DNA of 64,000 nt from NCBI GenBank assembly GCA_009777155.1, contig WRMK01000002.1, positions 213 through 64,212 of the forward strand. Reading direction: 5' to 3'. The position numbers and the translations under genes were made by a program. This document shows positions 1-64,000 of the stretch, one piece after another. The notes beneath the pieces were generated by a model. It did no database searches and had not been told where the DNA came from. It was given only the letters and a program-made list of their open reading frames with translations. Source of the stretch: Oscillospiraceae bacterium. Lineage in GTDB: Bacteria > Bacillota > Clostridia > Oscillospirales > Ruminococcaceae. The first letter of the stretch is position 1, and each line of letters begins with the position of its first letter.

Positions 1-52
1 ATCTTTCGGCGGCTCAGACACCGACCCCCTGCACTGCACCGCCCCCTGCCGA
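1..52. repeat. partial copy (one arm) of the long-arm hairpin element family
   Basis: ggctcagacaccgaccccctgc...gccccctgccgacccaccgc resembles the right arm of the copy at 41507-41792. Confidence 0.5.
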
Positions 53-68
53 CCCACCGCGGTCATCC

Positions 69-1163
69 CTACGACCCAAAATACCCCTTCGCCCGCAACA
101 ACTCCGCCACCAACACCGCGCCGCCCGCCGCGCCCCGCAAAGTATTATGCGACAAGCCGATGAACTTATAATCGTACTGGCTATCGGCGCGAAGCCGCCC
201 GAGCGAAAAGCCCATGCCGTTTTCGCGGTTGCGGTGAAGTCGGGTTTGGGGGAAATCTTCTTCTTCAAAATACTGCAAGGGCTGTATGGGGGCAGAGGGC
301 AGTTTCAGCTCTTGCGGTGCGGATTTGAAGCTGTTCCAGTCGGTGATAATCTGCTCCCTTGACGGCTTAGTGCCACCGGAAAATCTCATGAAAACCGCCG
401 CCATATGCCCGTCTGCAACAGGAACTCGGGAGCATTGCGCGGTTATGTTAACATTACTCGCATTGACGATTACGCCGGTTTGCGCGTTGATAGTACCCCA
501 AATTTTCAACGGCTCGTTCTCGGCTTTTTCTTCCTCGCCCACGCCCACGAAAGGTATAATATTGTCCACAATTTCGGGCCAAGTCTCGAAGGTCTTCCCC
601 GCGCCCGAAATCGCCTGATAGGTGCAAACCAAAACATCTTTCAAGCCGTACTTCAGCAACGGGCTTAACGCAGGTACATAGCTCTGAATAGTGCAATTCG
701 ACTTTGCGGCGATAAACCCGCGCTTAGTGCCGAGCCGCTGACGTTGCAGTGGTATAATCTCGGTGTGAACGTGATTCACTTCCGGAATCAGCATAGGCAC
801 ATCGGGGGTCGTGCGGTGGGCCGAATTATTCGACACAACAGGGCACTCCGCCCTCGCATAAGCTTCTTCCAAGGCGAAAATCTCGTCCTTTTTCATTTCC
901 ACAGCCGAGAACACAAAATCGACTTGACTTGCGACTGCATCTACGTCCGAAGCATCTATAACAAGCAGATTTTTCAGACTTTCCGGGAGCGGCGCACCCA
1001 TCATCCAGCGGTCTTTCATGACCTCGCCATAGGGCAGCCCCGCCGAACGCGGCGACGCCGCAAGCGCAGTGACCTCAAACCAAGGGTGATTGTGAAGCAA
1101 CAGCGCGAACCGCTGCCCGACCATACCTGTCGCCCCGATTATGCCTACTCTTAATTTCTCCAT
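69..1163 (-). CDS. asd: aspartate-semialdehyde dehydrogenase
   Basis: 364-aa ORF; N-terminal GxxGxxG (IIGATGMVGQR), SNNSAHR...IPEVN and KSNCTI active-site region typical of Asd. Confidence 0.9.
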   Translation of the reverse strand: MEKLRVGIIGATGMVGQRFALLLHNHPWFEVTALAASPRSAGLPYGEVMKDRWMMGAPLPESLKNLLVIDASDVDAVASQVDFVFSAVEMKKDEIFALEEAYARAECPVVSNNSAHRTTPDVPMLIPEVNHVHTEIIPLQRQRLGTKRGFIAAKSNCTIQSYVPALSPLLKYGLKDVLVCTYQAISGAGKTFETWPEIVDNIIPFVGVGEEEKAENEPLKIWGTINAQTGVIVNASNVNITAQCSRVPVADGHMAAVFMRFSGGTKPSREQIITDWNSFKSAPQELKLPSAPIQPLQYFEEEDFPQTRLHRNRENGMGFSLGRLRADSQYDYKFIGLSHNTLRGAAGGAVLVAELLRAKGYFGS

Positions 1164-1325
1164 TTATTTTTCCACCTTTGTATTTTTAGATTTTTGCGGT
1201 TTACTTTGAATTTTCTCGTCGCCGATAAACCCGCGCAACGACGCCTTAACTTTCTCAACATCGTTCGTATTGTCTGCGATGTCAAGCACCATCTTTAAGA
1301 TAGTTTTGAATTGATAATCAGTCAT
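1164..1325 (-). CDS. small hypothetical protein (53 aa) abutting asd
   Basis: ATG at 1325 preceded by GGAGG (spacer 5); its stop codon directly abuts the asd start codon. Confidence 0.45.
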   Translation of the reverse strand: MTDYQFKTILKMVLDIADNTNDVEKVKASLRGFIGDEKIQSKPQKSKNTKVEK

Positions 1326-1414
1326 TACGTCCTCCCTTTCTGTTGTTGCAAATGCGCTCATGTACAACACCTCCTAATACTATCACAAAACTGCACTATG
1401 TTTCTGTGAATTTG

Positions 1415-1439
1415 CGGACGGGCAATGCCCGCCCCTACA
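1415..1439. repeat. REP-like hairpin (GTAGGGGCGGGCATTGCCCGTCCG type) overlapping the eda stop codon
   Basis: cggacgggcaatgcccgcccctaca; the TAG of the GTAG head is the eda stop (1435-1437). Confidence 0.8.
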
Positions 1440-2055
1440 GACCGGTTGCCTGTCTTGCAATCCTTGTAATTTCTGCCCAGTTTTTATCCCTAATCAGCTC
1501 CTCGCCCGCCATCCAGCTCCCACCACAGGCAATCACCGACTTCAATGCGAGATACTCCGCTATATTCGCGGGGGTAATCCCGCCGGTCGGCATGAAACTT
1601 ACGCCGCCATACGGCGCGGACAAGGCTTTGAGCATTCTCACGCCGCCCGCCGCCTCGGCAGGGAAGAATTTCAGGGTGTTCAGCCCGTGCGACAAGCCCA
1701 TTTCGACCTCGCTCGGTGTGCAAACGCCCGGTATGACGAGAATGTTGTTTTGTGTGCAATAAGATACAACGGCAGGGTTAAACCCGGGGCTGACGATGAA
1801 ACCGGCACCCGCCGACACCGCCTTTTGCACAGTTTCAACGCTCAAAACCGTCCCCGCCCCAAGCAGAACATCGGGCAACTCGGCCGCCACCCGCCGCAAG
1901 GATTCCTCGGCCGCATCCGTGCGAAATGTAATCTCCGCCGCCGCCAAACCACCCTGCGACAACGCCCTGCAAAGCGGCACGGCGTCCGCAGAATCATGAA
2001 TCGTGATAACCGGAATTATACGTGCGGATTTAATTTTGTTGAGAATTTCGTTCAT
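1435..2055 (-). CDS. eda: 2-dehydro-3-deoxyphosphogluconate (KDPG) / KHG aldolase
   Basis: MNEILNKIKSARIIPVITI...FKFFPAE...MPTGGI motifs. Start trimmed to ATG 2055 because the upstream part of the tracked ORF runs into REP repeats. Confidence 0.88.
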   Translation of the reverse strand: MNEILNKIKSARIIPVITIHDSADAVPLCRALSQGGLAAAEITFRTDAAEESLRRVAAELPDVLLGAGTVLSVETVQKAVSAGAGFIVSPGFNPAVVSYCTQNNILVIPGVCTPSEVEMGLSHGLNTLKFFPAEAAGGVRMLKALSAPYGGVSFMPTGGITPANIAEYLALKSVIACGGSWMAGEELIRDKNWAEITRIARQATGL

Positions 2056-2113
2056 GTTGTTCTCCTTTATCTGTGCGGGCGTTCGCCCGTTTCCACATTT
2101 CATGATACCTATC

Positions 2114-2460
2114 GTAGGGACGACCGCCCTCGGTCGTCCGTAAATTTTCAACGATTGCGTGAATTTTTCTGTCGCCTGTAAATTTTTCGGTGTAGGGAAC
2201 GGTTCTTAACCGTTCCGCTTACAAAACCGCAGAAACTTTCGGAACGGTTAAGAACCGTTCCCTACACAACCCCGCGCCATGTTTCCGTGGACTTTACGGA
2301 CGACCGAGGGCGGTCGTCCCTACGGTTGAAAACACCGCGCAAATATGCGTAAATTACACAACCGCCGAAACTTTCGGAACGGTTAAGAACCGTTCCCTAC
2401 AGAACCCCGCGCCATGTTTCCGTGGACTTTACGGACGACCGAGGGCGGTCGTCCCTACGG
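2114..2460. repeat. REP-like hairpin cluster (about 8 units, includes a tandem duplication of about 135 nt)
   Basis: GTAGGGACGACCGCCCTCGGTCGTCCG and GTAGGGAACGGTTCTTAACCGTTCCG units in both orientations. Confidence 0.85.
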
Positions 2461-2558
2461 TTGAAAACCCCGCGCCAAGTTTCCGTGGGATTGCACCCGC
2501 GAAAAAACTTGTAGAGTTGTAAACTATTCAATCATAAAACCGTCGCGAAGCGACTCCA

Positions 2559-2594
2559 CAATTGTCCATTATCAATTGTCCATTATCAATTGTC
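2559..2594 (-). repeat. heptanucleotide array overlapping the uxuB-like stop codon
   Basis: Sense strand reads GACAAT TGATAAT GGACAAT TGATAAT GGACAAT; it encodes the last residues QLIMDN and the stop. Confidence 0.8.
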
Positions 2595-4404
2595 GCAAGA
2601 CACTCCTCACCGCCCCCGGCTCCAAAGTCATCTCCTCAAACACATCGACAACCTTCTCCGCCAAACCCGCCTCGTACAAATTCACGCCGAAGATTTTTTC
2701 GTCCTCCAACAGCGGGCGAATCCGCTCGCGCCAATGCGGGTTGTTGGGCGGCTCGGGCAGAATTATGGCTTCTGCGGTGGTCTCATTTTCGCAATCTTCG
2801 GAAGTATCGAGGTCATCTAAATCAATCGAATCATCGCGAGTTTCGGGCGTATTTACACCCGCACTTGTCGCCGAAATATCCGCGTTATCACCTGCTCCGC
2901 CGTCTTGTGAAACGCCGTCTTCGCCAATTTCCTCGGGCGGCGGCGCGGGGTGAAACTTGACATGCTTCAAGAACGAATTAAGGTGTAGGTAAAGCGGGTC
3001 GGGACTGAGTTCCATAAAGCCGCCGTTGTCGTCCAGCCCCAGCAAATACCTCAACCAACCCGACAAAACGAGCGGTATCGCCACCAATTTTTCGGGGTCT
3101 AAATCGGGTCGGGCGATATAGGTTTTCAGGGTCTCGCCAAAGCGAATCGCAAGCTTTTGCGATGTATCCGTGGCGATTCTCTGGGGCGAATCGGGCAGGA
3201 ACGGGTTCGGCAGCCGCACGTTAATCACCTCGTCCAAGAAGTCGCGCGGGCTGATAATCCCGGGGTCGGTCACAGCGGGCAGACCCTCCTCGTAGCCCAA
3301 TTTCTCCACAAGCCGCCGCAAATCCGGGTCGTTCATTTCCTCACTGATTTTGTTGTACCCAAGCAAGCATCCAAACACGGCAAGCGCGGTGTGAAGCGGG
3401 TTTAGGCAGGTGCAGACCTTCATTCTCTCGGCTTTTTCAACCGTCTCGCGGTCGGTGAAAATAATGTTTGCATTTTTCAATGTATCGAGCGGCGGGCGGC
3501 CGTTCGGGAAATTATTTTCGATAATCAGATACTCGGCTTGCTCGGCGTTGACGAAGGCGGCGGCGCAAGAATTTTTCGAGGTGACAATCGGCGCCATGCC
3601 CAAAATCCCGCCGCTCTCGAGCATTCTGCGGATTTCTTTGTGTGGGGCGGGGGTAATTTTGTCAATCATGCTCCACGGAAACGAGACTTTTTCGCTTTGG
3701 ATATATTTCACAAAGCCTTTCTTGACCAATCCCGCCGCTTCCCACGTTTCGGCAAAGGTCAAGATTGCACTTTTCAGCTTATCGCCGTTGTGGGAGCAGT
3801 TGTCCATGCTGACAAGCGCAATAGGTTTACACCCATTTGCGTATCGCTCGTGCAACAGCGCGGTGATTCTGCCCATGTAACTTCTCGGGGTTGACACCCC
3901 GTTTTCAAAATCATGCAGAATATCGGGCGGCGTTTCACGCGCAGGGCTTTGAAGCGAGTACCCTTTTTCGGTAATCGTAAAACTCGCCATTTGCAGTGAC
4001 GGGGCGCGGAAAATTTCTTTGAGCCGTGTGAAATCCTCGTACTTCGTCCCCGCCTTCAACGCCTCGGTAATCGAGGCCACAGCGCGTTTCTCGACCGTGC
4101 CGTCGCTTTTCAAAGTAACCAAGATGAACAGGTTATCGTACGGCGTGAACGCCATGTCGATAATCTCGTAATCGTAGCCCTCGGCGGCAATCACGCCCTT
4201 GTCGTAGCCGCCCGAGACAAGCTCCTGACACGCCCGCGCCAAGTAGGCACGGAAGATATTCCCCGCCCCGAAGTGAATCCAAGTAGGCGCGGTTTTTGTC
4301 GCTTCAATCAGTGTAAACCTATCGTAGTTTACAGGCTCAACCCCCGCGGCAAGCCACTTTTCTCTGTTTAGGGTCGAGAGTAGGGTTTGGTTGTTTAGGT
4401 GCAT
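2572..4404 (-). CDS. uxuB: mannitol dehydrogenase family oxidoreductase (fructuronate/tagaturonate reductase-like)
   Basis: WIHFGAGNIFRAY Rossmann start and ITEKGY motif; lies with uxuA/uxaC/eda; carries a 72-aa acidic insertion near the C-terminus. Confidence 0.75.
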   Translation of the reverse strand: MHLNNQTLLSTLNREKWLAAGVEPVNYDRFTLIEATKTAPTWIHFGAGNIFRAYLARACQELVSGGYDKGVIAAEGYDYEIIDMAFTPYDNLFILVTLKSDGTVEKRAVASITEALKAGTKYEDFTRLKEIFRAPSLQMASFTITEKGYSLQSPARETPPDILHDFENGVSTPRSYMGRITALLHERYANGCKPIALVSMDNCSHNGDKLKSAILTFAETWEAAGLVKKGFVKYIQSEKVSFPWSMIDKITPAPHKEIRRMLESGGILGMAPIVTSKNSCAAAFVNAEQAEYLIIENNFPNGRPPLDTLKNANIIFTDRETVEKAERMKVCTCLNPLHTALAVFGCLLGYNKISEEMNDPDLRRLVEKLGYEEGLPAVTDPGIISPRDFLDEVINVRLPNPFLPDSPQRIATDTSQKLAIRFGETLKTYIARPDLDPEKLVAIPLVLSGWLRYLLGLDDNGGFMELSPDPLYLHLNSFLKHVKFHPAPPPEEIGEDGVSQDGGAGDNADISATSAGVNTPETRDDSIDLDDLDTSEDCENETTAEAIILPEPPNNPHWRERIRPLLEDEKIFGVNLYEAGLAEKVVDVFEEMTLEPGAVRSVLRQLIMDN

Positions 4405-4460
4405 TGTAAGATTTGTTCCTTTCGAGGTTTGTGATAATATGTCTAATTTAATTATTATTT

Positions 4461-4730
4461 TTAGCCTTCCATAATCATTTTTATCTCACTTTTCAGAACA
4501 GGCTTACTTTCACCTATTCTTTTTACAGACGCTTCATAATATTCGGGGTCAATTTCTATGCCGATAAATTTTCTGTCAAGGCTTAATGCGGCTACGCCGG
4601 TGCTTCCTACGCCCATAAAAGGGTCAAACACAACATCGCCCACATTACTTGCTAAATTTATGATGTGCTTTAGTATTCTTACAGGTTTTTGGGTGGGGTG
4701 TTTAGCAATAATTTTCCAAAGAAATTCTAT
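4461..4730 (-). pseudogene. 5'-truncated N4/N6 DNA methyltransferase remnant
   Basis: In-frame reading gives HPTQKPVRILKHIINLASNVGDVVFDPFMGVGSTGVAA...FIGIEIDPEYY, the C-terminal half of a pfam01555-type MTase. No DPPY motif and no start codon; an upstream stop lies at 4731-4733. Confidence 0.7.
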
Positions 4731-5037
4731 TTATCGTTTCCCGCAAAGGTTCTTCAATTGATAACTCGTTATTCATCCATGCAGAATATATTTCACTAAG
4801 CGGGTCTTTAAAAGAGTTAAGCACTAACACATCTTTTTCGCTGTCTAAAAATCCGGTTAAATGCTCATAACCGTAAGAGCAAATTTGTTCAGTTATAATT
4901 TGCTTTATTGCGACTTCGTAAGATTTATCTACAATGTCGTTCGCGCTCAAGCCATTTAAGGTTTTTTTAAGGTTTTCAAACTCATTATAAACCTTTTTTG
5001 CAAGCACTTTGTATGCTGTTTGGGTGTTGTCACTCAT
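4702..5037 (-). CDS. hypothetical protein (111 aa) in the AT-rich islet
   Basis: ORF only; overlaps the MTase remnant in another frame. Confidence 0.4.
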   Translation of the reverse strand: MSDNTQTAYKVLAKKVYNEFENLKKTLNGLSANDIVDKSYEVAIKQIITEQICSYGYEHLTGFLDSEKDVLVLNSFKDPLSEIYSAWMNNELSIEEPLRETINRISLENYC

Positions 5038-5078
5038 AAAATACTCCTTACTTAAAGCGGGATTGTTTCTTCAAACAT

Positions 5079-5720
5079 TCAGCCTGTCAGGAAAATTTTT
5101 TCTCTATGAAAATCTAAATAATTTTCCCTTCCGCATATCGGCAAATTTTCATAAACTTTTTCTTTTATTTGAAGTTTTTCCGCCGTTTCTTTTTTTAATT
5201 TTGCGGATAGCACCAATTCTTTTTTGTTTGAAAAAGTAATTAAACCTTTATCAAACAGCACATCATACAAGGGGGACAAAATAAAACCATTGTTGGTATC
5301 GAGCTTTTCAAAGCTATCAGACAAACACCACGGTTTTATGTGGCTCGCATACAGCAATCTTTTGTCGGACACTAAAGTTATCGGACACATCTTTAAGTTT
5401 TTCAACAATTCTTTTCTAAATTGCTGTTGCAAAGTCCTAACCTTAACAATTACATTTTTTTCTGTAATGAGGTCGTTCTTATATTCCTCCGGCAACATAT
5501 TCGTTATGTCATAATCCACAAGTGCGTATACACCGTCATCTACTCGTTTTATAGTTCCTTTTTTCATTTCCCGATACAAAACGCCTCTCAGCCCCGCTTG
5601 CCAATTTGAGGATTTTTTTGCATCGGGATAATATTTTTCGATTTCGTTGTATATTATCTGCCAGTTTATAATGCCGTTATACGTGGTCATTAAAGTTTTG
5701 ATTGCTTCTATTTTTGTCAT
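5079..5720 (-). CDS. HNH endonuclease (HNH_2-type) with an N-terminal winged-helix-like domain
   Basis: ASHIKPW...NGFILSPLYDVLFDKGLITF is the HNH_2 signature as I recall it. Confidence 0.65.
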   Translation of the reverse strand: MTKIEAIKTLMTTYNGIINWQIIYNEIEKYYPDAKKSSNWQAGLRGVLYREMKKGTIKRVDDGVYALVDYDITNMLPEEYKNDLITEKNVIVKVRTLQQQFRKELLKNLKMCPITLVSDKRLLYASHIKPWCLSDSFEKLDTNNGFILSPLYDVLFDKGLITFSNKKELVLSAKLKKETAEKLQIKEKVYENLPICGRENYLDFHREKIFLTG

Positions 5721-5767
5721 TTTTGTTCCTCAATATTTTCCTTCTTGGGCGATTGCTTGCCTTTAAG

Positions 5768-5791
5768 CCAAAATCCCACTTAAATAACAAA
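5768..5791. repeat. direct repeat copy 1 (duplicate of the uxuA 3' end)
   Basis: ccaaaatcccacttaaataacaaa compared with 6372-6395 ccaaaatcccactcaaataacaaa (23/24 identical). Confidence 0.8.
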
Positions 5792-6250
5792 ATGCTCTTG
5801 TGTTGCGGGTTTGAAAAAGTGGTTGTCTACTTGATGAGTTGTTATATAACTTTCAATGTTTTTAGGCTTAAGACAAGTAAAATTCGTGTAATCTTCGGTT
5901 TTAGGCTTAACTCTACTATTATACTCTGTCATCAAGTAGTCTATATGTTGCGATTGTTGCGGAAGCAGATAAGAATCTATCTTGCTATAAACTTCATATG
6001 AATGTTTCGCTATAGCGTTGCCGATTTTTTCGAGTATATTTCCAAAGGAGCTGTCAAAACTACGCGCAAAAGCCGAATGAAACGTGAATTCATCGCCCAA
6101 CTCAGCGATAAAGCAATTGTTGCGTTTGGTGTTTATGTTTCCTGACGGGTTGTTTTTGTCTTTTTTATATCTTGCTTCAAGTCCATCGGCAAAGTTTTTT
6201 ATATTTTCGTCTACAATTTTTTCTATTGCTTTTCTCTTGTTAGTTTCCAT
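5780..6250 (-). CDS. putative type II restriction endonuclease fragment (TdeIII-like?), probably C-terminally truncated
   Basis: Start trimmed to ATG 6250 (METNKRK). The FARSFDSSFGNILEKIGNAIAK block resembles the RE_TdeIII core as I recall it. Ends before an E-x-K region. Confidence 0.35.
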   Translation of the reverse strand: METNKRKAIEKIVDENIKNFADGLEARYKKDKNNPSGNINTKRNNCFIAELGDEFTFHSAFARSFDSSFGNILEKIGNAIAKHSYEVYSKIDSYLLPQQSQHIDYLMTEYNSRVKPKTEDYTNFTCLKPKNIESYITTHQVDNHFFKPATQEHFVI

Positions 6251-6345
6251 GATTATTCTCCATGTCCTTCCTGCACAAAAGTGCATTTGAAAGTATCGTT
6301 CCCTCACAGTGAAATTCCCCTGATTTGCACCGGTTCTTTCAAACT

Positions 6346-7413
6346 TTAAACCTTCCCCTTCCTCACAGCCTCCAAAATCCCACTCAAATAACAAACCCCC
6401 ATAGCCCTATCATACAACCCATACCCCGGCATCGCCACCTCACCCCACACCATTCTGCCGTGGTCGGGGCGGAGCGGGCCGTTGAAGCCGATGTCGTGAA
6501 ACGCCTTGATAATCTCGTACATATCGAGCGAGCCGTCCTCGGACAAATGCGCCGACTCGTCAAATTTCCTGTAGCCGAGGTGCTTAATATTGCGGACGTG
6601 GGCGAAGTGAATTTTGCCCTTCAACGAACGGATTATGTCGGGCAAATCGTTGTCGGGATTAGACCCGAGCGACCCGGTACAAAGCGTAATTCCGTTGCAC
6701 GGCGAATCGACCAACCCCGCAATCTTATGCAAATCGTCCTTGTTTTTGACAATCCGCGGCAACCCGAACACGCTCCACGCGGGGTCGTCGGGGTGGATAG
6801 CCATTTTTATGTTATATTTTTCACAAGTGGGCATAATCGCCTTGAGAAAATAGCCGAGATTTTCGCGCAATTTGTCTTCATCAACGCCCTTGTAAATCCC
6901 GAAAAGCTCCTTGTTACGCGCCATACGCTCGGGTTCCCACCCCGGCAACACAAACTCACCGCGCTTACTTTCAAGGCTTTTGAGCATGTCTTCAAAGTCC
7001 ATGTTTTCGATAATGTCGCCGTCGTATGAAAGCACCGTCGCGCCGTCCGGGCGGGGCTTCGCCAAGTCCGAGCGGGTCCAGTCGAATACAGGCATGAAGT
7101 TGTAGCAAACCAAGTCTATGCCACATTCGCCAAGGCGTTCAAGGGTTTTTATGTAATTGGAAATGTACAGCTCACGGCTGTTCCCGCCCGCTTTAATATC
7201 GTCGTGAATATTCACACTCTCAATGCCCGACAACTCCAACCCCGCGCCTTCAACGCGGGCTTTGAGTGCCTTGATAGCCGAAGTCTCCCAAACCTCGCCC
7301 GGCATGGTGTCATAAAGGGTCGAAATCACGCCCTTAACAGCGGGGACTTGTCGGATTTGCTCGGGCGTAACGGCGTCAAAGCCGTCCCCGAACCAGCGGA
7401 AGGTCATCTTCAT
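6346..7413 (-). CDS. uxuA: mannonate dehydratase
   Basis: MKMTFRWFG... N-terminus and overall length typical of UxuA. Confidence 0.9.
   Translation of the reverse strand: MKMTFRWFGDGFDAVTPEQIRQVPAVKGVISTLYDTMPGEVWETSAIKALKARVEGAGLELSGIESVNIHDDIKAGGNSRELYISNYIKTLERLGECGIDLVCYNFMPVFDWTRSDLAKPRPDGATVLSYDGDIIENMDFEDMLKSLESKRGEFVLPGWEPERMARNKELFGIYKGVDEDKLRENLGYFLKAIMPTCEKYNIKMAIHPDDPAWSVFGLPRIVKNKDDLHKIAGLVDSPCNGITLCTGSLGSNPDNDLPDIIRSLKGKIHFAHVRNIKHLGYRKFDESAHLSEDGSLDMYEIIKAFHDIGFNGPLRPDHGRMVWGEVAMPGYGLYDRAMGVCYLSGILEAVRKGKV
6372..6395. repeat. direct repeat copy 2 (inside the uxuA 3' coding end)
   Basis: Encodes CYLSGIL of UxuA; duplicated at 5768-5791. Confidence 0.8.
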
Positions 7414-7453
7414 GTTTTCAGTTCCGTCCTTTCGGTCGTTGGTAAGGTTTGGT

Positions 7454-7716
7454 GTAGGGAACGGTTCTTAACCGTTCCGCAAAGTTTCAGCGGCTTTGTA
7501 ATCGTTCCGCAAAGTTTCAGCGAATTTATAAATTACGCGCAATTTCGCGCAGTTTCATCAACGGAACGGTTAAGAACCGTTCCCTACATTAAAATGCCAA
7601 TAAAAATTATTAACGGCAGGGAAATTTTTTCGGCGTAGGGGCGAACTGTGTTCGCCCGTGGATTTTTCGGCGGTTGTGCGGATTTGCGGACGCGCCATGG
7701 CGACCCCGTCCCTACA
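7454..7716. repeat. REP-like hairpin cluster
   Basis: GTAGGGAACGGTTCTTAACCGTTCCG and GTAGGGGCGAACTGTGTTCGCCCG, plus an inverted doublet with an AT-rich spacer. Confidence 0.85.
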
Positions 7717-7766
7717 CATAACACGCCCACCCCATACAACAAAGGCAAAAACCTTGCCCCCCGCAC

Positions 7767-7796
7767 CAATTGTCCATTGTCCACTATCAACTATTC
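7767..7796 (-). repeat. heptanucleotide array overlapping the uxaC stop codon
   Basis: Sense strand reads AAT AGT TGA TAG TGG ACA ATG GAC AAT TGG. Confidence 0.75.
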
Positions 7797-9220
7797 AAAA
7801 AATAACCCCTCGCATTATAATACGCAACACCCTTAACAATTTCCTCTAATTTCTCAAAATCCGCGGGATATTCGCCGTTTTCGACCCATGTCCCTATTAA
7901 ATTACACAGAATCCGCCTGAAATATTCATGCCGTGCGTAAGATAAATAGCTTCTCGAATCGGTCAGCATGCCCGCAAAGTGAGCCAATACGCCGTTGTTG
8001 GCAAAGGCGCGGAGTTGCAGTTCTATGCCGTCTTTGTGGTCGTTGAACCACCACGCCGGGCCGACTTGCACCTTGGCCTTGGCCGGCTTGTCGCTTTTGC
8101 GGCAATTCCCCTGAAAACAGCCCGCGATTACCGTCAACAGGTCGTTTTCCTTTGGGTTCAAGCCGAACAGGAAAGTCCGGGGCAGGCTCTCGGAAATTTC
8201 CAAGCGGTCCAAAATATGCGCGAGTGCGTCGGCATAATTCTCGTCGCCCATGCAGTCGTAGCCCTTATCCGCGCCGAGAATCGCCGTCATCGACGTATTC
8301 ACCTGCCGCGCCGCACCCATGTGCAACTGCATCGACCAACCCAGCTCGTTGTATTTTTTGGCAAGCGCAATCAGCATCTCGGTCTTGAAGCCGTTGATTT
8401 CGTCCGCAGTCAGCCGTTCGCCCGAGGTTGTGAAAGTGAGTGCTTTTGTGATAATTTTGTTCAATTTTTTCTCGTTCGCGCCTACATAAACAGGCGGGTC
8501 GAGCGCGTGGTCGGCCATGTTGCAATTGTGCGAATTAAAATAATCCACGCGATTCACCGCCGCCTCAATCAAGCTCTCCCAATCGTAGACCGTCACCCGC
8601 GAAATATCCGACAACTTGCCTATGTAGGCGGACCATTCGGGGTTTTCGACGTTCAGCAACGCCGACGGTCGGAAGGTCGGCTTTAGGTTCACAGTCCTCG
8701 AATTATCGGAGTTGTAGGCGATTGAGCGGTGAAACTCAAGCGTATCGCAAGGGTCGTCCGAGGTGCAAATCGCCTCAACATTGAACTTTTGCAGAATATC
8801 ACTGACTTTCAAGCCCTTTTTCAGCACGGTCTTGCAATGCTCCCAAATTTCTTTCGCGGTTTTTGCCGAAAGCGGGGTGTAGCAGTCGAAAACCCGTTGC
8901 AACTCGAGATGAGTCCAGTGGTAGAGCGGGTTGCCAATGCAATGCTCAATCGCCGCCGCCCATTTCTTGAACTTCTCGAAGTCGGATTTCGCGCCGGTTA
9001 TGTACTCCTCGTCAATCCCGCACGCACGCATCGCCCGCCATTTATAATGGTCGGTTTTGAGCCACAACTCGGTGAGATTTGTGTAGACCTTGTCCCGGGC
9101 GATGTCCTGCGGGTCAAGGTGGCAGTGCCAGTCGATAATCGGCAGGTTTTCCACGGCGGCGTAAAGCCGCTTCGCCGTTTCACTTTGCAAAAGAAAATCA
9201 ACGTCCATGAACTTCCTCAT
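7787..9220 (-). CDS. uxaC: glucuronate (uronate) isomerase
   Basis: LPIIDWHCHLDPQ and TDHYKWRAMR motifs; 477 aa. Confidence 0.93.
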   Translation of the reverse strand: MRKFMDVDFLLQSETAKRLYAAVENLPIIDWHCHLDPQDIARDKVYTNLTELWLKTDHYKWRAMRACGIDEEYITGAKSDFEKFKKWAAAIEHCIGNPLYHWTHLELQRVFDCYTPLSAKTAKEIWEHCKTVLKKGLKVSDILQKFNVEAICTSDDPCDTLEFHRSIAYNSDNSRTVNLKPTFRPSALLNVENPEWSAYIGKLSDISRVTVYDWESLIEAAVNRVDYFNSHNCNMADHALDPPVYVGANEKKLNKIITKALTFTTSGERLTADEINGFKTEMLIALAKKYNELGWSMQLHMGAARQVNTSMTAILGADKGYDCMGDENYADALAHILDRLEISESLPRTFLFGLNPKENDLLTVIAGCFQGNCRKSDKPAKAKVQVGPAWWFNDHKDGIELQLRAFANNGVLAHFAGMLTDSRSYLSYARHEYFRRILCNLIGTWVENGEYPADFEKLEEIVKGVAYYNARGYFLNS

Positions 9221-9427
9221 ACTTACAGCCCCTCTTTATAAGTCATTATTTTGTTTACAATATATATTTTACCATGCTTTTCAGAGAAATGCAAGGGGCA
9301 ATTTTTATATATTGTCATAAAATAATAAGAATGGCACGAGAATGCACTTTGTTTTAGAAAATAATTTTTAACAGGCGGCTGTAATCCACGGGCGCGCATT
9401 GCGCGCCCCTACATAGCGGGGGTTTTG

Positions 9428-10306
9428 ATGAACGACTTTTTATTTCTCGGGGGCGATATGCGGGCGGTTTACGCCGCGAAAAAGCTTAGTGAGTACGGCA
9501 AGGACTGCTTTATTCACGGCTTTGGGGCCGCCGATTTGCCCTTGTGCGAATCGCAGGCTATACCTATCTTTGACGTCATTGCAAACCTTGACAAAAAATT
9601 CAACAACCTTGTACTGCCCCTGCCCGCAAGCACCGACGGACTTAATATTAACGCGCCGTACTCCAAATGCACCCTGCCGTTATCGCTGATACCGCGTGTT
9701 ACGGCAACGGGTGGCAGGGTCTACTACGGCAAGGCTAACCCGCTCCTTACCGACATTTGCAGTCAAAATAATTTAACAGCTGTGAATTATTTTGAACGTG
9801 AGGAGTTGGCGATAATGAACGCCGTCCCGACCGCAGAGGGTTGCCTCGAAATTATCATGCGCGAAACTCCCGCAACTGTCTTCGGCGCGGCTGTTCTGCT
9901 AACCGGCTTTGGCAGAATCTCAAAGGTTTTGGCGAATTATCTGACCGCACTCGGCGCGTGCGTGACCGTATCGGCGCGTAAATATGCCGACCTCGCATGG
10001 GCAGAAGTCGCACGGTGTGACACCGTGCCAATCTCGCGGCTCGACGAAAGGCTCCCCGAGTTCGACATTATCATAAACACCGTCCCCGCCGAAATCCTAA
10101 GTGCGGCGCGGCTCGCCTTGCTGAAAAAGGACTGCCTTGTCGTGGATTTGGCGTCAAAAACGGGCATTGAGGACTTGGAGGCGGCAAAGCGGGCGGGCGT
10201 CAACGTGATTTGGGCGTTGTCGCTACCGGGGAAAACCGCGCCTGTAACAGCGGGGTACATCATCGCCGACACGATTATGAATATTATGGTGGAAAATTTA
10301 TTGTAG
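9428..10306 (+). CDS. dpaA: dipicolinate synthase subunit A
   Basis: FLGGDMR N-terminus and a Rossmann-like central GFGRISK; followed by dpaB. Confidence 0.85.
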   Translation: MNDFLFLGGDMRAVYAAKKLSEYGKDCFIHGFGAADLPLCESQAIPIFDVIANLDKKFNNLVLPLPASTDGLNINAPYSKCTLPLSLIPRVTATGGRVYYGKANPLLTDICSQNNLTAVNYFEREELAIMNAVPTAEGCLEIIMRETPATVFGAAVLLTGFGRISKVLANYLTALGACVTVSARKYADLAWAEVARCDTVPISRLDERLPEFDIIINTVPAEILSAARLALLKKDCLVVDLASKTGIEDLEAAKRAGVNVIWALSLPGKTAPVTAGYIIADTIMNIMVENLL

Positions 10307-10363
10307 GGACGCGATATATCGTGTTCGGGCATATTCGCGGACACCATATATGGTGTCCCTACA
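10303..10363. repeat. inverted REP-like doublet; the head overlaps the dpaA stop codon
   Basis: GTAGGGACGCGATATATCGTGTTC ... GGACACCATATATGGTGTCCCTACAG. Confidence 0.8.
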
Positions 10364-10391
10364 GTCGGCAAACATGAAAGGTAGGCAAACA

Positions 10392-10982
10392 ATGGCAGCT
10401 AAACACGATTTTTCGGGGGTCAAAATAGGCTTTGCGGTGACTGCATCCTTCTGCACATTCGGCACGGCGTTCAATCAGGCGCGGCTGCTGCGGGAGGCGG
10501 GCGCGGAGCTGTTCCCGATTATGTCCGAGAACAGTTTCACGATTGATACGCGGTTCGGCAAAGCGGCCGAGCGCGCCGCCGAGTTCGCGGAGATTTGCGG
10601 CAGAGAAATTATCAAAAGCATAATCGAAGCCGAGCCGATTGGCCCCGAAAACATGGTAGATATAATGTTGGTCTGCCCTTGCACCGGGAATACTTTGGCG
10701 AAACTCGCCAATTCCATCACCGACAACGCCGTCACGATGGCGGTCAAGTCGCATCTGCGAAATAATCTGCCGGTCGTCCTCTGCATTGCCACGAACGACG
10801 CACTTTCGGGTTCGGCAAAAAATATCGGCGGCTTGTTAAATTATCGCAATTATTATTTCGTGCCGTTCGGGCAGGATGATTACTTGAAAAAACCAACATC
10901 GCTCGTCGCGGATTTTAACTTGGTTTGCGATACGCTGAAAGCCGCCCTTGGCGGGCGGCAGGTGGAGCCGGTGGTGTTTTAG
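10392..10982 (+). CDS. dpaB: dipicolinate synthase subunit B (flavoprotein family)
   Basis: KIGFAVTASFCTF...CPCTGNTLAKLANSITDN motifs; start chosen at ATG 10392 behind AAGGTAGG. Confidence 0.85.
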   Translation: MAAKHDFSGVKIGFAVTASFCTFGTAFNQARLLREAGAELFPIMSENSFTIDTRFGKAAERAAEFAEICGREIIKSIIEAEPIGPENMVDIMLVCPCTGNTLAKLANSITDNAVTMAVKSHLRNNLPVVLCIATNDALSGSAKNIGGLLNYRNYYFVPFGQDDYLKKPTSLVADFNLVCDTLKAALGGRQVEPVVF

Positions 10983-11333
10983 GCGGGGGCGGAGCGGCGC
11001 AAAAATTTAATGGGGGCTTTGCCCCCATTCCCCTTTGTAATGGGGGTAAACCCCAAACCCCATGTCCCTTAATGGGGGCTTTGCCCCCAAACCCCACTTA
11101 CTTTTTGCTTGTGCAAAAAGTAAGCAAAAACACCCTCGCTCATGCGCCGCGAGTGGCTACATTGCACGCTGGCCGGTCGAGACCGTCCGGCGCACAATGG
11201 TGCGAATTAGCGAGTTTTGTGCTTACGGATTTGCAGTGCTGATTACCTGTGCATATGAGGTCTCGTTGAGTGCAGGGGTCGTGCTATTCTGAGTGGGCTA
11301 CGCGTTCACGTTGCCGTCTATAGGTGCATCTGT

Positions 11334-11862
11334 GTAGGGGCGAACTCCGTTCGCCCGCATGTCGCACACGCCCTGTTTGCGGACGACCGTGCGCGGTCGT
11401 CCGCATATGCGCGGCTCCGCCGCCCCGTCTGTTAAATTACCGCCTTGTTATGACGTTTTTTGTTGTTGAAAATGTTTGGTGTAGGGAACGGTTCGTAACC
11501 GTTCCGTATGTTTATGCGGGTTCGTAATCGTTCCGTATATTTATGCGGGTTCGTAATCGTTCCGTATATTTATGCGACTTCGTAACCGTTCCGTATATTT
11601 ATGCGGCTTCGTAACCATCCCGAAAATCCACACGATTTATAGGACGGAACGGTTACGAACCGTTCCCTACATAACACCGCGCCGTGTTTCGGGTAATTTT
11701 GCGGACGACCGAGGGCGGTCGTCCCTACGTTTGATAAAACCGTGCAAATTTGCGCCAATTTACAAAATCGCCGAAACATGCGGAACGGTTTAGAACCGTT
11801 CCCTACAATAAAATTTACGAACGGCAGAAAATACCCATGTAGGGGCGGGCATTGCCCGCCCG
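11334..11862. repeat. REP-like hairpin cluster
   Basis: Multiple GTAGGG-headed hairpins with different stems (GCGAAC.., AACGGTT.., ACGACCG.., GCGGGCA..). Confidence 0.85.
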
Positions 11863-11968
11863 TAAATCCGCAGTTGTGCGGGGGTGCGGGGGTGCGGGGG
11901 TGCACTGCGCGCCCCAACATTCAAGTTTCATGAAACAGAAAAACAAGTCGAAAACCCATAATCTCAAT

Positions 11969-11998
11969 CCAATTGTCCATTGTCAATTGTCAATTGAC
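11969..11998 (-). repeat. heptanucleotide array overlapping the GH43 stop codon
   Basis: Sense strand reads ATG TCA ATT GAC AAT TGA CAA TGG ACA ATT GG. Confidence 0.75.
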
Positions 11999-13383
11999 AT
12001 CCCCCCAAACCCCAACGAATTCATCCCCCAACTCTCCCCACCACAATAAACAAAATACAGGGCGTGAACGCCGTCCGGGATTGCTATGTCGCCCGAAAAC
12101 TCAGTCCACTGATTAGCACTGTCAATCTTAATACTCCCCAAAGTTTCGCCGGTCGGTGAAAGCCGCACGTCGAACGCGCCATGCCCGTAGCCGCGCGTTT
12201 TTACGGTGATTTTTTGCACGCCCTTGCAGTCGAAATACTTAAAACCAATCACCGCGCCGTTGTGAATATTAGTCACGTAGCCAAGCTCCTCGTCGCCGTC
12301 CTTGCCGTCCTGGGTCAATTTCGGGTGCTTTTCGCAATCGTCCAAGTAGAACAAATTGCAGGCAATATACGCGGGATACTCGCCTTTTCCGAGCAGTGGT
12401 GCACCGTTCGCGCCCTGCGATGTAGCCTCGACTTGCGCGATACTGCCGTCAGTTTCAATCGCGATTTTTTCCACACAAGCTTGTCGCGAAAACGGCGTGC
12501 CATTAGTATGGCGGTGATAAAAAATATAATAATTTTCACCGATTTTTTCAATACCGCCGTGATTATTATTCACTACGTTCGCGGGTTTATCGGCGGGTTT
12601 GTATGTGTCAATCCCGAGGTCGGCACAGCTGATTATCACCCCGCCATAGACGAAATCTTTCGTGGGGTGCTTGCTCGTCGCGTAGGACAAATTGGTCATT
12701 TTCACCGACGAATAAACCAAATAATATGTATCGCCAAATTTCCTAATCGACGGTGCTTCAAAAATTTCATTGCCCTCAAAGCCCGTGCCCGCGCTGTGTG
12801 TATCGCTCGGAATCACAAACACCGGCGGCTCTTTCACGGTCAGCATATCCGCCTCAAGAACCGTCGCCATACAGCCACTGCGCGACTTGTCGCCATGCCC
12901 GCAAAAGCCGGTGTACAAATAGGTTACGTCCCCCTCGGTCAACACACCGGGGTCAAATTGCGGCTCGTCACCGTCAGCTTTGCCGAGCAATGTCCCATCG
13001 GGATACTTAACGTAACCATGAAACTTATACTTGCCCGCGGGTGTATCACAAACCGCGACCGACACCACGCAATCCCTATCCAAGACGTAATAGAGGTAAT
13101 ACCGCCCGTCCGACCCGCGGGTCACATCGGGGGCATACAGGCACATCTTGCCGTCCTTGTTGAGCGGGTCGGCGTTTCGCTCATAGATGACGCCCTCATA
13201 TTTCCAGTCGCTCAAGTCATCAACAGGCGCGGAGTAGCAGATATAATCGTTGATACAAAACACCCAGCCATTAAACATATCATGCGAGCCGTAAATGTAG
13301 ACCCTGTCGCCGAAAACGTGCGGTTCGCCGTCCGGGATATACTCCCACGAGGGCAGGAACGGATTGAAGCATTGGTTTTTCAT
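11983..13383 (-). CDS. glycoside hydrolase family 43 (beta-xylosidase/arabinofuranosidase-like) with a C-terminal CBM-like domain
   Basis: NPFLPSWEYIPDGEPHVFGDRVYIYGSHD and LYAPDV motifs typical of GH43. Confidence 0.8.
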   Translation of the reverse strand: MKNQCFNPFLPSWEYIPDGEPHVFGDRVYIYGSHDMFNGWVFCINDYICYSAPVDDLSDWKYEGVIYERNADPLNKDGKMCLYAPDVTRGSDGRYYLYYVLDRDCVVSVAVCDTPAGKYKFHGYVKYPDGTLLGKADGDEPQFDPGVLTEGDVTYLYTGFCGHGDKSRSGCMATVLEADMLTVKEPPVFVIPSDTHSAGTGFEGNEIFEAPSIRKFGDTYYLVYSSVKMTNLSYATSKHPTKDFVYGGVIISCADLGIDTYKPADKPANVVNNNHGGIEKIGENYYIFYHRHTNGTPFSRQACVEKIAIETDGSIAQVEATSQGANGAPLLGKGEYPAYIACNLFYLDDCEKHPKLTQDGKDGDEELGYVTNIHNGAVIGFKYFDCKGVQKITVKTRGYGHGAFDVRLSPTGETLGSIKIDSANQWTEFSGDIAIPDGVHALYFVYCGGESWGMNSLGFGGMSIDN

Positions 13384-13437
13384 GGATATTTTCTCCTTGT
13401 TTTTTATTTTATCACGCTACGCAAATACCGCGCAAAT

Positions 13438-13585
13438 GTAGGGGCGCGCATTGCGCGTCCGTAATTTCACGCAAACCGCGTCCGTAATTTTACGCAAACG
13501 CGGGGTCTTTACGGACGGGCAATGCCCGCCCGCAAATCTACACAAACGCGGGGTCTTTGCGGACGCGCAATGCGCGCCCCTACAG
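13438..13585. repeat. REP-like hairpin cluster
   Basis: GTAGGGGCGCGCATTGCGCGTCCG and CGGACGGGCAATGCCCGCCCG units. Confidence 0.85.
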
Positions 13586-13621
13586 AATAATTTTACCACA
13601 ACCAAAAACAAATGTCAACAC

Positions 13622-13650
13622 TTGACATTTATAGATAACTGTGGTAAAAT
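13622..13650 (+). promoter_or_regulatory. sigma-A-type promoter of queA; predicts a leaderless mRNA
   Basis: TTGACA-17 nt-TGgTAAAAT; the queA ATG (13657) lies 7 nt after the -10 and there is no SD. Confidence 0.55.
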
Positions 13651-13656
13651 ATACTC

Positions 13657-14676
13657 ATGAAAAAATCCGATTTCTATTACGACCTCCCCGAAAATTTAAT
13701 CGCGCAAAGCCCCATAGAACCGCGGGATTCCTCGCGGTTGCTTGTCGCGGACAAGGCCACGGGTGAGTTTCGGCACGCGCATTTCTACGACCTGCCGAAT
13801 TACTTACAAAAAGGCGACCTGCTAATTTTGAACGACTCGAAAGTCTTCCCCGCGAGATTGAACCCGCTGAATTTCACAGGCGAAGTGTTGTTGCTCGAGC
13901 AGATAAATTCAACGACATGGGAGTGCATCGGAAAGGGCTTAAAGCAAGGCAGGGAGATAGTTTTCGCCGACTTTCTGAAAGGTAAAATCACCGAAATTCT
14001 CCCGAACGGCAACCGCTTAATTGAGTTTGATTTTACAGGCGACTTTTTTGCAATCCTCGAAAAAGTCGGCGAGACACCACTGCCGCATTACATCACCCAA
14101 AAACTCGACCAACCCGCGCGATATAACACGATTTACGCCGATGAGTGCAAGCGCGGTTCTGCCGCCGCCCCGACTGCGGGCCTGCACTTTACCGAGCGGA
14201 CTTTCGCCGACTTACAACTCAAAGGGGTTGACACCGCCCACGTCACATTACACGTGGGTTTGGGGACTTTCCGCCCCGTCAAAACCGACGACATCTCAGC
14301 CCACCAAATGCACAGCGAACGCTATTCACTCCCCCCCGACACCGCCGCAAAAATCAACGCTTGCCGAGCCCGCGGCGGCAGAATTATAGCCGCAGGAACG
14401 ACGAGCTGCCGCGTACTGGAGTCGGTTGCGAGAGAATTAATAAGCCCCAATTCGCCGATAACCGCCGCTTCCGGAACCACCGATATTTTCATCCACCCCG
14501 GCTACAATTTCAAATTAATTGATGCCCTGTTGACCAATTTCCACCTCCCCGAAAGCACGCTGATTATGTTGGTGAGCGGGTTTCTCGGCAGGGAGCGGAC
14601 GTTGGCGGCGTACAGCGCGGCGATTGACGCGGGGTATCGGTTTTTTAGTTTCGGGGATGCTATGTTGGTGGTTTGA
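13657..14676 (+). CDS. queA: S-adenosylmethionine:tRNA ribosyltransferase-isomerase
   Basis: FYYDLPENLIAQSPIEPRDSSRLLV N-terminus; 339 aa. Confidence 0.93.
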   Translation: MKKSDFYYDLPENLIAQSPIEPRDSSRLLVADKATGEFRHAHFYDLPNYLQKGDLLILNDSKVFPARLNPLNFTGEVLLLEQINSTTWECIGKGLKQGREIVFADFLKGKITEILPNGNRLIEFDFTGDFFAILEKVGETPLPHYITQKLDQPARYNTIYADECKRGSAAAPTAGLHFTERTFADLQLKGVDTAHVTLHVGLGTFRPVKTDDISAHQMHSERYSLPPDTAAKINACRARGGRIIAAGTTSCRVLESVARELISPNSPITAASGTTDIFIHPGYNFKLIDALLTNFHLPESTLIMLVSGFLGRERTLAAYSAAIDAGYRFFSFGDAMLVV

Positions 14677-14682
14677 GGTCGC

Positions 14683-14710
14683 AAAAAGCCCCCGTACAGG
14701 GGGCTTTTTC
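14683..14710. terminator. bidirectional intrinsic terminator (queA / LRR gene)
   Basis: aaaaagccccc gtaca gggggctttttc. Confidence 0.8.
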
Positions 14711-14755
14711 TATAATTTAAGGCTTCTTTCTTTTTTGTTCCTGCTGTTTGTCATG

Positions 14756-15994
14756 TTAGTCCCGTTCTAATTCCCCATTTATTATTAAATCCATCATAGC
14801 GTTTTCAAAATCTTCGCTACTTCCATATGTAATCCCTCTAAAAGTAATGCTTGTTAAATCAGGGCAAACGAAAAAAGCACGAGGATGAATTTTGGTTACG
14901 CCATCGGGAATAACAACACTTGTTAATGCCGTACGTTCAAACGCATAAACGCCGATTTTGGTTAGACCGTCCCCGAATGTAACGCTTGTCAGTTCTCTAC
15001 ACTCCTCAAAAGCCGAGTTACCGATTTCGGTTACACTATCGGGGATTACAACGCTTGTTAATGCCGTTTTCTTAAACGCATTTTCGCCGATTTCGGTTAC
15101 ACTATTTGGGATTACAATGCTTGTTAATGCCGTAAAGCTAAACGCACCATCGCCGATGCAAGTTACACTATCGGGAATAATAACGCTTGTCAGATTTTCG
15201 CACCACATAAACGCATCCCTCCCGATTTCGGTTACACTATTTGGGATTACAATGCTTGTTAATGCCGTAAAGCTAAACGCGCCGATGTAAGTTACACTGT
15301 TTGGGATTACAATGCTTGTCAATCCGGTTCCGTCAAACGCACCATCGCCGATGTAAGTTACACTATCGGGGATTATAACACTTGTCAATTCTTTGCAACT
15401 TTCAAACGCGGAGTTGCCAATTGAGGTTATACTATTTGGGATTACAATGCTTGTCAATCCGCTTCTGGCAAACGCGCGGTAGCCGATTTCGGTTACACTG
15501 CCGGGAATGACAACGCTTGTTAATGGAGTATTCCAAAACGCATAATCGCCGATGTAAGTTACACTGTTTGGAATATAGACATAGGTTATTCCGCTGTCTT
15601 CGAAAGCTTTCCCGCCGATGACCGTCACAGGCTCGTCGTCGATTTTTTCGGGTATGCGGACTTCTTCTGCTGTTCCTATATATTTCAGTATTTCAATGCC
15701 GTTTAACTCCTCGTTATATTCGTATTCAAAGTCATAAACAGGCGTTTCGTCCATATCGGGCGGGGGGTTGTTTCCCTGTGGGGTGAGGTCGGGGGTGGGG
15801 TCTTTTGCATTGTTGCACGGTGTGTCGCCTGCATTGCTGCCCGATGTGTCGCTTACGCTGTTGGTCGGTGTGTCGTCTGCATTGTTGCCCGGTCTGTCGT
15901 TTGCAAGGGTGTCCGCGTTAGAACCATCGCCGTCGCAAGCCGCCAAGCTTGCAAGCATGATAATCGCCATAAGTAATGCTAAAATCTTCCTCAT
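14756..15994 (-). CDS. BspA-type leucine-rich-repeat lipoprotein
   Basis: Lipobox LASLAAC; more than 10 repeats of LTSVVIPxSVTxIGxxAF. Confidence 0.8.
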   Translation of the reverse strand: MRKILALLMAIIMLASLAACDGDGSNADTLANDRPGNNADDTPTNSVSDTSGSNAGDTPCNNAKDPTPDLTPQGNNPPPDMDETPVYDFEYEYNEELNGIEILKYIGTAEEVRIPEKIDDEPVTVIGGKAFEDSGITYVYIPNSVTYIGDYAFWNTPLTSVVIPGSVTEIGYRAFARSGLTSIVIPNSITSIGNSAFESCKELTSVIIPDSVTYIGDGAFDGTGLTSIVIPNSVTYIGAFSFTALTSIVIPNSVTEIGRDAFMWCENLTSVIIPDSVTCIGDGAFSFTALTSIVIPNSVTEIGENAFKKTALTSVVIPDSVTEIGNSAFEECRELTSVTFGDGLTKIGVYAFERTALTSVVIPDGVTKIHPRAFFVCPDLTSITFRGITYGSSEDFENAMMDLIINGELERD

Positions 15995-16096
15995 AAAGTT
16001 TTACCCCCGTTTAATTATTTTTCTAACAACCAAATTATACCATATTTTCCCACACAATTCAAGCATTAAAATCCAATTTCGCTTAATCCCCCCAAC

Positions 16097-16124
16097 AAAA
16101 AAACGCCCCCAAAAGGGGCGTTTT
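16097..16124 (-). terminator. intrinsic terminator downstream of the flotillin gene
   Basis: Minus strand reads cgcccc tttt ggggcg followed by ttttttt. Confidence 0.65.
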
Positions 16125-16154
16125 CACAGTCAACCAAACAAGGTTGACACCATA

Positions 16155-16267
16155 AACTATCCGACAACCTACAATGGTTGTCACATTGCCTAATATCAAT
16201 TGTCAACTACACAAACGTCCGACAACCTACAATGGTTGTCACACTATCCACTGTCAACTATCAACCG
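16155..16267 (-). repeat. heptad-type array plus two copies of the hairpin GACAACCtacaatGGTTGTC, overlapping the flotillin stop codon
   Basis: Sense strand reads GTT GAT AGT TGA CAG TGG ATA GTG TGA... Confidence 0.7.
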
Positions 16268-17825
16268 ACTTTTCCCCAAGAAACTTCGGCAAATCCATCC
16301 CCGCCTGATTGAAGACCTCGCCGAGCGGCGGAACCGCCTTCATCAGCCCGCTCAAGAAGTCCGACGTCGCGGTTTTGCCGTCCGCGCCCGCGCTTGAACC
16401 CGAGTCCCAAACGGTGACTTTATCAATCTTAATATTCTTAATCGCCTCGACTTGAATACGTGTCAACTCCTCAAGCTTGTCAGCTATTAACAGCTTAACC
16501 GCGCTATCCGCGTTGCCGCCCGCCGCCGAAATCAGCTCGGCGATACCCTCGGCTTGCTTGACGAGAATCTCCTTTGCACCCCGCGCCTGCGCCTCGAGTT
16601 TGGCGTAAATCGCGTCGGCTTCGCCCTTCGCGTGCCGCCTTGTCACCTCGGCCTTGGCTTCGGCGTCGATTTCAAGCTGATTCTTCTGAATTTCGGCCTT
16701 GACAATGACGTCGGCCTGTTGGGTGGCGCGCTCGAGTTCGGCTCTCGCGGTCTCGGCGGCACGCTGTGCGGCGTAGGCTTCTTCCTTTGCCCGTGCGGCT
16801 TGAACCGCTTCGGCGGCCATCGCCAACTTCAACGCCTCGGCTTCACGTTCGCGCCGATTCGACTCGGATTTCGCTATCTCAATTTTGGCGTCGTTCTCGC
16901 CCTGAACCGCCGTGGCGTTTGCCGCCGCGACCTGAATCCGCTGTTCGCGCATTGCCTGTGCTTGCCCGATTTCTCCGTCACGGTCCCGCTCGGCAATCGC
17001 GATTTTTGCATCGTTCTGCGCCTTTGCGCGGGCCTCAGCTTCGCGTTGGTCGCGGCTTGCCTCCGAACGCGCAATCTCAACCTTCGAGTCGTTCTCCCCT
17101 TGAATCGCCTGTGCATCTGCCGCCGCAACCCCTACACGCTGTTCGCGGTGGGCGTGCGCCTGCCCGATTTCACCGTCGCGGTCCTTCTCCGCAACCGACT
17201 TTTTCGCGTCGTTAATCGCCTTCGCCGCGGCTTCCTTACCGAGCGCCTCGATGTACCCCGACTCGTCGTTAATGTCGGTCACGTTTACGTTTATCAGCCT
17301 CAGCCCGATTTTTTTCAGCTCAATCTCCACATTATTAGACACCGCAAGCAGGAATTTATCGCGGTCTGTGTTGATTTCCTCGATTTCCATCGTGGCGATT
17401 ACCAGACGCAACTGCCCTAAAATTATGTCCTTTGAAAGGTCTTGAATCTCGTTCAATTTCAAGCCCAAAAGCCGTTCCGCGGCGTTTTGCATAACGCCCG
17501 GCTCGGTGGAAATACCCACCATGAACCGCGACGGCACGTCAACGCGGATGTTCTGTTTGGACAAGGCACTCCGTAAATCTACATTGATTGACATGGGCGT
17601 CAAATCCAGATACTGATAGGATTGAATGACCGGGATAATCAGCGCACCGCCGCCGTGTATGCACTTTGCACTGCGCGCCTGCCCGGTCTTGTCCCTGCCG
17701 ACGTTGCCGTAAACGACCAAGATTTTGTCGGACGGGCATTTCTTATACCGCGACAAAATCGCCATTACAAGCGAGAATACGATAATCGCGACTACCGCAA
17801 TCAGAAAAATAATATTGGGGTCCAT
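16254..17825 (-). CDS. floT: flotillin (SPFH/band-7 family, FloT/YuaG-like)
   Basis: N-terminal TM helix, SPFH domain, long Ala/Glu-rich repeats (internal duplication ERDRDGEIGQA). Confidence 0.85.
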   Translation of the reverse strand: MDPNIIFLIAVVAIIVFSLVMAILSRYKKCPSDKILVVYGNVGRDKTGQARSAKCIHGGGALIIPVIQSYQYLDLTPMSINVDLRSALSKQNIRVDVPSRFMVGISTEPGVMQNAAERLLGLKLNEIQDLSKDIILGQLRLVIATMEIEEINTDRDKFLLAVSNNVEIELKKIGLRLINVNVTDINDESGYIEALGKEAAAKAINDAKKSVAEKDRDGEIGQAHAHREQRVGVAAADAQAIQGENDSKVEIARSEASRDQREAEARAKAQNDAKIAIAERDRDGEIGQAQAMREQRIQVAAANATAVQGENDAKIEIAKSESNRREREAEALKLAMAAEAVQAARAKEEAYAAQRAAETARAELERATQQADVIVKAEIQKNQLEIDAEAKAEVTRRHAKGEADAIYAKLEAQARGAKEILVKQAEGIAELISAAGGNADSAVKLLIADKLEELTRIQVEAIKNIKIDKVTVWDSGSSAGADGKTATSDFLSGLMKAVPPLGEVFNQAGMDLPKFLGEKSVDS

Positions 17826-17836
17826 AGTTTTCCTCC

Positions 17837-17948
17837 TGTAAATTTAATTAGGTTGACGGGGTTGGTTTTGGGTGGTTGGGTGTAAATTTGATTGGGTTTA
17901 CGGGGGGGTGGTCGGGGTTTGGGTGTAAATTTAGTTGGGTTTACAGGG
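17837..17948. repeat. TGTAAAT-N8-GGTTTACA palindrome family (3 units)
   Basis: gggtgtaaatttgattgggtttacggg and gggtgtaaatttagttgggtttacaggg. Confidence 0.7.
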
Positions 17949-17970
17949 CGTATTTGGTGGTGCGAATTGT

Positions 17971-18199
17971 GTAGGGACACCATATATGGTGTCCGCGGAA
18001 ATGCGCGGCTGTGGTGTTTTTCGGACGCCATATATGGCGTCCCTACGGTTGCTGACGTTTTGTGTGTAGGGGCGGGCTTCCACGCCCGACCGCAAGCCCT
18101 GCGCTACCAATGCGGGCGAACACAGTTCGCCCCTACCATGTTAAAATTATTAACCGTAGAAAAGATTTTTTCAATGTGGGGGCGAGCTGTGTTCGCCCG
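17971..18199. repeat. REP-like hairpin cluster
   Basis: GTAGGGACACCATATATGGTGTCCG, GGACGCCATATATGGCGTCCCTAC, GTAGGGGCGGGCTTCCACGCCCGACC, an inverted GCGAAC doublet. Confidence 0.85.
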
Positions 18200-18289
18200 T
18201 AAATTCTGGCGTTTCTGCGGATTGGCGAACGCGGGCGTGCGTTTTTACATGCGCCGAACACACCCCTACCGCCCCCTGCGCCCCCACAA

Positions 18290-18380
18290 GTATCAGCAAA
18301 TTACCACCAAAAGTATCAGCAAATTACCACCAAAAGCATCAGCAAATTACCACCAAAAGTATCAGCAAATTATCACCCAA
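18290..18380. repeat. 23-nt tandem repeat, about 3.9 copies, overlapping the nfeD stop codon
   Basis: GTATCAGCAAATTACCACCAAAA repeated. Confidence 0.85.
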
Positions 18381-18963
18381 TCCGCTCCACCACCAAAACA
18401 TTCCCGGCGATTATATCCGTGACCCGCACGGGCGTGTTGGCGGTCATCGCGCCGCTCTCGCTGACCGCGTCGCACTCGACCTGCCGCTCGGCAAGCTGAA
18501 CCGTGACCTTGCCGCGCTTGGTCTTGTCCTCGGGAATGGGTATGTATATTGTGCCGCTCTCCCCGATTAACAACTTCATGTTGAGGGTTCCGCTCTGTTG
18601 CAGCTTCGCCGAGGCGCGAATGACCTTCGTCACGCCGACCATTGCACCCACACCGAGCAAAAACGCCAGTAAAAACGCAATCGGAACGCTGCCGAGGGCG
18701 TTCATAAAGACGACGCCGCTCCACCCGAACACGCAGAAAAACGCCACAATACTTTTGAGCGAGAAGAAGCCCATAATCCCGTATTCGCTGATGCCGTCTG
18801 CATCGGGCAGGTCTGCATCGGGGACGTCAATGTCGTCTTCGCCGCCGATTCCGAAGATTAAAAGTATCGTCTGAATCAGCAGGATTACGGTCGCGGGGAT
18901 TGCGATGCAGTAAAAAATCTGCCACGGCAACCCCAGAGCCCATTGCTCCGCAAACCATTGCAT
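18373..18963 (-). CDS. NfeD-family membrane protein (YuaF-like)
   Basis: Several TM helices plus a C-terminal OB-like GKVTVQL...VRVTDI domain; lies upstream of the flotillin gene. Confidence 0.75.
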   Translation of the reverse strand: MQWFAEQWALGLPWQIFYCIAIPATVILLIQTILLIFGIGGEDDIDVPDADLPDADGISEYGIMGFFSLKSIVAFFCVFGWSGVVFMNALGSVPIAFLLAFLLGVGAMVGVTKVIRASAKLQQSGTLNMKLLIGESGTIYIPIPEDKTKRGKVTVQLAERQVECDAVSESGAMTANTPVRVTDIIAGNVLVVERIG

Positions 18964-18986
18964 AAAATCACCCTTTCTTTCATACT

Positions 18987-19040
18987 CTGCAAATCCTTGC
19001 GGATTTGCTTCGCGGGGCAGGGAGACCCTGCCTCCTTGAC
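18987..19040 (-). promoter_or_regulatory. conserved two-hairpin 5' leader motif (copy 1, upstream of nfeD)
   Basis: Minus strand reads GGCAGGG-TCTC-CCTGCC then GCAAATCC-GCAA-GGATTTGC; a paralogue lies at 63886-63938. Confidence 0.55.
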
Positions 19041-19159
19041 ATAATTTTGTGCCAAAATTTGTAAATAGAATTTACCTATACTTATATTATAGTGCTTTTT
19101 CAACACAATGTCAAGGTTTTCGGCAAAAAAATTTTTGCTAAATTATTTGCGAAAAACTA

Positions 19160-19188
19160 TTGCATTTTTAATTGATTAATGTTACAAT
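19160..19188 (+). promoter_or_regulatory. sigma-A-type promoter of the XRE regulator gene
   Basis: TTGCAT-17 nt-TACAAT. Confidence 0.5.
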
Positions 19189-19230
19189 ATATGTAAATCA
19201 AATTTACTTAATTCTTGTAGCAGGTGATTT

Positions 19231-19761
19231 ATGAACAACACACTTCTCGGTAAGAAGCTGAAAGAAGCCCGCCTTGCCAAAAAGATGACCCAGACCGACG
19301 TCGTGGGCGGGTACATCACCCGCAATATGTTGAGCCAAATCGAGAGCGGGTGCGCCTTTCCGTCGATTCGCACACTGGAGTATCTTTCGGGCGTGCTTGA
19401 AATCCCCATGTCCGAATTGGTGTCCGAGAGCGAGACGATTATGTCCGCGACAAGCTCGTTGGCCATGTCGCCGAATATGGCGCAAACCCTGCTCGACGAC
19501 CTCGTCAAAGCCAAGCAGGGCCTGCTTTCGGGCGATTTTGAGGTCACAATTCAGCTACTCTCGCCTTATCTAAAGGAGGACTGTGCGATTTACGACGAGA
19601 GCGCGGCGTTGGTCTGCCGCGCCCGCACCGCGCTTGCAAAGAAGTACGCACTCGAGGGGGACGCCGCCGCGGCAAAGCGTGAGAGGAAGGCGGCGGCGGA
19701 GTGGAAATCTAAAGGGGTTTACAGTGCCGATTGGAAGAAAGATGATGCCTTGCGGGTTTGA
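19231..19761 (+). CDS. XRE-family HTH transcriptional regulator with a helical C-terminal domain
   Basis: LGKKLKEARLAKKMTQTDV...LSQIESG HTH_3 signature. Confidence 0.85.
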   Translation: MNNTLLGKKLKEARLAKKMTQTDVVGGYITRNMLSQIESGCAFPSIRTLEYLSGVLEIPMSELVSESETIMSATSSLAMSPNMAQTLLDDLVKAKQGLLSGDFEVTIQLLSPYLKEDCAIYDESAALVCRARTALAKKYALEGDAAAAKRERKAAAEWKSKGVYSADWKKDDALRV

Positions 19762-19764
19762 GGG

Positions 19765-19990
19765 TGGTGTAAATTGGTTTGGGTTTACATGGGGGCTGTA
19801 CGAATATCGGTACTTCGCGGGTTAAATTTTGCTGTAAATCAATGTAGGTTTACACATGAGTAGTAAGCATGGCGGTGACTTGTGTGTCTGATGTTGCTGT
19901 AAATCATTGTGGGTTTACACGAGGGTTGTACGAACGGCGGTGCTTTGCGGGTTTGACGTCACTGTAAACCAGACACGATTTACACCCAAA
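19765..19990. repeat. four regularly spaced TGTAAA-N9/10-TTTACA palindromes (period about 64 nt)
   Basis: Units start at about 19768, 19833, 19897 and 19963; alternate spacers are related to each other. Confidence 0.75.
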
Positions 19991-20005
19991 ATCTCGCGAA
20001 AACTA

Positions 20006-20034
20006 TTGACAAACCCCCAATTTAATGCTATAAT
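20006..20034 (+). promoter_or_regulatory. perfect consensus promoter in front of cassette 1
   Basis: TTGACA-17 nt-TGcTATAAT. Confidence 0.7.
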
Positions 20035-20203
20035 AAGCAGGTGATACTATCAACACCCCCATCGAAATAAAGCACCCCGCAGAAATCTCATTCGGCGCGA
20101 AAGCCTTAAACCCAAAGCAACAGCGGCTTTTAAGTAGACTCCGGACTATGGTTCCCGCGCAATCGTCAACAAACGCGACCTCTCCCTGCTCGACTTAGCG
20201 GCG

Positions 20204-20482
20204 TTGACCGCCGAAACGGGCGATGAATTCGCGGTGTTCACGCGCAAGGGCAGGCGGCTGGTAATCAGGGGAAACAAAACCCAAGTCCCCCTGTATCAAA
20301 GCCAAGCCTCAGAATTAAAAGCCGCGGGCTACAAATGGAGCGGACACACCCACCCCGGTTTTGGCGACAACAGCCTGATAGCTTCCGATGGTGACAGAAA
20401 AATGTTGGAAAAATTCGCTCAAACCCGCAGCGTTATATACAACGCCGTCGGTAAGCGGGTTGTATTCGGAAAGGATTTTTAG
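20204..20482 (+). CDS. JAB/MPN-like (RadC-like HxH...SxxD) small protein, cassette 1; the upstream part of the gene is frameshifted
   Basis: ETGDEF...GYKWSGHTHPG...ASDGD; paralogue of 20898-21305; conserved coding-like sequence extends back to 20040 in another frame. Confidence 0.5.
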   Translation: MTAETGDEFAVFTRKGRRLVIRGNKTQVPLYQSQASELKAAGYKWSGHTHPGFGDNSLIASDGDRKMLEKFAQTRSVIYNAVGKRVVFGKDF

Positions 20483-20483
20483 T

Positions 20484-20720
20484 ATGAAAAGCCCGAAAGA
20501 AGACCAAGAACTGATGCGTTCTTTGCAGAATTATTTGAAAACGAATAACCTTTATTTAGAGCCGCACGCCTTGTTTGAGTGGGGTATAGATTGCGTTGGG
20601 GTCTTCGTTAACGGCAATGTTGTCTTGAATATCGGCTTGCCCCCCGTCTCGAACTACCTAATAGAAGAAACCGAGTACACCGGCCGATACATGCGGCAGA
20701 GAGAACAACCGGCGGTCTGA
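20484..20720 (+). CDS. 78-aa partner protein of cassette 1 (putative immunity/antitoxin)
   Basis: ATG 1 nt after the upstream stop (TAG 20480-20482, one spacer nt, ATG at 20484), AAAGGA SD; paralogue of 21286-21522 (shared IGLPPVS block). Confidence 0.65.
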   Translation: MKSPKEDQELMRSLQNYLKTNNLYLEPHALFEWGIDCVGVFVNGNVVLNIGLPPVSNYLIEETEYTGRYMRQREQPAV

Positions 20721-20846
20721 AATTAACACCTAAGAGGTGATACTATCAACGCCCCCATTGAAATAAAACACCCCGCAGAAATCTCATTCGGCGCGAAAGC
20801 CTTGAACCCAAAGCAACAGCGGCTCTTGAGCAAGCTCCCCGACTAT

Positions 20847-20948
20847 AGCAATTCCGCTTAGAAATTGCCCGATAGACGAGCACAAAAGCTTTGATATATG
20901 CGGTTTTGTGCTCGGATTGCGGTGCAATTTCAAGCGGAATTGCTAAAC
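20847..20948. mobile_element. 102-nt palindromic insertion (MITE-like) splitting cassette 2
   Basis: AGCAATTCCGCTT...AAGCGGAATTGCT outer stem, GAGCACAAAA...TTTTGTGCTC inner stem; absent from the paralogous position in cassette 1. Confidence 0.75.
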
Positions 20949-21305
20949 GGCTCCCGCGCAATCGTCAACAAGCGCGACCTCTCCCTGCTCGACTTAGCGG
21001 CGTTGACCACCGAAACAGGCGATGAATTCGCAGTGTTCACGCGCAAGGGCAGGCGGTTGGTTGTGAGGGGCGGCTTTATGCGCGTACCCATAACCCCCGA
21101 TGATGCCGCCGCATTGAATGCGGCGGGCTACAAATGGAGCGGACACACCCACCCGGGCATTTCGGATTCCGTGCTAACCCCATCAAAAGGAGATGTAACA
21201 ATTTTAGACATTTTCAAACAAAACAGAACTGTAATATATAATTCTATCGGCAAATACATAGTTATTAACAAGGAGGTGCAACAATATGTGGAAGCCCGAA
21301 AATGA
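20898..21305 (+). CDS. JAB/MPN-like small protein, cassette 2 (its ATG is supplied by the palindromic insertion)
   Basis: ETGDEF...GYKWSGHTHPG...TPSKGD. Confidence 0.6.
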   Translation: MRFCARIAVQFQAELLNGSRAIVNKRDLSLLDLAALTTETGDEFAVFTRKGRRLVVRGGFMRVPITPDDAAALNAAGYKWSGHTHPGISDSVLTPSKGDVTILDIFKQNRTVIYNSIGKYIVINKEVQQYVEARK

Positions 21306-21522
21306 TTTGCAAGTGCAAAAAGCAGTGCAAAATTTCATGAGTGAAAATAAATACACATTCAGCAGACCTGTCGAATACAAGCCCCTAATCGACGGCGTAG
21401 ATGTCTGCATAGACGACCTCCCCGTGCTGATGATTGGACTGCCCCCCGTGTCCGATTATAGCGTCATGGAGACAAAGCATACCTATAAATACTTGAAATC
21501 GGAACACCGAGCGACTATGTAA
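21286..21522 (+). CDS. 78-aa partner protein of cassette 2
   Basis: AAGGAGG SD 9 nt upstream; overlaps the upstream gene by 20 nt. Confidence 0.7.
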   Translation: MWKPENDLQVQKAVQNFMSENKYTFSRPVEYKPLIDGVDVCIDDLPVLMIGLPPVSDYSVMETKHTYKYLKSEHRATM

Positions 21523-21549
21523 TTAAAAACCACAATAAAACCGCTCAAT

Positions 21550-21600
21550 ACCCGCCTTTCTGTTTGAACAACAACGAACAGCAAGGGCGGGTTTGTAAAT
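21550..21600 (+). terminator. putative intrinsic terminator after cassette 2
   Basis: acccgcc...gggcggg stem followed by tttgtaaattt. Confidence 0.45.
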
Positions 21601-21635
21601 TTCCGGAAAAACTTCCACATATTTTCAAAAAACCA

Positions 21636-21664
21636 TTTACAAGCCGTCCAAAATATGGTATAAT
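21636..21664 (+). promoter_or_regulatory. sigma-A-type promoter of nifJ
   Basis: TTTACA-17 nt-TGgTATAAT; AAGGAGG SD at about 21700. Confidence 0.6.
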
Positions 21665-21715
21665 ACTTTATAAGTGAAAAATTTTATCAAATAAATCTCA
21701 AGGAGGCAAAAATCA

Positions 21716-24700
21716 ATGGCAAGAAAAAAAGTCAGCATGAAAGGCAACACCGCCGCGGCGCATGTTTCATATGCGTTTACCGAAGTGGCGGGCATCTACC
21801 CAATCACCCCCTCGTCCGATATGGCGGAAATCACCGACGAATGGTCGGCGGCGGGCAAGAAGAACCTGTTCGGGGACACCGTGCGAGTTGCGGAAATGCA
21901 GTCGGAGGCAGGTGCGGCGGCGACCGTTCACGGTTCGTTGCAAGCGGGCGCGCTCACGACTACCTACACCGCTTCACAAGGGCTACTGCTCATGATTCCG
22001 ACAATGTACAAAATCGCGGGCGAGCTGCTCCCGAGCGTTATCCACGTCTCCGCACGTGCAGTCGCGGCGCATGCACTGTCGATTTTCGGCGACCACAGCG
22101 ACATCAACGCCTGCCGTGCAACCGGCTACGCGATGTTGGCGTCCACCAACGTGCAAGAAGTCATGGACTTAGGCGCGGTTGCACACTTGTCCACACTCAA
22201 AGGCAGAGTGCCGTTCCTGCACTTCTTTGACGGGTTCAGAACCTCCCACGAAATGCAGAAAGTCGAAGAATGGGACTACGCCGACTTGGCTGAATTAGCC
22301 GATTGGGACGCAATCGAGGCCCACCGCAGACGCGCATTGAACCCCGAAAAGCCGGTACTGCGCGGAACTGCACAAAACCCCGACATCTTCTTCCAAGCCA
22401 AGGAAGCCAGCAACAAATACTACGAGGCAATTCCCCAAATAGTGCAAGGCGAAATGGACAAGGTCAACGCTAAAATCGGCACAGATTACAAGCTTTTCAA
22501 CTACTACGGCGCGGTTGACGCAGAGCAAGTTATAGTCTCGATGGGCTCGTCCTGCGATGCCATTGAGGAAACGATTGACTACTTAGCGGCAAAAGGCGAG
22601 AAGGTCGGCTTGGTGAAAGTACGGCTCTACATGCCTTTCGCGGTGGATTCATTTGTGGGCGCAATTCCCGCGACCTGCAAAAAAATCAGCGTGCTTGACC
22701 GTACCAAAGAACCCGGTTCAATCGGCGAACCGCTGTATTTAAGCGTTGTTGCCGCGTTGAAACAAACCGGAAAATTCGCGGACGTGCCTGTGTTCGCGGG
22801 CAGATACGGCTTGGGTTCAAAGGACTTCAACCCCGCATGCGTGCTTGCAATCTACCGCAATACCGCAAAAACCCGCTTCACAGTCGGCATTGACGACGAC
22901 GTTACAAATTTATCATTACCGCTTGATGAATACCCGAACACTGTTCCCGAGGGTACAACCTCCTGCAAATTCTGGGGCATAGGCGGGGACGGAACGGTCA
23001 GTGCGAACGAGAACTCCACCAAGATTATCGGGCAAGACACCGACATGAACGTGCAGGCGTACTTCGCATACGACAGCAAGAAGGCGGGCGGCGTGACGAT
23101 TTCGCACCTGCGTTTCGGTAAAGCACCTATAAAATCGACATATTTTATCACACAAGCGAATTTTGTCGCATGTCATAATCCCTCGTATGTGACAAAATAC
23201 GACATGGTGAAAGACATCATGCCGGGCGGTACGTTCCTTCTCAACTGCCAATGGACTCCCGCAGAGCTTGAAGAACACCTCCCCAATCGAATCAAGTCGC
23301 ACATTGCCAAAAATAACATCAACTTTTATATCATCAACGGCATCAAAATCGCGGGCGAAGTCGGTCTTGGCAACAGAATCAGCACGGTTCTGCAAGCCGC
23401 ATTCTTTGCACTCGCCGACATTATCCCGATTGACGAAGCAATCGACCACATGAAAAAGCAAATCCACAAGCAATTCATTTCAAAAGGCGACAAGATTGTC
23501 GAGATGAATTACGCGGCGGTCGAAAAGGGCGCGGTGTCCTTTGAGAAAGTGGAAATCCCTGCGGCATGGGCCAATGCGGGCGATGATTTTACACTCCCGA
23601 AAGCCGATTCCACAGGCAAACGCGCAGAAGTCGCCGACTTCATCAATGACGTGCTGATTCCGATTAACGCCTATCGCGGCGCAGATTTGCCCGTGTCTAC
23701 CTTCGCCAACAGCCCCGACGGCACTTTCCCGCAAGGTACGGCCGCCTACGAAAAACGCGGCGTTGCAGTGGACGTTCCCGAGTGGATTCCCGAAAACTGC
23801 ATACAGTGCAACCAGTGTTCGTTGGTCTGCCCGCATGCAATTTTGCGGCCGTATATACTCACCGACGACGAAGTCGCAAACGCGCCCGACGGCTTACAAG
23901 TCAAGGACGCAACAGGCCTCCCCGGCATGAAATACACCATGGCATGCTCACCGCTCGACTGCTACGGTTGCTTGGTCTGCGTGAATATCTGCCCGGCGGG
24001 TGCAAAGGACAAGGCGAAAAATGCACTCGTCATGAAGCCGCTCGAAAGCCAGTTGCAACAACAAAACGTATTCGCATACTGCTACGACCTGCCCGAAAAA
24101 CCCGAAACACTTGAGAAATTCAAGGAAACATCGGTCAAAGGCTCGCAGTTCAAACAGCCCCTGCTCGAATTCTCGGGTGCATGCGCGGGTTGCGGCGAAA
24201 CGCCGTATGCTAAGTTGGTGACACAGCTCTTTGGCGACAGAATGTATATCGCAAACGCCACAGGCTGTTCGTCAATCTGGGGCGGTTCTGCCCCCGCAAT
24301 GCCCTACACCGTCAACAAAGAGGGCAAAGGCCCGTCATGGGCGAACTCGCTGTTCGAGGACAACGCCGAATTCAGCTACGGCTTGTATCTCGGCCAAAAG
24401 GCAATCCGCGACCGTTTAGCCCGCAAAACCGAGGCGATACTTGCAAGCGATTGCACAGACGAGGTCAAGGCATCGGGGCAAAAGTGGCTTGACACTTATA
24501 ACAACGGCAAGGAAAACGCTTGTGCAACCAAGTGCTACGTCAAGGCGCTCGAAGCTTGCGGCTGTGACCTTGCAAAAGAAATCCTCACCGACAAGAACTA
24601 CTTGGCGAAGAAATCGGTCTGGGCGTTCGGCGGCGACGGTTGGGCGTATGACATCGGCTACGGCGGCTTAGACCACGTGCTTGCGGCGGGCGACGACGTG

Positions 24701-25270
24701 AATCTCTTGGTATTCGACACCGAGGTTTATTCCAACACAGGCGGCCAAGCCTCAAAGTCTACACCCGTAGGCGCGATTGCGAAATTCGCGGCAAGCGGCA
24801 TGAATACTAAGAAAAAAGACTTAGCCGGCATCGCCATGAAGTATGACTACGTCTACGTAGCGCAAGTGGCAATGGGCGCGGACATGAACCAGTGCATCAA
24901 GGCAATGAGCGAGGCCGAGGCGCACCCCGGCCCTTCGATAGTAATCTGCTACGCCCCCTGCCGCGACCACGGTATCAAGGGCGGCCTTGCAAACATGATT
25001 GAAATCGAGAAGAAGGCGGTCGAGTCGGGCTACTGGCACCTGTTCAGGTTCAACCCCGGTTTAGTCGCAGAGGGCAAATCCCCCTACATTCTCGACAGCA
25101 AAGCCCCCACAGGCAACTACCGCGACTTCATGATGAACGAAGTCCGCTACAGCTCTTTAGCACGCTTTAACCCCGAACGCGCAGAAGTCCTGTTCACAAG
25201 GGCAGAAAAGGACGCTAAGAAGAAGTATGATGATTTGGTGGGGTTGGTTGAGTATTATAAAGTGAAATAG
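21716..25270 (+). CDS. nifJ: pyruvate:ferredoxin (flavodoxin) oxidoreductase
   Basis: 1184 aa; two CxxCxxCxxxCP ferredoxin motifs; GGDGWAYDIG TPP motif. Confidence 0.95.
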   Translation: MARKKVSMKGNTAAAHVSYAFTEVAGIYPITPSSDMAEITDEWSAAGKKNLFGDTVRVAEMQSEAGAAATVHGSLQAGALTTTYTASQGLLLMIPTMYKIAGELLPSVIHVSARAVAAHALSIFGDHSDINACRATGYAMLASTNVQEVMDLGAVAHLSTLKGRVPFLHFFDGFRTSHEMQKVEEWDYADLAELADWDAIEAHRRRALNPEKPVLRGTAQNPDIFFQAKEASNKYYEAIPQIVQGEMDKVNAKIGTDYKLFNYYGAVDAEQVIVSMGSSCDAIEETIDYLAAKGEKVGLVKVRLYMPFAVDSFVGAIPATCKKISVLDRTKEPGSIGEPLYLSVVAALKQTGKFADVPVFAGRYGLGSKDFNPACVLAIYRNTAKTRFTVGIDDDVTNLSLPLDEYPNTVPEGTTSCKFWGIGGDGTVSANENSTKIIGQDTDMNVQAYFAYDSKKAGGVTISHLRFGKAPIKSTYFITQANFVACHNPSYVTKYDMVKDIMPGGTFLLNCQWTPAELEEHLPNRIKSHIAKNNINFYIINGIKIAGEVGLGNRISTVLQAAFFALADIIPIDEAIDHMKKQIHKQFISKGDKIVEMNYAAVEKGAVSFEKVEIPAAWANAGDDFTLPKADSTGKRAEVADFINDVLIPINAYRGADLPVSTFANSPDGTFPQGTAAYEKRGVAVDVPEWIPENCIQCNQCSLVCPHAILRPYILTDDEVANAPDGLQVKDATGLPGMKYTMACSPLDCYGCLVCVNICPAGAKDKAKNALVMKPLESQLQQQNVFAYCYDLPEKPETLEKFKETSVKGSQFKQPLLEFSGACAGCGETPYAKLVTQLFGDRMYIANATGCSSIWGGSAPAMPYTVNKEGKGPSWANSLFEDNAEFSYGLYLGQKAIRDRLARKTEAILASDCTDEVKASGQKWLDTYNNGKENACATKCYVKALEACGCDLAKEILTDKNYLAKKSVWAFGGDGWAYDIGYGGLDHVLAAGDDVNLLVFDTEVYSNTGGQASKSTPVGAIAKFAASGMNTKKKDLAGIAMKYDYVYVAQVAMGADMNQCIKAMSEAEAHPGPSIVICYAPCRDHGIKGGLANMIEIEKKAVESGYWHLFRFNPGLVAEGKSPYILDSKAPTGNYRDFMMNEVRYSSLARFNPERAEVLFTRAEKDAKKKYDDLVGLVEYYKVK

Positions 25271-25283
25271 TTTAATCGAATAG

Positions 25284-25311
25284 AAAAACCCACTGTTGAA
25301 GTGGGTTTTTC
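25284..25311 (+). terminator. intrinsic terminator of nifJ
   Basis: aaaaacccac tgttgaa gtgggtttttc. Confidence 0.8.
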
Positions 25312-25358
25312 TGTTGCATAAATTACGGCTTTTTTGGTACACTAATCTAAAAAAGGAC

Positions 25359-25530
25359 GAGCCTGTTTGGTGTCTCGGCGCGAGTGGGATTTTGCGGCAA
25401 ATTCGATGCGCCGCGAGGAAAAACCCGCAGAAATAATTTGTTTATTCTCAGCTTTAGCTGACGGAGTTCTTGACGAAGTGGGGCGCGAATTTGACCAAAA
25501 TGCCGCCGTGTCGAGACACCAAACAGGCTC
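25359..25530 (+). promoter_or_regulatory. candidate structured leader (or 172-bp inverted-repeat element) closed by a perfect 19-bp helix
   Basis: gagcctgtttggtgtctcg (25359-25377) is the exact reverse complement of 25512-25530; an AAGGTGA SD follows immediately. Confidence 0.45.
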
Positions 25531-25543
25531 CAAGGTGAATTTT

Positions 25544-25747
25544 ATGCAAGACAAAAACCGTATCGTGGACGGCAACAGCACCCGCATTGACCCCAAACGC
25601 AAGGTCACGCCGCTGTTTGAGAACCACGTCAGCAATAACTATCTCGCCGAACGGCAACGCTTCGCCAAGTCGTGGGCCGCCTCGAACCGGCGGCTCGAAG
25701 ACGAGGCCGAATTCAGCAAGCAGGAAGTGGATATTATTCAGACGTAG
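25544..25747 (+). CDS. small basic hypothetical protein (67 aa)
   Basis: ATG with AAGGTGA SD 5 nt upstream; a terminator follows. Confidence 0.45.
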   Translation: MQDKNRIVDGNSTRIDPKRKVTPLFENHVSNNYLAERQRFAKSWAASNRRLEDEAEFSKQEVDIIQT

Positions 25748-25751
25748 AAAA

Positions 25752-25795
25752 GGCGGTGGGCGAGGTGTAAAACCTCGCCCACCGCAAATATTTTT
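25752..25795 (+). terminator. intrinsic terminator
   Basis: ggcggtgggcgagg tgtaaaa cctcgcccaccgc followed by aaatattttt. Confidence 0.7.
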
Positions 25796-25847
25796 GGTAT
25801 TTTTGAAAAATGCCTTGTTTTTTTTGGTGGTTTGTAGTATTATTAAT

Positions 25848-26288
25848 GTAGGGACGACCGCCCCCGGTCGTCCGCAAATACCCGAAACATGGCGCGGTGT
25901 TCTGTAGGGGCGCGCATTGCGCGTCCGCAAATACCCGAAACGCGGCGCGGTGTTCTGTAGGGGCGCGCATTGCGCGTCCGCAAATTCCCGAAACGCGGCG
26001 CGGTGTTGTGTAGGGAACGGTTCTTAACCGTTCCGCAAACTCGCACGACCTTATAAACGGAACGGTTAAGAACCGTTCCCCGCATTAAAATGCCAATAAA
26101 AATTTTCACGACAGGAAAAATATCATGTACGTAGGGGCGAACTGCGTTCGCCCGTGAATCCACACACCTGCCGAACCCCACACAAACGGTCGGGCATGGA
26201 AGCCCGACCCTACGTTGAAAAACCCCACAAACAACCGAAAACCCACGCAACCGCATAAACCCACGGGCGGGCAATGCCCGCCCCTACA
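25848..26288. repeat. REP-like hairpin cluster (includes three tandem 54-nt units)
   Basis: GTAGGGGCGCGCATTGCGCGTCCGCAAATACCCGAAACGCGGCGCGGTGTTCT repeated, plus other stem types. Confidence 0.85.
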
Positions 26289-26309
26289 ACCAAACAAAGG
26301 AGAACCCCC

Positions 26310-28265
26310 ATGAAAGCTCGCCTACCGCAAACCAAATCCCTATCCTACGACTTCGACCAGAACATCACCCTCTCAATCGGCATGATTGTGAAAAACGAGG
26401 AGAAGATGCTCGAGACCTGCCTTGCCCGCATTAAGCCCTTGTTGGACGCAGTGCCGAGCGAACTCGTCATCATCGACACCGGCTCGACGGACAAAACCGT
26501 CGAGATTGCCAAACGCTACACCTCCAAAGTCTATCACTTTGACTGGATTAATGACTTCGGAGCGGCGCGGAACTTCAGCCTGCAAAAGTGCAAGGGGCAG
26601 TGGTTCATGTTCCTTGATGCCGACGACCATTTCACCGATGTCAGCGAGATGATAAAATTCTTCAATACCCAAGATATTCACAAGAATTACAACACCGCCT
26701 ACTATATAACCCGCAATTTCTTCGACATAACCTACACCGATTACTCGGTTTTTTACGTACAGCGAATCGCCCGCAGAACCAACGACCTTCATTTTGAGGG
26801 GGCAATTCATGAGGCGTTCACGCCGATTTACACCCCGTCCTACTACTTCAATTCATATGCCTATCACTACGGCTACGCCTTTGAGACCGAGGAAATCAAG
26901 GAGACCAAGCGGGAGCGGAACTTGAGCCTGCTCTGGAAAGAATACGAGCAGACCCCCGACGATTTGCGTACCCTGCACCATTTGGTATCTTGCATGAAAG
27001 ACGCCGACCCGCAAAAACCCGCAATCGCCGAAAGGGCAATGAGCTTGGCAGACGCCGCCGATAATTCCACCACGCCGATTTTGTACACAGCTTATTTTAA
27101 CGCCTTTGACATGTACAAAAACCAAGGCGAACCCGACAAAGCCCTTGCCGCCTTGACACGTGCCGAAAAAAAGGCGACCCCGGATAACGCCGCCCGCATT
27201 GAACTCCACGCCGCCCGCGCCGTGTTGCTGTTGGAACTAAAAAAGTATGCGGAGGCCGAGCAGTCTTTGCGGGAATACTTCGCGTTGTTCGAGCGGCAAG
27301 ATTCCTTAGACAAGAGCGTGTTGGCGTTTTTGGTGTCACGGTATATTGCCCCCGAAAAATACATCGAACTCAAAAACCGCCACGCCCTCTGCATAGCCTT
27401 GCAAGGCCGCCCCGAAGCGGCTTTCACGGCTTACGACGGCCTAAATTTCAATACTCTCGATTCCGCGCTATACAAGGCGGTAATCAACGCGGCGGCAGTC
27501 ATTGCAAAGGAATACCCGCCCTCACAAGGCGGCCTCGCAAAGCTTTACGAGACGGTTGCGACGACTTGTGATAGCGACAAAACCTCCTACTTCGAGCGGA
27601 AGGCGGAGGAACTCTATCTCACCGACAAGACTTTAGCCGAGAATTTCAAAGGCACGGGCAAATTCGCCGAGCTGATGAAAATCTGCCTTGATTGCAACAC
27701 GGCAGACTTAGCAAAATTCATAGGCAGTCAAAAGCTGTCTGCGGGCTATTCCGAGGCGGCTTACCTCGCCCTCAAAAATAACATCGACCTCTCCCCCGCA
27801 TTGTCCCGCATGAACTTTGAGGACATACTGGTGCATTTGTCGATGATTGCGCGGTACAAAGCCGATGAAGTCGCCGCACTTGCGCTAAATTACCGTCCTG
27901 CAAGCGACGATTTTTACTTTACAAGTATCAAGCACCTGCTCTTTGCAACACTGCTCTTTGAGACGGCAATCGGCGGCGCGGACAAGCTTGAAAAAGCGGA
28001 CAAGTCGCAAGTTTACAACAACTACGCGAAATACTCCGCGCTGTTCGTAGCCAACGCCTACAACCCCGCCCTGCTCAACGAATCCGACATCGCCGCCCTC
28101 CCCGAGACCCACCGCTTCGGCTACTACCTCGGCACGGCGCAGAAACTTTTAGACACAGGCGACAAACTCGGGTACATCAAGGAACTCAAAAAGGCCCTCA
28201 CCGCCTGCAATTCCATGCAGACTGTGGTGCAGTTTTTGTTGGAAGAACTTACGGCTACGTTGTAG
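26310..28265 (+). CDS. family-2 glycosyltransferase fused to a TPR-like helical domain
   Basis: LSIGMIVKNEE...IIDTGSTD...FLDADD GT2 motifs; start ATG 26310 behind AAGGAG. Confidence 0.8.
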   Translation: MKARLPQTKSLSYDFDQNITLSIGMIVKNEEKMLETCLARIKPLLDAVPSELVIIDTGSTDKTVEIAKRYTSKVYHFDWINDFGAARNFSLQKCKGQWFMFLDADDHFTDVSEMIKFFNTQDIHKNYNTAYYITRNFFDITYTDYSVFYVQRIARRTNDLHFEGAIHEAFTPIYTPSYYFNSYAYHYGYAFETEEIKETKRERNLSLLWKEYEQTPDDLRTLHHLVSCMKDADPQKPAIAERAMSLADAADNSTTPILYTAYFNAFDMYKNQGEPDKALAALTRAEKKATPDNAARIELHAARAVLLLELKKYAEAEQSLREYFALFERQDSLDKSVLAFLVSRYIAPEKYIELKNRHALCIALQGRPEAAFTAYDGLNFNTLDSALYKAVINAAAVIAKEYPPSQGGLAKLYETVATTCDSDKTSYFERKAEELYLTDKTLAENFKGTGKFAELMKICLDCNTADLAKFIGSQKLSAGYSEAAYLALKNNIDLSPALSRMNFEDILVHLSMIARYKADEVAALALNYRPASDDFYFTSIKHLLFATLLFETAIGGADKLEKADKSQVYNNYAKYSALFVANAYNPALLNESDIAALPETHRFGYYLGTAQKLLDTGDKLGYIKELKKALTACNSMQTVVQFLLEELTATL

Positions 28266-28266
28266 C

Positions 28267-28455
28267 TAATGCAGAAATAAGAATGCAGAATGCAGAAATT
28301 ATTTCTAATGCAGAAATGAGAATGCAGAATGCAGAAATGAAATCACTTTGCAATTGACAATGATTTTATTTTGTGCTATAATTAAATAACGCAGAAATAA
28401 ATAAAATTACAACTACTTGAATACTTAATTATTTCTGCATTCTGCATTCTGCATT
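28267..28455. repeat. AATGCAG-armed hairpin cassette whose loop carries a consensus promoter
   Basis: Left arms (AATGCAG)n AAAT at 28267-28339; right arm ATTTCTGCATTCTGCATTCTGCATT at 28429-28455. Confidence 0.75.
28354..28382 (+). promoter_or_regulatory. perfect consensus promoter of the GH13-PurC gene
   Basis: TTGACA-17 nt-TGcTATAAT. Confidence 0.7.
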
Positions 28456-28478
28456 ATTATTTACTTATGAGGTGAACT

Positions 28479-30623
28479 ATGTCCTACTGGTTTGAAAACG
28501 CTGTAATCTATCACATCTACCCGCTTGGCTACTGCGGTTGCCCCAAAGATAATCCTTACTTGGAAAAGCCGGGTAAACCCGCGGGCGAAAGTCCTATTCT
28601 GAAAGTCTTAGAGCATATCCCGACTATTAAGAAACTCGGATTCAACGCCCTCTACATAGGCCCGGTGTTTGAATCCACCCGCCACGGGTACGACACCGCC
28701 GACTTCTTGAAAATCGACTCGCGACTTGGCACAAACGCAGACTTCGCGCGTGTTTGCAAGGAGTTGCACAAGAACGGTATTCGGGTAATTCTCGATGCCG
28801 TGTTCAATCATGTCGGGCGGGATTTCTTCGCCTTCAAAGACCTGCGCCAAAATCGGGGCGGCGGCAAATACGCAGGCTGGTTCCACACTCGCGGCGGCAA
28901 TTCCAATTACAACGACGGCTTTTTTTACGAGGGTTGGGAGGGGCATTACGAGTTGGTAAAGCTGAATTTGCAGAACCCCGAGGTGAAAAACCACTTGAAA
29001 GAGGCGGTGACGACTTGGTACAAGGAATACGGCATTGACGGCTTGCGGCTTGACGTCGCATACAGCTTGGACTTGGGCTTTCTGCGGGAACTCCGTAGCC
29101 ACTGCAAAAGCTTAGAACCCGACTTTTGGCTGATGGGCGAGACTTTGCATGGCGATTACAACGTATGGATGAACCCCGAAATGTGCGACAGTGTCACAAA
29201 TTATCAGTGCTACAAGGGGCTGTATTCGAGCTTCAACGACCTCAATATGTTCGAGATTGCACATTCTTTCAACGACCACTTTATGAACAAATACAGGGGC
29301 AAAAAACTCTATTGTTTTGTGGATAATCACGATGTTGGGCGAATTGCGTCGGTCTTGAAGAACCCCGCGCATTTGTTGCCGCTGTATGCTTTAATGTTCA
29401 CCATGCCGGGCATACCGGGGGTTTATTATGGCAGCGAATACGGCTTCAAAGCCGCCAAGAGCCAAGGCGACGACGCCCTGCGCCCCGAATTTTCTTTGAA
29501 GACCGTCAAGGACACTGAACTCACCCGCGCAATTGCGAAATTGGCGCATGCTCATGCAGGCTTAAAGCCGCTTTGGGACGGCGATTATCGGCAAGTCGTG
29601 TTGAATAATCAGTACTTTGCTTTTGCACGTTCGGCGGGCGGCGAGACGGTCTACACGCTGATTAATGCGAGTGCGGCGCCTGTCGGGTTTAACTTGGGCG
29701 GCGCGGGGAATTATGCTGATGTGCTGACGGGAGAAGTGTTTAATATAAGTCGCGAGGTGAAAGTTGCGGCGTGTAGTGCTATGATACTGGCAGTCACTGA
29801 TGCGCCTGTGAAAGTTTCTGCGCCGATTCAAAAGGTAGCGAAAACTCCCGAACCTGCAAAAGTTTCTGCTCCTGTGCAAGAAGTACCGAAAACTCCCGCG
29901 CCCGCAAAAGTTTCCGAACCCGCGAAAACCGCGCCTGTTCTGATTGCGCGCGGTAAGACCAAGGACGTATTCGACCTCGGCGACGGAACTTTCCTGTTCA
30001 AGTTCAAGGACAACGCCACGGTCAACGACGATGGGCAATTCGACCCGGGCGGTAACACCGTGGGCCTTACAATCGGCGGCTTGGGCGAGGCGAATTTGAA
30101 GCTTACCAAGCACCTTTTCGAGAAAATCAACGCCGCCGGATACCCCACTCACTTTGTCAGCGCGAATCTCGAGAAAGCCGAGATGACCGTTCGCCCCGCT
30201 GTGGTGTTCGGCAAGGACGGCAAGGGCTTGGAGGCCGTCTGCCGTTTCCGCGCAACCGGCAGTTTCATTCGGCGTTACGGGCAGTATGCCAAGGAGGGCG
30301 ATGCGCTGAACGGCTTGGTGGAAATTACCCTGAAAGACGACCAACGCGGCGACCCGCCGATTACCCAAGACACCCTCGTGACACTCGGCATTTTAACCAA
30401 TGACGAGTACCGAATTTTGTCGGAACTCACAAAGGGTATTTCGCACTTGTTGAAATTTATCTTCGCCGAAAAGGGCTTGGATTTGTATGATTTGAAGTTG
30501 GAATTTGGCAAGGTTGACGGTAAAATCGTGCTGATTGACGAGATTGCGGGCGGCAGTATGCGGGTCTACAGGGACGGCAAGGGGCTGACGCCGTTTGAGC
30601 TTACGGAAATAATTACACGATAA
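28479..30623 (+). CDS. GH13 alpha-amylase-family enzyme fused via a Pro/Ala/Lys linker to a SAICAR-synthetase (PurC)-like domain
   Basis: GH13 regions DAVFNHVG, GLRLDVA, MGETLH and VDNHD. C-terminal GKTKDVF...FKFKDNAT...PTHFV...GSFIRRYG...LKDDQRGDP...KLEFG...LIDEI matches the PurC layout. Confidence 0.8.
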   Translation: MSYWFENAVIYHIYPLGYCGCPKDNPYLEKPGKPAGESPILKVLEHIPTIKKLGFNALYIGPVFESTRHGYDTADFLKIDSRLGTNADFARVCKELHKNGIRVILDAVFNHVGRDFFAFKDLRQNRGGGKYAGWFHTRGGNSNYNDGFFYEGWEGHYELVKLNLQNPEVKNHLKEAVTTWYKEYGIDGLRLDVAYSLDLGFLRELRSHCKSLEPDFWLMGETLHGDYNVWMNPEMCDSVTNYQCYKGLYSSFNDLNMFEIAHSFNDHFMNKYRGKKLYCFVDNHDVGRIASVLKNPAHLLPLYALMFTMPGIPGVYYGSEYGFKAAKSQGDDALRPEFSLKTVKDTELTRAIAKLAHAHAGLKPLWDGDYRQVVLNNQYFAFARSAGGETVYTLINASAAPVGFNLGGAGNYADVLTGEVFNISREVKVAACSAMILAVTDAPVKVSAPIQKVAKTPEPAKVSAPVQEVPKTPAPAKVSEPAKTAPVLIARGKTKDVFDLGDGTFLFKFKDNATVNDDGQFDPGGNTVGLTIGGLGEANLKLTKHLFEKINAAGYPTHFVSANLEKAEMTVRPAVVFGKDGKGLEAVCRFRATGSFIRRYGQYAKEGDALNGLVEITLKDDQRGDPPITQDTLVTLGILTNDEYRILSELTKGISHLLKFIFAEKGLDLYDLKLEFGKVDGKIVLIDEIAGGSMRVYRDGKGLTPFELTEIITR

Positions 30624-30740
30624 TGCAGAAATAAAAATGCAGAATGCAGAAATGTCTTTAATTATAGGCGGTGCGCCGTGCGAGACCCGCTTAAAAATTA
30701 AATTATTTCTGCATTCTGCATTTTGCATTTTTATTTACTT
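30621..30740. repeat. AATGCAG-armed hairpin element
   Basis: aatgcagaatgcagaaat...atttctgcattctgcat arms around a loop of about 50 nt. Confidence 0.8.
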
Positions 30741-30859
30741 TGTCCGCATTCGCACGGCTTTTCCTCGGTGCATTTGCAGTCGGGCGCGCATAGGCAGACC
30801 GGCTCGCAGAAGCAATGCGGGTTGTCGCAGCCGTTGTCGGGTTTTGTGCGTTTTTCCAT
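30731..30859 (-). CDS. 42-aa cysteine-rich (metallothionein-like) peptide, not in the ORF track
   Basis: GGAGGTG SD then ATG; MEKRTKPDNGCDNPHCFCEPVCLCAPDCKCTEEKPCECGQSK (9 Cys, 1 His). Confidence 0.6.
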   Translation of the reverse strand: MEKRTKPDNGCDNPHCFCEPVCLCAPDCKCTEEKPCECGQSK

Positions 30860-30945
30860 GGTTTCACCTCCTTTCGGTTAATGTAGAAATGATAATGCAG
30901 AATGCAGAAATGGCGTGGGGTTTGCGGTTGTGGGGAATTTTTGTT

Positions 30946-31740
30946 GTAGGGGCGCGCATTGCGCGTCCGTGATTTTACGCAGAACGTGGGGGTTGCGGTT
31001 GATGTTGTTTTGTCTGTAGGGGCGCGCATTGCGCGTCCGTGGTTTTATGCGCCGTGTATTTTCCTGTTGTGAAAATTTTTTGTTGTAGGGAACGGTTCTT
31101 AACCGTTCCGATGATGAAACCGTGTAAAATTTCGCAAAATATAAATCCGCGCAAACCTACGCAAATTACAGGCTTGCGGAAACTTGGCGGAACGGTTAAG
31201 AACCGTTCCCTACATAACACCGCGCTGTGTTTCGGGGGGTGCGGCGTTTCCGTGGGATTTACGGGCGAACGCAGTTCGCCCCTACGTTCATGACGTTTTT
31301 TATGTGGTTGAAAATTTTTATTGTAGGGAACGGTTCGTAACCGTTCCGAAAGTTTCAACGACCCCATAAACGGAACGGTTATGAACCGTTCCCTACATAA
31401 CACCGCGCTGTGTTTCGGGGGGCTTGCGGCGTTTCCGTGGGATTTGTGGGCGTGTGGATTGCATGTTTGTGTGGGTTTGCGGTCGTGTGGATTGCGCGTT
31501 TGTGTGGATTTGCGGGCGTGTGGGATTTGCGGGCGAACGCAGTTCGCCCCTACATTCATGACGTTTTTTATGTGGTTGAAAATTTTTGCAGTGCGGACGC
31601 GCAATGCGCGCCCCTACAATAGGTGGGATTTGCGGCGTTTCCGTGGGATTTTGCGAACGACCGGGGGCGGTCGCCCCTACAATCGGTGGGTTTTGCGGCG
31701 TTTCCGTGGGATTTACGGACGCGCAATGCGCGCCCCTACA
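30946..31740. repeat. largest REP-like hairpin cluster (about 15 units)
   Basis: GTAGGG-headed hairpins with GCGCGCA, AACGGTT, GCGAAC and ACGACCG stems in both orientations. Confidence 0.9.
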
Positions 31741-32602
31741 ATCGTCGAACCTCAATCGTCGCATGACCTATCCCCTCGTGTTCCAGTACCCCCCGCATTT
31801 CCCCCCGCACACGCGCCTCCTCCCCGGGCGGCAAATCCCCCGCGACATCCACCGTAACCGTCAGCACGTTGTATTCCTCGTCCAACGCCCAGATTCGCAG
31901 GTCGCTTATGCCGATTACGCCCTCGACGGCGTTCAGCTTGTCGGCGATTGCGCCGCGCTCGATTCCGACGGGTGCGGCTTGCAGAATTATCGGCATAATC
32001 TGCTTGATATTTTTTGCCACATTGTACAATACGAAAAATGCAATCCCGATTGAAAGCAGCGGGTCGATAATCGTCAGCCCGGTGAAGTACATCACGCCTG
32101 AGCCGACCAGCACCGCCGCCCACCCCAGCACGTCTTCGAGCAGGTGCAGTGAGACGACTCGCTCGTTAATCGAGCTTGCCTTGCGGGTTTTCAGCACGCC
32201 TATGCCGTTTGCGATTATGCCGATTATTGCAAGAAAAAACATACCCGCCGCGTTAGTTTCCTGCGGTGTAATCAAGCGCGGGATTGCCTCCGACAAAATA
32301 TACACGCTCCCGATAATCAGCACGATTGACGTAATAACCGCGCCCATCAGCGAGAATCGCCGGTAGCCGTATGTATATTTGTCGGTCGCGGCTTTTTTGG
32401 ATTTGCGCTGAAAATACCACGCGAGGGCGAGCGATAAACTGTCCCCGAAATCGTGGACTGCGTCCGACATTATCGCCACGCTGTTGGTTAAAATGCCGCC
32501 GATTATTTCGATGAGGGTGAATGATAGGTTTAGGAAAAATGCTGTGCTGATGTTGTCGGTGGGGTTACTGTGGGTGTGGTTGTGATTGTGATTGTGTGCC
32601 AT
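31736..32602 (-). CDS. czcD: cation diffusion facilitator family metal efflux transporter
   Basis: His-rich N-terminus (HNHNHNHTH), SDAVHDFGD and HLLEDVLGW motifs. Confidence 0.88.
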   Translation of the reverse strand: MAHNHNHNHTHSNPTDNISTAFFLNLSFTLIEIIGGILTNSVAIMSDAVHDFGDSLSLALAWYFQRKSKKAATDKYTYGYRRFSLMGAVITSIVLIIGSVYILSEAIPRLITPQETNAAGMFFLAIIGIIANGIGVLKTRKASSINERVVSLHLLEDVLGWAAVLVGSGVMYFTGLTIIDPLLSIGIAFFVLYNVAKNIKQIMPIILQAAPVGIERGAIADKLNAVEGVIGISDLRIWALDEEYNVLTVTVDVAGDLPPGEEARVRGEMRGVLEHEGIGHATIEVRRL

Positions 32603-32735
32603 TTTTTACCTCCGATTTTTATAATGCAGAATGCAGAATGCAAAATGCAGAAATAATTTAATTTTCAGGTGGTTTTCCAACGGATATGTACGTAATATTT
32701 TTATTTATTTCTGCATTCTGCATTATTATTTCTGC
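32603..32735. repeat. AATGCAG-armed hairpin element (55-nt conserved loop)
   Basis: Near-identical to 33455-33590. Confidence 0.85.
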
Positions 32736-33454
32736 ATTCTTTTGCGTATTTCATTGACATTCCAATTCATCAAATGCCGCACCATGTACCTGAAACAAAA
32801 CTGCTTAAACCGCCCGCCTTTTTGCCTATGCGCCGAAAAGAGCTCGTCGGGGGTGTCGTAGATGCCGAGGTCTTGTATAATGCCCTCGTTTTGAATGTAG
32901 GTGCTGTTTTCGTTCCATTCGATAGTCGGGTTCTTGAAATCGGCGGTCGCTACGCCGTACCCGCAGAACGCGCCTTCGCAGGCCTTGAATTTATTCTGCA
33001 ACGCCCCGAGATAGGCCTTGTCCAAAATAAATCCTTCCAGGTTCAGCCACTCGCCGTTGTAGTTGATTTCAACCCATGAGTGCAGAATTTCCCGCGGTGA
33101 CAAGGCGTAATAAAACCCTTTCATTGCGCCCTTTTGCAGGGTTTTGTCGATGTAAAACCCATGTATTCGGCACTCGACACCAACAGCACGCAGCAGTGCC
33201 ATAAACAGCGTGCCTTTGGTGTTGCACTGGCCGTAATTGTCCGCAAGCACGCTCGACGCCGCGATATTATCGCTTATGTTGTACCCGAAAATTATTTCAT
33301 CGCGGACATAGTTATATATGCCGAGGATTTTTTCCTTGTCGGTTTGATTGCGCCAATCGCGCTCTGTGACTAAGTTTTGTATGGCGGGGTGGTTGTAATT
33401 CAGCATGGTGGTTGGGGATAGTAGGGGGGTGTGTGGCATGTTTTGTTCCTCCAT
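32726..33454 (-). CDS. transglutaminase-like (Cys-His-Asp) domain protein
   Basis: GQCNTKGTLFMALLRAVGV...HSWVE...LEGFILD. Confidence 0.75.
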   Translation of the reverse strand: MEEQNMPHTPLLSPTTMLNYNHPAIQNLVTERDWRNQTDKEKILGIYNYVRDEIIFGYNISDNIAASSVLADNYGQCNTKGTLFMALLRAVGVECRIHGFYIDKTLQKGAMKGFYYALSPREILHSWVEINYNGEWLNLEGFILDKAYLGALQNKFKACEGAFCGYGVATADFKNPTIEWNENSTYIQNEGIIQDLGIYDTPDELFSAHRQKGGRFKQFCFRYMVRHLMNWNVNEIRKRMQK

Positions 33455-33590
33455 TTTTTAATGCAGAATGCAGAATGCAAAATGCAGAAATAATTTAATT
33501 TTCAGGTGGTTTTCCAACGGATTTGTACATAATATTTCAATTTATTTCTGCATTCTGCATTCTGCATTCTGCATTTCTTTTTGGTTTTCA
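33455..33590. repeat. AATGCAG-armed hairpin element (55-nt conserved loop)
   Basis: (AATGCAG)n AAATAATTTAATTTTCAGGTGGTTTTCCAACGG...TTATTTCTGCATTCTGCATT. Confidence 0.85.
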
Positions 33591-33907
33591 CAGCAGATAC
33601 AACTGCAATTCCGCCCCGTCTCGGTGACACCCCGCAGAAATCCCAGAAACTCGTCGATTACCGCGCGATTGAGGGTGTAGTAAGTACGCTTGCCGACTTT
33701 GCGCGGGATTGTCAAGCCGCAGTCGGTGAGGATTCGCATGTGGTGAGACAAGGTCGGCTGTGTAATCCCGAGGTTCTCGAGCAATCGGCAGGCGCAATAT
33801 TCGTCGCAGGTGCAATTCTCGTCCCGCGCCAATGTGTCGATAATCAGCAGGCGGTTGGGGTCGGCGAAAGCCTTTAGTAGTGCGATGTTGGGGGTGTATT
33901 GTTCCAT
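33542..33907 (-). CDS. ArsR/SmtB-family metalloregulator
   Basis: FADPNRLLIIDTL...CTCD...ITQPTLSHHMRIL HTH; Cys-rich C-terminus; start trimmed to ATG 33907. Confidence 0.85.
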   Translation of the reverse strand: MEQYTPNIALLKAFADPNRLLIIDTLARDENCTCDEYCACRLLENLGITQPTLSHHMRILTDCGLTIPRKVGKRTYYTLNRAVIDEFLGFLRGVTETGRNCSCICCENQKEMQNAECRMQK

Positions 33908-34030
33908 TTTTCGATACCGTGCCGCCCTCGGTCGCAATAATTACAAAAACTGTTGCGGCACGGGGCAGACCTTCCTGTATTATTCTCAAAATGCACGCCC
34001 AATACGAGCGATACATTGATGACTATCTAT

Positions 34031-34059
34031 ATTATACACCATACATTGACGCTTGTCAA
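34031..34059 (-). promoter_or_regulatory. perfect consensus promoter (minus strand) for the arsR operon, overlapped by the ATTGAC-GCTT-GTCAAT palindrome
   Basis: Minus strand reads TTGACA-17 nt-TGgTATAAT. Confidence 0.55.
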
Positions 34060-34097
34060 TATGTTTTTGAAAAAATTTTTTCGCCGAAAAATTTTTG

Positions 34098-34126
34098 TTG
34101 ACAAACCCGAAATGGTGTGGTATAAT
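34098..34126 (+). promoter_or_regulatory. perfect consensus promoter of tRNA-Leu
   Basis: TTGACA-17 nt-TGgTATAAT. Confidence 0.7.
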
Positions 34127-34144
34127 GTATGATGTGGCAAAAAA

Positions 34145-34227
34145 GGCGCTGTGTCGGAATGGCAGACGAGGTAGACTCAAAATCTTCTGTAGGTAACTAC
34201 GTGTGGGTTCAAGTCCCACCAGCGCCA
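34145..34227 (+). tRNA. tRNA-Leu (anticodon CAA), class II with a long variable arm
   Basis: 7-bp acceptor GGCGCTG/CAGCGCC, anticodon loop CTCAAAA, T-arm GTGGGTTCAAGTCCCAC; CCA not encoded. Confidence 0.9.
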
Positions 34228-34230
34228 TAG

Positions 34231-34267
34231 AAATACCCGACCCTTTAGGGGTCGGGTATTTCTTTTT
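34231..34267 (+). terminator. intrinsic terminator of tRNA-Leu
   Basis: aaatacccgaccc tttag gggtcgggtattt followed by cttttt. Confidence 0.8.
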
Positions 34268-34355
34268 GGCGGTTGGACACTTGGACCCACCGGGTTCTAA
34301 GTCCCGCCATTGCAAACCTATTTTGAAGTTAATCGGCTATATATTCTTTTTCAAC

Positions 34356-34379
34356 GTAGGGGCGAACTGCGTTCGCCCG
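34356..34379. repeat. single REP-like hairpin
   Basis: GTAGGGGCGAACTGCGTTCGCCCG. Confidence 0.85.
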
Positions 34380-34470
34380 TGGGTTTTTATCGGTTGCGGG
34401 CGGGCATGGAAACACCGCAACCACGGCGTTATTCACGAACAACCGATGGCAGTCCTCCCTACAACACGCC

Positions 34471-35985
34471 TCACTTCAAAACAGGCGCAGCAGCATTCTC
34501 CCGTATCCCCCGATAAACCGCATAAAGCTTATCCCAAGTCGCGGCATTAACCGTCCCCGTCTGCGACAAGCCAAACGTACTTTGAAACGCGATTACCGCG
34601 TTCCTGTCGATACTGCCGAAGACGCCGTCAATCAGCACCGGCGGCACGCTCGGGTAGAACATCGAAACGACCTGCAAAATAAACTGCATTTCCATGACCG
34701 CATCCCCGCGTGAACCCTGCGACAATACGATGTTGGGCGGGGCCTCGCCGATTGTGTACCTTATGCCCTCGCCGTCCAACTCCGCAAGCCGCGACACTGC
34801 AACGAATATGCGCGAAATTGCGTTCCATGTAGTGCGGTCAACAACGCCGTCGGCGGGCAGATTAAACACCCGTTGGAAAGTTATGACCGCGTTCTGAGTT
34901 TCGGGGCCGAAATAGCCGTTCGGATTGGGAATTGCCGGGATTAACGGGTAGTTAATTTTTATGCGATTGAGGTCGTTTTGCATACGGCGAACCTTCTCGC
35001 TCTCGTCCCCCAAAGTCAGCGGTGTGCCGGGGAAGGACTCGGTTATACCGCGAACGGTCTCGGCGACTGATAATTGCAAATCGCGCGGGTAATAACTGCG
35101 GAGGATTTCAAGGGCGTTCAAGCCGCGGTTGGCAAGCGTCACCGTCCCCCACTGCGACATACCGGGGCAGGTCGAGGTCGTGCCGTTGCAATACTGTGTA
35201 AAATACGGATTGCGAAAGCCGAATCGATGTGCGTAGACGTTGAAATACTCGTCAACCACTTGGGCAATGCTCTCGTAAATCGGGCCGCCGTATCTGTAGT
35301 ATTGGTCGTAGCTTGTGCTATTCGTGATGTCGAAATTGTAGCCTCTTGAGGGGTACCACTCGGTGTAAATTCTATTAAGCGCGAAAGTAACAATCGCATG
35401 CACATTCGCCTTGAGCGACTCAAGCGGCCAAGTCGAATAAATCTCACTCGACGTCACATTTTTTATGTAGTCAATGAACGGTACGCGGACGTTCTGCGCC
35501 GTGGTGTCAAGCGGTCTGCCGAGGTGGACGGTTATGTAATCGGGGATAAAGACTTCCTTTGAGGCTCGCGCAATCGGCGGCGGAAATTTGCAGTTACCCT
35601 CACAAAATTCAAGGCTGACGGGTGCAATTTCGATTGTCACATCGGTCACAGGGCGGGCCTCACTCGCGAGCGGAAACATATTCACAGGCAGAATCGCCGT
35701 CTGTGTCTCGACTATCTCGACCCCGTCAATGTGCATTGTAACAAAGCCGTCCGCGGCTATATCGACGTCGCAAAACCCGTAAATCGGCGGCTTACACCCC
35801 GGTGTCAACGTGCAATTCACCGACACCCCCGGCATTGGCACGTCTTCGGTTTTGCCGTCGAGGTCGGTGTGGGTTTTATAGCTGTAAACGCCATCGGCGC
35901 GCCTTTGTTTTATGGTCACTTCGGCGTCGCTAATCGGCAGCGCGCCCCCCGCCGAAGCCTGTACCCTTAAATATCCTACTCCCAT
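34471..35985 (-). CDS. sleC: SleC-like spore cortex-lytic enzyme (two C-terminal PG_binding_1 domains)
   Basis: YITVHLG...IDYIKNVTSSEIYSTWP...ALNRIYTEWY...YNFDIT...YCNG core plus 2 x PG-binding repeats; start ATG 35985 behind AAGGAG. Confidence 0.7.
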   Translation of the reverse strand: MGVGYLRVQASAGGALPISDAEVTIKQRRADGVYSYKTHTDLDGKTEDVPMPGVSVNCTLTPGCKPPIYGFCDVDIAADGFVTMHIDGVEIVETQTAILPVNMFPLASEARPVTDVTIEIAPVSLEFCEGNCKFPPPIARASKEVFIPDYITVHLGRPLDTTAQNVRVPFIDYIKNVTSSEIYSTWPLESLKANVHAIVTFALNRIYTEWYPSRGYNFDITNSTSYDQYYRYGGPIYESIAQVVDEYFNVYAHRFGFRNPYFTQYCNGTTSTCPGMSQWGTVTLANRGLNALEILRSYYPRDLQLSVAETVRGITESFPGTPLTLGDESEKVRRMQNDLNRIKINYPLIPAIPNPNGYFGPETQNAVITFQRVFNLPADGVVDRTTWNAISRIFVAVSRLAELDGEGIRYTIGEAPPNIVLSQGSRGDAVMEMQFILQVVSMFYPSVPPVLIDGVFGSIDRNAVIAFQSTFGLSQTGTVNAATWDKLYAVYRGIRENAAAPVLK

Positions 35986-36093
35986 AATAAGTTTCTCCTT
36001 GTAGATGAATTTATTTATTATATGCAAAGAGGTGCAGTAACGTCCTAAGTCGCATATAATAAACAAATTCAATCAACAAGGAGCTGATTTTAT

Positions 36094-37044
36094 ATGAGAC
36101 CGGTACTCTCGGGTTACTGGCAGAGTTGGAATTTGCCCGGCCGTGACCGCGTGCCGATTACCTCGGTTCCAACCCTTTACAACGAAGTCATAATCGCCTT
36201 TGTCGCGCCGGACAGCCAAGGCGTTGTTAAGTTTGCTGGCCCTGATGTGCCGCTTCGCGACAACGTGCGGTATTTGCAGAGCCGCGGACAAAAAGTCCTG
36301 TTGTCAATCGGCGGCGGCGGGGTCACGGTGACACTCGATACCCCCGATAAAGTGCGGCGTTTCGGCGAAAGTTTGTATCAACTTTGCGTCAATCTCGGGG
36401 TTGACGGTATCGACATCGACGTCGAGGAAGGCATGGCAGTCTCGGGCAGTCCGTGGCACCCGACGGGCACTGTAAAAGGCGTGATAGACGGCGTTGACGC
36501 GGTTATGCACTCCTTCCCGCAAGGCTTCATGCTGACAATGGCGCCGGAAACGCTGAATCTTGTGGGGGCGATTGCGCGGTACGGCGGTGCGTGGGGCAAT
36601 TACCTCCCGATAATCCTCCACTTCGGCAACCGTATCACGCGGGTACACATGCAGTATTACAACAGCGGCTCGATGTTCGGGGTTGACAGGCGGCCGCACA
36701 ACGTAGGCACAATCGACTTCATCGTCTACCTAACCGAGGCGATTATCAAAGGTTTTCCCATAGCCGACACAGGCGTGGTTTTCCCCGGTCTGCCGCCTAA
36801 TAAAGTCAGCGTGGGCCTGCCCGCGACCCCACGCGCCGCCTACAACGGCTACTTAACAAACGCCGAAATCAACGAGGCATTTCGCCGCTTAGTGACGGGC
36901 TTCAGGGGTAATGACGTAATGTGCTCCACCCCATACAACTGCCTCGGCGGCTTGATGACGTGGTCTGTGCAGTGGGACGCGACTAATAACTACGACTTCG
37001 CGAGGAACGCGCAGTATAATGTTTTGCCGATGTTGAGCAGATAA
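36094..37044 (+). CDS. glycoside hydrolase family 18 (chitinase/SleL-like) protein
   Basis: DGIDIDVE matches the GH18 DxxDxDxE motif. Confidence 0.75.
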   Translation: MRPVLSGYWQSWNLPGRDRVPITSVPTLYNEVIIAFVAPDSQGVVKFAGPDVPLRDNVRYLQSRGQKVLLSIGGGGVTVTLDTPDKVRRFGESLYQLCVNLGVDGIDIDVEEGMAVSGSPWHPTGTVKGVIDGVDAVMHSFPQGFMLTMAPETLNLVGAIARYGGAWGNYLPIILHFGNRITRVHMQYYNSGSMFGVDRRPHNVGTIDFIVYLTEAIIKGFPIADTGVVFPGLPPNKVSVGLPATPRAAYNGYLTNAEINEAFRRLVTGFRGNDVMCSTPYNCLGGLMTWSVQWDATNNYDFARNAQYNVLPMLSR

Positions 37045-37051
37045 CAAAACT

Positions 37052-37080
37052 GTTGACAAAACAAGAAAACTATGATATAA
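37052..37080 (+). promoter_or_regulatory. perfect consensus promoter of vapBC
   Basis: TTGACA-17 nt-TGaTATAAT. Confidence 0.65.
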
Positions 37081-37132
37081 TACATGTATTGCCATGAGTG
37101 ATACATGTATTTTTTATAAAGGGGGTTGCAAC

Positions 37133-37441
37133 ATGGACTTGATGTGCAGGACGACTGTTTCGCAATTCGGAAACTCGTGGGCGGTTATTATCCCGAAAAC
37201 CGTTTCGGATTTACCGCCGAAATCGGAAATCGACTTGTTCAAAACCGACGAGGGGATTCTGATTAAACCGGTCGGCGAATGGTCGCTTGAAAAGCAACAA
37301 AAAGTAATAAACGACTTGCTTTTATTCGTGAATTCACCGGAAAACGACGAAGAACCCATTCCCGACAACTTCATCGAATTATATTGCACCGACGACAACA
37401 AGGACGACTTGGACTTCTCGGGATTGGAGGACGACGACTAA
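37133..37441 (+). CDS. vapB: AbrB/SpoVT-fold antitoxin (VapB-like) with an acidic tail
   Basis: GNSWAVIIPK swapped-hairpin motif; its TAA overlaps the vapC ATG (TAATG). Confidence 0.75.
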   Translation: MDLMCRTTVSQFGNSWAVIIPKTVSDLPPKSEIDLFKTDEGILIKPVGEWSLEKQQKVINDLLLFVNSPENDEEPIPDNFIELYCTDDNKDDLDFSGLEDDD

Positions 37442-37845
37442 TGTTTTATTCTCTTGACGCTTGTACCCTGATTTTATCGTTACGCAGTAACCCTAACGTC
37501 TATCAGAATATGAAAAGGGCAAATGAAAACAAAGATGTCGTTTTAATATCCCCAATGGCTTATTATGAGGTTTTGAGGGGTCTTTCAGACGTGAACGCCT
37601 ATGCAAAAATCGAGCGAATCCGAGCTATTTATGATGTTTCACAGCATTACCTCACACTCTCGGAAAAGCTCGTAATGGAAACGGCGGCGGGAATTTACAT
37701 CGACCTAAAGAAAAAAGGCTTCACCGTCGGCAGCAACGACATCATTATCGCGGCATGGACTATATTAGCGGGGGCAACCCTCGTGACCGACAACACCAAA
37801 GACTTCGAGAACATCAGCGGGCTTTCTATCGAGAACTGGCGATAA
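37441..37845 (+). CDS. vapC: PIN-domain toxin (VapC)
   Basis: Acidic residues at LD(5), YYE, SNDIIIAA and TDNTKDF. Confidence 0.75.
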   Translation: MFYSLDACTLILSLRSNPNVYQNMKRANENKDVVLISPMAYYEVLRGLSDVNAYAKIERIRAIYDVSQHYLTLSEKLVMETAAGIYIDLKKKGFTVGSNDIIIAAWTILAGATLVTDNTKDFENISGLSIENWR

Positions 37846-37852
37846 CTTTCTA

Positions 37853-37881
37853 TTGCATTCCCCCAAAAACTATGCTATACT
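37853..37881 (+). promoter_or_regulatory. sigma-A-type promoter of the large surface protein gene
   Basis: TTGCAT-17 nt-TGcTATACT. Confidence 0.5.
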
Positions 37882-37916
37882 ATAATAATAGTACAAAAAA
37901 ATCACGGAGGTATCCC

Positions 37917-40900
37917 ATGAAAAAGCGATTAATTTCCCTACTTACAGCCTTTGCAGTCATACTAAGCTTAGGCGGCATGCCCGCAATACACGCCCAAAGC
38001 GGCGATGCCTACTGGCGCGACTACTTCCCCGACACCTTTGGCGAAGCCGACTTTACTTACGGCAGCGAGGACTACATTACATGGCGATGGGACAACATAG
38101 ATTTAGTTGACGACATTATCGACTTCTTGTTAAGCGAAGGGTACGCTGAACACTCAGACCGTTTTTCTGACGGCTCAAACCAAACGGAGGAGTATACCGA
38201 GGTGACTAAGTACCCTATTATCCCGGATTACGACATTTCTTTCTCTATTGACTACTACGACGGCGACGGTAATTGGCGAATGGCAGTCTGCTATTACGAT
38301 GCCGAGTATGCAGAATGGTTCAAATACTTCACCGACACCGTCGGCAAAGCCCCCGACGACTTCACTTTCAACAGCGAAGGCAATCATAGGTGGGAATGGA
38401 ACAATGTAGATTTTCGCACACAGCTTCATAGCTTTTTCCTTTCGGATGGGCTGACTAAATTAACTGAAAATACTCTGACCTATGATAACGTCTACCCCCA
38501 AAAAACTATCGTGACTAAAGACAATGACGAGTTTCGGCTTACATATCAAGTCGGAGACCAAGACGGCACCACCGTATACACCTACATATACGGCGAGGGC
38601 GGCGAGAACTACTGGCGTTATTACTTCTCCCCCGTCGCAGACAACGACCCCTCCCCCTTTATTTACACCAACGAAGACGATATCCGCTGGGCATGGGACA
38701 ATGCAAACTATGTCGCTGAGATTGCATGGTTTCTGTCAATGCAAGGGTATTATCTCGTAGGCAAGGATTTCTATGAAACCGGAGGGACTGATGTCTATAC
38801 CGATGTATTCAAAGACGGCGACACTTTCAAGATTTATTACAACAACGGCAACGGCTATGAAGATATCTACATATATGAATACGGCAGGGCGGCCGAATGG
38901 AAAGGCTATTTCCTTTCAGCCACATACAGCGCACCCGACTTTTTCGTGTACGTAGACGAGAACAATATTTGTTGGGAGTGGGAAGATAAAAATTGGGTTT
39001 CGGACCTTGGAACGTTTTTACAACTCCAAGGCTATCGGCAAATTGATTTCGGGAGTAATCCCTTTGGTTCCTCTTATGAAGTAACTCAAGTAGATAAATA
39101 CTACGACACCTTTAGAATTACATACCACCCCGGCAACGATACTCGAGAATGGTTCACGTTCGGGTGGTACTGCCAACCATGTTTGGGCGGCGACCATGAG
39201 GATTGCGTGATTGACGGCTGTTGGTGCGGTTGCGGTGGCGGTGGCGGCGGTGACGACATCTGCGATGCTTGTTACTTCGGTCAGCATGCTTGGTGTTCGT
39301 TATATGAGGGTACTTCCTGCGCTTGCGGGTGCTTCATCTGCCAACCGTGTCGGGACGAAGAACACGAGGTTTGCGAATTCAAACTCTATGAAGCTCGCTG
39401 CGACTGTTGGTGCAACGACAACCCCGTCTACTTCCGACCCCCCTACCTACGCTCGGGCATGGATTACTATCTTTTGGATATTAAACAACTTCTTGACGAC
39501 GACGACGATGTATTCAAAATTTACGGGGTAGGCTTGACCCTGCTTGCAACCGATATTGATTCGTTTGATGGTAGTTTTAAGTTTATGGGTCTCGATGACA
39601 AAGATGACGTTACATTCGAGTTGGAAATTGATTTTGACGACTGTGATGTTACAGCACTTGAGGAGGGCATGTACCAGATAGAGTACACCCAAGACGAGCG
39701 GATTTTCTCCCTCGAGGACTGGTGTTACCGGCGCGACCTCATCATCAACTGCGATTCGGGCAGTTTCATGGTGCTTGCGGTGTGGTTCTTAGACGAAGAC
39801 GGCGATTTTATAGGCTCACCACTCTTTGTTGAAGACCCATGCGGCGGCAATGGCGGCTCAACCTGTCTCTGCGACGGTATAATGTCCTCATTTATGGAGA
39901 CGTTTGCGACTCTTTCGGGGGACTTTGTGGACTTGGGCTATGCGCTGTATACCTTAGACTTCATTTTCGGCTATTATTTAGACTGGGCTGTATACATGGC
40001 TGACTATTTATTTGAAGAATACGCCGAGGCTATCGTAGACCTATTCGGCGAGGATTGCATTTTTTACGACCCCTGCTTAGACCTCATCAACTGCGTACAG
40101 TGCAAGTACTTAGTGCTGTATTTTATGTATGATGACATCGGCGAGTTATCCCTGTTTGATTACTTTGTGCTAATGGAAGGTATCGCCGTCCCGCTTTTCG
40201 AGGCGATTGAGGGGGTCAACGCCGGGTATGCCTGCGAGTTTTGCGAGAGATTCCCCTGCATGTGTCAGGGGTTAATGAATGCTTTAGGCGCGATAATATC
40301 CGATGTCACGAGCGAACCGGTGCCACTGGTATCTCTTTGGGGAAACTTGGGTAGTCTTACTTGGCTTTTGGGTCAATGGATATTTATCCCGGACTACATG
40401 ACTTATGCCTATGGGTTGGAGATTGCGACTTTGATTGGGGGCTGTGAATGGGATTACGATGATGTTGAACAAAAAATGGTCGTCATTAATAACCCTTGCG
40501 ACCCGCATACCTGCATAGCTTGCGATTATTACGCAGTTGTAGATGAAATCTCTGTTTGGGAACCGGTGCCTTCTATAGGTTGGGCGTGGGTTTTGGAAAT
40601 GAACGCAGATGCGTACGCGAAATTGCAAGAGTTTGTACTCGAGCCGATTCTGAACGCAATCGACAACGTCAACGCCAACTTTGACGATGATAACTTCAGC
40701 TTAGACTTTATCCGCGGCAGTTTCGAGTATTTCATATCGGAAGAAATGTTCATGAGCAATTTTTACGACATAAACCCCGCCGAAATCGAGGCGGCGTTCA
40801 CAGTACTGCACGAAGCGGTTGACAGCGAGTGGGCGGTAAAACACTCTGAATTTTACACCGATTATGGTGCTAATAACTTCATATCTCTTATCGTGGCCTT

Positions 40901-41231
40901 TGAAGATTCCGAAGAATACGAGTTGTCCATCTTGTTTGAATGGAACGACACCAAAGACCCCGGAGAACTGCTCCTCATGCGGGTTAACGCTTACGTTTCA
41001 CTCGAAGATGAAACAGGGAATTGGATAGTGCAACCGGGCGTAAACCCCGGGCTTGACTGGAGCGAATTAAAGGCGATACTGAAATCCAACGGCGGCAAAT
41101 TCTACAGCACGTTCAGCGAGCCCGTCCCGACCGGCCTTGCCGACATGCGCGGCTTCACCGTAATCGCAATCACGCTAATCGCAGTCTCGGCGGGGCTGTT
41201 CATAAGCACTCGCCGCAGGCGAGTTAAATGA
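37917..41231 (+). CDS. 1104-aa secreted, highly acidic, aromatic- and Cys-rich cell-wall-anchored orphan protein
   Basis: Signal peptide MKKRLISLLTAFAVILSL; four N-terminal repeats of about 95 aa (W-x-W-D/E-N); CxC/CxxC-rich module; C-terminal PVPTG + TM + RRRRVK sorting signal. Confidence 0.8.
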   Translation: MKKRLISLLTAFAVILSLGGMPAIHAQSGDAYWRDYFPDTFGEADFTYGSEDYITWRWDNIDLVDDIIDFLLSEGYAEHSDRFSDGSNQTEEYTEVTKYPIIPDYDISFSIDYYDGDGNWRMAVCYYDAEYAEWFKYFTDTVGKAPDDFTFNSEGNHRWEWNNVDFRTQLHSFFLSDGLTKLTENTLTYDNVYPQKTIVTKDNDEFRLTYQVGDQDGTTVYTYIYGEGGENYWRYYFSPVADNDPSPFIYTNEDDIRWAWDNANYVAEIAWFLSMQGYYLVGKDFYETGGTDVYTDVFKDGDTFKIYYNNGNGYEDIYIYEYGRAAEWKGYFLSATYSAPDFFVYVDENNICWEWEDKNWVSDLGTFLQLQGYRQIDFGSNPFGSSYEVTQVDKYYDTFRITYHPGNDTREWFTFGWYCQPCLGGDHEDCVIDGCWCGCGGGGGGDDICDACYFGQHAWCSLYEGTSCACGCFICQPCRDEEHEVCEFKLYEARCDCWCNDNPVYFRPPYLRSGMDYYLLDIKQLLDDDDDVFKIYGVGLTLLATDIDSFDGSFKFMGLDDKDDVTFELEIDFDDCDVTALEEGMYQIEYTQDERIFSLEDWCYRRDLIINCDSGSFMVLAVWFLDEDGDFIGSPLFVEDPCGGNGGSTCLCDGIMSSFMETFATLSGDFVDLGYALYTLDFIFGYYLDWAVYMADYLFEEYAEAIVDLFGEDCIFYDPCLDLINCVQCKYLVLYFMYDDIGELSLFDYFVLMEGIAVPLFEAIEGVNAGYACEFCERFPCMCQGLMNALGAIISDVTSEPVPLVSLWGNLGSLTWLLGQWIFIPDYMTYAYGLEIATLIGGCEWDYDDVEQKMVVINNPCDPHTCIACDYYAVVDEISVWEPVPSIGWAWVLEMNADAYAKLQEFVLEPILNAIDNVNANFDDDNFSLDFIRGSFEYFISEEMFMSNFYDINPAEIEAAFTVLHEAVDSEWAVKHSEFYTDYGANNFISLIVAFEDSEEYELSILFEWNDTKDPGELLLMRVNAYVSLEDETGNWIVQPGVNPGLDWSELKAILKSNGGKFYSTFSEPVPTGLADMRGFTVIAITLIAVSAGLFISTRRRRVK

Positions 41232-41280
41232 GAATGCAGAATGCAAAATGCAGAAATAAGCGGCATACAAAGTTTATTTC

Positions 41281-41487
41281 CGACGGAGTTCGCCCCGCAC
41301 GCACAAATCCCACGGGCGGAATTCGCCCCGCACGCACAAATCCCACGGGCGAACGCAGTTCGCCCCTACAACATTAAAAATTATTAACGACATAAAAATT
41401 TTTTCAGCGTAGGGGCGGGTCACCACGGTTCGCCCGCAAGGCCCGCAAGACTTGGGCAGACGGACGCGCAATGCGCGCCCCTACATA
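41281..41487. repeat. REP-like hairpin cluster / inverted doublet
   Basis: cgggcgaacgcagttcgcccctaca - AT-rich spacer - gtaggggcg...; block repeated at 42470-42582. Confidence 0.85.
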
Positions 41488-41506
41488 GGGTTTCATGGAC
41501 TTAGTG

Positions 41507-41792
41507 GGGGCGGTGGGTCGGCATGGGGCAGGGGGTCTGTGTCTGCTCTACCTCAAAGAGCCACCAGCCCGCCACACAAGCTGTTCAGACTCCACTTTCT
41601 CGACATGAAACTTATCTCCTCACGACTTAATAAGTTTCATCTACATAAAAAGTCTGCACTCGCAAATGGGTATCTGCTACGTGATAACGGTTCGGCTCGA
41701 GAAGGTTAGACTTTATCAAGCGCAAAAGCGGGCGTGTGGCTCTTTGCGGTAGAGCAGACACAGACCCCCTGCCCCCTGCCGACCCACCGCCC
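41507..41792. mobile_element. long-arm hairpin element, copy A (about 286 nt)
   Basis: Self-complementary arms of about 60 nt around a core shared with copies at 49941-50275 and 52714-53034. Confidence 0.7.
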
Positions 41793-41844
41793 GACTACCA
41801 CCTCACATATTCACTTAATTAAATAGTAGAAAGGATTTAGAAAC

Positions 41845-42387
41845 ATGGCAGAATTAAAAGGCACAAAAACCGAGCAAAACTTAATGGAGGCGTTCGCGGG
41901 GGAGAGCCAAGCCCGCAACAAGTACACATACTACGCCTCAAAGGCTAAGAAAGAAGGCTATGAGCAGATTGCGGCGTTGTTCGAGGAGACCGCGCTGAAC
42001 GAAAAAGAGCACGCGAAAATCTGGTTCAAGTTACTTTCGGGCGGCGAAATACCCACAACTGCCGAGAACTTAAAAGCCGCCGCGTCGGGCGAGAACGCCG
42101 AGTGGACCGACATGTATAAGCGCATGGCACAGGAGGCCCGCGACGAGGGCTTTGCCGACATTGCGGCACTGTTCGACAAGGTCGGCGGCATCGAAAAAGA
42201 ACACGAGGAACGCTATCTGAAGCTACTCGCGAACCTCGAAAATGGCGAAGTCTTCACCAAAAAAGAAAAGGTCTACTGGATTTGCCGCAACTGCGGATAC
42301 ATCGTAAACAACGAGAGCGCGTTTGAAAAATGCGCCGTCTGCACCCACCCGAAAGCTTATTTTGAAATGCGGGCGACGAATTATTAA
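41845..42387 (+). CDS. rbr: rubrerythrin
   Basis: ExxH di-iron motifs and a C-terminal CxxC...CxxC rubredoxin-like domain. Confidence 0.92.
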   Translation: MAELKGTKTEQNLMEAFAGESQARNKYTYYASKAKKEGYEQIAALFEETALNEKEHAKIWFKLLSGGEIPTTAENLKAAASGENAEWTDMYKRMAQEARDEGFADIAALFDKVGGIEKEHEERYLKLLANLENGEVFTKKEKVYWICRNCGYIVNNESAFEKCAVCTHPKAYFEMRATNY

Positions 42388-42409
42388 TTGCATTGTTGCA
42401 ATGTGCAAT

Positions 42410-42582
42410 GTAGGGGCGGGCATTGCCCGCCCGAAATTTTTATGCGGCGTAATGCGATTGCGTGCATTGCACCGCACGCACACACATAAATCCCACGGGC
42501 GAACGCAGTTCGCCCCTACAACATTAAAAATTATTAACGACAGTAAAATTTTTTCAGCGTAGGGGCGAACTGTGTTCGCCCG
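42410..42582. repeat. REP-like hairpin cluster
   Basis: GTAGGGGCGGGCATTGCCCGCCCG plus an inverted GCGAAC doublet. Confidence 0.85.
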
Positions 42583-42597
42583 TAAGGCACGCAGGAC

Positions 42598-42652
42598 TTG
42601 GGCGTGCGATTCCTTTGCAGTGGCGCAGACATAGACCCCCACCCCCGCCTAC
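42598..42652. repeat. solo arm of the long-arm element family
   Basis: ggcgtgcgattcctttgc...gcgcagacatagaccccc resembles the right arms of copies B and C. Confidence 0.5.
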
Positions 42653-42691
42653 AGGTACTTCTAATTTATTTTCTCGCCCACAGGTATTTCT

Positions 42692-42740
42692 CATTATTCA
42701 CTATTCACTATTCACTATTCACTATTCATTATTCACTCAC
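42692..42740 (-). repeat. heptanucleotide array (7 units) overlapping the stop codon of the glucan-synthase-like gene
   Basis: Sense strand reads GGT GAG TGA ATA ATG AAT AGT GAA TAG TGA ATA GTG... Confidence 0.8.
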
Positions 42741-45700
42741 CCCCCCCAAAAACCTCCCCAAGCACCCAAAAATACCATCCCGCGCTCCCAGTATAAATAC
42801 TCCACCCCCCGCGCCCATAAGCGCGGCTGTTAGTATAAATATCCGCCGCCATATAATACGGCTCGGTCTTGTACTCCCCGCCCCTGCCGAAAGGCGCGAG
42901 AAGTCGCAGAAGCTCGGCGGCTTTTGCCTTATTACAAGCCTTATTATCGTTGGGACAATTTTCGCGGGAACTCCCAGCGGTTTTTGCTTTATAACAAGTC
43001 TTGTTGTCGTGAGGACAAGTTTCGCGAGAACTCTCGGCGGCTTTAAGATAAGCCATCGCCAACCAAACCGCCGCATGAGTATACTGCCCCCCATTCTCGC
43101 GAACCCCCTCGGGGTAACTCTCGACATACCCCGGCTCCTGCCACGACCTACCCCGCGCAAACGGCGGCGTGAACAGCTTTACCAACCTATTCCGCGTATC
43201 GCATAACTGCTCCTCCGCGCTCCTCAAAGCCGCGGATTTTCTGTGTTCATCGGGCATTTCGGCAAGCGTAGCGAACGCTTGCGGCAGTAGGTCAATTTTG
43301 CAACGGTCGTTTTTCGCCGCGCCCATTTCCTTGCCATTGTCGTAAAACGCCCGCAAATAATGCCCGCCGTCCCACGCCGAGGCGTCAATCGCCGCGGTAA
43401 TTTCGGCACTGCGCCGCTTCAAGTCCGCGCTGTACTCGGTATCGCCCATCATCATCGCAGTCTTGGCAAAATTCTTGCACAACATTACATAAAACATCGA
43501 CAGCCAAACGCTCTCGCCGCGCCCCTTCAAGCCGACATTGTTATACCCGTCGCACCAGTCCCCGCCGCCCATTAACAACAGCCCGTGCGAGCCCTTCGCG
43601 TACGCCTTGTCAATGGCGCGTTTGCAGTGCAAATACACGCTCTCTTTGAAGTCGGTAATGCCGACCTCGATATACTTTTCTTTCTCACCGTCAGCTAATA
43701 ACGGCCCGTCTGCGTAATGAATTTTGGTCTCAAGTATATCGTAATCTTTCGTGAAATCAACGTACTCCGCCGTCACAAACGGCAACCACAGCAAGTCGTC
43801 CGAATACCGCGTGCGAACGCCTTTGTTGTGCGTCTCCATATCGTGCCACCAGTGCAGAACGTCACCCTCAACAAACTGCGCCGTACACGCCCGCAAAATC
43901 TGCCGCTTGGCAATTTCCGGCCGCAAAAGCATTGCCGCAAGGCAGTCCTGCAACTGGTCTCGATAGCCGTACGCCCCGCTGTTCTGGTAGAAACCGGTCC
44001 GCGCCCACAGCCGCCCGCCAATCACCTGCCACGGCAACCAATAGCTGTACAGCGCGTTCAGCCGCTCATCGCCCGTATCAATAGGCACTGCCTCAATCAG
44101 CGGCGCAGAGCGTTTATTCCTCAACGCCTCTTTCATGGTCAGCGGCCTTTTGGTATTCTTTGTGAACGCCAAAATGAACCTAATCTTATCGGTGTGTTTC
44201 GGGGGCAACTCGATTTTAATTACCACTGCGCCGATTATATCATGCGCGGGATTTACCGACTTCTCCGCGTTCCAGTCACCCTCAAAAAACGCCTGCCTAC
44301 CCGTCATGAAACTGCAATCCGAATTATCGGAATACATCATCATCGCCCCCGAAAAGACACCGTTCGCAGGGTTCTTGAAAATCAAAGTATTGTCTTTAAC
44401 TTGCAGTGTAGGAATAATCAGCCGCGCATTTTCCCGAGTAACCCCCAAAACAGGCTCGACATAATAAGCCACCTCAAAGCATTTCGGCTTTTTACTGCGG
44501 TTTTCCAACTCCAAAACAATCTCCTTACCCATGCCCTTTTCAAAGACATTCACGGTGGTTTTTGCATGAAGATTTCCGACAATTCCATGATAAACTGCAC
44601 GGTTCGGCGCAAATGTCGCCCTGCTCCCGTCAATCAAGTCGTAAATAGCCCTGCCCTCGAATTTCAACAGCAACATCTCCCCCTTATTATCGGCGCGCAG
44701 GTCGTTGTTCCACGGGCTGAGTTTATTCTCGCGGCTGTTCAACGCCCACGAGAACCCTAAAGCTCTATCCGACAGCAAAGTCCCGAATCGGCTCGACGCC
44801 AAAATATTACACCACGGCAAATCGGGGCTGTTCTCGATAATAAATTTCTCGCCCTCGAATCGGTTTTCAAGCTTGCCGGATTCGGGTTTACCGCACGGCA
44901 GTATCGGCAGAAATTCACGCGATTTAACCTTAGCCTTACTCTTAGGCAACAGCTCGTCCGACCGCTGTGTGTAACAAGCGGCGGCACGAATTAAATTAAT
45001 CAGCGCGGGGTTAGTCGAAGTCCCGCATACCACGAAAATTTCCGTCCCGATTTCCTTTTGCAACGACCTTACTAAATTTATCTGCGCCTCATTCTCGCAC
45101 AACATTACAAGGTCAAATTCCACCCCGCAAAGCCACAACGCCTTTTTCATCTCGACAATAGCATCCGCGCCGCTCGCCGACACCACGCCGCCTTTTATAC
45201 CATCCTTAAACTCAAACAAGACAATCGGGTAATCGCCCGAAATGCCAAGCTCCCACAAGGCGTTCAACCCCAAGTTATTTTTCATGACCGCCTTTTTATT
45301 CTCGCTCTGAACAGCGGAAGTTTTCGCTACAGGCGCGTAGACTACAGCAGGCAAAATCCGCGCCGCAAACCTGCCATACATCGTCTCTCGGACGAGCGGC
45401 GAAATAATCTCCTCGCACGGCTTTTCGGCCTCACCACGCCGTATATCGGCGGCAAGCGCAAGCACTTCACGCTCACTTGCGCCGTAGCAAATCATCAAAT
45501 CAGTATCGCTTTTACCGTAAGCATCAAGCGGAAAATCGACCTTGATAAACACGCACGGACAAGGTACAGAAGTCGTATTAGTTTCAAGGGCGGCGGCTTT
45601 TTCAAGCGACGAAATAATCCCGCCGTTGCGGCTTATAACTTCCTCGCGATTGAAGCTGAAAGTAAATTCGCGCTTATCCCTAAAGCCGATTGCCATTACT

Positions 45701-48700
45701 GTTTCGGCATCACTCGTGCGCTCCTTGCGTTTGGCGATAATCAGGCAATTTTCTGCATCATAGTGCAGTTTCAAAAACAAATCCATGAACGCGGGGTGCG
45801 CCGCAATATCCCTGAACCGCGCCAACGCAGGTTCAAGGTAGACCGCCAAATTCAACTGCCGCTTTTTGTTACCGAGATTCTCGGCGGCAAAGCGGCGAAT
45901 CTCAACCGCCTTATCGCAGTGCAAATAAGTCTGCAACCCCAACCGCAAATTCCTGCAATTGAGATAATGCTCGGTGCTGTTCTGGAAGAAGACTGCGGAT
46001 TTTTCGACCTTGTCCGACTTATCGGATTTTTCGGGAGCAACTACACACGGGTGATTCAAAAACGGCATAATATTCTCGCCCTCAACAAACCCAAACAGCG
46101 TACCTCGCGGATTCAACAAGTCCACGGTTTTATAAAACCCGCTCTTTTTACCATACAGGCTCATGCTTAGTCCTATATTGCTCGTCAAGACTGTGAGCAA
46201 TCCGTTCGACAGCGGGTTTACCTGTATGTCGGCACAGGAAAATTCGGTGAACTCGGTGGAATTCATGCGGTAGGACTGTTCCTCTTGCCATTCGGGAGTT
46301 GCCAAAACAGGCTCACCCGCCATAATTTTTTCCTCAAGCAATTCCTCCGCACGTTTCATGTCGGGGTCGCTTAGGAAAAGCTTCTGCAACTTGCCGCCAT
46401 GCAACGCATTGCAGACCCCCGCCATCGACATACCGACGTGATGCGCCATATGGCTTTTCACCACCGCATACCCCGAACCGACCCTGTGCTTGGTGAAATC
46501 CGCCGCCTCATAAAAGCCGTATTTAGAGTGGCTCACGCCGAGCTTTTCAAGTTTCACCAAATTATTATAAGATGCAATCGGGTCAATTCCGAGCGACAAG
46601 AAACTCGAATAAGGCGAGATTACCCGCTCCTTGTTCAACCCGCCTTTCAAGCCCACGGTCTGGACACCGTGCGCCTTGTACTGGTAATTCAACGCCTCAT
46701 CAAACGCATAATACCCGCTCTCGGACATGCCGAACGGCAGGCCGGTCTCCCGCCCGCGTTTCTGCTGGCAATGCAGGGAAAACCGCAACGCCTCATACTC
46801 CATACTGCCCTCCTTTGAACCCAACAGCAACTCCGGCATATAGTACTCGAACATCGTCCCCGTCCACGCTACAGGCGCGGCGTACGACCCGCTCCTGCCC
46901 ATCACCCGCCCCAAACTCCGCCAATGCTTTTTGTCGGCCTGCCCCGTGGCGATTGCATAGTATGACAACATTCGCGCCTCGGACATAATCAGGTCGTAAC
47001 TATGCCGCGACAAGCTCTGACTATCAAGGTCAAAGCCGATACTGAACAGGTTCCGCGCCTTGTTGAAGAACGGCTTTAAGTTCGTTTCGGCGGCAATTTT
47101 TTCAATACGCGCTATCAATTCCTCGCTTGAATTACACTCGCGCAAGGCCTGTTTCACCGCGATTAAACAGCAGACAAAATTCCCGCTGTCAACCGAAGAC
47201 ACAAACGGCGAAATAACTTTCAACTCGTGAGTTTCATACCAATTCATCAAGTTTCCATGCCACTTTTCGAGCCGCTCAACAGTCCCCACAGTCTTTTCAA
47301 CCCGCGACACAAACTCGTCTTTAGTGATAAACCCAAACGTCCGCGCCGCCGCACACGAAAGCAGATACATGCCGATGTTAGTCGGCGAAGTCCGCGCCGA
47401 AACGCGGTATACAGGGCTGTACTGGACATTATCGGGCGGCAGAAAATTATGCTCGGCTGTGACATAATCGGTGTAAAACGCCCACATCTTCCGCGCATTT
47501 TGAAGCAATTCTGCACGCATAGCCTTTGTGAATTTGGGGGTAGTCTTGCCGCTCGTCCTGTCGATATACAGCGTAAGCGGCAAAAGGCACATGAATATTA
47601 CGCCGAGCAAAACCACAAGCATGTTCCCATTCACTAACGCCGCCATTAACAAAGCCGCCGAAACAATTTCTGCAAGCAAAATATGCGAAACTCCGCTTTT
47701 CAAACCCTCTAAGGACGAGGCGGTGTTCCAATCTAACAAGTGCTTTTTGGTAATCAGCATACGCCACAAAGTCCGCACAAGCGCGTCCGCGCTAATCAGC
47801 GCGTTTTTCACAGCGAACATGATTTCCATTAAACACTGGCGTAACAATTGCTTTGTCTGCGAGATTACAGGCGAGTAGAACCTGCGATAAAACGCGAAAC
47901 GCCGCCCGCGTATCACCGACGGAAAGAACCCCATTAAAAACGGCATGGTAATCGCGAGCAACCCGACTAAAGCAAGCAGGTCAAGTCGTGCGGGATTCGG
48001 CCGCACAGCTGCAATTGCAAAGCACAGGAAAATAAACAGCGGCGTAACCGCCCGCCTTACGTTGTCAAGCAGTTTCCAGCGGGTGAGCGGCGAGAAGTTT
48101 CTGCGGAAAATATAGCGGAAATTCTGCAAGTCCCCGCGAAGCCAACGGTGCTGGCGTTTGAAGTAGGCCGCCGAGGTATCGGGGAAGCTATCATTAAATT
48201 CAATATCCCCCGCATAAACCACCCCGAGGCAACCGCCCTCAAGTATATCGTGCGAAAGAATCCGCTCCTCCCTGAATCCACTGCACTTGTCAAGGAGCAT
48301 ATCCACGTTAATCAGCCCCTTACCGGTGAAAATCCCCTCACCAAAGCAATCCTGATACATCTCCCCCGAAAAGCAGTCGTAACTCGACGCCCCCGCACAG
48401 CCGCCGTTGCCCGCCATTGCCCGCGAGAACCCGGTTTTGAGGTAGCTGTCAAGAGTAGTGGTAATTCGGGGGGCGATTATGCCCTTGTGCTTATGGAGCG
48501 GGTGCAGGGCAATCCCGACAAGCTCCGAAACGCTGTCCATGAGCGGGACTGTGTCATAGTCGAGTGCCATTATATACGCAATATCATGCAAGGCCGAGCG
48601 GCTCCCGTAAACAGCGCGGAATCCGCATTTGCGTGCCTCGCTAACGCCGCCCCGAAGCAATTCAGCAAACGCCAAAATCGCCCCCCGCTTACGCTCGTGC

Positions 48701-49905
48701 CCCTGCCACGCGTTCTGAGTCTTGCAAAACTTCCGCTCCCTTATGAGTATTACAAAGTCGCCCGCCCCCGAAAACGTCTTCTCTGCAATTGCCAAAAGCC
48801 GCTCGTCATCGGGATTTTCAGCGTTATCGGCGGGTTTAAGGTCACATAGCAGGGCGAATTTTATGTTGTCTGAATTATTTTTAAGTCGTGCCTCCCGTAA
48901 TTTTCCAAACCCGCTGACAACGTCCTTTTCGGAGGCAATCAGGGTCGAGATTACGCAGATAGTCTTGGCGCGGGGGGGAACTTTGCCCTTGAGGGCAAGC
49001 CGCGGAATCAGCCCGTCGCGCTTGACGGATTTTATGGCAATATAATCCACAAGCGGCTTGAGTATAGCAAGGCAGGGTACGAACAACAACGCCGCCCAAG
49101 CCCAGCTCGAAACATCCGCGTAACACCACGCCAGTACCGCCGTAAGCAGGGCGGTAGGCAGAAACAACGCCGTCAAGTACGCCCGCACCCGCACAAACGG
49201 GAACACGCGGCGGTAGTCTTTCGCGATGATTTCACCTACATGCAGGTTCTCCGCCCTGCTCCGATTCATGTACTCGTTGGACAACCGCGCCTCATCAATC
49301 CCGGTCGCAATCGCAATCTCAGAGGTTTTGCGGCGATAATCGGCGCGGGTCTCCTCGGTCAATTTGGGATACAAAGTATCCGCCGAATACAACAGTTCCA
49401 CAGGGTTCAACGCCGCGCAAATCCGCTCAGGCTCTAAGTCGGTCAAGGCACTGAGTTTCTCCCCGAAGTTATCGCCATTTCCGACACCATTAATCGCATC
49501 GGAAATCACGCAGTACTTCGCCTGCCATATCAGGCTATCAATATCCATCGACGTCAGCGGCTTGACCGCCGCCAATCGCGACACCACATTCACAATCATC
49601 TCGGCGGAAATCTCCCGCATTGAGCCTACAACCCCGCCCAAGACGGGGGTTTTAACGCCGTTTGCAGAAAGGTACATATTTATATAAAAACCTTTGTGGG
49701 CGCGGATAAGCATGCCGAGTTCCTTCTCAAGCATGCGTTTCTCGCCCGGCAAAGGCGCGGCCTCGCGGGATTTATTCGCCGATTGCGCCGATTGCGCTAA
49801 TTTGCGCCGCAACTTCCTAAGCGGCGAGTACAACCCACTCACAGGCAGTACCTTCCACTGCATAGCGGCAATCTCGGTAATTTTTTCTGTGTTATCTTTT
49901 AACAA
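42733..49905 (-). CDS. cyclic beta-1,2-glucan synthase-like protein (GT84 + membrane region + GH94-like phosphorylase domain)
   Basis: 2390 aa; ALDYDTVP GT motif, multiple TM helices, C-terminal GGDWCDGYN...GGQYTHAAVW GH94-type motifs; TTG start behind AAGGAG. Confidence 0.8.
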   Translation of the reverse strand: MLKDNTEKITEIAAMQWKVLPVSGLYSPLRKLRRKLAQSAQSANKSREAAPLPGEKRMLEKELGMLIRAHKGFYINMYLSANGVKTPVLGGVVGSMREISAEMIVNVVSRLAAVKPLTSMDIDSLIWQAKYCVISDAINGVGNGDNFGEKLSALTDLEPERICAALNPVELLYSADTLYPKLTEETRADYRRKTSEIAIATGIDEARLSNEYMNRSRAENLHVGEIIAKDYRRVFPFVRVRAYLTALFLPTALLTAVLAWCYADVSSWAWAALLFVPCLAILKPLVDYIAIKSVKRDGLIPRLALKGKVPPRAKTICVISTLIASEKDVVSGFGKLREARLKNNSDNIKFALLCDLKPADNAENPDDERLLAIAEKTFSGAGDFVILIRERKFCKTQNAWQGHERKRGAILAFAELLRGGVSEARKCGFRAVYGSRSALHDIAYIMALDYDTVPLMDSVSELVGIALHPLHKHKGIIAPRITTTLDSYLKTGFSRAMAGNGGCAGASSYDCFSGEMYQDCFGEGIFTGKGLINVDMLLDKCSGFREERILSHDILEGGCLGVVYAGDIEFNDSFPDTSAAYFKRQHRWLRGDLQNFRYIFRRNFSPLTRWKLLDNVRRAVTPLFIFLCFAIAAVRPNPARLDLLALVGLLAITMPFLMGFFPSVIRGRRFAFYRRFYSPVISQTKQLLRQCLMEIMFAVKNALISADALVRTLWRMLITKKHLLDWNTASSLEGLKSGVSHILLAEIVSAALLMAALVNGNMLVVLLGVIFMCLLPLTLYIDRTSGKTTPKFTKAMRAELLQNARKMWAFYTDYVTAEHNFLPPDNVQYSPVYRVSARTSPTNIGMYLLSCAAARTFGFITKDEFVSRVEKTVGTVERLEKWHGNLMNWYETHELKVISPFVSSVDSGNFVCCLIAVKQALRECNSSEELIARIEKIAAETNLKPFFNKARNLFSIGFDLDSQSLSRHSYDLIMSEARMLSYYAIATGQADKKHWRSLGRVMGRSGSYAAPVAWTGTMFEYYMPELLLGSKEGSMEYEALRFSLHCQQKRGRETGLPFGMSESGYYAFDEALNYQYKAHGVQTVGLKGGLNKERVISPYSSFLSLGIDPIASYNNLVKLEKLGVSHSKYGFYEAADFTKHRVGSGYAVVKSHMAHHVGMSMAGVCNALHGGKLQKLFLSDPDMKRAEELLEEKIMAGEPVLATPEWQEEQSYRMNSTEFTEFSCADIQVNPLSNGLLTVLTSNIGLSMSLYGKKSGFYKTVDLLNPRGTLFGFVEGENIMPFLNHPCVVAPEKSDKSDKVEKSAVFFQNSTEHYLNCRNLRLGLQTYLHCDKAVEIRRFAAENLGNKKRQLNLAVYLEPALARFRDIAAHPAFMDLFLKLHYDAENCLIIAKRKERTSDAETVMAIGFRDKREFTFSFNREEVISRNGGIISSLEKAAALETNTTSVPCPCVFIKVDFPLDAYGKSDTDLMICYGASEREVLALAADIRRGEAEKPCEEIISPLVRETMYGRFAARILPAVVYAPVAKTSAVQSENKKAVMKNNLGLNALWELGISGDYPIVLFEFKDGIKGGVVSASGADAIVEMKKALWLCGVEFDLVMLCENEAQINLVRSLQKEIGTEIFVVCGTSTNPALINLIRAAACYTQRSDELLPKSKAKVKSREFLPILPCGKPESGKLENRFEGEKFIIENSPDLPWCNILASSRFGTLLSDRALGFSWALNSRENKLSPWNNDLRADNKGEMLLLKFEGRAIYDLIDGSRATFAPNRAVYHGIVGNLHAKTTVNVFEKGMGKEIVLELENRSKKPKCFEVAYYVEPVLGVTRENARLIIPTLQVKDNTLIFKNPANGVFSGAMMMYSDNSDCSFMTGRQAFFEGDWNAEKSVNPAHDIIGAVVIKIELPPKHTDKIRFILAFTKNTKRPLTMKEALRNKRSAPLIEAVPIDTGDERLNALYSYWLPWQVIGGRLWARTGFYQNSGAYGYRDQLQDCLAAMLLRPEIAKRQILRACTAQFVEGDVLHWWHDMETHNKGVRTRYSDDLLWLPFVTAEYVDFTKDYDILETKIHYADGPLLADGEKEKYIEVGITDFKESVYLHCKRAIDKAYAKGSHGLLLMGGGDWCDGYNNVGLKGRGESVWLSMFYVMLCKNFAKTAMMMGDTEYSADLKRRSAEITAAIDASAWDGGHYLRAFYDNGKEMGAAKNDRCKIDLLPQAFATLAEMPDEHRKSAALRSAEEQLCDTRNRLVKLFTPPFARGRSWQEPGYVESYPEGVRENGGQYTHAAVWLAMAYLKAAESSRETCPHDNKTCYKAKTAGSSRENCPNDNKACNKAKAAELLRLLAPFGRGGEYKTEPYYMAADIYTNSRAYGRGGWSIYTGSAGWYFWVLGEVFGGGE

Positions 49906-49940
49906 AGCAAGTCTCCTTGAGCAATATTATCTTATGAACC

Positions 49941-50275
49941 CACTACATACAGCAAAATTTTTGCAAATGTGAAGTGGCAGTCGGGGCAGAGGGGGGTAGT
50001 AGGGGTCTATGTCTGCGCCGCCGCTTTGAAACGCACGCCCGCCGCACAAACCGTTCAATCCCCGCAACATCGACAGCGAGTTTTCCCCTTGGCGACCTAT
50101 GGGTTCGCTATACATTAAAAGTCCGCCCCCATAAGGGGTTCTTCCATCTACAAAGTCTTTGGCACGAGAGAGTTAAGTTTTAGCAAGTGTAAACGCGGGT
50201 TCGTGCAGTTTCAAAGCGGCGGCGCAGACATAGACCCCTACTACCCCCCTCTGCCCCCCCCTCAAGTCCATGAAG
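49941..50275. mobile_element. long-arm hairpin element, copy B (outer flanks inverted relative to the core)
   Basis: See findings. Confidence 0.7.
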
Positions 50276-50350
50276 TCCCCTATATTAACTATATTCTACC
50301 CATTATTTGGATTTAATTTCAAAAAAATTAAAATTTTTTTCAATAAAGGG

Positions 50351-50379
50351 TTGAAATAGTGTTAAAAATGTTGTATAAT
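50351..50379 (+). promoter_or_regulatory. sigma-A-type promoter ahead of the 216-aa gene and the atp operon
   Basis: TTGAAA-17 nt-TATAAT. Confidence 0.6.
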
Positions 50380-50415
50380 AACCTTATGTGATTTATCGAA
50401 AGGACTAAAAAATTC

Positions 50416-51066
50416 ATGACCGGTAGTAAATCTGCACTCGTGGCGACTGTTGTGGTGTTTATTTTGGCTGTTGCGGCGGCCGTCTTTGCGTTTTGGTACA
50501 TCGGGGGGGACTCGCAGTCGGGCGGCGACATCGCGAGTATACCCGACGACGATGTTTTTGAACCCACGGCTGACGAGCGGGCCGAAATGACCGACGCCGC
50601 CGATAGGTTAATCAAAAATAATCACAGAGTGGTACAATTATTCCTCACCCAAGGCCTCCCCGCCCTGCCCGAACCCTACGGCAACCGCCCCGAAAACGAT
50701 ATTTATTATGTAGACAGCGACGAGTATTTAACCCTCAACGATATATCCACCTTGGTTTTCGATACCTTCTCGGGGGCAGAGGCCGAGCGGATTATGGACG
50801 GCACCACCAATTTCGGCAACCCGTTCTTCCGTGGCGCGGTCTATTACGATAAGGACGGCAGTCTCGGCATACACATGAACTTTCAACCGTATGAGGACTA
50901 CCCCGTCAACTGGACCAACCCCTCGTATCAGTTAAGCCCGGTGTCCGCAGATGAATGTCTGTTGACCCTCGAGTTGTCAATCGACAACCAACGGGCGACT
51001 TTCGTCCGTACTATGTCCAAGCGCGGCAACCACTGGGAGCTCGACCGCATTATCCTCAATGAATAA
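50416..51066 (+). CDS. membrane-anchored hypothetical protein (216 aa)
   Basis: N-terminal TM helix; overlaps the atpZ start by 8 nt. Confidence 0.6.
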   Translation: MTGSKSALVATVVVFILAVAAAVFAFWYIGGDSQSGGDIASIPDDDVFEPTADERAEMTDAADRLIKNNHRVVQLFLTQGLPALPEPYGNRPENDIYYVDSDEYLTLNDISTLVFDTFSGAEAERIMDGTTNFGNPFFRGAVYYDKDGSLGIHMNFQPYEDYPVNWTNPSYQLSPVSADECLLTLELSIDNQRATFVRTMSKRGNHWELDRIILNE

Positions 51067-51361
51067 ACGCGACAACCCGATGTCGGCGTACATTGTGGCA
51101 AGTCACATTGCATTCGTTGTGATTACGCCGCTCCTGCTGTTCATAGGCGGCGGGGCGTGGCTCTGCGACAAGTTGAGCCTGCCCGACTGGACTAAACTGC
51201 TGATGGTACTTGTCGGCGTGGCGGTGATGATATTGTCGCTGATTTCGTACTTGATGAGACTGATTAAGATGTACGACGGCGATTCAAAGGGTGTTGAAAA
51301 ACAAAAACCTGCCTTTAAGGGCGAGAGTGACTACTACTATGAAAACGATATCGAACCGTAG
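51059..51361 (+). CDS. atpZ: AtpZ/ATPase_gene1-like small membrane protein
   Basis: Two TM helices with a GGGAWLCDKLSLPDW motif; sits at the head of the atp operon. Confidence 0.6.
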   Translation: MNKRDNPMSAYIVASHIAFVVITPLLLFIGGGAWLCDKLSLPDWTKLLMVLVGVAVMILSLISYLMRLIKMYDGDSKGVEKQKPAFKGESDYYYENDIEP

Positions 51362-51761
51362 AGTTAAATCCGAAGCGGAAATAATCGCACTTGAAGAACT
51401 GAAACAGATGACCCCCTTCTTCCTGATTGCAAACGGCGCAGTGCTACTAATCAGCGGAATCCTCGGCTTATTTATAAAGGTAGACTGGGGCGTTTTCACG
51501 GGGTTGCTTATCGGCAACATAGCGGCGGCGGTAAACTTCTACCTAATCGGCTTCACCACAGGCCGCGCAATCAGGCGCAGGGACACAAAGCGGGCGCGGA
51601 GCTACTTCGCATTCAGCTACGGCATGCGTATGCTGGGGATTTTCGGAGTGTTTGCAGTATTGATTACGTTCGGGCTAATCAACCCGATAACGGCGATAGC
51701 CCCACTGCTCTACCCGAGTGTGTATTATAAGATTCGGGCGGTGTTTAATAAGTCGGTTTGA
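51339..51761 (+). CDS. atpI: ATP synthase protein I
   Basis: Four hydrophobic helices, position before atpB; start trimmed to ATG 51339. Confidence 0.6.
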   Translation: MKTISNRRVKSEAEIIALEELKQMTPFFLIANGAVLLISGILGLFIKVDWGVFTGLLIGNIAAAVNFYLIGFTTGRAIRRRDTKRARSYFAFSYGMRMLGIFGVFAVLITFGLINPITAIAPLLYPSVYYKIRAVFNKSV

Positions 51762-51791
51762 CAACATTTAACAATGTCCGTTTAATTTATA

Positions 51792-51882
51792 CGGGCGAAC
51801 GCAGTTCGCCCCTACATGGCGCAAGTCTACTGTGTTGTGTAAAATTCCTGAGCGTAGGGGCGGGATTTCCACGGTCCGCCCG
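51792..51882. repeat. REP-like hairpins
   Basis: cgggcgaacgcagttcgcccctaca; gtaggggcgggatttccacggtccgcccg. Confidence 0.8.
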
Positions 51883-51918
51883 CACCTCAAAGTCGCTCGA
51901 CCGTGAAAGGTATTAACC

Positions 51919-52680
51919 ATGAGAAAATTTACAACGATTATCACCCTCTGCCTCGTGCTGACCTTGGCGGCGTGTGGGTTTGAACCCACAGGCGTCGTTT
52001 CGGAGGGTGGCGAGACCCTGCCGCTCCCCGAACCTCGTGACGTCTCGGACGCTCCCGAAACTCCCGATGAACCCATTGAACCCGACGAACCCATTGAACC
52101 CAACGAACCCGATGAACCCACTGAACCCGCAACCACAGGTGCAGTCGCAATCGCAACATACGAGCGCGGTATCCTAACCGACACATCCTTTGAAAGCGAC
52201 TACCTCGGGCTTAGATTCACCCTGCCCCCCGGATTCGTAATGGCGACACCGGAGGAAATCCTCGACATGATGGATTTGGGCGCGGCCGCCTTCGATTTAG
52301 ACCAAGATATAGTGGATTACGCGGCACTCACAGCGACTTACGACATGGTGGCGTTCAGCCCCGCCGGCTTCCCGAACGTCATTGTCCTAACCGAGCTTAT
52401 GCCGATTAGCGACATAACGGTAGAGCAGTATTTTGACAACGTCAAGGTTATGTTTGCATCAACCGGCCCGGATTTCCGGTTTGGCGACTTAGGAACGATA
52501 GAAGTCGCAGGCGAGACCTACACAAAACTCCCCGCAAGCCTTGAAATGCTCGGCGAAACGGTTTTGCAGGATTATATCATGAGGAAACATGGCGACAGAA
52601 TGGTCGGATTCATACTTTCATACACAGACGAGACCGCAGACGAAGCCGAATTATTAATGGCGGCGTTTGAGAAATATTAA
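51919..52680 (+). CDS. lipoprotein with a PExP-rich linker, inserted between atpI and atpB
   Basis: Lipobox LTLAAC; (PDEPIE)n low-complexity linker. Confidence 0.7.
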   Translation: MRKFTTIITLCLVLTLAACGFEPTGVVSEGGETLPLPEPRDVSDAPETPDEPIEPDEPIEPNEPDEPTEPATTGAVAIATYERGILTDTSFESDYLGLRFTLPPGFVMATPEEILDMMDLGAAAFDLDQDIVDYAALTATYDMVAFSPAGFPNVIVLTELMPISDITVEQYFDNVKVMFASTGPDFRFGDLGTIEVAGETYTKLPASLEMLGETVLQDYIMRKHGDRMVGFILSYTDETADEAELLMAAFEKY

Positions 52681-52713
52681 CAATAGACGATTGCGAAACT
52701 CGCCGTTTAGAGG

Positions 52714-53034
52714 TCATGGACTTGAGTGGGGGCAGAGGGGGGTAGTAGGGGTACGGCGGCACAAGGAATTGCCGGCCCGCCACACAAACTCATCTAATTC
52801 CACTTCCTCGATTGCGACCTTACAAGTTCACGACTTGACAAGTTTCATCTATTTGAAAAGTCTGCACTCGCAAATAGGCTCGTGCTACGTGATAACGGTT
52901 CGGCTCGAGAAGGTTAAGCTCTATCAAGCGTAGAACGCGGGCGTGCGATTCCTTGTGCCGCCGTACCCCTACTACCCCCCTCTGCCCCGACTGCCACCTC
53001 ACATTTGCAAAAATTTTGCGGTATGTAGTGAGTT
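52714..53034. mobile_element. long-arm hairpin element, copy C
   Basis: Arms ggggcagaggggggtagtaggggtacggcggcacaagg / ccttgtgccgccgtacccctactacccccctctgcccc; core about 90% identical to copy A. Confidence 0.7.
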
Positions 53035-53081
53035 TCGCAATCTCTTAAAATATTAAAAATTAAAGGAGGATTCCTATTCGC

Positions 53082-53804
53082 ATGTATAATTTTACAATAA
53101 TCGCGGCGGCTGAAAAAGCCCCGTTCGACATGAGCCTGCCGTACATAGCAACCTCCTTTGAGCTTTTCGGCATAACCTTCAACCTCACCTCGTCCGTAGT
53201 CACACAGTGGATTGTCATGGTCTTTTTAGGCATACTGTTCTTTGTCTTAGGGCGCAATCTCAAGGTAAAACCGACCGGCAAAAGGCAGATGATTGCCGAG
53301 GCGATTGTCACCTTTTTCAGAGACATGGTAATAGACGGCATGGGCGAAAAATACGTAGCCTACACGCCCTACATTGCGACCGTTCTGATTTCGTCGCTGA
53401 GTTTCAGCTTGTCGGGGCTTTTCGGGTATCGCCCGCCGACCGCGGACATAATGGTGCTCGGCTCGTGGGGGATTATCACCTTTATTTTGACACAGCGCAA
53501 CAAGTTCAAGACCGGCGGCGTGAAAGGCTTTTTCAAAAGCTTCATCGACCCTACTCCGGTAATGCTCCCGATGAACCTTGTCGGCGAGTTGACGAATCCC
53601 TTGTCACAAGTCTTCCGTCACTTCGGGAATATCTTAGGCGGCATGCTGATTATGGGCATTGTCTACTGGGCTTTGGGAAGTTTCGCGGTAGTAGTCCCCG
53701 CAGTGCTGTCGCTCTATTTCGACCTGTTCTCCGCGACGATACAGGCGTATATCTTCGCAATGCTGACGATGGTTTATGTGTCGAGCGCGGACTGCAGTGA
53801 GTAG
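53082..53804 (+). CDS. atpB: F0F1 ATP synthase subunit a
   Basis: Conserved Arg region LSQVFRHFGNILGG. Confidence 0.9.
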   Translation: MYNFTIIAAAEKAPFDMSLPYIATSFELFGITFNLTSSVVTQWIVMVFLGILFFVLGRNLKVKPTGKRQMIAEAIVTFFRDMVIDGMGEKYVAYTPYIATVLISSLSFSLSGLFGYRPPTADIMVLGSWGIITFILTQRNKFKTGGVKGFFKSFIDPTPVMLPMNLVGELTNPLSQVFRHFGNILGGMLIMGIVYWALGSFAVVVPAVLSLYFDLFSATIQAYIFAMLTMVYVSSADCSE

Positions 53805-53826
53805 TGGGTAGTGGGTAGTGGATAGC
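53796..53826 (+). repeat. heptanucleotide array overlapping the atpB stop codon
   Basis: AGT GAG TAG TGG GTA GTG GGT AGT GGA TAG C. Confidence 0.75.
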
Positions 53827-53861
53827 TATATATCCGGACGATTGCAAAACCTACTGTTTTG

Positions 53862-53960
53862 CGGACGGGCAATGCCCGCCCCTACAATATGTAGATGAAA
53901 AATAAAGCCGAGCCTCCCCATGTAGGGGCGCAGCATTACTTCGCAAGCGATGCGCGTCCG
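53862..53960. repeat. REP-like hairpins (composite block also at 60763-60846)
   Basis: cggacgggcaatgcccgcccctacaatatgtagatg is shared by both loci. Confidence 0.85.
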
Positions 53961-54005
53961 TGAGTTTCGCAATCGGCTATACATATATCGCAAAGGAGGA
54001 GTACT

Positions 54006-54149
54006 GTGGAAACGACTTTACAGCTTGCTTCGTGGGGCGGTTCGCCCGCGATGACGATACAAGAGCGTTTTGCAAAGTACCCCGGAAACTATTTTGAAGA
54101 AAAAGAGTGCGATTGGGGAGACGATGTCGGCGAGGAAATTCTCGTGTGA
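54006..54149 (+). CDS. 47-aa ORF resembling a collapsed MazE/AbrB-type antitoxin
   Basis: AAGGAGG SD + GTG; SWGGSPAMTI (like KWGNSLAVRI) and a C-terminal DWGDDVGEEI (like DWGxPVGxEVW). Confidence 0.3.
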   Translation: METTLQLASWGGSPAMTIQERFAKYPGNYFEEKECDWGDDVGEEILV

Positions 54150-54379
54150 ACGCGAAGCCCACTCAGGGTACAGCGCACCGAGATACCCCGCAAACCTTTC
54201 AGGCGCAGGTAATCCCCGCAAACCCCAAAACAAGCAAAACACTTTCGTAAACTAACCCTTGTCGGGTAAAAATAAAACAAAAATAAAACTTGGAGGTTAA
54301 AGTTTTCAAGACCCGGTGCAAATCGGGGAAAACGAAACTTTCAAATGCACGTTTGTGCAGAAAGGACATGGTGAATTAC

Positions 54380-54658
54380 ATGGAAATGGAAATGGCTACA
54401 ATATCGGCGAAGTCGGTTGTATTGGGCTTTGAAGCCCTCGGCGCGGGGATTGCCCTGCTTGCGAATATCGGTACCGGTATCGGGCAAGGTATCTGCGGAA
54501 GCAAAGGTGTCGAAGCGGTCGGCAGACAGCCCGAAGCGGCGGGCATTATCACCCGCACAATGATAGTAGGCGACGCAATCGCGGAAACCGGCGGTATCTA
54601 CGGCTTCGTGTTCGCGCTGATGGTCATGTTCATGCGCCCGTTCTCGAGCAATCTGTAG
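54380..54658 (+). CDS. atpE: F0F1 ATP synthase subunit c
   Basis: GIGQG...RQPEA...AIAETGGIYGFV; start uncertain (ATG 54368/54380/54386/54392). Confidence 0.85.
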   Translation: MEMEMATISAKSVVLGFEALGAGIALLANIGTGIGQGICGSKGVEAVGRQPEAAGIITRTMIVGDAIAETGGIYGFVFALMVMFMRPFSSNL

Positions 54659-54699
54659 TATACAGTTTGTACAAATAACAGAAAGGGCTTAGTGAAAAC

Positions 54700-55194
54700 A
54701 TGGATAAATACTTAGATATTATCAGTATTGACCCCGGTACAATCCTGTTTACCTTGATTAACACCTTGGTAATTATGCTGATGTACAGGTTTTTCCTGCA
54801 CGCAAAAGTGGTCGTAATCCTTGACAAGCGCAAAGCCGCCGTCTCGGCAGAGCTTGACGCCGCCGAGGCCGCGAAAGTGGCCGCACTCGAGAAAGAGGCC
54901 GAGTATAAACTCTTGCTCGAGAATTCAAAAGCCGAAGCCGAGAAAATCCTCAACGCGGCTAATTCTCGCGCACTCGCAAAGGAGCGCGAAATTCTCGCCG
55001 AAGCGAACATCAACGCCCTGCACATTCGTGAAAAGGCGGAGGAAGGCATTGCGCTCGAGAAAAAGCGGGTCATGAACGAAATCAAGAACCAAATTTCCGA
55101 GCTTGTCATAATGACGGCGTCTGCCGTGGCGGAAAAAGAAATAGGCGAAAAAGACAACGAAACGCTGATTAACAGCTTTCTTGTCAATGTTTAG
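54700..55194 (+). CDS. atpF: F0F1 ATP synthase subunit b
   Basis: N-terminal TM helix plus a long Ala/Glu/Lys helix. Confidence 0.85.
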   Translation: MDKYLDIISIDPGTILFTLINTLVIMLMYRFFLHAKVVVILDKRKAAVSAELDAAEAAKVAALEKEAEYKLLLENSKAEAEKILNAANSRALAKEREILAEANINALHIREKAEEGIALEKKRVMNEIKNQISELVIMTASAVAEKEIGEKDNETLINSFLVNV

Positions 55195-55202
55195 GTGATA
55201 CT

Positions 55203-55766
55203 ATGAAATCGGTTGAGAACGTATATTCAACGGCACTGTTGGATTTGTTGTCGGACGAACACGGCGACAACCAAGCGGGCTACGCGCAGATTCTAAGCGA
55301 GCTTGCCGCTGTAAATGGTGTGTTCAATACGAACCCGGAGCTTGCGAAACTCTCGCTCATCCCCACAATTTCGCGCGGGGATAAGCTTCGTGTAATCGAA
55401 AATATTTTCGGGCGTTCGGGCATGGGTGTGTCAAGGTACACCTTGAATTTTCTGTTGGTGCTTTGCCGCGAGGGCAGACTGCCGCGGTTCGGCGCGGTCT
55501 ACCGCGAATTCATGGCGCGGTACTACGAGAAATTCGGCATCGTCCCCGTGACGGTGACTTCTGCCTTTGTGCTAAACGCAAAACAGCGCGAGAAACTTAC
55601 CGAAAAAATGCAGAGCATCACCGGTAAGAAAGTGCAATTGACCGAAAAGACCGACAAAAGCCTTATCGGCGGCGTGGTAGTCAGCTACAGCGGCGTCCGG
55701 CTCGACGGCAGTGTCAAAAACCGCCTTGAAACTATGAAGCGAGAAATCGCGGACGTTGTTTTATGA
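55203..55766 (+). CDS. atpH: F0F1 ATP synthase subunit delta
   Basis: OSCP-like; LIGGVVVSYSGVRLDGSV motif. Confidence 0.85.
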   Translation: MKSVENVYSTALLDLLSDEHGDNQAGYAQILSELAAVNGVFNTNPELAKLSLIPTISRGDKLRVIENIFGRSGMGVSRYTLNFLLVLCREGRLPRFGAVYREFMARYYEKFGIVPVTVTSAFVLNAKQREKLTEKMQSITGKKVQLTEKTDKSLIGGVVVSYSGVRLDGSVKNRLETMKREIADVVL

Positions 55767-56212
55767 GCACTGTGAGTATTATGACGCGAATCTACATTAT
55801 CAAAGCCGACTTTTCAAGTATCACCGAAAAGTCCGAGCGCAAAACCTACAAAAAACATATCAAGATTACCGAGAAATTCAACGCCCGCCTAAAGAAACAC
55901 AAGTATCGGGTACTCTATATCGGCGAGAGCGATTTCCCCGAAAGCGGCTACGCGGCTATCCGCCAAAGAATAGCCTCTTGCAAGTGCGTGTTGGCGTTCA
56001 CGGACGGTAAAACCTTTGAGACCAATCACCGTACCGAAGAATTAACCCACGCAATTATGGACGCAGGGATTCAAGTTTTCCTCTACACCGCACTCGACTC
56101 CAACTACGAGAAAAGCGCGTGGCTGGGCGGTCTAATCGACCTGCCACACGTCCATGTCCTGCCCGCCGACGTCAAAGGCGCGGTAAAACTAATAGATAAT
56201 ATTCTACAATAA
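55763..56212 (+). CDS. 149-aa hypothetical protein embedded between atpH and atpA
   Basis: ATGA start/stop overlap with atpH; no recognisable ATP synthase subunit motif. Confidence 0.65.
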   Translation: MSTVSIMTRIYIIKADFSSITEKSERKTYKKHIKITEKFNARLKKHKYRVLYIGESDFPESGYAAIRQRIASCKCVLAFTDGKTFETNHRTEELTHAIMDAGIQVFLYTALDSNYEKSAWLGGLIDLPHVHVLPADVKGAVKLIDNILQ

Positions 56213-56241
56213 AACCCCTCAACAAAAGGAGAAATTAAACT

Positions 56242-57762
56242 ATGAGTATGCAGTTACGCCCTGATGAAATTACCGCTCTTATAAAGGAGCAGATTAAGAA
56301 CTTCGGCGCGAAGGTCAGCCTTGCCGATACCGGTACGGTCGTCACCGTGGGGGACGGAATTGTCCGCTTGCATGGGCTTGAAAAGTGTATGCTCGGGGAG
56401 CTTTTGGCGTTCGATAACGGTGAGCAGTGCATGGCTCTGAACTTAGAGCAGGACTTCATCGGCGCAGTTATGCTCGGGAGTGACGCCGAAATCAGAGAGG
56501 GCGACACAGTCAAACGCACCGGAAACATCGTGTCGGTGCCGGTCGGCGACGCGCTACTGGGGCGGGTTGTCAACCCATTGGGATTACCTGTTGACGGCAA
56601 AGGCCCAATCTCGGCGGCAGAGAACCGCCCTGTTGAAAAGATTGCGCCCGGTGTAATCACGCGGCAATCGGTCAACGTGCCGCTTCAAACAGGCATAAAA
56701 GCCATTGACTCGATGATACCGATAGGCAGGGGTCAACGCGAGTTGATTATAGGCGACCGCCAAACAGGGAAGACTGCAATCGCAATTGACACCATTATCA
56801 ATCAGAAAAAAACCGATGTAATCTGCATATACGTCGCAATCGGACAAAAAAGCTCAACAGTCGCAACTGTAGTTGAGGAACTGAAAAAAGCGGGCGCAAT
56901 GGACTATACTATAGTAGTCTCTGCGGGCGCGTCCGAGCTTGCGCCTATCCAATATATCGCGCCATACGCGGGTTGCGCCATGGGTGAATACTTCATGGAG
57001 CAGGGTAAAGATGTGCTTATAGTCTACGATGATTTGTCCAAGCACGCCGTTGCATACCGCGCACTGTCGCTGTTGCTGAAACGCCCGCCGGGCCGTGAAG
57101 CGTATCCCGGGGACGTGTTTTACTTGCACTCAAGACTGCTCGAACGCGCCGCTCGCCTCAACAAAGACTACGGCGGCGGCTCAATCACCGCGCTCCCGAT
57201 TATCGAAACACAAGCGGGGGACATTTCCGCGTACATTCCAACCAACGTAATCTCAATCACAGACGGGCAAATCTTCCTTGAAACAGAACTGTTCAACGCG
57301 GGTATTCGCCCTGCGGTAAACCCGGGCGTATCGGTCTCGCGGGTTGGCGGTAACGCGCAAATTAAAGCAATGAAGCGGGTCTCGGGTACACTCAAATTGG
57401 AGTACTCGCAGTACAAAGAGTTGCAGGCGTTCTCGCAATTCGGCTCCGACTTAGACCAAGATACCAAGGATAGGCTCGCAAAAGGTGAGCGGATTGTGGA
57501 GGTTTTGAAACAGCCGAAAAACTCACCCGTGTCGGTCGAGAATCAGATTATAATTATCTATGCAGTAATCAACAATTTCCTAAAAGAGGTCGAACCCGCC
57601 AAAGTCGCCGACTACGAGGCCCAATTATCGAAATATTTCGACACACAGCACAGCGAAATCCTCGGCGACATCAAGGAGCGGCGCGAGTTGACCCCCGACA
57701 ACGAGAAGGCACTGCGGGCGGCATTGACGAAGTTTACTGAGGATTTTTTGAAGGGGAATTAA
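56242..57762 (+). CDS. atpA: F0F1 ATP synthase subunit alpha
   Basis: Walker A GDRQTGKT. Confidence 0.95.
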
Positions 57763-57873
57763 GCAGTCGGTTTTGACCTACACGGGCGAACCGAGTTCGC
57801 CCCTACAGACAGCACGCCCACAATGTTACAGGAGGGCGACAAAAACCGCCCGCAAATTAGGAGGTAACGAAAT

Positions 57874-57990
57874 ATGGCTAAAGCATCTTTGGTTTTGGGA
57901 ATAGTTTCATTGGTTTTTTCCGCCGCCGCATTGGCGTTGGTGGCGTTGTCGTTTTTTATTAAGAAGGTGTCCTATTTTGATGCGTATTAA
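57874..57990 (+). CDS. 38-aa single-TM peptide between atpA and atpG (not in the ORF track)
   Basis: AGGAGG SD 9 nt upstream; MAKASLVLGIVSLVFSAAALALVALSFFIKKVSYFDAY. Confidence 0.45.
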   Translation: MAKASLVLGIVSLVFSAAALALVALSFFIKKVSYFDAY

Positions 57991-58061
57991 ACCGTTAACA
58001 ACGGACGCGCAATGCGCGCCCCTACAGACGGCACGCGATAAAACGGAAAGGTACTGAAAAC

Positions 58062-58934
58062 ATGGCAAAAGGTAATATGAAGTCTATCAAACGGCGCATT
58101 AAAGTCGTCGGTTCCACCTTGCAGATTACCAAAGCAATGGAGATGGTGGCGTCGTCGAAACTTCGCCGTGCAAAGGCGCAGACCGAGCGTATGCGGCCTT
58201 ATTTCCACGCGCTCGACAAGCTTTTGTCGGGCATTGCCACTGAAAAAAAAGACTTCGCAACCATTTTCACCACCAAACGCAAAACCGTGAAAAACCGGCT
58301 GTTTATAGTAATCGCAGGTGACAGAGGGCTTGCCGGCGGGTACAATTCCAACATTTTGAAATTAGTCGCCGCCCATAAAAACAACGCTCCTGATACCGGC
58401 ACGAAAATAATCGCGGTCGGGAAAACTACGGTCGATTATTTCAAGAAAAATAAATACGACATCTCGGCTGAATTTCCGCACTTTTGCGACGACATCAAAG
58501 CCAGCCGCTGTGCCGATATAGCCCAGATTGCAATAAATCAATTCCGCTCCGGCGAGGTTGACGAGGTCTGGATTTTTTACACCGCGTTTATTTCCGCACT
58601 GCAACAGCAAACGACAGCGGTACAGCTACTGCCGTTCGTGGTATCGGAAACTGAAAACAGTGACGAATCGGCACAAGGCTTTACAAGCTACGACCCCTCC
58701 CCCGAAGCCGTTTTCGACCGCATAATCCCGAAAATGCTCATGAGCATGATTAGCTGTGCCTGTGTCGAGGCCTACGCCTCCGAGCAGAGCGCGCGCCGAA
58801 ACGCCATGGAGAGCGCGTCCGACAACGCCGAGGAGATGATTGAGAGCTTGTCACTGCAATACAATAGGCTAAGGCAGGAGAAGATTACGAACGAGATTAA
58901 TGAGATTGTCGGCGGGGCGAATGCGATTTCGTAA
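58062..58934 (+). CDS. atpG: F0F1 ATP synthase subunit gamma
   Basis: IKRRIKVVGSTLQITKAMEMVA N-terminus; ITNEINEIVGGA C-terminus. Confidence 0.92.
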   Translation: MAKGNMKSIKRRIKVVGSTLQITKAMEMVASSKLRRAKAQTERMRPYFHALDKLLSGIATEKKDFATIFTTKRKTVKNRLFIVIAGDRGLAGGYNSNILKLVAAHKNNAPDTGTKIIAVGKTTVDYFKKNKYDISAEFPHFCDDIKASRCADIAQIAINQFRSGEVDEVWIFYTAFISALQQQTTAVQLLPFVVSETENSDESAQGFTSYDPSPEAVFDRIIPKMLMSMISCACVEAYASEQSARRNAMESASDNAEEMIESLSLQYNRLRQEKITNEINEIVGGANAIS

Positions 58935-58942
58935 GGTTAAAC

Positions 58943-59081
58943 GTAGGGACGACCGCCCCCGGTCGTCCGCAATAAACGCCTTGTTTCCGATATTTAACGG
59001 ACGACCCGAGGGTTGCCCCGGACGTCCGCAATAAACGCCTTGTTTCCGATATTTAACGGACGACCGGGGCGGTCGTCCCTA
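58943..59081. repeat. REP-like hairpins with a tandem 59-nt duplication
   Basis: GTAGGGACGACCGCCCCCGGTCGTCCGCAATAAACGCCTTGTTTCCGATATTTAACGG repeated. Confidence 0.85.
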
Positions 59082-59107
59082 CAAAAATTATCAACGAGGA
59101 CAAAATT

Positions 59108-59275
59108 ATGCAGAAAGACTTGACTACAGCCTTACAAAAACCCTCATACGACTACACCCAATGGCGGCAGGAATATTTTGAGAATAATTATAAGTCCGAA
59201 AACAAATCGCGGCTCGAATGTTTCCTTAACGCCGCCGCAAATAACGACCCTAAAGGCATTTCGTTTGGATTGTAA
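59108..59275 (+). CDS. 55-aa hypothetical ORF between atpG and atpD (not in the ORF track)
   Basis: GAGGA SD 7 nt upstream of the ATG; MQKDLTTALQKPSYDYTQWRQEYFENNYKSENKSRLECFLNAAANNDPKGISFGL. Confidence 0.4.
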   Translation: MQKDLTTALQKPSYDYTQWRQEYFENNYKSENKSRLECFLNAAANNDPKGISFGL

Positions 59276-59287
59276 AAAAACAAATAA

Positions 59288-60715
<1,428 letters not shown>

Positions 60716-60762
60716 GGGTTAATACTGTTTTATTATAGGAGATTGCGAAACTCGTCGTCTAA

Positions 60763-60846
60763 CGGACGGGCAATGCCCGCCCCTACAATATGTAGATGGA
60801 CGGCAAAACCAAATCGCCATATGTAGGGGCGCGCATTGCGCGTCCG
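60763..60846. repeat. REP-like hairpins
   Basis: cggacgggcaatgcccgcccctaca; gtaggggcgcgcattgcgcgtccg. Confidence 0.85.
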
Positions 60847-61035
60847 TGGGATTTTGACCTTGCAATAAGCCACGCTTTTGAAGACATAAAAGAGGGCAGA
60901 ACCTATCCGGCAGATGAAGCCCTTAACGAGATACGCAGAGAACTTAACCTTAAACACATTGATACAGAGCAGTTAGTTTAAGCTATTGAAAACATAATTC
61001 CGCACACCCGTGCAGAAAGGGATTGCTGAAATATT

Positions 61036-61437
61036 ATGACCACTTTCAATCTCGAAATAATAACCCCCCACGGTCTATTCTTCCAAGGCGAGACCGAGGG
61101 CGTAGTCGTCCGTACTACAGTCGGCGACAAGGGCATTTTAGCCCGCCACGAGAACTACGCCGCCGCTCTCGGTACGGGGAAAATCCGCGTAATGCAGGAC
61201 GGCGAATACCGCACTGCGGCTTTGTCGTCGGGCATCGTAAAGGTAGACCGCGAGAAGACTTTAATTTTGGCGCAAAGCTGTGAATGGGGCGACGAGATTA
61301 ACATCGAACGCGCCGAAAAAGCCCGCAAAGCCGCCGAAGACCGCCTATCGGACAGCGCGCTCGGCGCGAACGAGCACGCAATCGCGGAGTTTAAGCTTAA
61401 ACGCGCCTTGAACCGCCTTGAGACGGCGGGGAGATGA
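61036..61437 (+). CDS. atpC: F0F1 ATP synthase subunit epsilon
   Basis: 133 aa; beta-sandwich plus helical hairpin layout; last gene of the operon. Confidence 0.9.
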   Translation: MTTFNLEIITPHGLFFQGETEGVVVRTTVGDKGILARHENYAAALGTGKIRVMQDGEYRTAALSSGIVKVDREKTLILAQSCEWGDEINIERAEKARKAAEDRLSDSALGANEHAIAEFKLKRALNRLETAGR

Positions 61438-61511
61438 TAGTGGGCAGTGGATAGTGGATAGTGGATAGTTGACAATGGGCAATTGGCAGTTGATAATGGA
61501 CAGTAAATAGT
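61435..61511 (+). repeat. heptanucleotide array (11 units) starting on the atpC stop codon
   Basis: TGATAGT GGGCAGT GGATAGT GGATAGT GGATAGT TGACAAT GGGCAAT TGGCAGT TGATAAT GGACAGT AAATAGT. Confidence 0.85.
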
Positions 61512-61512
61512 T

Positions 61513-61544
61513 ACGGACGACCGGGGGCGGTCGTCCGTTTTTTG
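61513..61544 (+). terminator. REP-type hairpin acting as the atp operon terminator
   Basis: acggacgaccg gggg cggtcgtccgt followed by ttttttg. Confidence 0.75.
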
Positions 61545-61573
61545 TGTCTTTGTGACTATCAAAAGGTAGCCCC

Positions 61574-63853
61574 CTACCTCACCAACTTAACCGCAATAAC
61601 CGAAATATCATCCTCCCTCTCCTTATCACTCGAATACTTCGCGGCGTTCGCGATTGTTTGTGCGAAATGATTCATGTCCTGCTTGCCCCACTCGCTTTTG
61701 CCCAGCTCGTGTTCGAGCCATCTTTCTGATAATTCTGCGCCGTCGCTTGCCATAATTATCAGGTCGGAATTGCCGATTGTGAAACTCTGGCGTTCATAGA
61801 CAGGACGGTGATTTATACCCACGGGTAAACCCTTGCCGCCCGCCTTGACGACCTGCTTGTTGCAACTGATATAAGTCGGTGCGCTCCCCGCTTTGAACAG
61901 TTCGACGTCGCCGCTGTAGAGGTCGATTCTGCACACGTCCAAAGTCGCGAAACTTTCGTCTGCGGACTTGACGAGCAGCGAGTTATTTATTATCTCAATC
62001 GCCGCACTTATGTCCACTCCCGCACGCAAAAGTTTTATCAGCATGCCGCATGCGAACGCCGAGTCAATCCGCGCCCTGCCGCCGCTGCCCATGCCGTCCG
62101 AAAGTATGATATACGCGAACCCTTTTTTGTCGATAAAACTATCTATGTAATCGCCGCAATTTTTTTCGTTACTTCGGCTCACTTGATAGACGCCATATTC
62201 AATCGAAAACGACGCACGCTCGAACATTGTCAGCATAAAATCGTTGTTACTGTTGATGATTTCGGGTAGGTCAAATTCTCTCCTTAATGCCGACGAAATC
62301 AGCCCGCAAAGTTTCTCGGGGCTACACTTGAGGCGGCCTTTTCCGTAGGCTTCGATTGCGGCTTTGTCGTCTTCAAGAGTCACTGCCGCTTTGGGTTCAA
62401 AGATGCCGTTTTCAAACAGCAAATTTTCAACGGCGGCGGCAAGCGGCTTGTCGAAATCGGAGGACGAGCCGAACTCGCCCGACATCTTCAGCATCATCGT
62501 CTGTGTCGCGGAAATTTGTGACAGCAGAATCGTCCGCATTTGGGTAATTTTTCGATTGGCAGTATTGATTGCAGTAAATTCGCGGTACTGATTATTCAGC
62601 GCGGCCGCCAACTGCTCACGCTTGCCGCAACGATATGCAAGCGGGCCGTATAAATGCTCGGTTTTGATTACCTTGCCCTTGCGTAACAGGCCCGTCAAGT
62701 CGCTCATAATCCGCACTGTGTCATTATATTCGGTACCCCAACAGACCATGTTGTGACGGCAACGGCGGCAGACTTCCCCGCACGCCGTGTTGTAAACCCA
62801 CGCGACATCTTTGCTTGCGGCGCGGTCCAAAATCTCGGCGGTTTTTTCAATCGCAGTACGCACATCGCCCATCGCCTCGCCCGTGAGTTTCAAGCGGCGT
62901 GCGAAAATTTCCGAAACGTCCGCGCCGCCGCCCTTGGACGCAACCGTCTCGCGCCGAAATCGCCGGGTTAAATCATCGACGGGTATAAACATGAACATGA
63001 TTCCGCCCGCAATAATCGAGTTAATTTCGGCAAAACTATAGAGGTCAATCCCCGTGAACGCCGCGAAAATCCCGGTCGCCAAAATATACCCCGCCATTTG
63101 GGTGTACTTGCCGAGCCGTGCGAACAAGGCGGCGGCAGTGGCGGCGACTGCGATTGCCAACCCGCCCGCCATGTACTCGGGGTGAATCAAAACAATCCCG
63201 AACCCGCTCAAAACCCCGCAGATTGCACCCCCTGCATAACGGAATTTGTAGGAAAAGGCAACCGCGATTAGCGACCCCGCGAAAATCCCGAAATTCAGCA
63301 TACTTATGTCGAAATTCGCCAGCACCGCAATCAGCAGTATGTAACTTAGGCCCACCGATGCGTACCCGCCCGGCCGCATGATTGAGAGGTTTTTGCCGGT
63401 TAGAATATTGTCGCGAGTGACCCCTGCCGCATACGAGCCGAACCCGCTAATCAGCCCGAGCGCAGGTGCAACGAAGACAATATTCGCGCCGCTTTTCAGA
63501 ATCACGGTAGTCGCGAAAATCCCGATACCGGTGAGCAATGCGGTCGCGGAATTGCTCCATTTTGCGGTTTTTTTGGCGACAAAAAACCGAAACGCCGCCA
63601 CCGCCACCAACACGGCGATAATGTTTATGCTATCAATAAACCGCCCGCTGATGAAGAAGCCGATAAGCGCGCCCGACAGCGCGTAGAGCGCGTTCATGCC
63701 CGACAGCACGCTGATGAATATTGCCGCAAAAGGCGCGGTCCCGCCGAACAGCGAGGTCAGCCCCAGAAGCAGCCCCGCCGCCGCCATAATCGGCACGCGG
63801 GTGATGTTTTCCCTCAAGTCCAAGTTGGAGTTGAAATCTAAATCGGGTTTCAT
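61574..63853 (-). CDS. spoIIE: stage II sporulation protein E (PP2C phosphatase with a 10-TM N-terminal domain)
   Basis: Polytopic N-terminus; C-terminal ILSDGMGSGGRA...MASDG PP2C motifs. Confidence 0.9.
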   Translation of the reverse strand: MKPDLDFNSNLDLRENITRVPIMAAAGLLLGLTSLFGGTAPFAAIFISVLSGMNALYALSGALIGFFISGRFIDSINIIAVLVAVAAFRFFVAKKTAKWSNSATALLTGIGIFATTVILKSGANIVFVAPALGLISGFGSYAAGVTRDNILTGKNLSIMRPGGYASVGLSYILLIAVLANFDISMLNFGIFAGSLIAVAFSYKFRYAGGAICGVLSGFGIVLIHPEYMAGGLAIAVAATAAALFARLGKYTQMAGYILATGIFAAFTGIDLYSFAEINSIIAGGIMFMFIPVDDLTRRFRRETVASKGGGADVSEIFARRLKLTGEAMGDVRTAIEKTAEILDRAASKDVAWVYNTACGEVCRRCRHNMVCWGTEYNDTVRIMSDLTGLLRKGKVIKTEHLYGPLAYRCGKREQLAAALNNQYREFTAINTANRKITQMRTILLSQISATQTMMLKMSGEFGSSSDFDKPLAAAVENLLFENGIFEPKAAVTLEDDKAAIEAYGKGRLKCSPEKLCGLISSALRREFDLPEIINSNNDFMLTMFERASFSIEYGVYQVSRSNEKNCGDYIDSFIDKKGFAYIILSDGMGSGGRARIDSAFACGMLIKLLRAGVDISAAIEIINNSLLVKSADESFATLDVCRIDLYSGDVELFKAGSAPTYISCNKQVVKAGGKGLPVGINHRPVYERQSFTIGNSDLIIMASDGAELSERWLEHELGKSEWGKQDMNHFAQTIANAAKYSSDKEREDDISVIAVKLVR

Positions 63854-63885
63854 GTTTTTTATTCCTTTCGTTTTGGGTTACGACT

Positions 63886-63938
63886 CCGCAAACCCTCGCG
63901 GATTTGCTTCGCGGGGCGGGGAGACCCCGCCCCTTGAC
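63886..63938 (-). promoter_or_regulatory. conserved two-hairpin 5' leader motif (copy 2, upstream of spoIIE)
   Basis: Minus strand reads GGCGGGG-TCTC-CCCGCC then GCAAATCC-GCGA-GGGTTTGC. Confidence 0.55.
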
Positions 63939-64000
63939 AGTACAACATATAGTGTCTAATTCCATTATAAAGGACAATACTTGCGAAATTTGTTGAAGTT

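Follow-up and report, generated by a model that had tools for sequence, protein, structure and literature searches.

MuF-type and other capsid-packaged toxins with small downstream immunity ORFs have been described by Zhang et al. (2012; PMC3482391) and Jamet et al. (2017; PMC5576092), and Iyer et al. (2017; PMC5512222) treat effectors fused with MuF or portal domains under the heading of polyvalent proteins. Jamet et al. make no mention of JAB (0 occurrences), and for the RadC-type JAB domains found in phage and plasmid polyvalent proteins (PMC5512222), nucleic acid, and not ubiquitin-like proteins, has been proposed as the substrate. Orphan CdiA-CT/CdiI and Rhs-CT/RhsI cassettes are attributed in PMC5576092 to Poole et al. 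(2011).

The DNA analyzed here is a single 64-kb stretch, referred to below as the window. It contains two paralogous two-gene units, as the sequence-only reading had proposed, at 20039-20720 (cassette 1) and 20735-21522 (cassette 2), each with a first gene, A, and a partner gene, B. We favor, with a probability of about 0.65, the interpretation that these are tandem, stranded "orphan" cassettes of the phage-head polymorphic-toxin class, in which the A toxins have decayed and the B immunity genes have been kept. The features of the locus are as follows.

19231-19761, plus strand: gene for an XRE/HTH_3-family regulator, directly upstream of the cassettes
19702-19984, no strand assigned: five TGTAAA-N10-TTTACA palindromes with a spacing of 65-66 nt (pattern search)
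20006-20034, plus strand: sigma-70-type promoter, TTGACA-17 nt-TATAAT, with TG before the -10 hexamer (12/12 matches)
20039-20482, plus strand: A1, a pseudogene of the JAB-like putative toxin domain (family HMM and frame translation)
20484-20720, plus strand: B1, intact 78-aa partner, candidate immunity protein (B-family HMM, E = 2.9e-11)
20735-20846, plus strand: A2, 5′ part (alignment to homologues and family HMM)
20847-20948, plus strand: 102-nt insertion interrupting A2 (placed against homologues)
20949-21305, plus strand: A2, 3′ part, GSRAIVNK to EARK, with the complete predicted JAB-like fold
21213-21242, plus strand: possible internal promoter, TTCAAA-18-TATAAT, in the 3′-terminal part of A2, ahead of B2 (10/12, consensus match only)
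21286-21522, plus strand: B2, intact 78-aa partner gene (B-family HMM, E = 2.5e-13)

The tight coupling within each unit was borne out, with B1 starting 1 nt past the A1 stop codon and B2 overlapping the end of A2 by 20 nt, both B genes encoding 78 residues. The 64-kb window contains neither a larger toxin gene nor any homologue of MuF or portal proteins, in agreement with the earlier remark that a full-length upstream toxin is missing, and neither cassette has an N-terminal head-protein domain, both starting at the linker of the toxin domain. The neighbors in the window are an SPFH/Band 7 gene, an unassigned 196-aa ORF, the HTH gene and a 1184-aa ORF read as pyruvate:ferredoxin oxidoreductase; no phage genes were found among them, and the cassettes do not lie in a head or packaging module. 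A possible MuF remnant upstream of cassette 1 was also considered and rejected, as the tblastn extension to 19892 proved to be alignment drift in the wrong frame with no homology.

The promoter ahead of the cassettes, previously called perfect, matches the consensus at all 12 positions, and its predicted transcription start, at about 20040-20042, falls on the 5′ edge of cassette 1. Two more near-perfect promoters lie close by, at 19114-19086 (minus strand) and at 21636-21664 (plus strand), so promoter quality of this kind is not unique to the locus. The last of the five palindromes ends 22 nt before the -35 hexamer, and the TGTAAA-N10-TTTACA pattern occurs at 10 sites in the window compared to 0.43 pattern matches expected by chance (both strands counted); these palindromes are candidate operator sites. 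HTH genes likewise precede the stand-alone A-B modules of two other loci (L001 and L008).

Both A genes are damaged, beginning with their 5′ ends. Homology in A1 begins at AGGTGATACTATCAAC, which offers no ATG, GTG or TTG, and its first conserved codons run from ATC 20049, while the start region of A2 consists of the extended Shine-Dalgarno-like sequence TAAGAGGTGAT, ATC 20745 and then the codons for INAPIEIKHPAEISFGAKALNPKQQRLLSKLPDY. In-frame stop codons are located 4 codons (cassette 1) and 7 codons (cassette 2) upstream of the first conserved codons, and ATG, GTG and TTG are all missing from the interval between them, which extends the previous observation that no ATG precedes the conserved block. 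The 5′ edge, GGT GAT ACT ATC AAC, matches a stretch inside the coding region of a longer gene on viral contig L010. Each A gene has the form expected of an orphan cassette, a 5′-truncated toxin fragment that lacks a canonical start and retains conserved upstream homology. An extended Shine-Dalgarno-like sequence, TAAG(C)AGGTGAT, has nevertheless been kept in both cassettes, with its core 7 nt upstream of the in-frame ATC.

Further lesions lie inside the reading frames. In A1, three-frame translation and alignment of the two cassettes revealed a 1-nt deletion at about 20142/20143 that shifts the frame, and the matches to the family HMM are split over two frames, at 20043-20144 and 20141-20476, ahead of the TAG stop at 20480-20482. 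A2, which ends with TGA at 21303-21305, is split by the 102-nt palindromic insertion with its two in-frame stops (TAG and TGA). The peptide ...LPDYGSRAIV... that had been quoted for the conserved segment is therefore contiguous in neither copy, cassette 1 being frameshifted and the insertion in cassette 2 parting ...LPDY from GSRAIV.... The same lesions in A1 and A2 are seen in an independent assembly (L048), which aligns without gaps over 3697 nt at 99.9% identity. Because both A genes are disrupted, the window holds no working toxin-immunity pair, nor does it have the intact, co-translated genes of a type II toxin-antitoxin system. A truncated A2 product containing the whole fold could be made from ATG 20898 or GTG 20922 (135 and 127 aa, respectively, both N-terminally truncated), but a strong hairpin encloses both codons, and a good ribosome-binding site is lacking in front of either.

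This hairpin is formed by the insertion, which is exactly 34 codons long, keeps the frame and is also present in assembly L048. The palindrome proper spans 20846-20945 (100 nt) and is imperfect, and the RNA of the insertion is predicted to fold with -60.7 kcal/mol (z = -8.6). By inspection, no recognizable target-site duplication flanks the insertion, and the 64-kb window contains no second copy of the palindrome. Searches of GTDB representative genomes returned one chance 22-mer only, in a Rickettsiales MAG, and searches of JGI metagenomes returned only 19-21-nt matches to a single arm. Since no other copies of the palindrome were found, the idea that the insertion is a MITE could not be confirmed. 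An Rfam scan of 17500-22000 gave only spurious miRNA-precursor matches on unrelated hairpins and none on the insertion.

The A genes belong to a large family, which comprises at least 972 clusters when grouped at 90% identity and 740 representatives when grouped at 50%. In each of the 150 representatives listed among these 740, the A domain ends at the C-terminus of the protein or no more than about 15 residues short of it. The N-terminal parts of the long family members, found in phage contigs, match Phage_min_cap2, Phage_Mu_F, Phage_portal, Peptidase_S78 or VG15, and the N-terminal extension of one homologue (P0005) gave MuF-type matches as well as matches to PHROG minor head proteins. Judging from a few source names, the sources are apparently mostly Clostridia-type and Chitinispirillales MAGs, and no match was found by tblastn among the cultured phage genomes of INPHARED. 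Stand-alone A genes of 153 aa, with normal starts and followed by B, are also common in non-phage chromosomal contexts beside HTH genes.

The motif that had been picked out in A, E...GYKWSGHTHPG...S-x-GD, is present, and 23 family members share E61, H101, H103, S114 and D117 without exception. Between HxH and S this family has 10 residues, whereas the canonical JAMM motif has 7. An AlphaFold model of the domain (pLDDT 87, pTM 0.81) places the motif residues just before strand beta2, at the end of strand beta4 and at the start of helix alpha3, which we take to be the canonical JAMM positions of these five residues. The top fold match in the PDB was Pyrococcus furiosus JAMM1 (5ld9_B; probability 0.99, E = 1.1e-2, TM 0.42/0.50), followed by lower matches to EMC8/9, CSN6, BubCD, AMSH and Rpn8/11. 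In the BFVD viral structure library, the best match was a "Minor capsid protein" (E = 1e-15, TM 0.82), with JAB and MPN proteins among the weaker matches. Sequence models were uninformative. Pfam gave no matches for the window proteins (E <= 1) or for 13 family members (E <= 10), and the check proposed earlier against JAB, Toxin-JAB1, DUF4329 and RadC produced no HMM match even at E <= 10. NCBIfam had no match for A, a PDB sequence profile search gave nothing relevant, and the scans of A and B with Pfam, NCBIfam, PHROGs and PADLOC identified no informative family, except for the MuF-type matches on P0005. The JAB/MPN assignment thus holds for the predicted fold, with its weak structural match, and for the invariant E/HxH/S..D residues, and it does not extend to any curated sequence model. 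A encodes a domain of about 150 aa, with a conserved linker of about 35 aa and then a predicted JAB/MPN-like (deaminase-fold) metal-hydrolase core with an E/H-T-H/S-x-x-D site.

Both B reading frames are undamaged, and each is served by a ribosome-binding site of its own; AAGGAGGTG precedes B2. Judging from such sequence signals, B1 and B2 are probably expressed. The closest relatives of B1 are the B genes of three viral contigs (L009, L010 and L014). It had been stated that the two partners share only the block IGLPPVS; they in fact align over 75 residues with 32% identity (E = 2.5e-8). The AlphaFold model of B2 (pLDDT 83) is a small alpha+beta protein, and a comparison of the B model with the PDB gave no fold match with E < 0.7. 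Pfam had no match for B either, B did not emerge as an immunity protein of the Imm-NTF2-2 type, and the PADLOC library had no match for A or B. By analogy with the described systems, B is presumably an immunity protein.

In 46 of 46 loci, the gene immediately following A is a member of the B family. A and B also co-diverge, their matrices of pairwise identity being correlated (Mantel r = 0.86, p <= 0.0005). Divergence between the two cassettes is a mosaic, as previously noticed, with 95% protein identity in the N-terminal half of A, 49% in its C-terminal half and 31% in B. The high identity at the 5′ end was also reproduced, but split into one block of 104 nt (91% identity) and another of 122 nt (93%) and not as a single block of about 165 nt, because the deletion and the insertion break the sequence. 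Most of the differences in the two blocks affect the third base of a codon (7 of 9 for the first block, 7 of 12 for the second), again as described before. Together with the conserved Shine-Dalgarno-like sequence, this bias hints that the N-terminal block has been translated in the stand-alone arrangement. Such a mosaic of identities between the cassettes is the mark left when cassettes are exchanged through recombination in the conserved 5′ region. Of the sequence-only reading as a whole, the paired units, the promoter and the motif stand, while the intact A peptide and the single 5′ block do not. Its suggestion of a toxin-immunity module is supported by the C-terminal position of A, the head-protein fusions, the invariable linkage and the mosaic, but not for the window copies themselves, in which both A genes are disrupted. 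Its alternative, a novel two-gene module, is not retained, since the cassettes belong to the class of MuF/phage-capsid toxins and effectors treated in PMC3482391, PMC5576092 and PMC5512222.

Given these observations, we weighed the reading of stranded orphan cassettes against several others. A still working toxin-antitoxin-like or toxin-immunity module, in which small amounts of A are made from ATC 20049 or ATC 20745, or A2 is made from the ATG or GTG in the insertion, and are neutralized by B, would fit with the Shine-Dalgarno-like sequence kept at the same distance from ATC in both cassettes, the third-position bias, the frequency of normally starting stand-alone A genes next to B and HTH genes outside phages, and the whole predicted fold encoded by the 135-aa ORF from ATG 20898. 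Initiation at ATC is very inefficient, which counts against such a module. After the frameshift, A1 can no longer give a full domain, its first in-frame start leading to 92 aa with the first strand and helix lost; translation of A2 from ATC would stop at a TAG five codons inside the insertion, and its internal starts are buried in the hairpin and poorly served by ribosome-binding sites. We therefore consider a working module quite unlikely. Even less credible, and in our judgment very improbable, is a role for the palindrome as a functional switch that conditionally restores the toxin by translational bypassing, excision or RNA processing. The exact 34-codon length and the very stable hairpin are what such a switch would show, but an in-frame length is expected by chance in 1/3 of cases, the insertion contains two in-frame stops, homologues have no insertion at that position, and the neighboring copy, A1, is simply frameshifted. 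Bypassing in particular was examined and discarded, as the sole matched pair of take-off and landing codons found (GCT before the TAG and GCT near the 3′ end) lands out of frame and two stops are present.

A different question is whether A is a toxin at all. It could be a virion-associated JAB enzyme that serves in head maturation or as an injected anti-defense protein, which in the latter case would strip ubiquitin-like or CD-NTase conjugates or process nucleic acid, with B as its chaperone, inhibitor or assembly partner and the chromosomal copies as prophage debris. This would be consistent with the fusion of the domain to structural head proteins, the portal and the prohead protease included, with fold matches to bacterial ubiquitin-like deconjugases (BubCD and 8tyx), with the decay of both A copies in the window, and with the interpretation, in PMC5512222, of effector fusions to MuF and portal domains as injected early effectors. 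The adjacency of A and B in 46 of 46 loci and their co-divergence fit better with an enzyme that needs restraint in the cell that produces it, and A-B pairs that stand alone have been maintained where no phage genes are near. In the window, moreover, the B genes remained open behind a consensus promoter and with good ribosome-binding sites, in contrast to the decayed A genes; this difference argues for selection on B alone and not for neutral debris. A non-toxin role for A is accordingly unlikely in our view. We also consider, as a long shot, that the JAB-like domain is a head-packaged injected effector and that captured B genes form strongly expressed immunity-only islands, a new type of anti-phage defense. 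In that case, A would hit a host process, for example by removing the ubiquitin-like or CD-NTase conjugates of defense systems or by cutting nucleic acid, the B islands would neutralize the injected effector, and the window would be an example seen after the toxin halves had been discarded.

Under the favored reading, that of orphan cassettes stranded from phage-head polymorphic toxins, the cassettes would go back to domains that phages append to the C-termini of proteins inside the head (MuF, minor capsid protein 2, portal or prohead protease), and in a producing cell or a lysogen B would bind the A domain that belongs to it and neutralize it. The pair would have arisen by cassette exchange through recombination within the conserved 5′ region, and the locus would now act, if at all, as an immunity-only island against the JAB-type toxins of related phages. 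The toxicity of A and the protection by B are suggested by analogy; the substrate of A would be a peptide bond or nucleic acid, and the B genes would be useful to the cell. The window copy itself is a decayed remnant, and this remnant points to a large, unannotated pair of families, a JAB-like C-terminal domain and the small protein strictly linked to it. Should A and B indeed act as toxin and immunity protein, a metal-hydrolase activity would join the MuF-toxin repertoire and a new immunity fold would be added, and the locus would be a clear case of a chromosome keeping immunity genes and discarding the toxins, which bears on resistance to phage-delivered effectors.

In comparison with the MuF/phage-capsid toxins, relatives of A similarly extend Phage_Mu_F, Phage_min_cap2 and portal proteins at the C-terminus with a small ORF next to them, and the C-terminal part of A varies together with the partner. 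Unlike those systems, the window copies are both disrupted, lie outside any prophage and lack the MuF or portal part, and the C-terminal domain of A lies outside the Pfam and NCBIfam families. The fusion of A relatives to Peptidase_S78 (prohead protease) is not mentioned in the cited sections of PMC3482391, PMC5576092 and PMC5512222. Tox-JAB-2 (DUF4329) and Tox-JAB-1, as presented in PMC3482391, share with A a deaminase-like JAB fold with E, H[ST]H, S and D, the A family having H-T-H, and likewise form C-terminal toxin modules that come with a small partner. The A family differs from DUF4329 and Toxin-JAB1 in giving no HMM match at E <= 10 and in its HxH-to-S spacing (10, not 7), in being carried by phage head proteins and not by RHS, T6SS or T7SS proteins, and in having a partner that is not detectably NTF2-like or Imm65-like. 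As with the RadC-type JAB domains in PMC5512222, A represents a divergent prokaryotic JAB domain used by mobile elements, but it has no sequence match to the RadC model and members of its family strictly co-occur with a small partner gene. The orphan CdiA-CT/CdiI and Rhs-CT/RhsI cassettes, as outlined in PMC5576092, resemble the window cassettes in their 5′-truncated, startless toxin fragments, conserved upstream sequence, intact immunity genes and tandem arrangement. Classical orphans are found downstream of the main toxin gene, and the present cassettes differ from them because there is no full-length parent gene or prophage in the 64 kb. Unlike those orphans, the window cassettes stand directly behind a consensus promoter of their own and carry secondary lesions, the frameshift and the palindromic insertion.

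The two paralogous two-gene units proposed from the sequence alone were borne out, each pairing a first gene for a JAB-like candidate toxin domain (A1 in unit C1, A2 in unit C2) with a second gene for its candidate immunity partner (B1, B2). The locus is laid out as follows:

20006-20034, cassette promoter, 12/12 match to the sigma-70 consensus, TG preceding the -10 hexamer
20039-20720, unit C1, first gene A1 and second gene B1
20484-20720, B1, 78 aa, starting 1 nt past the A1 stop
20735-21522, unit C2, paralogue of C1, first gene A2 and second gene B2
21213-21242, possible second, internal promoter, upstream of B2
21286-21522, B2, 78 aa, its first 20 nt shared with the end of A2
19114-19086, minus strand, near-perfect promoter nearby
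21636-21664, plus strand, near-perfect promoter nearby

The perfect promoter and the tight coupling of A and B were likewise found as claimed, and since two near-perfect promoters lie close to it, such promoter quality is normal for this genome. The B1 and B2 reading frames are both open, B2 is served by the near-perfect ribosome-binding site AAGGAGGTG, and no further A or B copy, MuF or portal gene was found within the 64-kb window.

The A domain had no sequence match in Pfam, NCBIfam or the PDB, so that none of the Pfam families suggested for the first gene was recovered. The suggested JAB-like fold agrees with an AlphaFold model built from 23 sequences (pLDDT 87, pTM 0.81), whose best PDB fold match was the Pyrococcus furiosus JAMM1 deubiquitinase homologue (probability 0.99, E = 1.1e-2, TM 0.42/0.50), with EMC8/9, CSN6, BubCD, AMSH and Rpn8/Rpn11 of the MPN/JAB group and cytidine deaminases as lower matches. 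In a viral-structure library, the top match was a member of the A family labelled 'Minor capsid protein' (E = 1e-15), and JAB and MPN proteins ranked lower. The motif also held, as E61, H101, H103, S114, and D117 are invariant and are placed by the model just before beta2, where beta4 ends and where alpha3 starts, which are the positions of the JAMM site; the HxH-to-S loop has 10 residues, as against 7. From the modeled fold and site we conclude that A is a divergent JAB-like domain outside every curated JAB family.

The A genes had been read as contiguous, but three-frame translation and C1/C2 alignment showed A1 to be frameshifted and A2 interrupted. In A1, a 1-nt deletion at ~20142/20143 (CTCCCCGACTAT in C2 versus CTCCGGACTAT in C1) puts the N-terminal 32 codons out of frame with the remaining domain. 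In A2, a 102-nt insertion (20847-20948) separates ...LPDY from GSRAIV..., a point at which homologues are uninterrupted. It forms an imperfect palindrome of 100 nt (20846-20945) with a folding energy of -60.7 kcal/mol (z = -8.6), and brings TAG and TGA stops into the frame. That its length preserves the frame is probably a coincidence, and bypassing across it is ruled out by the codons present. The palindrome may stem from a mobile element or from a local event. No second copy was found in the window, 185,579 GTDB representative genomes or JGI metagenomes, and no target-site duplication was recognisable. Both lesions are present in L048, a 3783-nt contig from another assembly that is 99.9% identical over 3697 nt without gaps, so they are not assembly errors of the window.

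Several other repeats and a large ORF were observed in the window:

19702-19984, 17837-17945, 4312-4333, and 11743-11764, TGTAAA-N10-TTTACA palindromes
2190-2267, 10302-10363, 13442-13531, 17971-18046, 18113-18199, 26013-26080, 31322-31397, 42495-42583, and 60762-60847, GTAGGG...CCCTAC hairpins
30611-30740, 32623-32740, and 33460-33575, long hairpins of AATGCAGAATGCAGAA-type heptamer repeats facing their own reverse complement
18281-18395, tandem array of a 23-nt unit (CCACCAAAAGTATCAGCAAATTA), 4-5 copies
42733-49905, minus strand, 2390-aa ORF with C-terminal GH94 supersandwich and catalytic domains

The TGTAAA-N10-TTTACA palindromes form 10 sites (19 matches on both strands versus 0.43 expected by chance), five of them spaced regularly at 65-66 nt between an HTH gene and the cassette promoter and three at 43-44 nt upstream of a divergent SPFH/Band 7 operon; the sites resemble operator arrays of a regulator, possibly the adjacent XRE protein. 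The intergenic GTAGGG...CCCTAC family, with nested palindromic stems, resembles REP/BIME-type elements (GTAG head plus palindrome), and Rfam miRNA-precursor matches on two hairpins in 17966-18204 were spurious. The 23-nt array overlaps the 3' end of a 196-aa ORF (18373-18963, minus) and the intergenic region beyond, and the 2390-aa ORF encodes a very large glycosyl phosphorylase/synthase-type protein unrelated to the cassettes.

Single-sequence and profile searches placed A in a family of at least 972 clusters at 90% identity, all labelled 'hypothetical' and none with a Pfam domain, and an exhaustive HMM search gave 740 representatives at 50% identity. The A-domain match ends no more than ~15 residues from the protein C-terminus in all 150 representatives listed of the 740, and the N-termini of long members are Phage_min_cap2, Phage_Mu_F, Phage_portal, Peptidase_S78 (prohead protease) or VG15; PHROG minor head proteins match the homologue P0005. 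The domain is present on 38 IMG/VR viral contigs and in 0 of 50,697 deposited phage records. Stand-alone genes of ~153 aa that begin where the window homology begins make up many of the members; one of them (L001) has a GTG start behind a ribosome-binding site, and these genes lie in chromosomal non-phage surroundings, often after HTH genes or in toxin-antitoxin-rich islands. In three fetched loci, L003-L005 (7384-8714; L005, 402-1732), a MuF-JAB gene survives only as three separate ORFs of 44, 175, and 237 aa followed by an intact B, among housekeeping genes and without a surrounding prophage, and is a second example of a decayed toxin side with its partner kept. On the viral contig L045 (4941-5310), the A domain appears as two HMM pieces (positions 5-77 and 101-152), which points to a further family member with an internal deletion or a frameshift.

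Scanning all fetched loci in six-frame translation with the A and B HMMs revealed a B gene immediately downstream of the A domain in 46/46 loci that have one. The B proteins range from 78 to 105 aa and have in common an N-terminal helix (..YC..N.L.FEK..) and a C-terminal motif (..P.P.VL....G...QTEHTKKYL); 66 clusters were found, 0 of them annotated, and B1 and B2 fall in a short subclade that also contains the partners from L009, L010, L011, and L014. The structure modelled for B (pLDDT 83) is small and of the alpha+beta type, and no fold match was found for it. Across 33 distinct pairs, A and B pairwise identities were strongly correlated (Mantel r = 0.86, p <= 0.0005), and as shared ancestry adds to this value, it shows co-inheritance, with which co-evolution would be compatible. 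In L066, a close B2 relative follows a gene with a MuF-like C-terminal 'HCGC' motif in its upstream part. Directly after a complete A-B pair in L006 and L007 (8893-9003) is a B fragment (HMM positions 1-37), which is a partial orphan partner gene; the island around this locus also has Zeta-toxin, RnlB antitoxin, DUF3990, HNH, and ParE/RelB genes.

A1 and A2 proteins are 95% identical up to ~R75-G76 and 49% beyond, and B1 and B2 are 31% identical. By analogy, this mosaic is the pattern of polymorphic-toxin cassettes and, together with the A-B linkage, upholds the earlier assignment; the conserved 5' segment would serve as a recombination handle, with the variable toxin end moving with its cognate partner. 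The conserved C1/C2 DNA forms two blocks (91% and 93% identical) in which 7/9 and 7/12 differences fall on third codon positions. ATG, GTG, and TTG starts are absent from both A1 and A2, and in-frame stops lie 4 (C1) and 7 (C2) codons upstream of the first conserved codons. The 5' cassette edge GGT GAT ACT ATC AAC corresponds to internal coding sequence (GGT GGT ACT ATA ... ATC AAC) of the longer L010 gene. An extended Shine-Dalgarno-like TAAG(C)AGGTGAT stands at the head of both units, and its core lies 7 nt from an in-frame ATC. Because the substitution bias of the 5' block is of the coding type, A may have worked as a stand-alone gene, read from a weak, non-canonical start, until the lesions arose. 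The other possibility is that the source from which each 5' block was copied was a working phage gene.

With a probability of roughly two in three, C1 and C2 are two stranded orphan cassettes whose putative toxin halves have decayed, toxicity, immunity, and expression being predicted. Their partner genes are still intact, downstream of a strong promoter and possibly of a second internal one, and immunity would be what selection has retained. What gives the locus its significance is chiefly the two large, uncharacterised families, A and B, to which it points, and not the decayed copies. A novel module had been offered as one alternative, but the toxin/effector class is already published. Zhang et al. 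2012 (PMC3482391) list MuF phage-capsid delivery among the routes of polymorphic toxins and describe two clades of JAB toxins that have the E, H[ST]H, S, D pattern, possibly nucleases as proposed for RadC; Jamet et al. 2017 (PMC5576092) describe MuF toxins with small downstream ORFs, and Iyer et al. 2017 (PMC5512222) effectors fused to MuF and portal domains. The A-B family fits this MuF/phage-head toxin class, its putative toxin domain and partner being absent from the curated libraries tested.

Follow-up and report, generated by a model that had tools for sequence, protein, structure and literature searches.

A non-coding repeat family of about 320 bp with mirrored arm changes in an uncultured Oscillospiraceae-like gut bacterium

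How can the arms of a long hairpin differ from one copy of a repeat to the next and still pair with each other in every copy? The question is raised by a 64,000-nt stretch of DNA, here called the window, from an Oscillospiraceae bacterium (contig WRMK01000002.1, positions 213 to 64,212). An earlier note on the window described full and partial copies of an element in which long self-complementary arms enclose a conserved core, and suggested a structured RNA or a DNA cruciform under selection, or gene conversion from arm to arm. The elements form a non-coding repeat family of about 320 bp, not described before, in an uncultured Oscillospiraceae-like gut bacterium. They are most likely selfish DNA hairpin repeats rather than structured RNA genes, and on balance the family probably belongs with the non-autonomous, non-coding fold-back DNA repeats of the MITE, REPIN and ERIC kind.

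Read from 5′ to 3′, an element consists of End-1 (about 20 nt), a G-rich arm (45-65 nt), a core (162-166 nt), the complementary C-rich arm and End-2 (16-54 nt). The three full copies are present where they had been placed, at 41507-41792 (A), 49941-50275 (B) and 52714-53034 (C), and with the end motifs included their spans extend further, to 41486-41808, 49937-50282 and 52708-53042, respectively. Near-perfect pairing of arms of 50-60 nt had been claimed, and it was confirmed over 65 nt in A (94%), 50 nt in B (100%) and 56 nt in C (93%). Within these copies the arms are thus 93-100% complementary at a spacing of 155-175 nt, and the folding energy of a full copy is -161 to -179 kcal/mol (z = -12 to -17 against dinucleotide shuffles). 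The two partial copies, reported at 1-52 and 42598-42652, are also real; each is a solo right arm (1-60 and 42597-42650). The features are as follows.

41486 to 41507, plus strand: End-1 of A (TAGGGTTTCATGGACTTAGTGG), common to C, B (as the reverse complement) and G.
41508 to 41572, plus strand: left arm of A, G-rich, 65 nt, 94% complementary to 41728-41792.
41568 to 41732, plus strand: core of A, type I, 165 nt, from CCCGCCACACAA to GCGGG, 81-83% identical to the C, E, F and G cores.
41728 to 41792, plus strand: right arm of A, C-rich, inverted-repeat pair with 41508-41572.
41793 to 41808, plus strand: End-2 of A, short form (GACTACCACCTCACAT), with three matches in the window, each at an element end.
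49937 to 49982, minus strand: End-2 of B, long form, as the reverse complement on the left, flipped relative to A and C.
49983 to 50042, plus strand: left arm of B; 49983-50032 and 50208-50257 are 100% complementary over 50 nt, and the extension has bulges.
50038 to 50199, plus strand: core of B, type II, 162 nt, oriented as the A and C cores, 78% identical to D and 64-67% to type I.
50195 to 50257, plus strand: right arm of B, placed by arm alignment.
50258 to 50282, minus strand: End-1 of B, as the reverse complement on the right, with an exact match at 50261-50273 on the minus strand.
52708 to 52726, plus strand: End-1 of C (TAGAGGTCATGGACTTGAG), a motif match.
52725 to 52780, plus strand: left arm of C, 56 nt, 93% complementary to 52937-52992.
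52776 to 52941, plus strand: core of C, type I, 166 nt, in the atp operon between a 253-aa ORF and atpB.
52937 to 52992, plus strand: right arm of C, inverted-repeat pair with 52725-52780.
52989 to 53042, plus strand: End-2 of C, long form (GACTGCCACCTCACATTTGCAAAAATTTTGCGGTATGTAGTGAGTTTCGCAATC), common to B (as the reverse complement) and F.
1 to 60, plus strand: solo or truncated right arm, a variant of the A type, cut by the window start.
42597 to 42650, plus strand: solo right arm with the final core bases (GGGCGTGCGATTCCTTTGCAGTGGCGCAGACATAGACCCCCACCCC), without a left arm and without the core.

The ends are not copies of each other. End-1 has the consensus TAG(A)GG..TCATGGACTTGAG. It opens, some 20 nt away from the stem, with GTAG in copy G, ATAG in copies A and B and TTAG in copy C. 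End-2 is CGACTRCCACCTCACAT, lengthened by TTGCAAAAATTTTGCKGTATGTAGTGRGTT in B, C and F, and in its long form it holds a GTAG in direct, not mirrored, orientation. The two are different motifs with weak complementarity, and the long arms are subterminal. Within the window, both motifs are present only when joined to elements, which makes them part of the element. Neither a direct repeat nor a common target was found beside End-1 and End-2 in A-E and G, the right boundary being uncertain, and the sequences flanking End-1 gave no consensus.

Seven copies of the family were gathered, of which five are full and two are partial, and they lie at loci unrelated to one another: A, B and C in the window, D and E on the related metagenome contig L021, and F and G on contig L036. 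Extrapolated roughly from their density here, a complete genome would be expected to hold 100-300 copies. D and E were found by a metagenome scan, in which L021 was the one genuine contig among 17 loci. L036 (ENA ERZ27257348, contig k141_4085590) belongs to the window's own organism and was reached by an exact-protein look-up. It is a chimeric short-read contig: it is identical to the window over 50287-52849, then shows a divergent patch of 70 nt within the C core, and departs from the window locus within the C right arm to continue into new DNA. Copy G, taken from this chimeric contig, has C-like arms, a core 94% identical to that of C, and End-1 on the right; F has a partial core, a new arm variant and End-2. 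The repeats break or misjoin short-read assemblies. Two other contigs start within them, L010 in the left arm of A and L011 in the C core.

Elsewhere the family was not encountered. Scanning a genome collection with a two-block core pattern gave eight matches, all due to chance, with the similarity confined to the pattern itself. Viral contigs scanned with core patterns yielded no element, and none of the nine loci from a viral-contig scan with a REP pattern carried one. BLAST of the core against plasmid and phage collections was also without a match, and exact-protein look-ups with four window genes led to no other strain. The family has thus been seen solely in the window organism and in that of L021, which also have two REP families in common. 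Relatives were found through AtpB and through the cysteine-desulfurase-like gene of L021, at protein identities of 69-85%. By its AtpB homologues the host falls among Oscillospiraceae-like Clostridia. The closest homologue is 69% identical (L029), and the syntenic GH94-atp region of this nearest relative found contains neither B nor C, nor the REPs. Six loci of relatives reached through the L021 gene (L031-L035 and L046), where the neighboring gene is 77-85% identical, have no element and no REPs.

When all left arms are aligned with the reverse complements of the right arms, they prove to be variants of one ancestral arm (...GGGGGTCTATGTCTGCGCCACCGCAAAGGAC...). The inner arms do differ between copies, as had been stated, but as homologous variants and not as unrelated sequences. 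The five full copies were compared over the inner 31 bp of the stem. Of all cells, 99.3% are paired, and 16 of the 31 pairs have changed on both sides, with none changed on one side only; no shuffle among 500 scored as high. Pairwise arm differences are mirrored in 76 of 80 cases, and the remaining four all come from a single mismatch in A. G-U intermediates are absent from this stem in the five copies, and the rare arm mismatches are T.C and G.G, never G.T. In the outer G-rich arm, the copies are set apart by indels of 10-20 nt that are found in the left and the right arm alike, and it is implausible that such indels arose by independent compensatory mutation. Identity between copies is 52-87% for the arms and 64-94% for the cores. 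As these ranges are similar, the arms cannot be called young: they have diverged and are still paired. One spot behaves otherwise. A 2x2 internal loop beside the core persists in A, C and E, with CCAG or CCGG on the left facing CGTG on the right. Having escaped homogenization, it points to some selection on structure or sequence there.

The covariation of the arms is thus real and very strong, and of the explanations first offered for it, its character points to the DNA-level one, while the structured RNA is not supported by the tests. We regard as very unlikely an RNA gene or cis-regulatory leader whose closing helix is under selection for RNA pairing and whose core is functional, even though extremely stable predicted folds and two-sided arm covariation are what it would predict. 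Thirty-one pairs in five copies without a G-U pair or a one-sided change, mismatches that are not wobbles, and mirrored indels of several nucleotides do not fit such selection. A perfect RNA duplex of 50-65 bp would, moreover, be a substrate of RNase III rather than a stable scaffold.

The core bears on the same question. In all copies it runs from CCCGCCRCACAA to GCGGG, and the shared blocks noticed at the outset were confirmed. They are conserved as linear sequence (e.g., AAAAGTCYGC, GGSWCGAGARRGTTA and CAAGYG.A.A..GCGGG) and are invariant across the two organisms, which could be expected of a functional RNA. The helices of the core are not kept, however. Its covariation in RNAalifold was -0.16 with five copies and +0.7 with seven, values that leave a secondary structure unsupported, and the predicted core helix CTTTCTCGA/TCGAGAAGG is disrupted in B. 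Neither wobble intermediates in the stem nor conserved helices in the core, the marks of a structured RNA, were thus found. A conserved central hairpin presenting a CGACTT motif was dropped as a candidate, being significant in A only. The proposal that the elements might match HEARO/omega RNA, 6S, retron msr or another known RNA family found no backing: they were unmatched in Rfam at the gathering score over the whole window, and at E<=10 over 41400-53200, where the sole weak matches fell on other repeats. The core has no conserved promoter or terminator pattern. A promoter inside the element was also considered, and the cores had no consistent match to one. A coding function was rejected, as ORFs traverse the A and C cores in different frames and none is conserved.

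The cores fall into two types. Type I comprises A, C, E, F and G (81-94% identical) and type II comprises B and D (78%); identity between the types is 64-73%, and D is a mosaic of both. The A and C cores had been put at about 90% identity, which proved to be 81%, whereas the greater divergence of B was borne out (64-67%) and reflects the second subtype. D and E have their arms in common and different core types, and C and E have similar cores and different arms. This conflict between the relationships of the arms and those of the cores indicates recombination.

The copies also differ in orientation. In A and C, End-1 lies 5′ of the core. In B, each end stands in the other's place, in reverse complement, around a core that is oriented as in A and C, and 49937-50006 of B is the reverse complement of 52965-53034 of C at 96% identity. 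The B core is therefore inverted relative to its shell. The same is probably true of G, judging from the placement of its ends.

An alternative account of both the arms and the flip is nested insertion, in which a unit made of the core and the innermost stem inserts site-specifically at the apex of pre-existing palindromes. The arms would then be the two halves of the target, hence complementary and specific to each copy, and the flip would be insertion in the opposite orientation. We consider this unlikely, if somewhat less so than a structured RNA. It would account for the constant sequence GGGG|T...A|CCCC where the outer G-run shell meets the inner unit, and for the mixing of shells and insides: B, C, F and G have one outer shell with differing insides, and D and E have a common shell with different core types. 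Comparable behavior is known in some insertion sequences that target REP palindromes. A further precedent is that of REP dimers within long palindromes for which neither A. variabilis nor H. neapolitanus showed an empty form (PMC3733652). Against nested insertion, neither an empty shell nor a core-less pair of End-1 and End-2 occurs in about 84 kb from the two carrier organisms, and no gene or match resembling an insertion sequence was found. The inner-arm substitutions (TCTATGTCTGCGCC... variants) are mirrored and homologous, so that many perfect variants of one palindrome would have been required as targets. An empty shell would itself be a perfect palindrome of 70-130 bp without a spacer, and such palindromes are unstable in bacteria.

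The rubrerythrin gene begins 37 nt downstream of A, if the distance is taken between the last base of End-2 (41808) and the start codon (41845); measured from where the right arm ends, it is 53 nt. B separates the atp operon from the divergent GH94 gene, and the best match to a promoter for the downstream operon (50351-50379) lies 3′ of it. C is within the atp operon, after the 253-aa ORF and before atpB. That all full copies sit just upstream of genes is correct for the window and is not a rule: D lies between two convergent genes and G faces the 3′ end of a gene, while F precedes one. There is no consistent relation of the copies to genes. The core has the same direction as the next downstream gene in A, B, C and F, which would suit an RNA; D and G, not being upstream of genes, would not. 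The 253-aa ORF beside C (51919-52680, between atpI and atpB) has no Pfam match and is called as 241 aa in L036. In L029 it is absent, and the gap between atpI and atpB is 18 nt.

The favored reading, a fold-back DNA repeat, accounts for these observations with processes acting on DNA. Mirrored indels, the lack of wobble intermediates and flipped cores together point to templated copying from arm to arm at the DNA level, and with arms only about 160 bp apart the interaction would take place within one DNA molecule. What maintains the pairing of the arms may be template switching at the hairpin during replication (quasipalindrome correction), gene conversion of one inverted repeat by the other, or the two together; quasipalindrome template switching is an established mutational mechanism (PMC7202029). 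A substitution or indel in one arm would be either erased or transferred to the other arm. In this way the arms could drift between copies and remain Watson-Crick perfect within each copy. The same process, when it leads to a crossover between the arms, would invert the core relative to End-1 and End-2, as in B and probably G.

Dispersal to unrelated loci suggests that the element is mobile. Its spread is presumably the work of an enzyme whose gene lies elsewhere and whose substrates are the hairpin and the ends. The leading candidate would be a REP-associated (HUH/Y1) transposase, favored because the genome is packed with GTAG-headed REPs; REPINs are units mobilized by RAYT transposases (PMC3337134). 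A Pfam search of the 64-kb window showed no transposase, RAYT or recombinase gene, and neither the window nor the fetched loci nor the collections of plasmids, phages and viruses contained an autonomous partner or a parent insertion sequence with the same ends. As the core is kept in sequence blocks and not as a fold, it is more likely to serve the element as a platform for protein recognition than as an RNA. A miniature IS110-type element with a bridge RNA was also considered as an idea; the window has no recombinase.

A more elaborate form of DNA-level copying is that the element replicates through its hairpin. A single-stranded intermediate would fold back so that one arm primes or templates the other, regenerating the arms and producing flip and flop cores, in a manner that might be likened to hairpin transfer at the terminal repeats of parvoviruses. 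We hold this to be quite improbable. It would explain the mirrored substitutions and indels and the presence of both core orientations in close relatives (C vs. G), and the asymmetric ends with no visible target duplication fit HUH-type single-strand transposition better than cut-and-paste, in a host where GTAG-headed REPs are abundant. However, ordinary recombination of inverted repeats that lie close together is enough to explain these data, with no new mechanism needed, and HUH, Rep or RAYT genes were not seen in the DNA examined. The further thought that the family could be the counterpart, on a bacterial chromosome, of rolling-hairpin terminal repeats, its conserved 165-nt core serving a dedicated enzyme from another locus as recognition platform or guide, seems to us a long shot. 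Were the core indeed the handle of such an enzyme, it would give entry to a new mobilization system that recognizes hairpins.

How does the fold-back repeat compare with known ones? Like REPINs and other REP dimers, the elements are non-coding, dispersed and mostly intergenic (PMC3337134; PMC3733652), and their two inverted arms pair into a single long hairpin, enclosing a spacer that may be conserved. Conservation of the spacer is on record for REP dimers, as is their insertion within long palindromes (PMC3733652). The host is full of GTAG-headed REPs, and the TAG[A]GG head of End-1 resembles the local GTAGGG head. The differences are those of scale and symmetry. The arms here are 45-65 bp, four to five times the length of REP stems (5-13 bp), and the spacer is 162-166 nt and conserved in two organisms, as against 20-100 nt in REP dimers. 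The ends are asymmetric, the second GTAG being direct and not inverted, and the arms are unlike all four REP families of the window, in which no RAYT was seen.

MITEs and similar repeats (Correia/nemis, ERIC, bcr1 and BOX) share other properties with the family: a length of 150-350 bp, multiple copies, non-autonomy, long hairpins and a location beside or inside operons. MITEs fold into long stem-loops, and bcr1 shows compensatory base changes (PMC3184786). The present copies are multiple and dispersed and have no internal transposase, the ORFs of the cores being in no common frame. Classical MITEs, on the other hand, have conserved terminal inverted repeats and a flanking target-site duplication, whereas here the very ends are asymmetric, no terminal inverted repeat is found there, and no duplication is visible. 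The arms, moreover, vary at least as much as the core, and the core occurs in both orientations. Since the family departs from the classical definition of a MITE and would be an atypical REPIN, we regard it as a new family among the fold-back or palindromic interspersed repeats of bacteria, taken as a broad class.

Two other systems deserve comparison. As in invertons, inverted repeats enclose a segment that occurs in either orientation relative to its surroundings, one in B and probably G, the other in A, C and F. Here, however, the two orientations are at different loci and not at one, the window has no invertase, and the core gave no promoter match. Since the arms far exceed recombinase sites in length, general recombination or template switching would suffice for inversion. 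As in the attC sites of integrons, there is an imperfect palindrome conserved more in structure than in sequence, with an unpaired feature kept near the foot of the stem, here the 2x2 internal loop beside the core. The attC sites are 57-141 bp long with a variable central part. In the present family the central part is conserved, and there are neither cassette arrays nor an integrase in the window.

The elements are a clean natural case of very strong "covariation" along a long helix, for which interaction of inverted repeats in DNA is a better explanation than selection on RNA. They are thus a confounder for RNA discovery by covariation, recognizable by mirrored indels, the lack of wobble intermediates and flipped cores. 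C, in addition, places a hairpin of about -160 kcal/mol within the atp operon, where it could influence transcription or mRNA processing. Finally, a Clostridia-class (Oscillospiraceae-like) gut bacterium is seen to bear a dense load of REP-like and fold-back repeats; the terms Firmicutes and Clostridi- are absent from the text of a REP survey (PMC3733652).

The REP-like palindromes of the window, which are unusual for a genome of the class Clostridia, make up at least four families, all headed by (T)GTAGGG, with at least 70 units in 64 kb. By regular-expression count there are 18 units of GTAGGGGCGCGCATTGCGCG, 14 of GTAGGGAACGGTTnnnAACCGTTCC, 24 of GTAGGGGCGAACnnnnGTTCGCCC and 16 of GTAGGGACGACCGnnnnCGGTCGTCC. 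They are often in inverted doublets or BIME-like mosaics, and clusters lie at about 2190-2460, 7420-7710, 11450-11920, 13430-13590, 25840-26300, 30910-31750, 41320-41490 and 42400-42590. The first type occurs beyond the window's host, as an unrelated contig classed as viral (L037/L044, IMGVR_UViG_2820537337_000003; 46% G+C) has 14 exact matches to its pattern, in inverted pairs. One REP may have been caught at an insertion site. The End-2 tail of C (53018-53042) reads TATGTAGTGAGTTTCGCAATC, and in the flank of G (2740-2790 of L036) the same tail is interrupted after GTAG by a REP body, TATGTAG[GGGCGATTCACCACGGTTCGCCCGT]GAGTTTCGCAATC. The pair looks like the empty and the occupied form of a REP insertion site, right at GTAG.

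Repeats of other kinds are also present. An A+T rich family built of AATGCAGAA units (e.g., TTAATGCAGAATGCAGAATGCAAAATGCAGAAATAA) is found at gene ends, at 28266-28340, 30620-30655, 30878-30913, 32621-32656, 33458-33493 and 41224-41259, sometimes in inverted pairing with 30676-30729. A heptamer, TATTCAC, is repeated in about six tandem units at 42695-42740, just 3′ of the solo arm and next to the point where the GH94 gene ends. Longer tandem repeats, of 195-198 nt, in frame and 69-77% identical, occur at 14884-15575 in a gene for a BspA-type leucine-rich-repeat protein and at 16834-17229 in a gene for an SPFH/Band 7 protein. At 5079-6394, amid genes of hexuronate catabolism, an ORF for an HNH endonuclease adjoins one for a TdeIII-like type II restriction endonuclease, and the two may constitute a small mobile restriction island.

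Follow-up and report, generated by a model that had tools for sequence, protein, structure and literature searches.

Closely spaced, long, perfect inverted repeats invert the segment between them without a dedicated invertase, through RecA-independent template switching during replication or homologous recombination, and the flip-flop of the plastid inverted repeat is a further example of such behavior. Inverted-repeat-mediated inversion was reportedly described by Bi and Liu in 1996 with E. coli plasmids. Three further systems bear on the locus considered here. In Clostridioides difficile, the RecV leader switch consists of 154 bp between 21-bp repeats, and RecV also acts at cwpV (PMC5386303). 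Correia elements combine a directional core with alternative inverted-repeat end variants, which occur in symmetric or asymmetric pairs, and they are substrates of RNase III (PMC2649163). REPIN doublets can occur in two configurations (PMC3337134).

The locus lies in a 64,000-nt stretch of bacterial DNA (the window), which contains three copies (A, B, and C) of an element with long inverted arms. A sequence-only reading had proposed that copy B is a possible inverton, with a core that is flipped relative to the gene downstream of it. The sections below describe the anatomy of these copies, their status as insertions, the evidence from independent assemblies, and the explanations that can be offered for the arrangement of copy B.

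Common plan of the element and polarity of the copy B core

Copies A, B, and C share one plan, which comprises an F1 flank, a G-rich arm, a directional core, a complementary arm, and an F2 flank. Members of the family are ∼330–360 nt in total, with arms of 50–68 nt and a core of ∼155 nt. Copy A (41485–41808, plus strand) has the standard arrangement, with F1 at ∼41485–41507 (+), arms of 65 nt at 41508–41572 and 41728–41792 (94% complementary and 155 nt apart), the core at 41573–41727 (+), and a short form of F2 at 41793–41808 (+). This copy ends 36 nt upstream of the ATG of the rubrerythrin gene (rbr) at 41845. Copy C (52708–53034, plus strand) is also in the standard arrangement, with F1 at 52708–52726 (+), arms of 56 nt at 52725–52780 and 52937–52992 (93% complementary and 156 nt apart), the core at 52781–52936 (+), and F2 at 52989–53034 (+). 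It is located inside the atp operon, between a gene for a 253-aa lipoprotein and atpB, with its end 47 nt before the ATG of atpB at 53082. Copy C is bracketed by a pair of GAGTTTCGCAATC motifs at 52689–52701 (−) and 53030–53042 (+); in REP doublets of this genome, this motif is the outer inverted repeat.

The block inserted at copy B spans ∼49937–50286 when its flanks are aligned to an element-free relative (contig L006, see below). The sequence-only reading had placed the element at 49941–50275, so its location held and its extent proved slightly too narrow. On the left, F2 is present as its reverse complement (49937–49982, −) and faces a minus-strand, glucan-synthase-like GH94 gene. The G-rich left arm (49983–50032) is the perfect 50-nt inverted-repeat partner of the C-rich right arm (50208–50257); the two are 100% complementary and are separated by 175 nt. 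The directional core between them (50033–50207, +) has the same polarity as the A and C cores and includes short, imperfect extensions of the inner stem together with GCCCGC/GCGGG closing pairs. On the right is F1, also as its reverse complement (50258–50286, −), the extended form of which is ...CATGAAGTCCCCTATA. The outer 23 nt of the left arm, GGGGCAGAGGGGGGTAGTAGGGG, are common to copies C and D (the latter is described below).

The positions of the two flanks place copy B apart from copies A and C. The F1 13-mer TCATGGACTTGAG is on the left in A (41493–41505, with a one-base deletion) and in C (52714–52726), and it is on the right as its reverse complement in B (50261–50273). Likewise, the F2 sequence GACTRCCACYTCACAT is on the right in A (41793–41808) and C (52989–53004) and on the left, as its reverse complement, in B (49967–49982); these are three matches in the window versus 0.07 expected by chance. 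The 31-nt continuation of F2, CACATTTGCAAAAATTTTGCNGTATGTAGTG, is found only at 53000–53030 (+) and 49941–49971 (−), with 0.00 occurrences expected by chance. When the cores were aligned after removal of their palindromic closing pairs, the B core was identical to the A, C, and D cores at 99–102 of 152 positions in direct orientation (z = 6.6–8.4, 500 shuffles), and the same comparisons in reverse orientation gave z values of −0.3 to 0.7 (500 shuffles). The flanks of copy B are inverted relative to its core, compared with copies A and C. The claim that the flanks are swapped while the core keeps its plus-strand polarity was thus borne out by the F1 and F2 positions and by the core alignments, and every sequence quoted in its support was found where the sequence-only reading had located it.

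Insertion status, further copies, and independent assemblies

The relative that lacks the element is represented by a 308-kb contig (L006) with the same gene order, namely GH94 (−), a 280-nt AT-rich spacer, a 220-aa gene, atpZ, atpI, and atpB, and with ∼50% amino acid identity in a neighboring protein. There is no element at the position of either B or C in this contig and there are no long inverted repeats, and atpI is followed directly by atpB. Homology between the two sequences ends at ∼49936 and resumes at ∼50290, so the block inserted at copy B includes both F1 and F2, and the syntenic empty site in L006 contains neither of them. These data show that the elements are insertions.

Two further copies were found on an ENA contig of 10,092 nt (L014), which matches window positions 50287–52849 at 100% identity and then diverges within the C core. 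Copy D, at this divergence, is flanked by F1 on the left and on the right (TAGAGGTCATGGACTTGAG…CTCAAGTCCATGAAACCCTCTA), and its inverted repeat is 67 nt long and 94% complementary; downstream of it are a REP and then unrelated chromosomal genes. Copy E is a partial fifth copy on the minus strand at the far end of the contig, with its F1 side beyond the contig end. It has the same core–arm–F2 junction as A and C, and its F2 is ∼44 nt upstream of a 420-aa gene. Among the five known copies, one of them partial, there are at least three flank arrangements: F1/F2 (A and C), F2/F1 (B), and F1/F1 (D). Copy D may be in part an assembly chimera of C and another copy. Judging from assembler behavior, such a chimera would need at least 140 nt shared in the k = 141 graph, and F1 would therefore lie on the left of D as well. 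A chromosomal inversion between two standard copies could be the origin of D. The same event was considered for B and rejected, as it predicts F1/F1 plus F2/F2 products and not F2/F1.

In the window and on L014 (∼71 kb in total), the flanks were found only beside an arm. The possibility that the 45-nt flank is an independent repeat that merely abuts the arms is therefore ruled out for the sequence read. No empty F1|F2 target site was found in the window or in the recovered loci; one match to such a site, at 22161, is within a coding region and was dismissed as a chance match. Nor do the sequences adjoining F1 and F2 on the outside share a direct repeat in any of the five copies (A–E), as a target-site duplication would require.

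A reading without any inversion can be considered in light of these arrangements. It holds that the mobile unit is a symmetric hairpin, composed of arm, core, and arm or, as in D, of these parts with F1 at both ends, and that F2 is a separate end module, or is derived from the target, which can join either terminus and became attached at the other end of B. In its support, copy D, with F1 at each end and a 67-nt inverted repeat, is fully symmetric; the length of F2 varies, from 16 nt in A to 46 nt in B, C, and E; the distal end of F2 merges with the REP-doublet motif that is repeated in the genome; and the end variants of Correia elements occur in several combinations. Against these points, F2 is never apart from an arm in ∼71 kb, and A, B, C, and E have the same arm/F2 junction (…CAGTC|GGGG…), which suggests common descent and not repeated attachment. 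Moreover, the syntenic site in the relative is without F1 and F2, and copy D is possibly an assembly hybrid. We regard this reading as a minor possibility. F2 also contains a GCAAAAATTTTGC palindrome.

The junction in copy B was recovered from a second assembly. A MEGAHIT (k141) metagenome contig of 7487 nt (L017, ENA ERZ27257348), which was retrieved with the exact full-length GH94 protein with M at the TTG start, runs through the whole GH94 gene, F2, and the arm and then 138 nt into the B core, with the order and polarity seen in the window. A search for other assemblies with the GH94 N terminus gave no match. Since an independent metagenome assembly repeats the F2–arm–core junction, a misassembly at B is unlikely. 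The corresponding alternative is that the loop between perfect inverted repeats was oriented arbitrarily by the assembler. In its favor, the perfect palindrome of copy B is, at 50 nt, the longest among the copies; a loop of this kind cannot be oriented by De Bruijn assembly at k ≤ 50; and the window is part of a draft contig (64,571 nt). However, the stretch from GH94 through F2 and the arm to 138 nt of core has the same polarity in L017, and the palindrome is interrupted directly outside the 50-nt run on both sides, so the loop can be resolved at any k above 50. An assembly artifact at B is largely refuted by L017, and we consider it highly improbable.

In assembly ERZ27257348, the element is carried by a near-identical strain that differs from the window almost only within the cores. 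Compared with the window, L017 has 12 substitutions at 50097–50163 (8 of them G:C to A:T) and a single SNP across the 7.2-kb GH94 gene; L014 has 10 differences at 52850–52921 and none in the preceding 2563 nt. The variant B core of L017 is a sister of the B core, and none of A, C, D, or E was its source. Possible causes of these core-only differences are paralogues merged by the assembler, copy-to-copy exchange of cores, or mutation focused on the hairpin loop; the differences are in keeping with the second of these.

The family appears to be restricted to this lineage or species. Scans with core patterns gave only chance matches in 185,579 GTDB species-representative genomes and in JGI metagenome contigs, and four sequences that had been considered as further copies (L005 and L011–L013) were rejected as chance matches to these patterns. 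A scan of viral contigs and blastn searches against plasmids and phages gave no match, nor did a protein-database search with the concatenated six-frame translation of three copies give one above threshold. There is no open reading frame conserved across the copies, whose reading frames are inconsistent. The ∼250-aa genes beside C and beside D were considered as candidates for an element-associated protein, and they encode unrelated lipoproteins. The host is a spore-forming Firmicute (DpaA/B, SpoIIE, and SpoIID) that is seen in gut-type metagenomes and has a genome unusually rich in GTAG-headed REP-like palindromes. In these respects, the copy B family behaves like a non-coding, dispersed, hairpin-shaped intergenic repeat of the MITE or Correia kind, although its membership in the MITE class is incomplete because neither a target-site duplication nor, in the sequence read, a cognate transposase was found.

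Origin of the flank and core arrangement in copy B

A comparison of arms, flanks, and cores shows that the parts of copy B have different affinities. Its left side (F2 plus outer arm, 49937–50006) is identical to the reverse complement of the right side of C at 67 of 70 positions, and its right side (outer arm plus F1) differs from the reverse complement of the left side of C by one mismatch and one gap in 39 positions. The inner arms of B are unrelated to those of C and partly resemble those of A. Copies B, C, and D have the same outer 23 nt in their arms, E departs from these at a few positions, and the arms of copy A differ in sequence from those of B, C, and D. The B core is only ∼65% identical to the other cores, and the A, C, and D cores are 80–94% identical to one another. 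Based on these comparisons, copy B is a mosaic of C-like inverted flanks and a diverged, directly oriented core.

If a C-like copy had simply been flipped, its core and flanks would be equally C-like, so the mosaic is better explained by exchange at the arms between different copies. As the arms are palindromic, an exchange between copies can install a core in either polarity. The longest perfect arm run is 50 nt in B versus 28 nt in A, 41 nt in C, and 42 nt in D, and the presence of the most perfect arms in B is in keeping with a recent arm-to-arm exchange. The sequence-only reading had named recombination between the long inverted arms as the cause of the arrangement. Exchange in these arms is still the simplest route to it, but the mosaic structure of B and the F1/F1 arrangement of D do not fit a plain flip of one copy.

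We therefore lean toward an explanation in which copy B is a fixed structural isomer that arose by recombination in the palindromic arms of a non-autonomous hairpin repeat, and is not a programmed switch. Within a copy the two arms are reverse complements, and the same relation holds between an arm and the outer arms of other copies, so an exchange that is initiated in an arm can pair in either orientation. The exchange would start in a palindromic arm that pairs with its partner arm or with an arm of another copy, and it could proceed by an intramolecular crossover within one copy, by a template switch during replication between the two arms of one copy, or by gene conversion or a double crossover between copies in opposite chromosomal orientation. 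By any of these routes, the core would be rejoined to flanks of the opposite polarity, and its orientation would become uncoupled from that of the flanks. We infer that arm recombination is the cause and that the event was evolutionary and became fixed in B, rather than being a programmed and reversible switch.

The main rival to be weighed is an active inverton or leader switch, in which the core would be reversibly inverted in living populations, so that the leader RNA of rbr, atpB, or GH94 would depend on its orientation. Inversion would be carried out by a recombinase whose gene lies elsewhere, as for RecV in C. difficile, or would result from frequent RecA-dependent or RecA-independent exchange between the long arms. 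Features expected of an inverton are present at copy B, where perfect 50-nt arms surround a 175-nt intergenic core near the GH94 start and directly upstream of genes. Both core/flank polarities are present within the family, and the invertible length is near that of known Firmicute leader switches (PMC5386303). Copy B also lies between a candidate minus-strand promoter and the GH94 start, and metagenome contigs end at or within the elements.

Several observations weigh against such a switch. A second orientation, which the sequence-only reading had proposed looking for, was sought in consensus assemblies, in which a minority orientation could go unseen, and all loci were recovered in the window orientation (A in 3 of 3, B in 2 of 2, and C in 2 of 2). 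Copy A is identical in the window, L003, and L004; at C, the right half from core to F2 is identical in L002; and at B, the side from F2 to core is as in L017. No recombinase Pfam domain was found in the larger ORFs of the window, and none is listed for the genes in the 7 kb of L014 that are outside the window, so the search for a nearby invertase was negative in both; RecV-type enzymes, however, can act in trans. The core is without an orientation-dependent promoter or terminator (consensus scans of both strands, see below), and the arm sequence is not conserved in A. The B core is far more diverged from C than are the B flanks, and an F1/F1 copy exists, an arrangement that inversion within an element alone cannot produce and that counts against simple flipping. 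Finally, contig breaks at the repeat boundaries are expected of any repeat. The inverton reading was thus right about the opposite core/flank polarity of B compared with A and C, but no locus was seen in two orientations. We consider an active switch unlikely; if it were true, an uncultured gut Firmicute would harbor a dispersed family of leaders that can invert.

A related proposal is that the family consists of mobile, multicopy, invertible leader cassettes, whose long palindromic arms allow the cores to flip at an appreciable rate and to be swapped between copies, so that the leaders of several unrelated operons (rubrerythrin, ATP synthase, GH94, and others) are switched or diversified together. 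The flipping would be spontaneous or would use a trans-acting recombinase, and the core-focused differences between strains would be its footprint. We find this quite unlikely.

Regulatory signals were sought with scans that covered σ70 and intrinsic-terminator consensus patterns only. On neither strand of the A, B, and C cores did they detect an intrinsic terminator or, at a position conserved among the cores, a σ70-like promoter, and a promoter within F2 or the core was rejected for want of an acceptable −35/−10 pair. The only strong promoter-like sites near copy B are both outside it. One is a native candidate for the atp operon promoter at 50351–50379 (+) (TTGAAA-17-TATAAT, 11 of 12 positions), which is kept in the element-free relative. 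The other is a candidate site at 50322–50293 (−) (TTGAAA-18-TAGAAT), and, if it is real, it reads through copy B into GH94, so that B would serve as a 5′ leader, and its core would be antisense with respect to those of A and C. Translation of the GH94 gene probably starts at a TTG at 49905 that follows an AAGGAG ribosome-binding site, and the arms and core of B lie 77 nt from this start. F2 is the gene-proximal end and is 35–47 nt before the start codon in all four scorable copies, where it faces rbr (A), GH94 (B), atpB (C), and the 420-aa gene on L014 (E). This spacing hints at function or selection beyond what a purely passive repeat would explain, although with ∼3 informative cases it is not significant.

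If the element is transcribed, it would add a 50–65-bp GC-rich hairpin to a 5′ leader or intercistronic RNA. This would apply to C within the atp operon, and to B if GH94 is read from 50322–50293 (−). By analogy with Correia elements, the hairpin would be a potential determinant of RNase III cleavage or of RNA stability, and the core would be present in transcripts as sense in A and C and as antisense in B.

The spacing of F2 from start codons in four copies and the predicted fold could also be read as signs of a structured RNA gene or cis-regulatory leader, in which the arms are a closing helix and the flank swap reflects two polarities of transcription. In the predicted RNA fold, the arms form a continuous stem of very high stability (z ∼ −12 to −13, on either strand), and the arms differ between copies yet remain complementary within each copy. 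However, a fold that is equally strong on both strands is what a DNA inverted repeat gives, and the stability derives from that repeat. RNAalifold analysis of four cores found covariation only in the arms and none within the core. Searches with Rfam 15 gave only a tRNA at gathering score across the whole window and no match at E ≤ 1 for the B and C regions, and nothing similar was present in the 185,579 species-representative genomes. A perfect duplex of 50–65 bp is atypical of functional RNAs and typical of DNA repeats. A structured RNA is an improbable explanation of copy B.

If our preferred reading of B as a fixed isomer holds, long palindromic termini free the internal orientation of a repeat from its flanks. 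Because such termini uncouple the core from the flanks, scans for invertons that rely on paralogues with the same flanks and a flipped middle can be misled. The family is also a previously undescribed hairpin repeat, restricted to one species, that occupies leaders of core metabolic operons and has one copy within the atp operon. A 50–65-bp RNA duplex is expected to affect processing or stability in those operons, and for C it is certain to matter if transcription from the conserved atp promoter continues through the operon.

Comparison with known systems

Inverted-repeat-mediated inversion is the mechanism that we propose for B; it is a general phenomenon of genome instability and not an element family. 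The RecV switches of C. difficile (flgB and cwpV) resemble the present elements in having a Firmicute host and a segment of ∼150–200 bp between inverted repeats close upstream of a coding region. In those switches, the segment can exert its regulatory effect without containing a promoter, and one recombinase, RecV, serves more than one switch (PMC5386303). They differ in having 21-bp repeats, both orientations seen in culture, and a known tyrosine recombinase, whereas neither a second orientation (in consensus assemblies) nor a recombinase (in the window and L014) was found here. The elements described here are also multicopy, with conserved outer flanks and arms that vary between copies.

REP sequences and REPINs, which are mobilized by RAYT proteins, are likewise lineage-restricted and form hairpins from inverted doublets with a spacer. 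The present host genome is packed with GTAG-headed REP-like palindromes, copy C lies within a REP-doublet frame, and a sequence in the arms, GTAGTAGGGG, is similar to the REP head TGTAGGGG. However, the arms are not REP palindromes, and the true REP doublets of this genome look different. The core is directional and 65–95% conserved between copies, whereas REPIN spacers are not conserved, and the element is approximately three times longer than a REPIN.

Of the known kinds, the MITE/Correia-element class is the closest. Compared with Correia elements (CREE or nemis) of Neisseria, the present family has longer arms (50–68 nt versus 26 nt) and a greater total length (∼350 nt versus 105–155 nt), and its F1 and F2 are unrelated sequences whereas Correia ends are minor variants. 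Neither a TA target duplication, an IHF site, nor an end-generated promoter was found in the present copies, and the host is a Firmicute in which the family is apparently few-copy. Both families are non-coding, dispersed, and intergenic, and both have terminal inverted repeats around a conserved directional core. As in the present family, Correia elements are often 5′ of genes, where they are co-transcribed as hairpins; their end variants and core occur in symmetric and asymmetric arrangements, and their presence or absence varies between related genomes (PMC2649163).

Strain differences in the element cores

Compared with contigs of a near-identical strain (L017 and L014, ENA assembly ERZ27257348), the window differs almost wholly within the cores of the ∼350-nt hairpin element. 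Against L017, 12 substitutions were found in the 67 nt at 50097-50163, within copy B (8 of the 12 being G:C to A:T), and the 7.2-kb GH94 gene beside this copy carries 1 SNP. Against L014, there were 10 differences in the 72 nt at 52850-52921, within copy C, and none in the 2563 nt before it. This focus of strain differences on the cores could reflect collapsed paralogues, exchange of cores between copies, or mutation focused on the loop.

Copy C, the atp operon and contig L014

The atp operon is split between atpI and atpB by copy C (52708-53034) and the adjacent gene for a 253-aa lipoprotein (51919-52680), which had no Pfam match. In the relative L006, the operon is contiguous, and both the lipoprotein gene and copy C are absent from it. 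On the single ENA contig L014, the left flank of copy C leads into element D, which has an F1 flank on both sides (L014 2421-2725), and then into unrelated chromosomal genes (HTH, Rce1-like, hibernation factor and OTCase). Either this junction is a chimera caused by the repeat, or the element is the site of a true rearrangement. A fifth copy, E, lies at the terminus of the same contig (L014 9840-10092).

Within the F2 flank lies a nearly perfect palindrome, GCAAAAA(T)TTTTGC (window 49952-49966 and 53005-53019), that is kept in copies B, C, and E and missing from the short F2 of copy A. This palindrome could be a site for a dimeric regulator.

Other genes and repeats in the window

At 5079-6394, with genes for sugar-acid catabolism on either side, lie a gene for an HNH endonuclease and a fragment of a TdeIII-type restriction endonuclease; the fragment is 204 aa long and aligns with the first 147 of the 242 positions of the profile. 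Together they may represent a restriction system in decay. A minus-strand ORF (14756-15994) encoding a BspA-type leucine-rich-repeat protein contains 195-nt tandem repeats of 69-77% identity (14884-15575).

An AT-rich repeat of AATGCAG units (…AATGCAGAATGCAGAAAT), which bears no relation to the GC-rich palindromes, was found repeatedly at gene ends (28266-28338, 30620-30653, 30878-30911, 32621-32654, 33458-33491, and 41224-41257).

GTAG-headed REP-like palindromes crowd the genome and are seen across the window (for example, at 13437-13584, 25896-25997, 30945-31056, 31583-31740, 53851-53975, and 60752-60863), in several sequence classes that include TGTAGGGGCGCGCATTGCGCGTCCGT, TGTAGGGAACGGTTCTTAACCGTTCC, GTAGGGACGACCGCCCCCGGTCGTCC, and GTAGGGGCGAACTGCGTTCGCCCGT. 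Long inverted repeats of this kind were absent from the 20 kb sampled from each of the relatives L006 and L009. At 11461-11634 there is a tandem array of five 29-nt units, GGTTCGTAA[CT]CGTTCCGTATATTTATGCG, which are descended from one REP class. The palindromes frequently form inverted doublets with GATTGCGAAACTC / GAGTTTCGCAATC at their outer edges, an arrangement that is REPIN-like.

Follow-up and report, generated by a model that had tools for sequence, protein, structure and literature searches.

A putative TIR/nucleoside deoxyribosyltransferase-like protein encoded between atpH and atpA in termite-gut Oscillospiraceae

We describe a gene, here called orfX (55763-56212, + strand), which encodes a protein of 149 aa and lies between atpH and atpA in the atp operon of an Oscillospiraceae bacterium. 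All positions refer to the window, i.e., the whole stretch of 64,000 nucleotides that was analysed. orfX is a real gene under purifying selection, and its soluble product is predicted to adopt a flavodoxin-like fold of five beta-alpha units resembling TIR domains and nucleoside 2-deoxyribosyltransferases (NDTs). The reading that we favour, with somewhat better than even confidence, is that of a long-resident passenger, nucleotide-binding or N-glycosidase-like, which is kept for a function of its own. Few gene arrays of bacteria are as conserved as the atp operon, and it is unusual to find the gene of a soluble protein lodged stably between atpH and atpA and probably coupled to the gene for the delta subunit; literature searches brought up no description of any gene at this junction. 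We rate orfX as a probable member of a minimal TIR/NDT-like family that is new and has a putative Tyr-Glu pair, in what appears to be an unprecedented operon position. The general impact of this finding is limited, given how rare the family is and how narrow its habitat.

Position of orfX and its coupling to atpH

The transcription unit that contains orfX would extend from an atpZ-like gene to a terminator hairpin after atpC (51059..61538, + strand). At its head are the atpZ-like gene (51059-51361) and atpI (51291-51761), followed by a lipoprotein-like ORF of 253 aa (51919-52680) which stands between atpI and atpB, and then by atpB (53082-53804), atpE (54380-54658), atpF (54700-55194) and atpH (55203..55766), which encodes the delta/OSCP subunit of 187 aa and is the putative upstream coupling partner of orfX. 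On the other side of orfX are atpA, encoding the alpha subunit of 506 aa (56242..57762), atpG (58062-58934), atpD (59312-60715) and atpC (61036-61437), all of these genes being on the + strand. The hairpin downstream of atpC (61513-61538) is the only strong terminator of the + strand, and the SpoIIE gene (61574-63853) is convergent with the atp operon. Neither promoter-like nor terminator-like sites were found on the + strand from 55446 to 56881. Four long gaps, between atpB and atpE (575 nt), atpA and atpG (299 nt), atpG and atpD (377 nt), and atpD and atpC (320 nt), contain GC-rich hairpin (REP-like) repeats. A preliminary description of this DNA had called the atp gene order around orfX otherwise canonical, which has to be corrected in view of the lipoprotein-like ORF and the long gaps with repeats.

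The start codon of orfX (ATG at 55763) is embedded in the stop codon of atpH, the overlap reading ATGA (55763-55766), and its own stop codon (TAA, 56210-56212) is followed by a spacer of 29 nt to atpA which contains the atpA Shine-Dalgarno sequence AAGGAG (56226..56231, + strand). Coordinates, overlap and spacer length were all as first described. The claim that the protein has no transmembrane helix was likewise confirmed, the highest mean of any 19-residue Kyte-Doolittle window being 0.94; the protein has a pI of 9.2 and a mass of 17 kDa. The GC3 value of orfX is 0.61 (operon range 0.60-0.70), and no paralogue was found elsewhere within the 64-kb window.

A Shine-Dalgarno sequence is absent ahead of orfX (gcggacgttgtttt-ATG); all other atp genes of the operon have a purine-rich one 7-12 nt upstream. 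Since orfX lacks this signal, its translation should depend on ribosomes finishing atpH. Termination-reinitiation is described for ATGA gene pairs in one report (PMC6728339), and the arrangement of start and stop codons suggests that orfX is coupled to atpH in this manner.

Conservation, transcription and distribution

Four further lineages of Oscillospiraceae from termite gut have an orthologue of orfX at the same place between atpH and atpA, with identities of 37-62%. The orthologue of L001 is 62% identical to orfX of the window and overlaps atpH by ATGA; that of L010/L017 shows 44-48% identity, that of L015 about 40%, and that of L011/L012/L013/L019, which again has the ATGA overlap and ends 4 nt before atpA, also about 40%. 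The database gene call for L010 is too short, the real start at L010:5914 giving a product of 162 aa which matches an Oscillospiraceae MAG protein in NCBI, MCL2077203.1, annotated as "hypothetical protein". In both L001 and L011 orfX has the ATGA upstream and just 4 nt to atpA downstream, and the Shine-Dalgarno sequence of atpA is built into the final orfX codons (…K-G-V/T-stop). This two-sided wedging is tighter than a casual passenger would need, an observation that counts against a passenger.

Among the five lineages the pairwise identity of orfX is 37-70%, and the reading frame is kept throughout. Between lineages pS is 0.76-1.0 (saturated) and pN 0.19-0.42, which gives pN/pS ratios of 0.23-0.52; for the same pairs of genomes the ratios are 0.27-0.44 for atpH, 0.21-0.39 for atpF and 0.13-0.16 for atpA. 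We give selection as pN and pS in place of dN/dS because dS is saturated. orfX is under purifying selection. The atpH tree contains two well-supported sister pairs, the window with L001 (bootstrap 98.5) and L011 with L015 (bootstrap 93.5), and the identities of orfX mirror both, as predicted by vertical co-inheritance.

RNA contigs of related strains (86-93% identity) from two termite-gut metatranscriptomes cover 55841-56005, 55936-56124 and 56177-56498, the last of these spanning the orfX-atpA junction. Their depth over orfX is 2-7, which is like that over atpA. We consider this modest evidence of transcription, as metatranscriptome libraries can contain DNA.

A metagenome scan for relatives of atpH showed that orfX is absent from the atpH-atpA junction in three of the eight lineages of the clade (L014, L016 and L018), and it is also missing there in the outgroup (L021/L022); the spacers in these orfX-less lineages and in the outgroup measure 41-121 nt. 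By atpH identity (56-62%) the three lineages are as close as, or closer than, the orfX-bearing L010 and L011, and orfX keeps its position across a divergence at which atpH identity falls as low as 56%. The atpH tree has an unresolved backbone. The delta residues DK[IV] and K[KN]RL are common to the three orfX-less lineages, which suggests that they form one group, and a single gain or a single loss is enough to account for the distribution of orfX. Residues 4-22 of alpha, the N-terminus that binds delta, are nearly identical in lineages with and without orfX, and in delta and in the alpha N-terminus the differences that track orfX amount to a few positions, more likely clade markers. The atp operons of the clade do tolerate insertions: that of L010 has an aldo-keto reductase gene between atpG and atpD and an ORF of 125 aa between atpD and atpC.

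Sequence family and predicted fold

Searching 1.84 billion representative proteins with phmmer identified eight matches to orfX, and profile searches of a collection of 5.8 billion proteins gave 17-19 family members; the family is therefore tiny, with about 20-25 proteins among 5.8 billion. In all samples whose origin could be identified its habitat is the termite gut, sequence runs containing the window sequence come from termite gut only, and two members are annotated as proteins of Oscillospiraceae MAGs. Together with the SpoIIE gene convergent with the operon, these two observations mark the source of the window as a clostridial inhabitant of the termite gut, most probably one of the Oscillospiraceae. 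Two further candidates were set aside, namely a match on a Treponema bryantii genome contig, which reaches from the end of one ORF into that of another, unrelated to it, and which we regard as spurious, and P0006, a BspA-LRR protein of 1976 aa whose "8 stretches" are a repeat artefact.

About 15 paralogues with 30-35% identity lie outside atp operons. One is found directly after a ClpB/C-like AAA+ gene (L003-5), others after ftsH (L009) and after a phosphopantetheinyl transferase (ACPS) gene (L024/25), another in a cluster of polyamine biosynthesis genes carried by an Oscillospiraceae MAG (L006/7), while those of L023 and L026 adjoin unrelated genes. HicB-like and WapI-like genes are among the neighbours in L003 and L009, and no neighbour, partner or effector was found to recur beside any family member. 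The copies in atp operons form a subfamily of their own, with H96 (Y/F elsewhere), T109 (not conserved outside this subfamily) and no loop insertion before beta4; W89 is gone from four of the five. These features could reflect a specialised role related to the ATPase, which counts against a passenger.

The preliminary description had recognised no similarity to any F1Fo subunit, and the Pfam, NCBIfam and PDB searches agree with it; similarity to an F1Fo chaperone or inhibitor was not found either. TIR_2 (PF13676) is the single Pfam match of orfX from the window (E 1.7e-4, 22.5 bits, below the gathering cut-off of 28) and the only recurrent one in the family, being obtained for 14 of the 17 members at E of 1 or less, in each case below the gathering score. 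Aligned to positions 8-93 of the 122 positions in the TIR_2 profile, the family consensus scores 24.5 bits (E 4.2e-5), and one member weakly matches ThsB_TIR. None of the 17 members matched a Pfam family of NDT type at E of 1 or less. Scans of NCBIfam, PADLOC and PHROGs gave no meaningful match, the ThsB/TIR models of PADLOC matching none of 18 members, and neither the single protein nor the family profile retrieved anything above noise in sequence searches of the PDB.

An AlphaFold2 model of orfX built from an alignment of 17 sequences reached a pLDDT of 84.7 and a pTM of 0.82 and consists of five beta-alpha units, with strands at residues 8-13, 48-52, 75-79, 104-108 and 130-132 and a helix after each; an earlier model made free of an alignment was poor (pLDDT 60.6), and the fold search performed with it was set aside. 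The top Foldseek matches of the model in the PDB are the TIR domains of RPS4/RRS1, BcmB, NDTs, DNPH1/Rcl and the TIR domain of SARM1, with TM scores of 0.5-0.7 and E values of about 1e-3 to 3e-2. The CMP N-glycosidase BcmB (4jen) gave a TMq of 0.58 and a TMt of 0.71 at E 3e-3, the NDTs 8qc0, 8pqr and 7o62 and the DNPH1/Rcl structures 9ia6, 8rpt and 4fyi gave TM scores of 0.5-0.62, and the TIR chains 0.50-0.56. Interleaved with these are generic flavodoxin-like folds, i.e., type II dehydroquinase, the wing domain of AdiA, a response regulator and B12-binding domains. Among predicted viral structures the matches were to NDT-like proteins (TM about 0.62, E 6e-4), a CMP/hydroxymethyl-CMP hydrolase and TIR proteins. 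The early, weak impression of a TIR/NDT-like flavodoxin fold is upheld as far as these comparisons can show, with sub-threshold matches to TIR_2 and with TIR, BcmB, NDT and DNPH1 structures at or near the top of the Foldseek results. The sequence scores are sub-threshold and the structural scores modest and also reached by generic flavodoxin-like folds, which counts against the call of the fold.

Invariant residues of the family are Y11, Y63, C73, L77, F79, E93, T95, D112, L133 and A140, and D81, T84, R90 and P134 are nearly invariant. Y11, in an "IY" at the end of beta1, is present in all 16 sequences that cover this strand, and E93, which opens the helix following beta3, in 18 of 18; of these 18 sequences 14 have a Trp at position -4 from E93, and among the five copies in atp operons just one does. 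The segment runs from beta3 through an Asp and a loop to (W)RxxE, where the next helix begins, and on to beta4; by eye, the catalytic segments of TIR domains (SARM1) and of NDT/DNPH1 enzymes are arranged likewise. On the strength of sequence scores and model together we would place orfX as a very divergent new member of the TIR/N-(deoxy)ribosyltransferase-like flavodoxin group, outside every curated family.

Possible functions and known systems

In the reading that we prefer, orfX would have entered the atpH-atpA spacer once, most likely in the ancestor of the clade, and would afterwards have been inherited vertically and maintained because selection favoured a function of its own. Translation would restart at the ATGA after ribosomes terminate on atpH, and the gene would ride on a constitutive atp transcript; having no ribosome-binding site of its own, and with this mode of restart, its level would be tied to that of delta, and probably lie below it. 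The protein may bind a nucleotide or nucleoside, of the NAD+, NMP or dNMP class, or cleave its N-glycosidic bond. We infer the status of a passenger, and orfX is most likely not a structural part of F1Fo, while a link to the ATPase is possible.

The best placed of the alternatives, which we nevertheless regard as unlikely, is a lineage-specific F1Fo accessory, either a helper in the assembly of delta with alpha3beta3 or a nucleotide-sensing regulator, made in step with delta. In fermenting anaerobes the main work of F1Fo is to pump ions at the expense of ATP. Such a sensor could well have a nucleotide-binding fold, and this role is consistent with the conservation of one junction in five deeply diverged lineages, where either side has an ATGA overlap or a very short spacer, with purifying selection on orfX at a rate only about 1.4-1.6 times that of atpH, and with the subfamily residues which set the atp copies apart from the paralogues. 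However, three lineages of the clade and the outgroup do without the gene and show no compensating differences in delta or in the alpha N-terminus, the paralogues reside in unrelated operons, other unrelated genes have also been inserted into these atp operons, and no known F1Fo subunit, chaperone or inhibitor is similar. The preliminary description had proposed an accessory or regulatory factor of the ATPase, and no result obtained here shows this. It had named two findings that would refute this proposal, absence from close relatives together with a lack of phenotype and of translation, and a match to a known mobile or orphan family unrelated to the ATPase. Each is borne out in part, which somewhat weakens the proposal: orfX is missing from three of the eight lineages of the clade, and it belongs to an orphan family whose other members lie in non-ATPase operons. 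In a more specific form, a TIR/NDT-like protein would have been recruited as a delta-coupled accessory which senses or processes an adenine or nicotinamide nucleotide and thereby tunes assembly or ATP hydrolysis; we hold this to be quite improbable.

Ranking after the accessory, and in our view improbable, is a non-catalytic flavodoxin-like adaptor, i.e., a degenerate receiver-like or TIR-like scaffold in which the Tyr and Glu are structural. The (beta/alpha)5 fold is generic, Foldseek also retrieved a response regulator, the AdiA wing and B12-binding domains, and D81 at the end of beta3 occupies the position of the phospho-Asp of receivers. This is the only feature of CheY-like receivers that fits: there is no conserved acidic pair after beta1, L133-P134 stand where receivers have Lys-Pro following beta5, conservation of the T109 position is confined to the atp subfamily, and none of the family members matches Response_reg in Pfam. 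An invariant polar Glu and a Tyr retained across 30% identity are, moreover, more typical of a ligand site than of a scaffold.

Lower still we place the idea, which appears quite doubtful, that the gene encodes a free-standing immune or conflict protein of the TIR type, such as a ThsB-like sensor or a toxin/immunity component, parked in constitutively expressed housekeeping operons with its partner elsewhere. TIR_2 is after all the only recurrent match of the family, one member touches ThsB_TIR, the members are scattered singly over operons within a narrow taxonomic range, as conflict genes often are, and HicB-like and WapI-like genes are neighbours in L003 and L009. Against this, neither the ThsB/TIR models of PADLOC nor PHROGs matched any of the 18 members, no partner or effector recurs beside them, and the long vertical residence under steady purifying selection is unlike the fast turnover of defence islands. 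The Tyr on beta1 is that of NDT and DNPH1, whereas NADase TIRs usually have Phe or Ala (PMC11204291).

That orfX might be no gene but an accidental open frame in a widened spacer between atpH and atpA, as its lack of a Shine-Dalgarno sequence and an annotation that goes no further than "hypothetical protein" could suggest, has practically no probability and is excluded by a frame kept in five lineages at 37-70% identity with saturated synonymous sites, by the roughly 15 paralogues, by the confident fold and by the RNA contig cover.

Should orfX contact the ATPase, gut anaerobes that run this enzyme as an ATP-driven pump would have an F1Fo regulator of a new type; a true accessory would add a new class to the bacterial regulators of F1Fo and show a TIR-like fold at work outside immunity. 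If orfX is a passenger, which we think more likely, it would provide a clean natural case of a foreign cistron stably wedged into an operon that is sensitive to stoichiometry.

The known extras of F-type ATPase operons are atpI/uncI, atpZ and the atpR of N-ATPases, and known inhibitors include the zeta subunit and AtpTheta. Like orfX, the extras are small non-core ORFs co-transcribed with atp genes. They are, however, membrane proteins encoded at the start of the operon, or short inhibitory peptides encoded elsewhere, whereas orfX encodes a soluble 17-kDa alpha/beta protein amid the F1 genes and has no similarity to them.

Since hhalign with the family profile and BLASTP with the consensus gave nothing against the TIR domain of human SARM1 or the NDT of L. 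leichmannii (1f8x), both used as exact PDB sequences, the motif parallels to SARM1 and NDT are drawn by eye. The orfX model has the five-stranded parallel sheet and five helices of a TIR fold, and in the "TWRxxE(I/L)" of most members the spacing from W to E equals that of DWVHKEI in the alphaC helix of SARM1. It differs from NADase TIRs in the Tyr on beta1, from TIR proteins in standing without partner domains or effectors, and W89 has gone from four of the five atp copies. As to membership in Thoeris (ThsB) or other anti-phage systems, no relevant PADLOC model matched any of the 18 members and no neighbouring gene recurs as an effector.

Closest in overall design are enzymes of the NDT, DNPH1, BcmB and MilB type, which like orfX are stand-alone proteins of about 140-160 aa with a (beta/alpha)5 flavodoxin-like fold. 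The spacing from D81 to E93 is longer in orfX than the corresponding distance in NDT and DNPH1, and a Gly-rich phosphate loop after beta1, a feature of DNPH1, is missing from orfX. To our knowledge the NDT/DNPH1 group has nothing equivalent to T95, to D112 or to the conserved SCxC with which beta3 begins. In NDT, in DNPH1 and in the TIR domain of EcThsB2 the Tyr of beta1 is paired with the catalytic Glu (PMC11204291), and by eye the positions of Y11 and E93 in orfX, with an Asp at the end of the strand ahead of E93, would correspond to the Tyr-Glu layout of NDT and DNPH1.

The orfX-atpA junction and the orfX gene call

Within the clade, the stretch separating atpH from atpA varies. In two related termite-gut lineages which carry orfX, the 149-aa TIR/NDT-like ORF lying between atpH and atpA, just 4 nt separate the orfX stop codon from the atpA ATG (2480-2505 in L001 and 2820-2843 in L011), and the atpA Shine-Dalgarno sequence (AAAGGAG or AAAGGAA) sits inside the final orfX codons (K-G-V/T-stop). 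The same spacer in two relatives lacking orfX holds a hairpin, namely an AT-rich palindrome of 41 nt (L018, spacer 1141-1261) or a GGGGACGGCGTCCC hairpin (L016, spacer 3547-3611). For the orthologue of a third orfX-carrying lineage, L010, the database call P0003 (133 aa) is too short at the N-terminus; the frame at 5914-6402, opening at 5914, encodes a 162-aa product which contains the conserved "RIYII" of beta1 and agrees with NCBI record MCL2077203.1.

Operon head and other apparently inserted genes

The operon of the window is headed by an atpZ-like ORF (ATPase_gene1; 51059-51361, + strand), scoring 26.1 bits and thus slightly below the 26.6 cut-off, together with an atpI ORF with a GTG start (51291-51761, +). 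By their listed coordinates these two ORFs overlap by 71 nt, and because of this overlap the true GTG start of atpI may be further downstream. Between atpI and atpB lies an ORF of 253 aa (51919-52680, +), for which Pfam returned no match; its product starts like a lipoprotein (…LTLAACG) and contains a repeat rich in Pro and Glu. It is apparently a second insertion in this operon, besides orfX; in L010 atpB directly follows atpI, without the intervening ORF. In the L010 operon, also from a related Oscillospiraceae genome, atpG and atpD are separated by an aldo-keto reductase gene (9067-10056), and atpD and atpC by a 125-aa ORF without a Pfam match (11590-11967).

Flanking genes

The operon is preceded by an ORF of 2390 aa in reverse orientation (42733-49905, -) and then by one of 216 aa (50416-51066, +). 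L010 has a matching arrangement, i.e., a 2385-aa GH94/glycoamylase-type gene and then a 221-aa ORF, and the wider neighbourhood is therefore syntenic in the two lineages. Convergent on the operon end is a gene for a SpoIIE-type sporulation phosphatase (61574-63853, -), which points to a spore-forming Firmicute.

Hairpin repeats and the c subunit

Four intergenic gaps in the window operon are unusually long (atpB-atpE 575 nt, atpA-atpG 299 nt, atpG-atpD 377 nt, atpD-atpC 320 nt) and are packed with a family of GC-rich hairpin repeats, exemplified by ACGGACGGGCAATGCCCGCCCCTACA and GGGCGAACGCAGTTCGCCCCTACA. These occupy 51781-51836, 52683-52992, 53840-53931, 57772-57827, 58001-58032, 58947-59065, 60735-60847, and 61511-61536 within the operon, with an additional stretch at 50000-50258. 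Among them are a tandem pair with a 50-nt unit (58957-59065) and a 56-nt inverted repeat (52725/52937). A search of Rfam with the repeats gave zero family matches; they look like REP or MITE elements. The c subunit (54380-54658, +) has a Q in GIGQG and the E-T…Y segment AIAETGGIY, a combination which we take to resemble the Na+-binding signature of the Na+-translocating F-ATPases of anaerobes.
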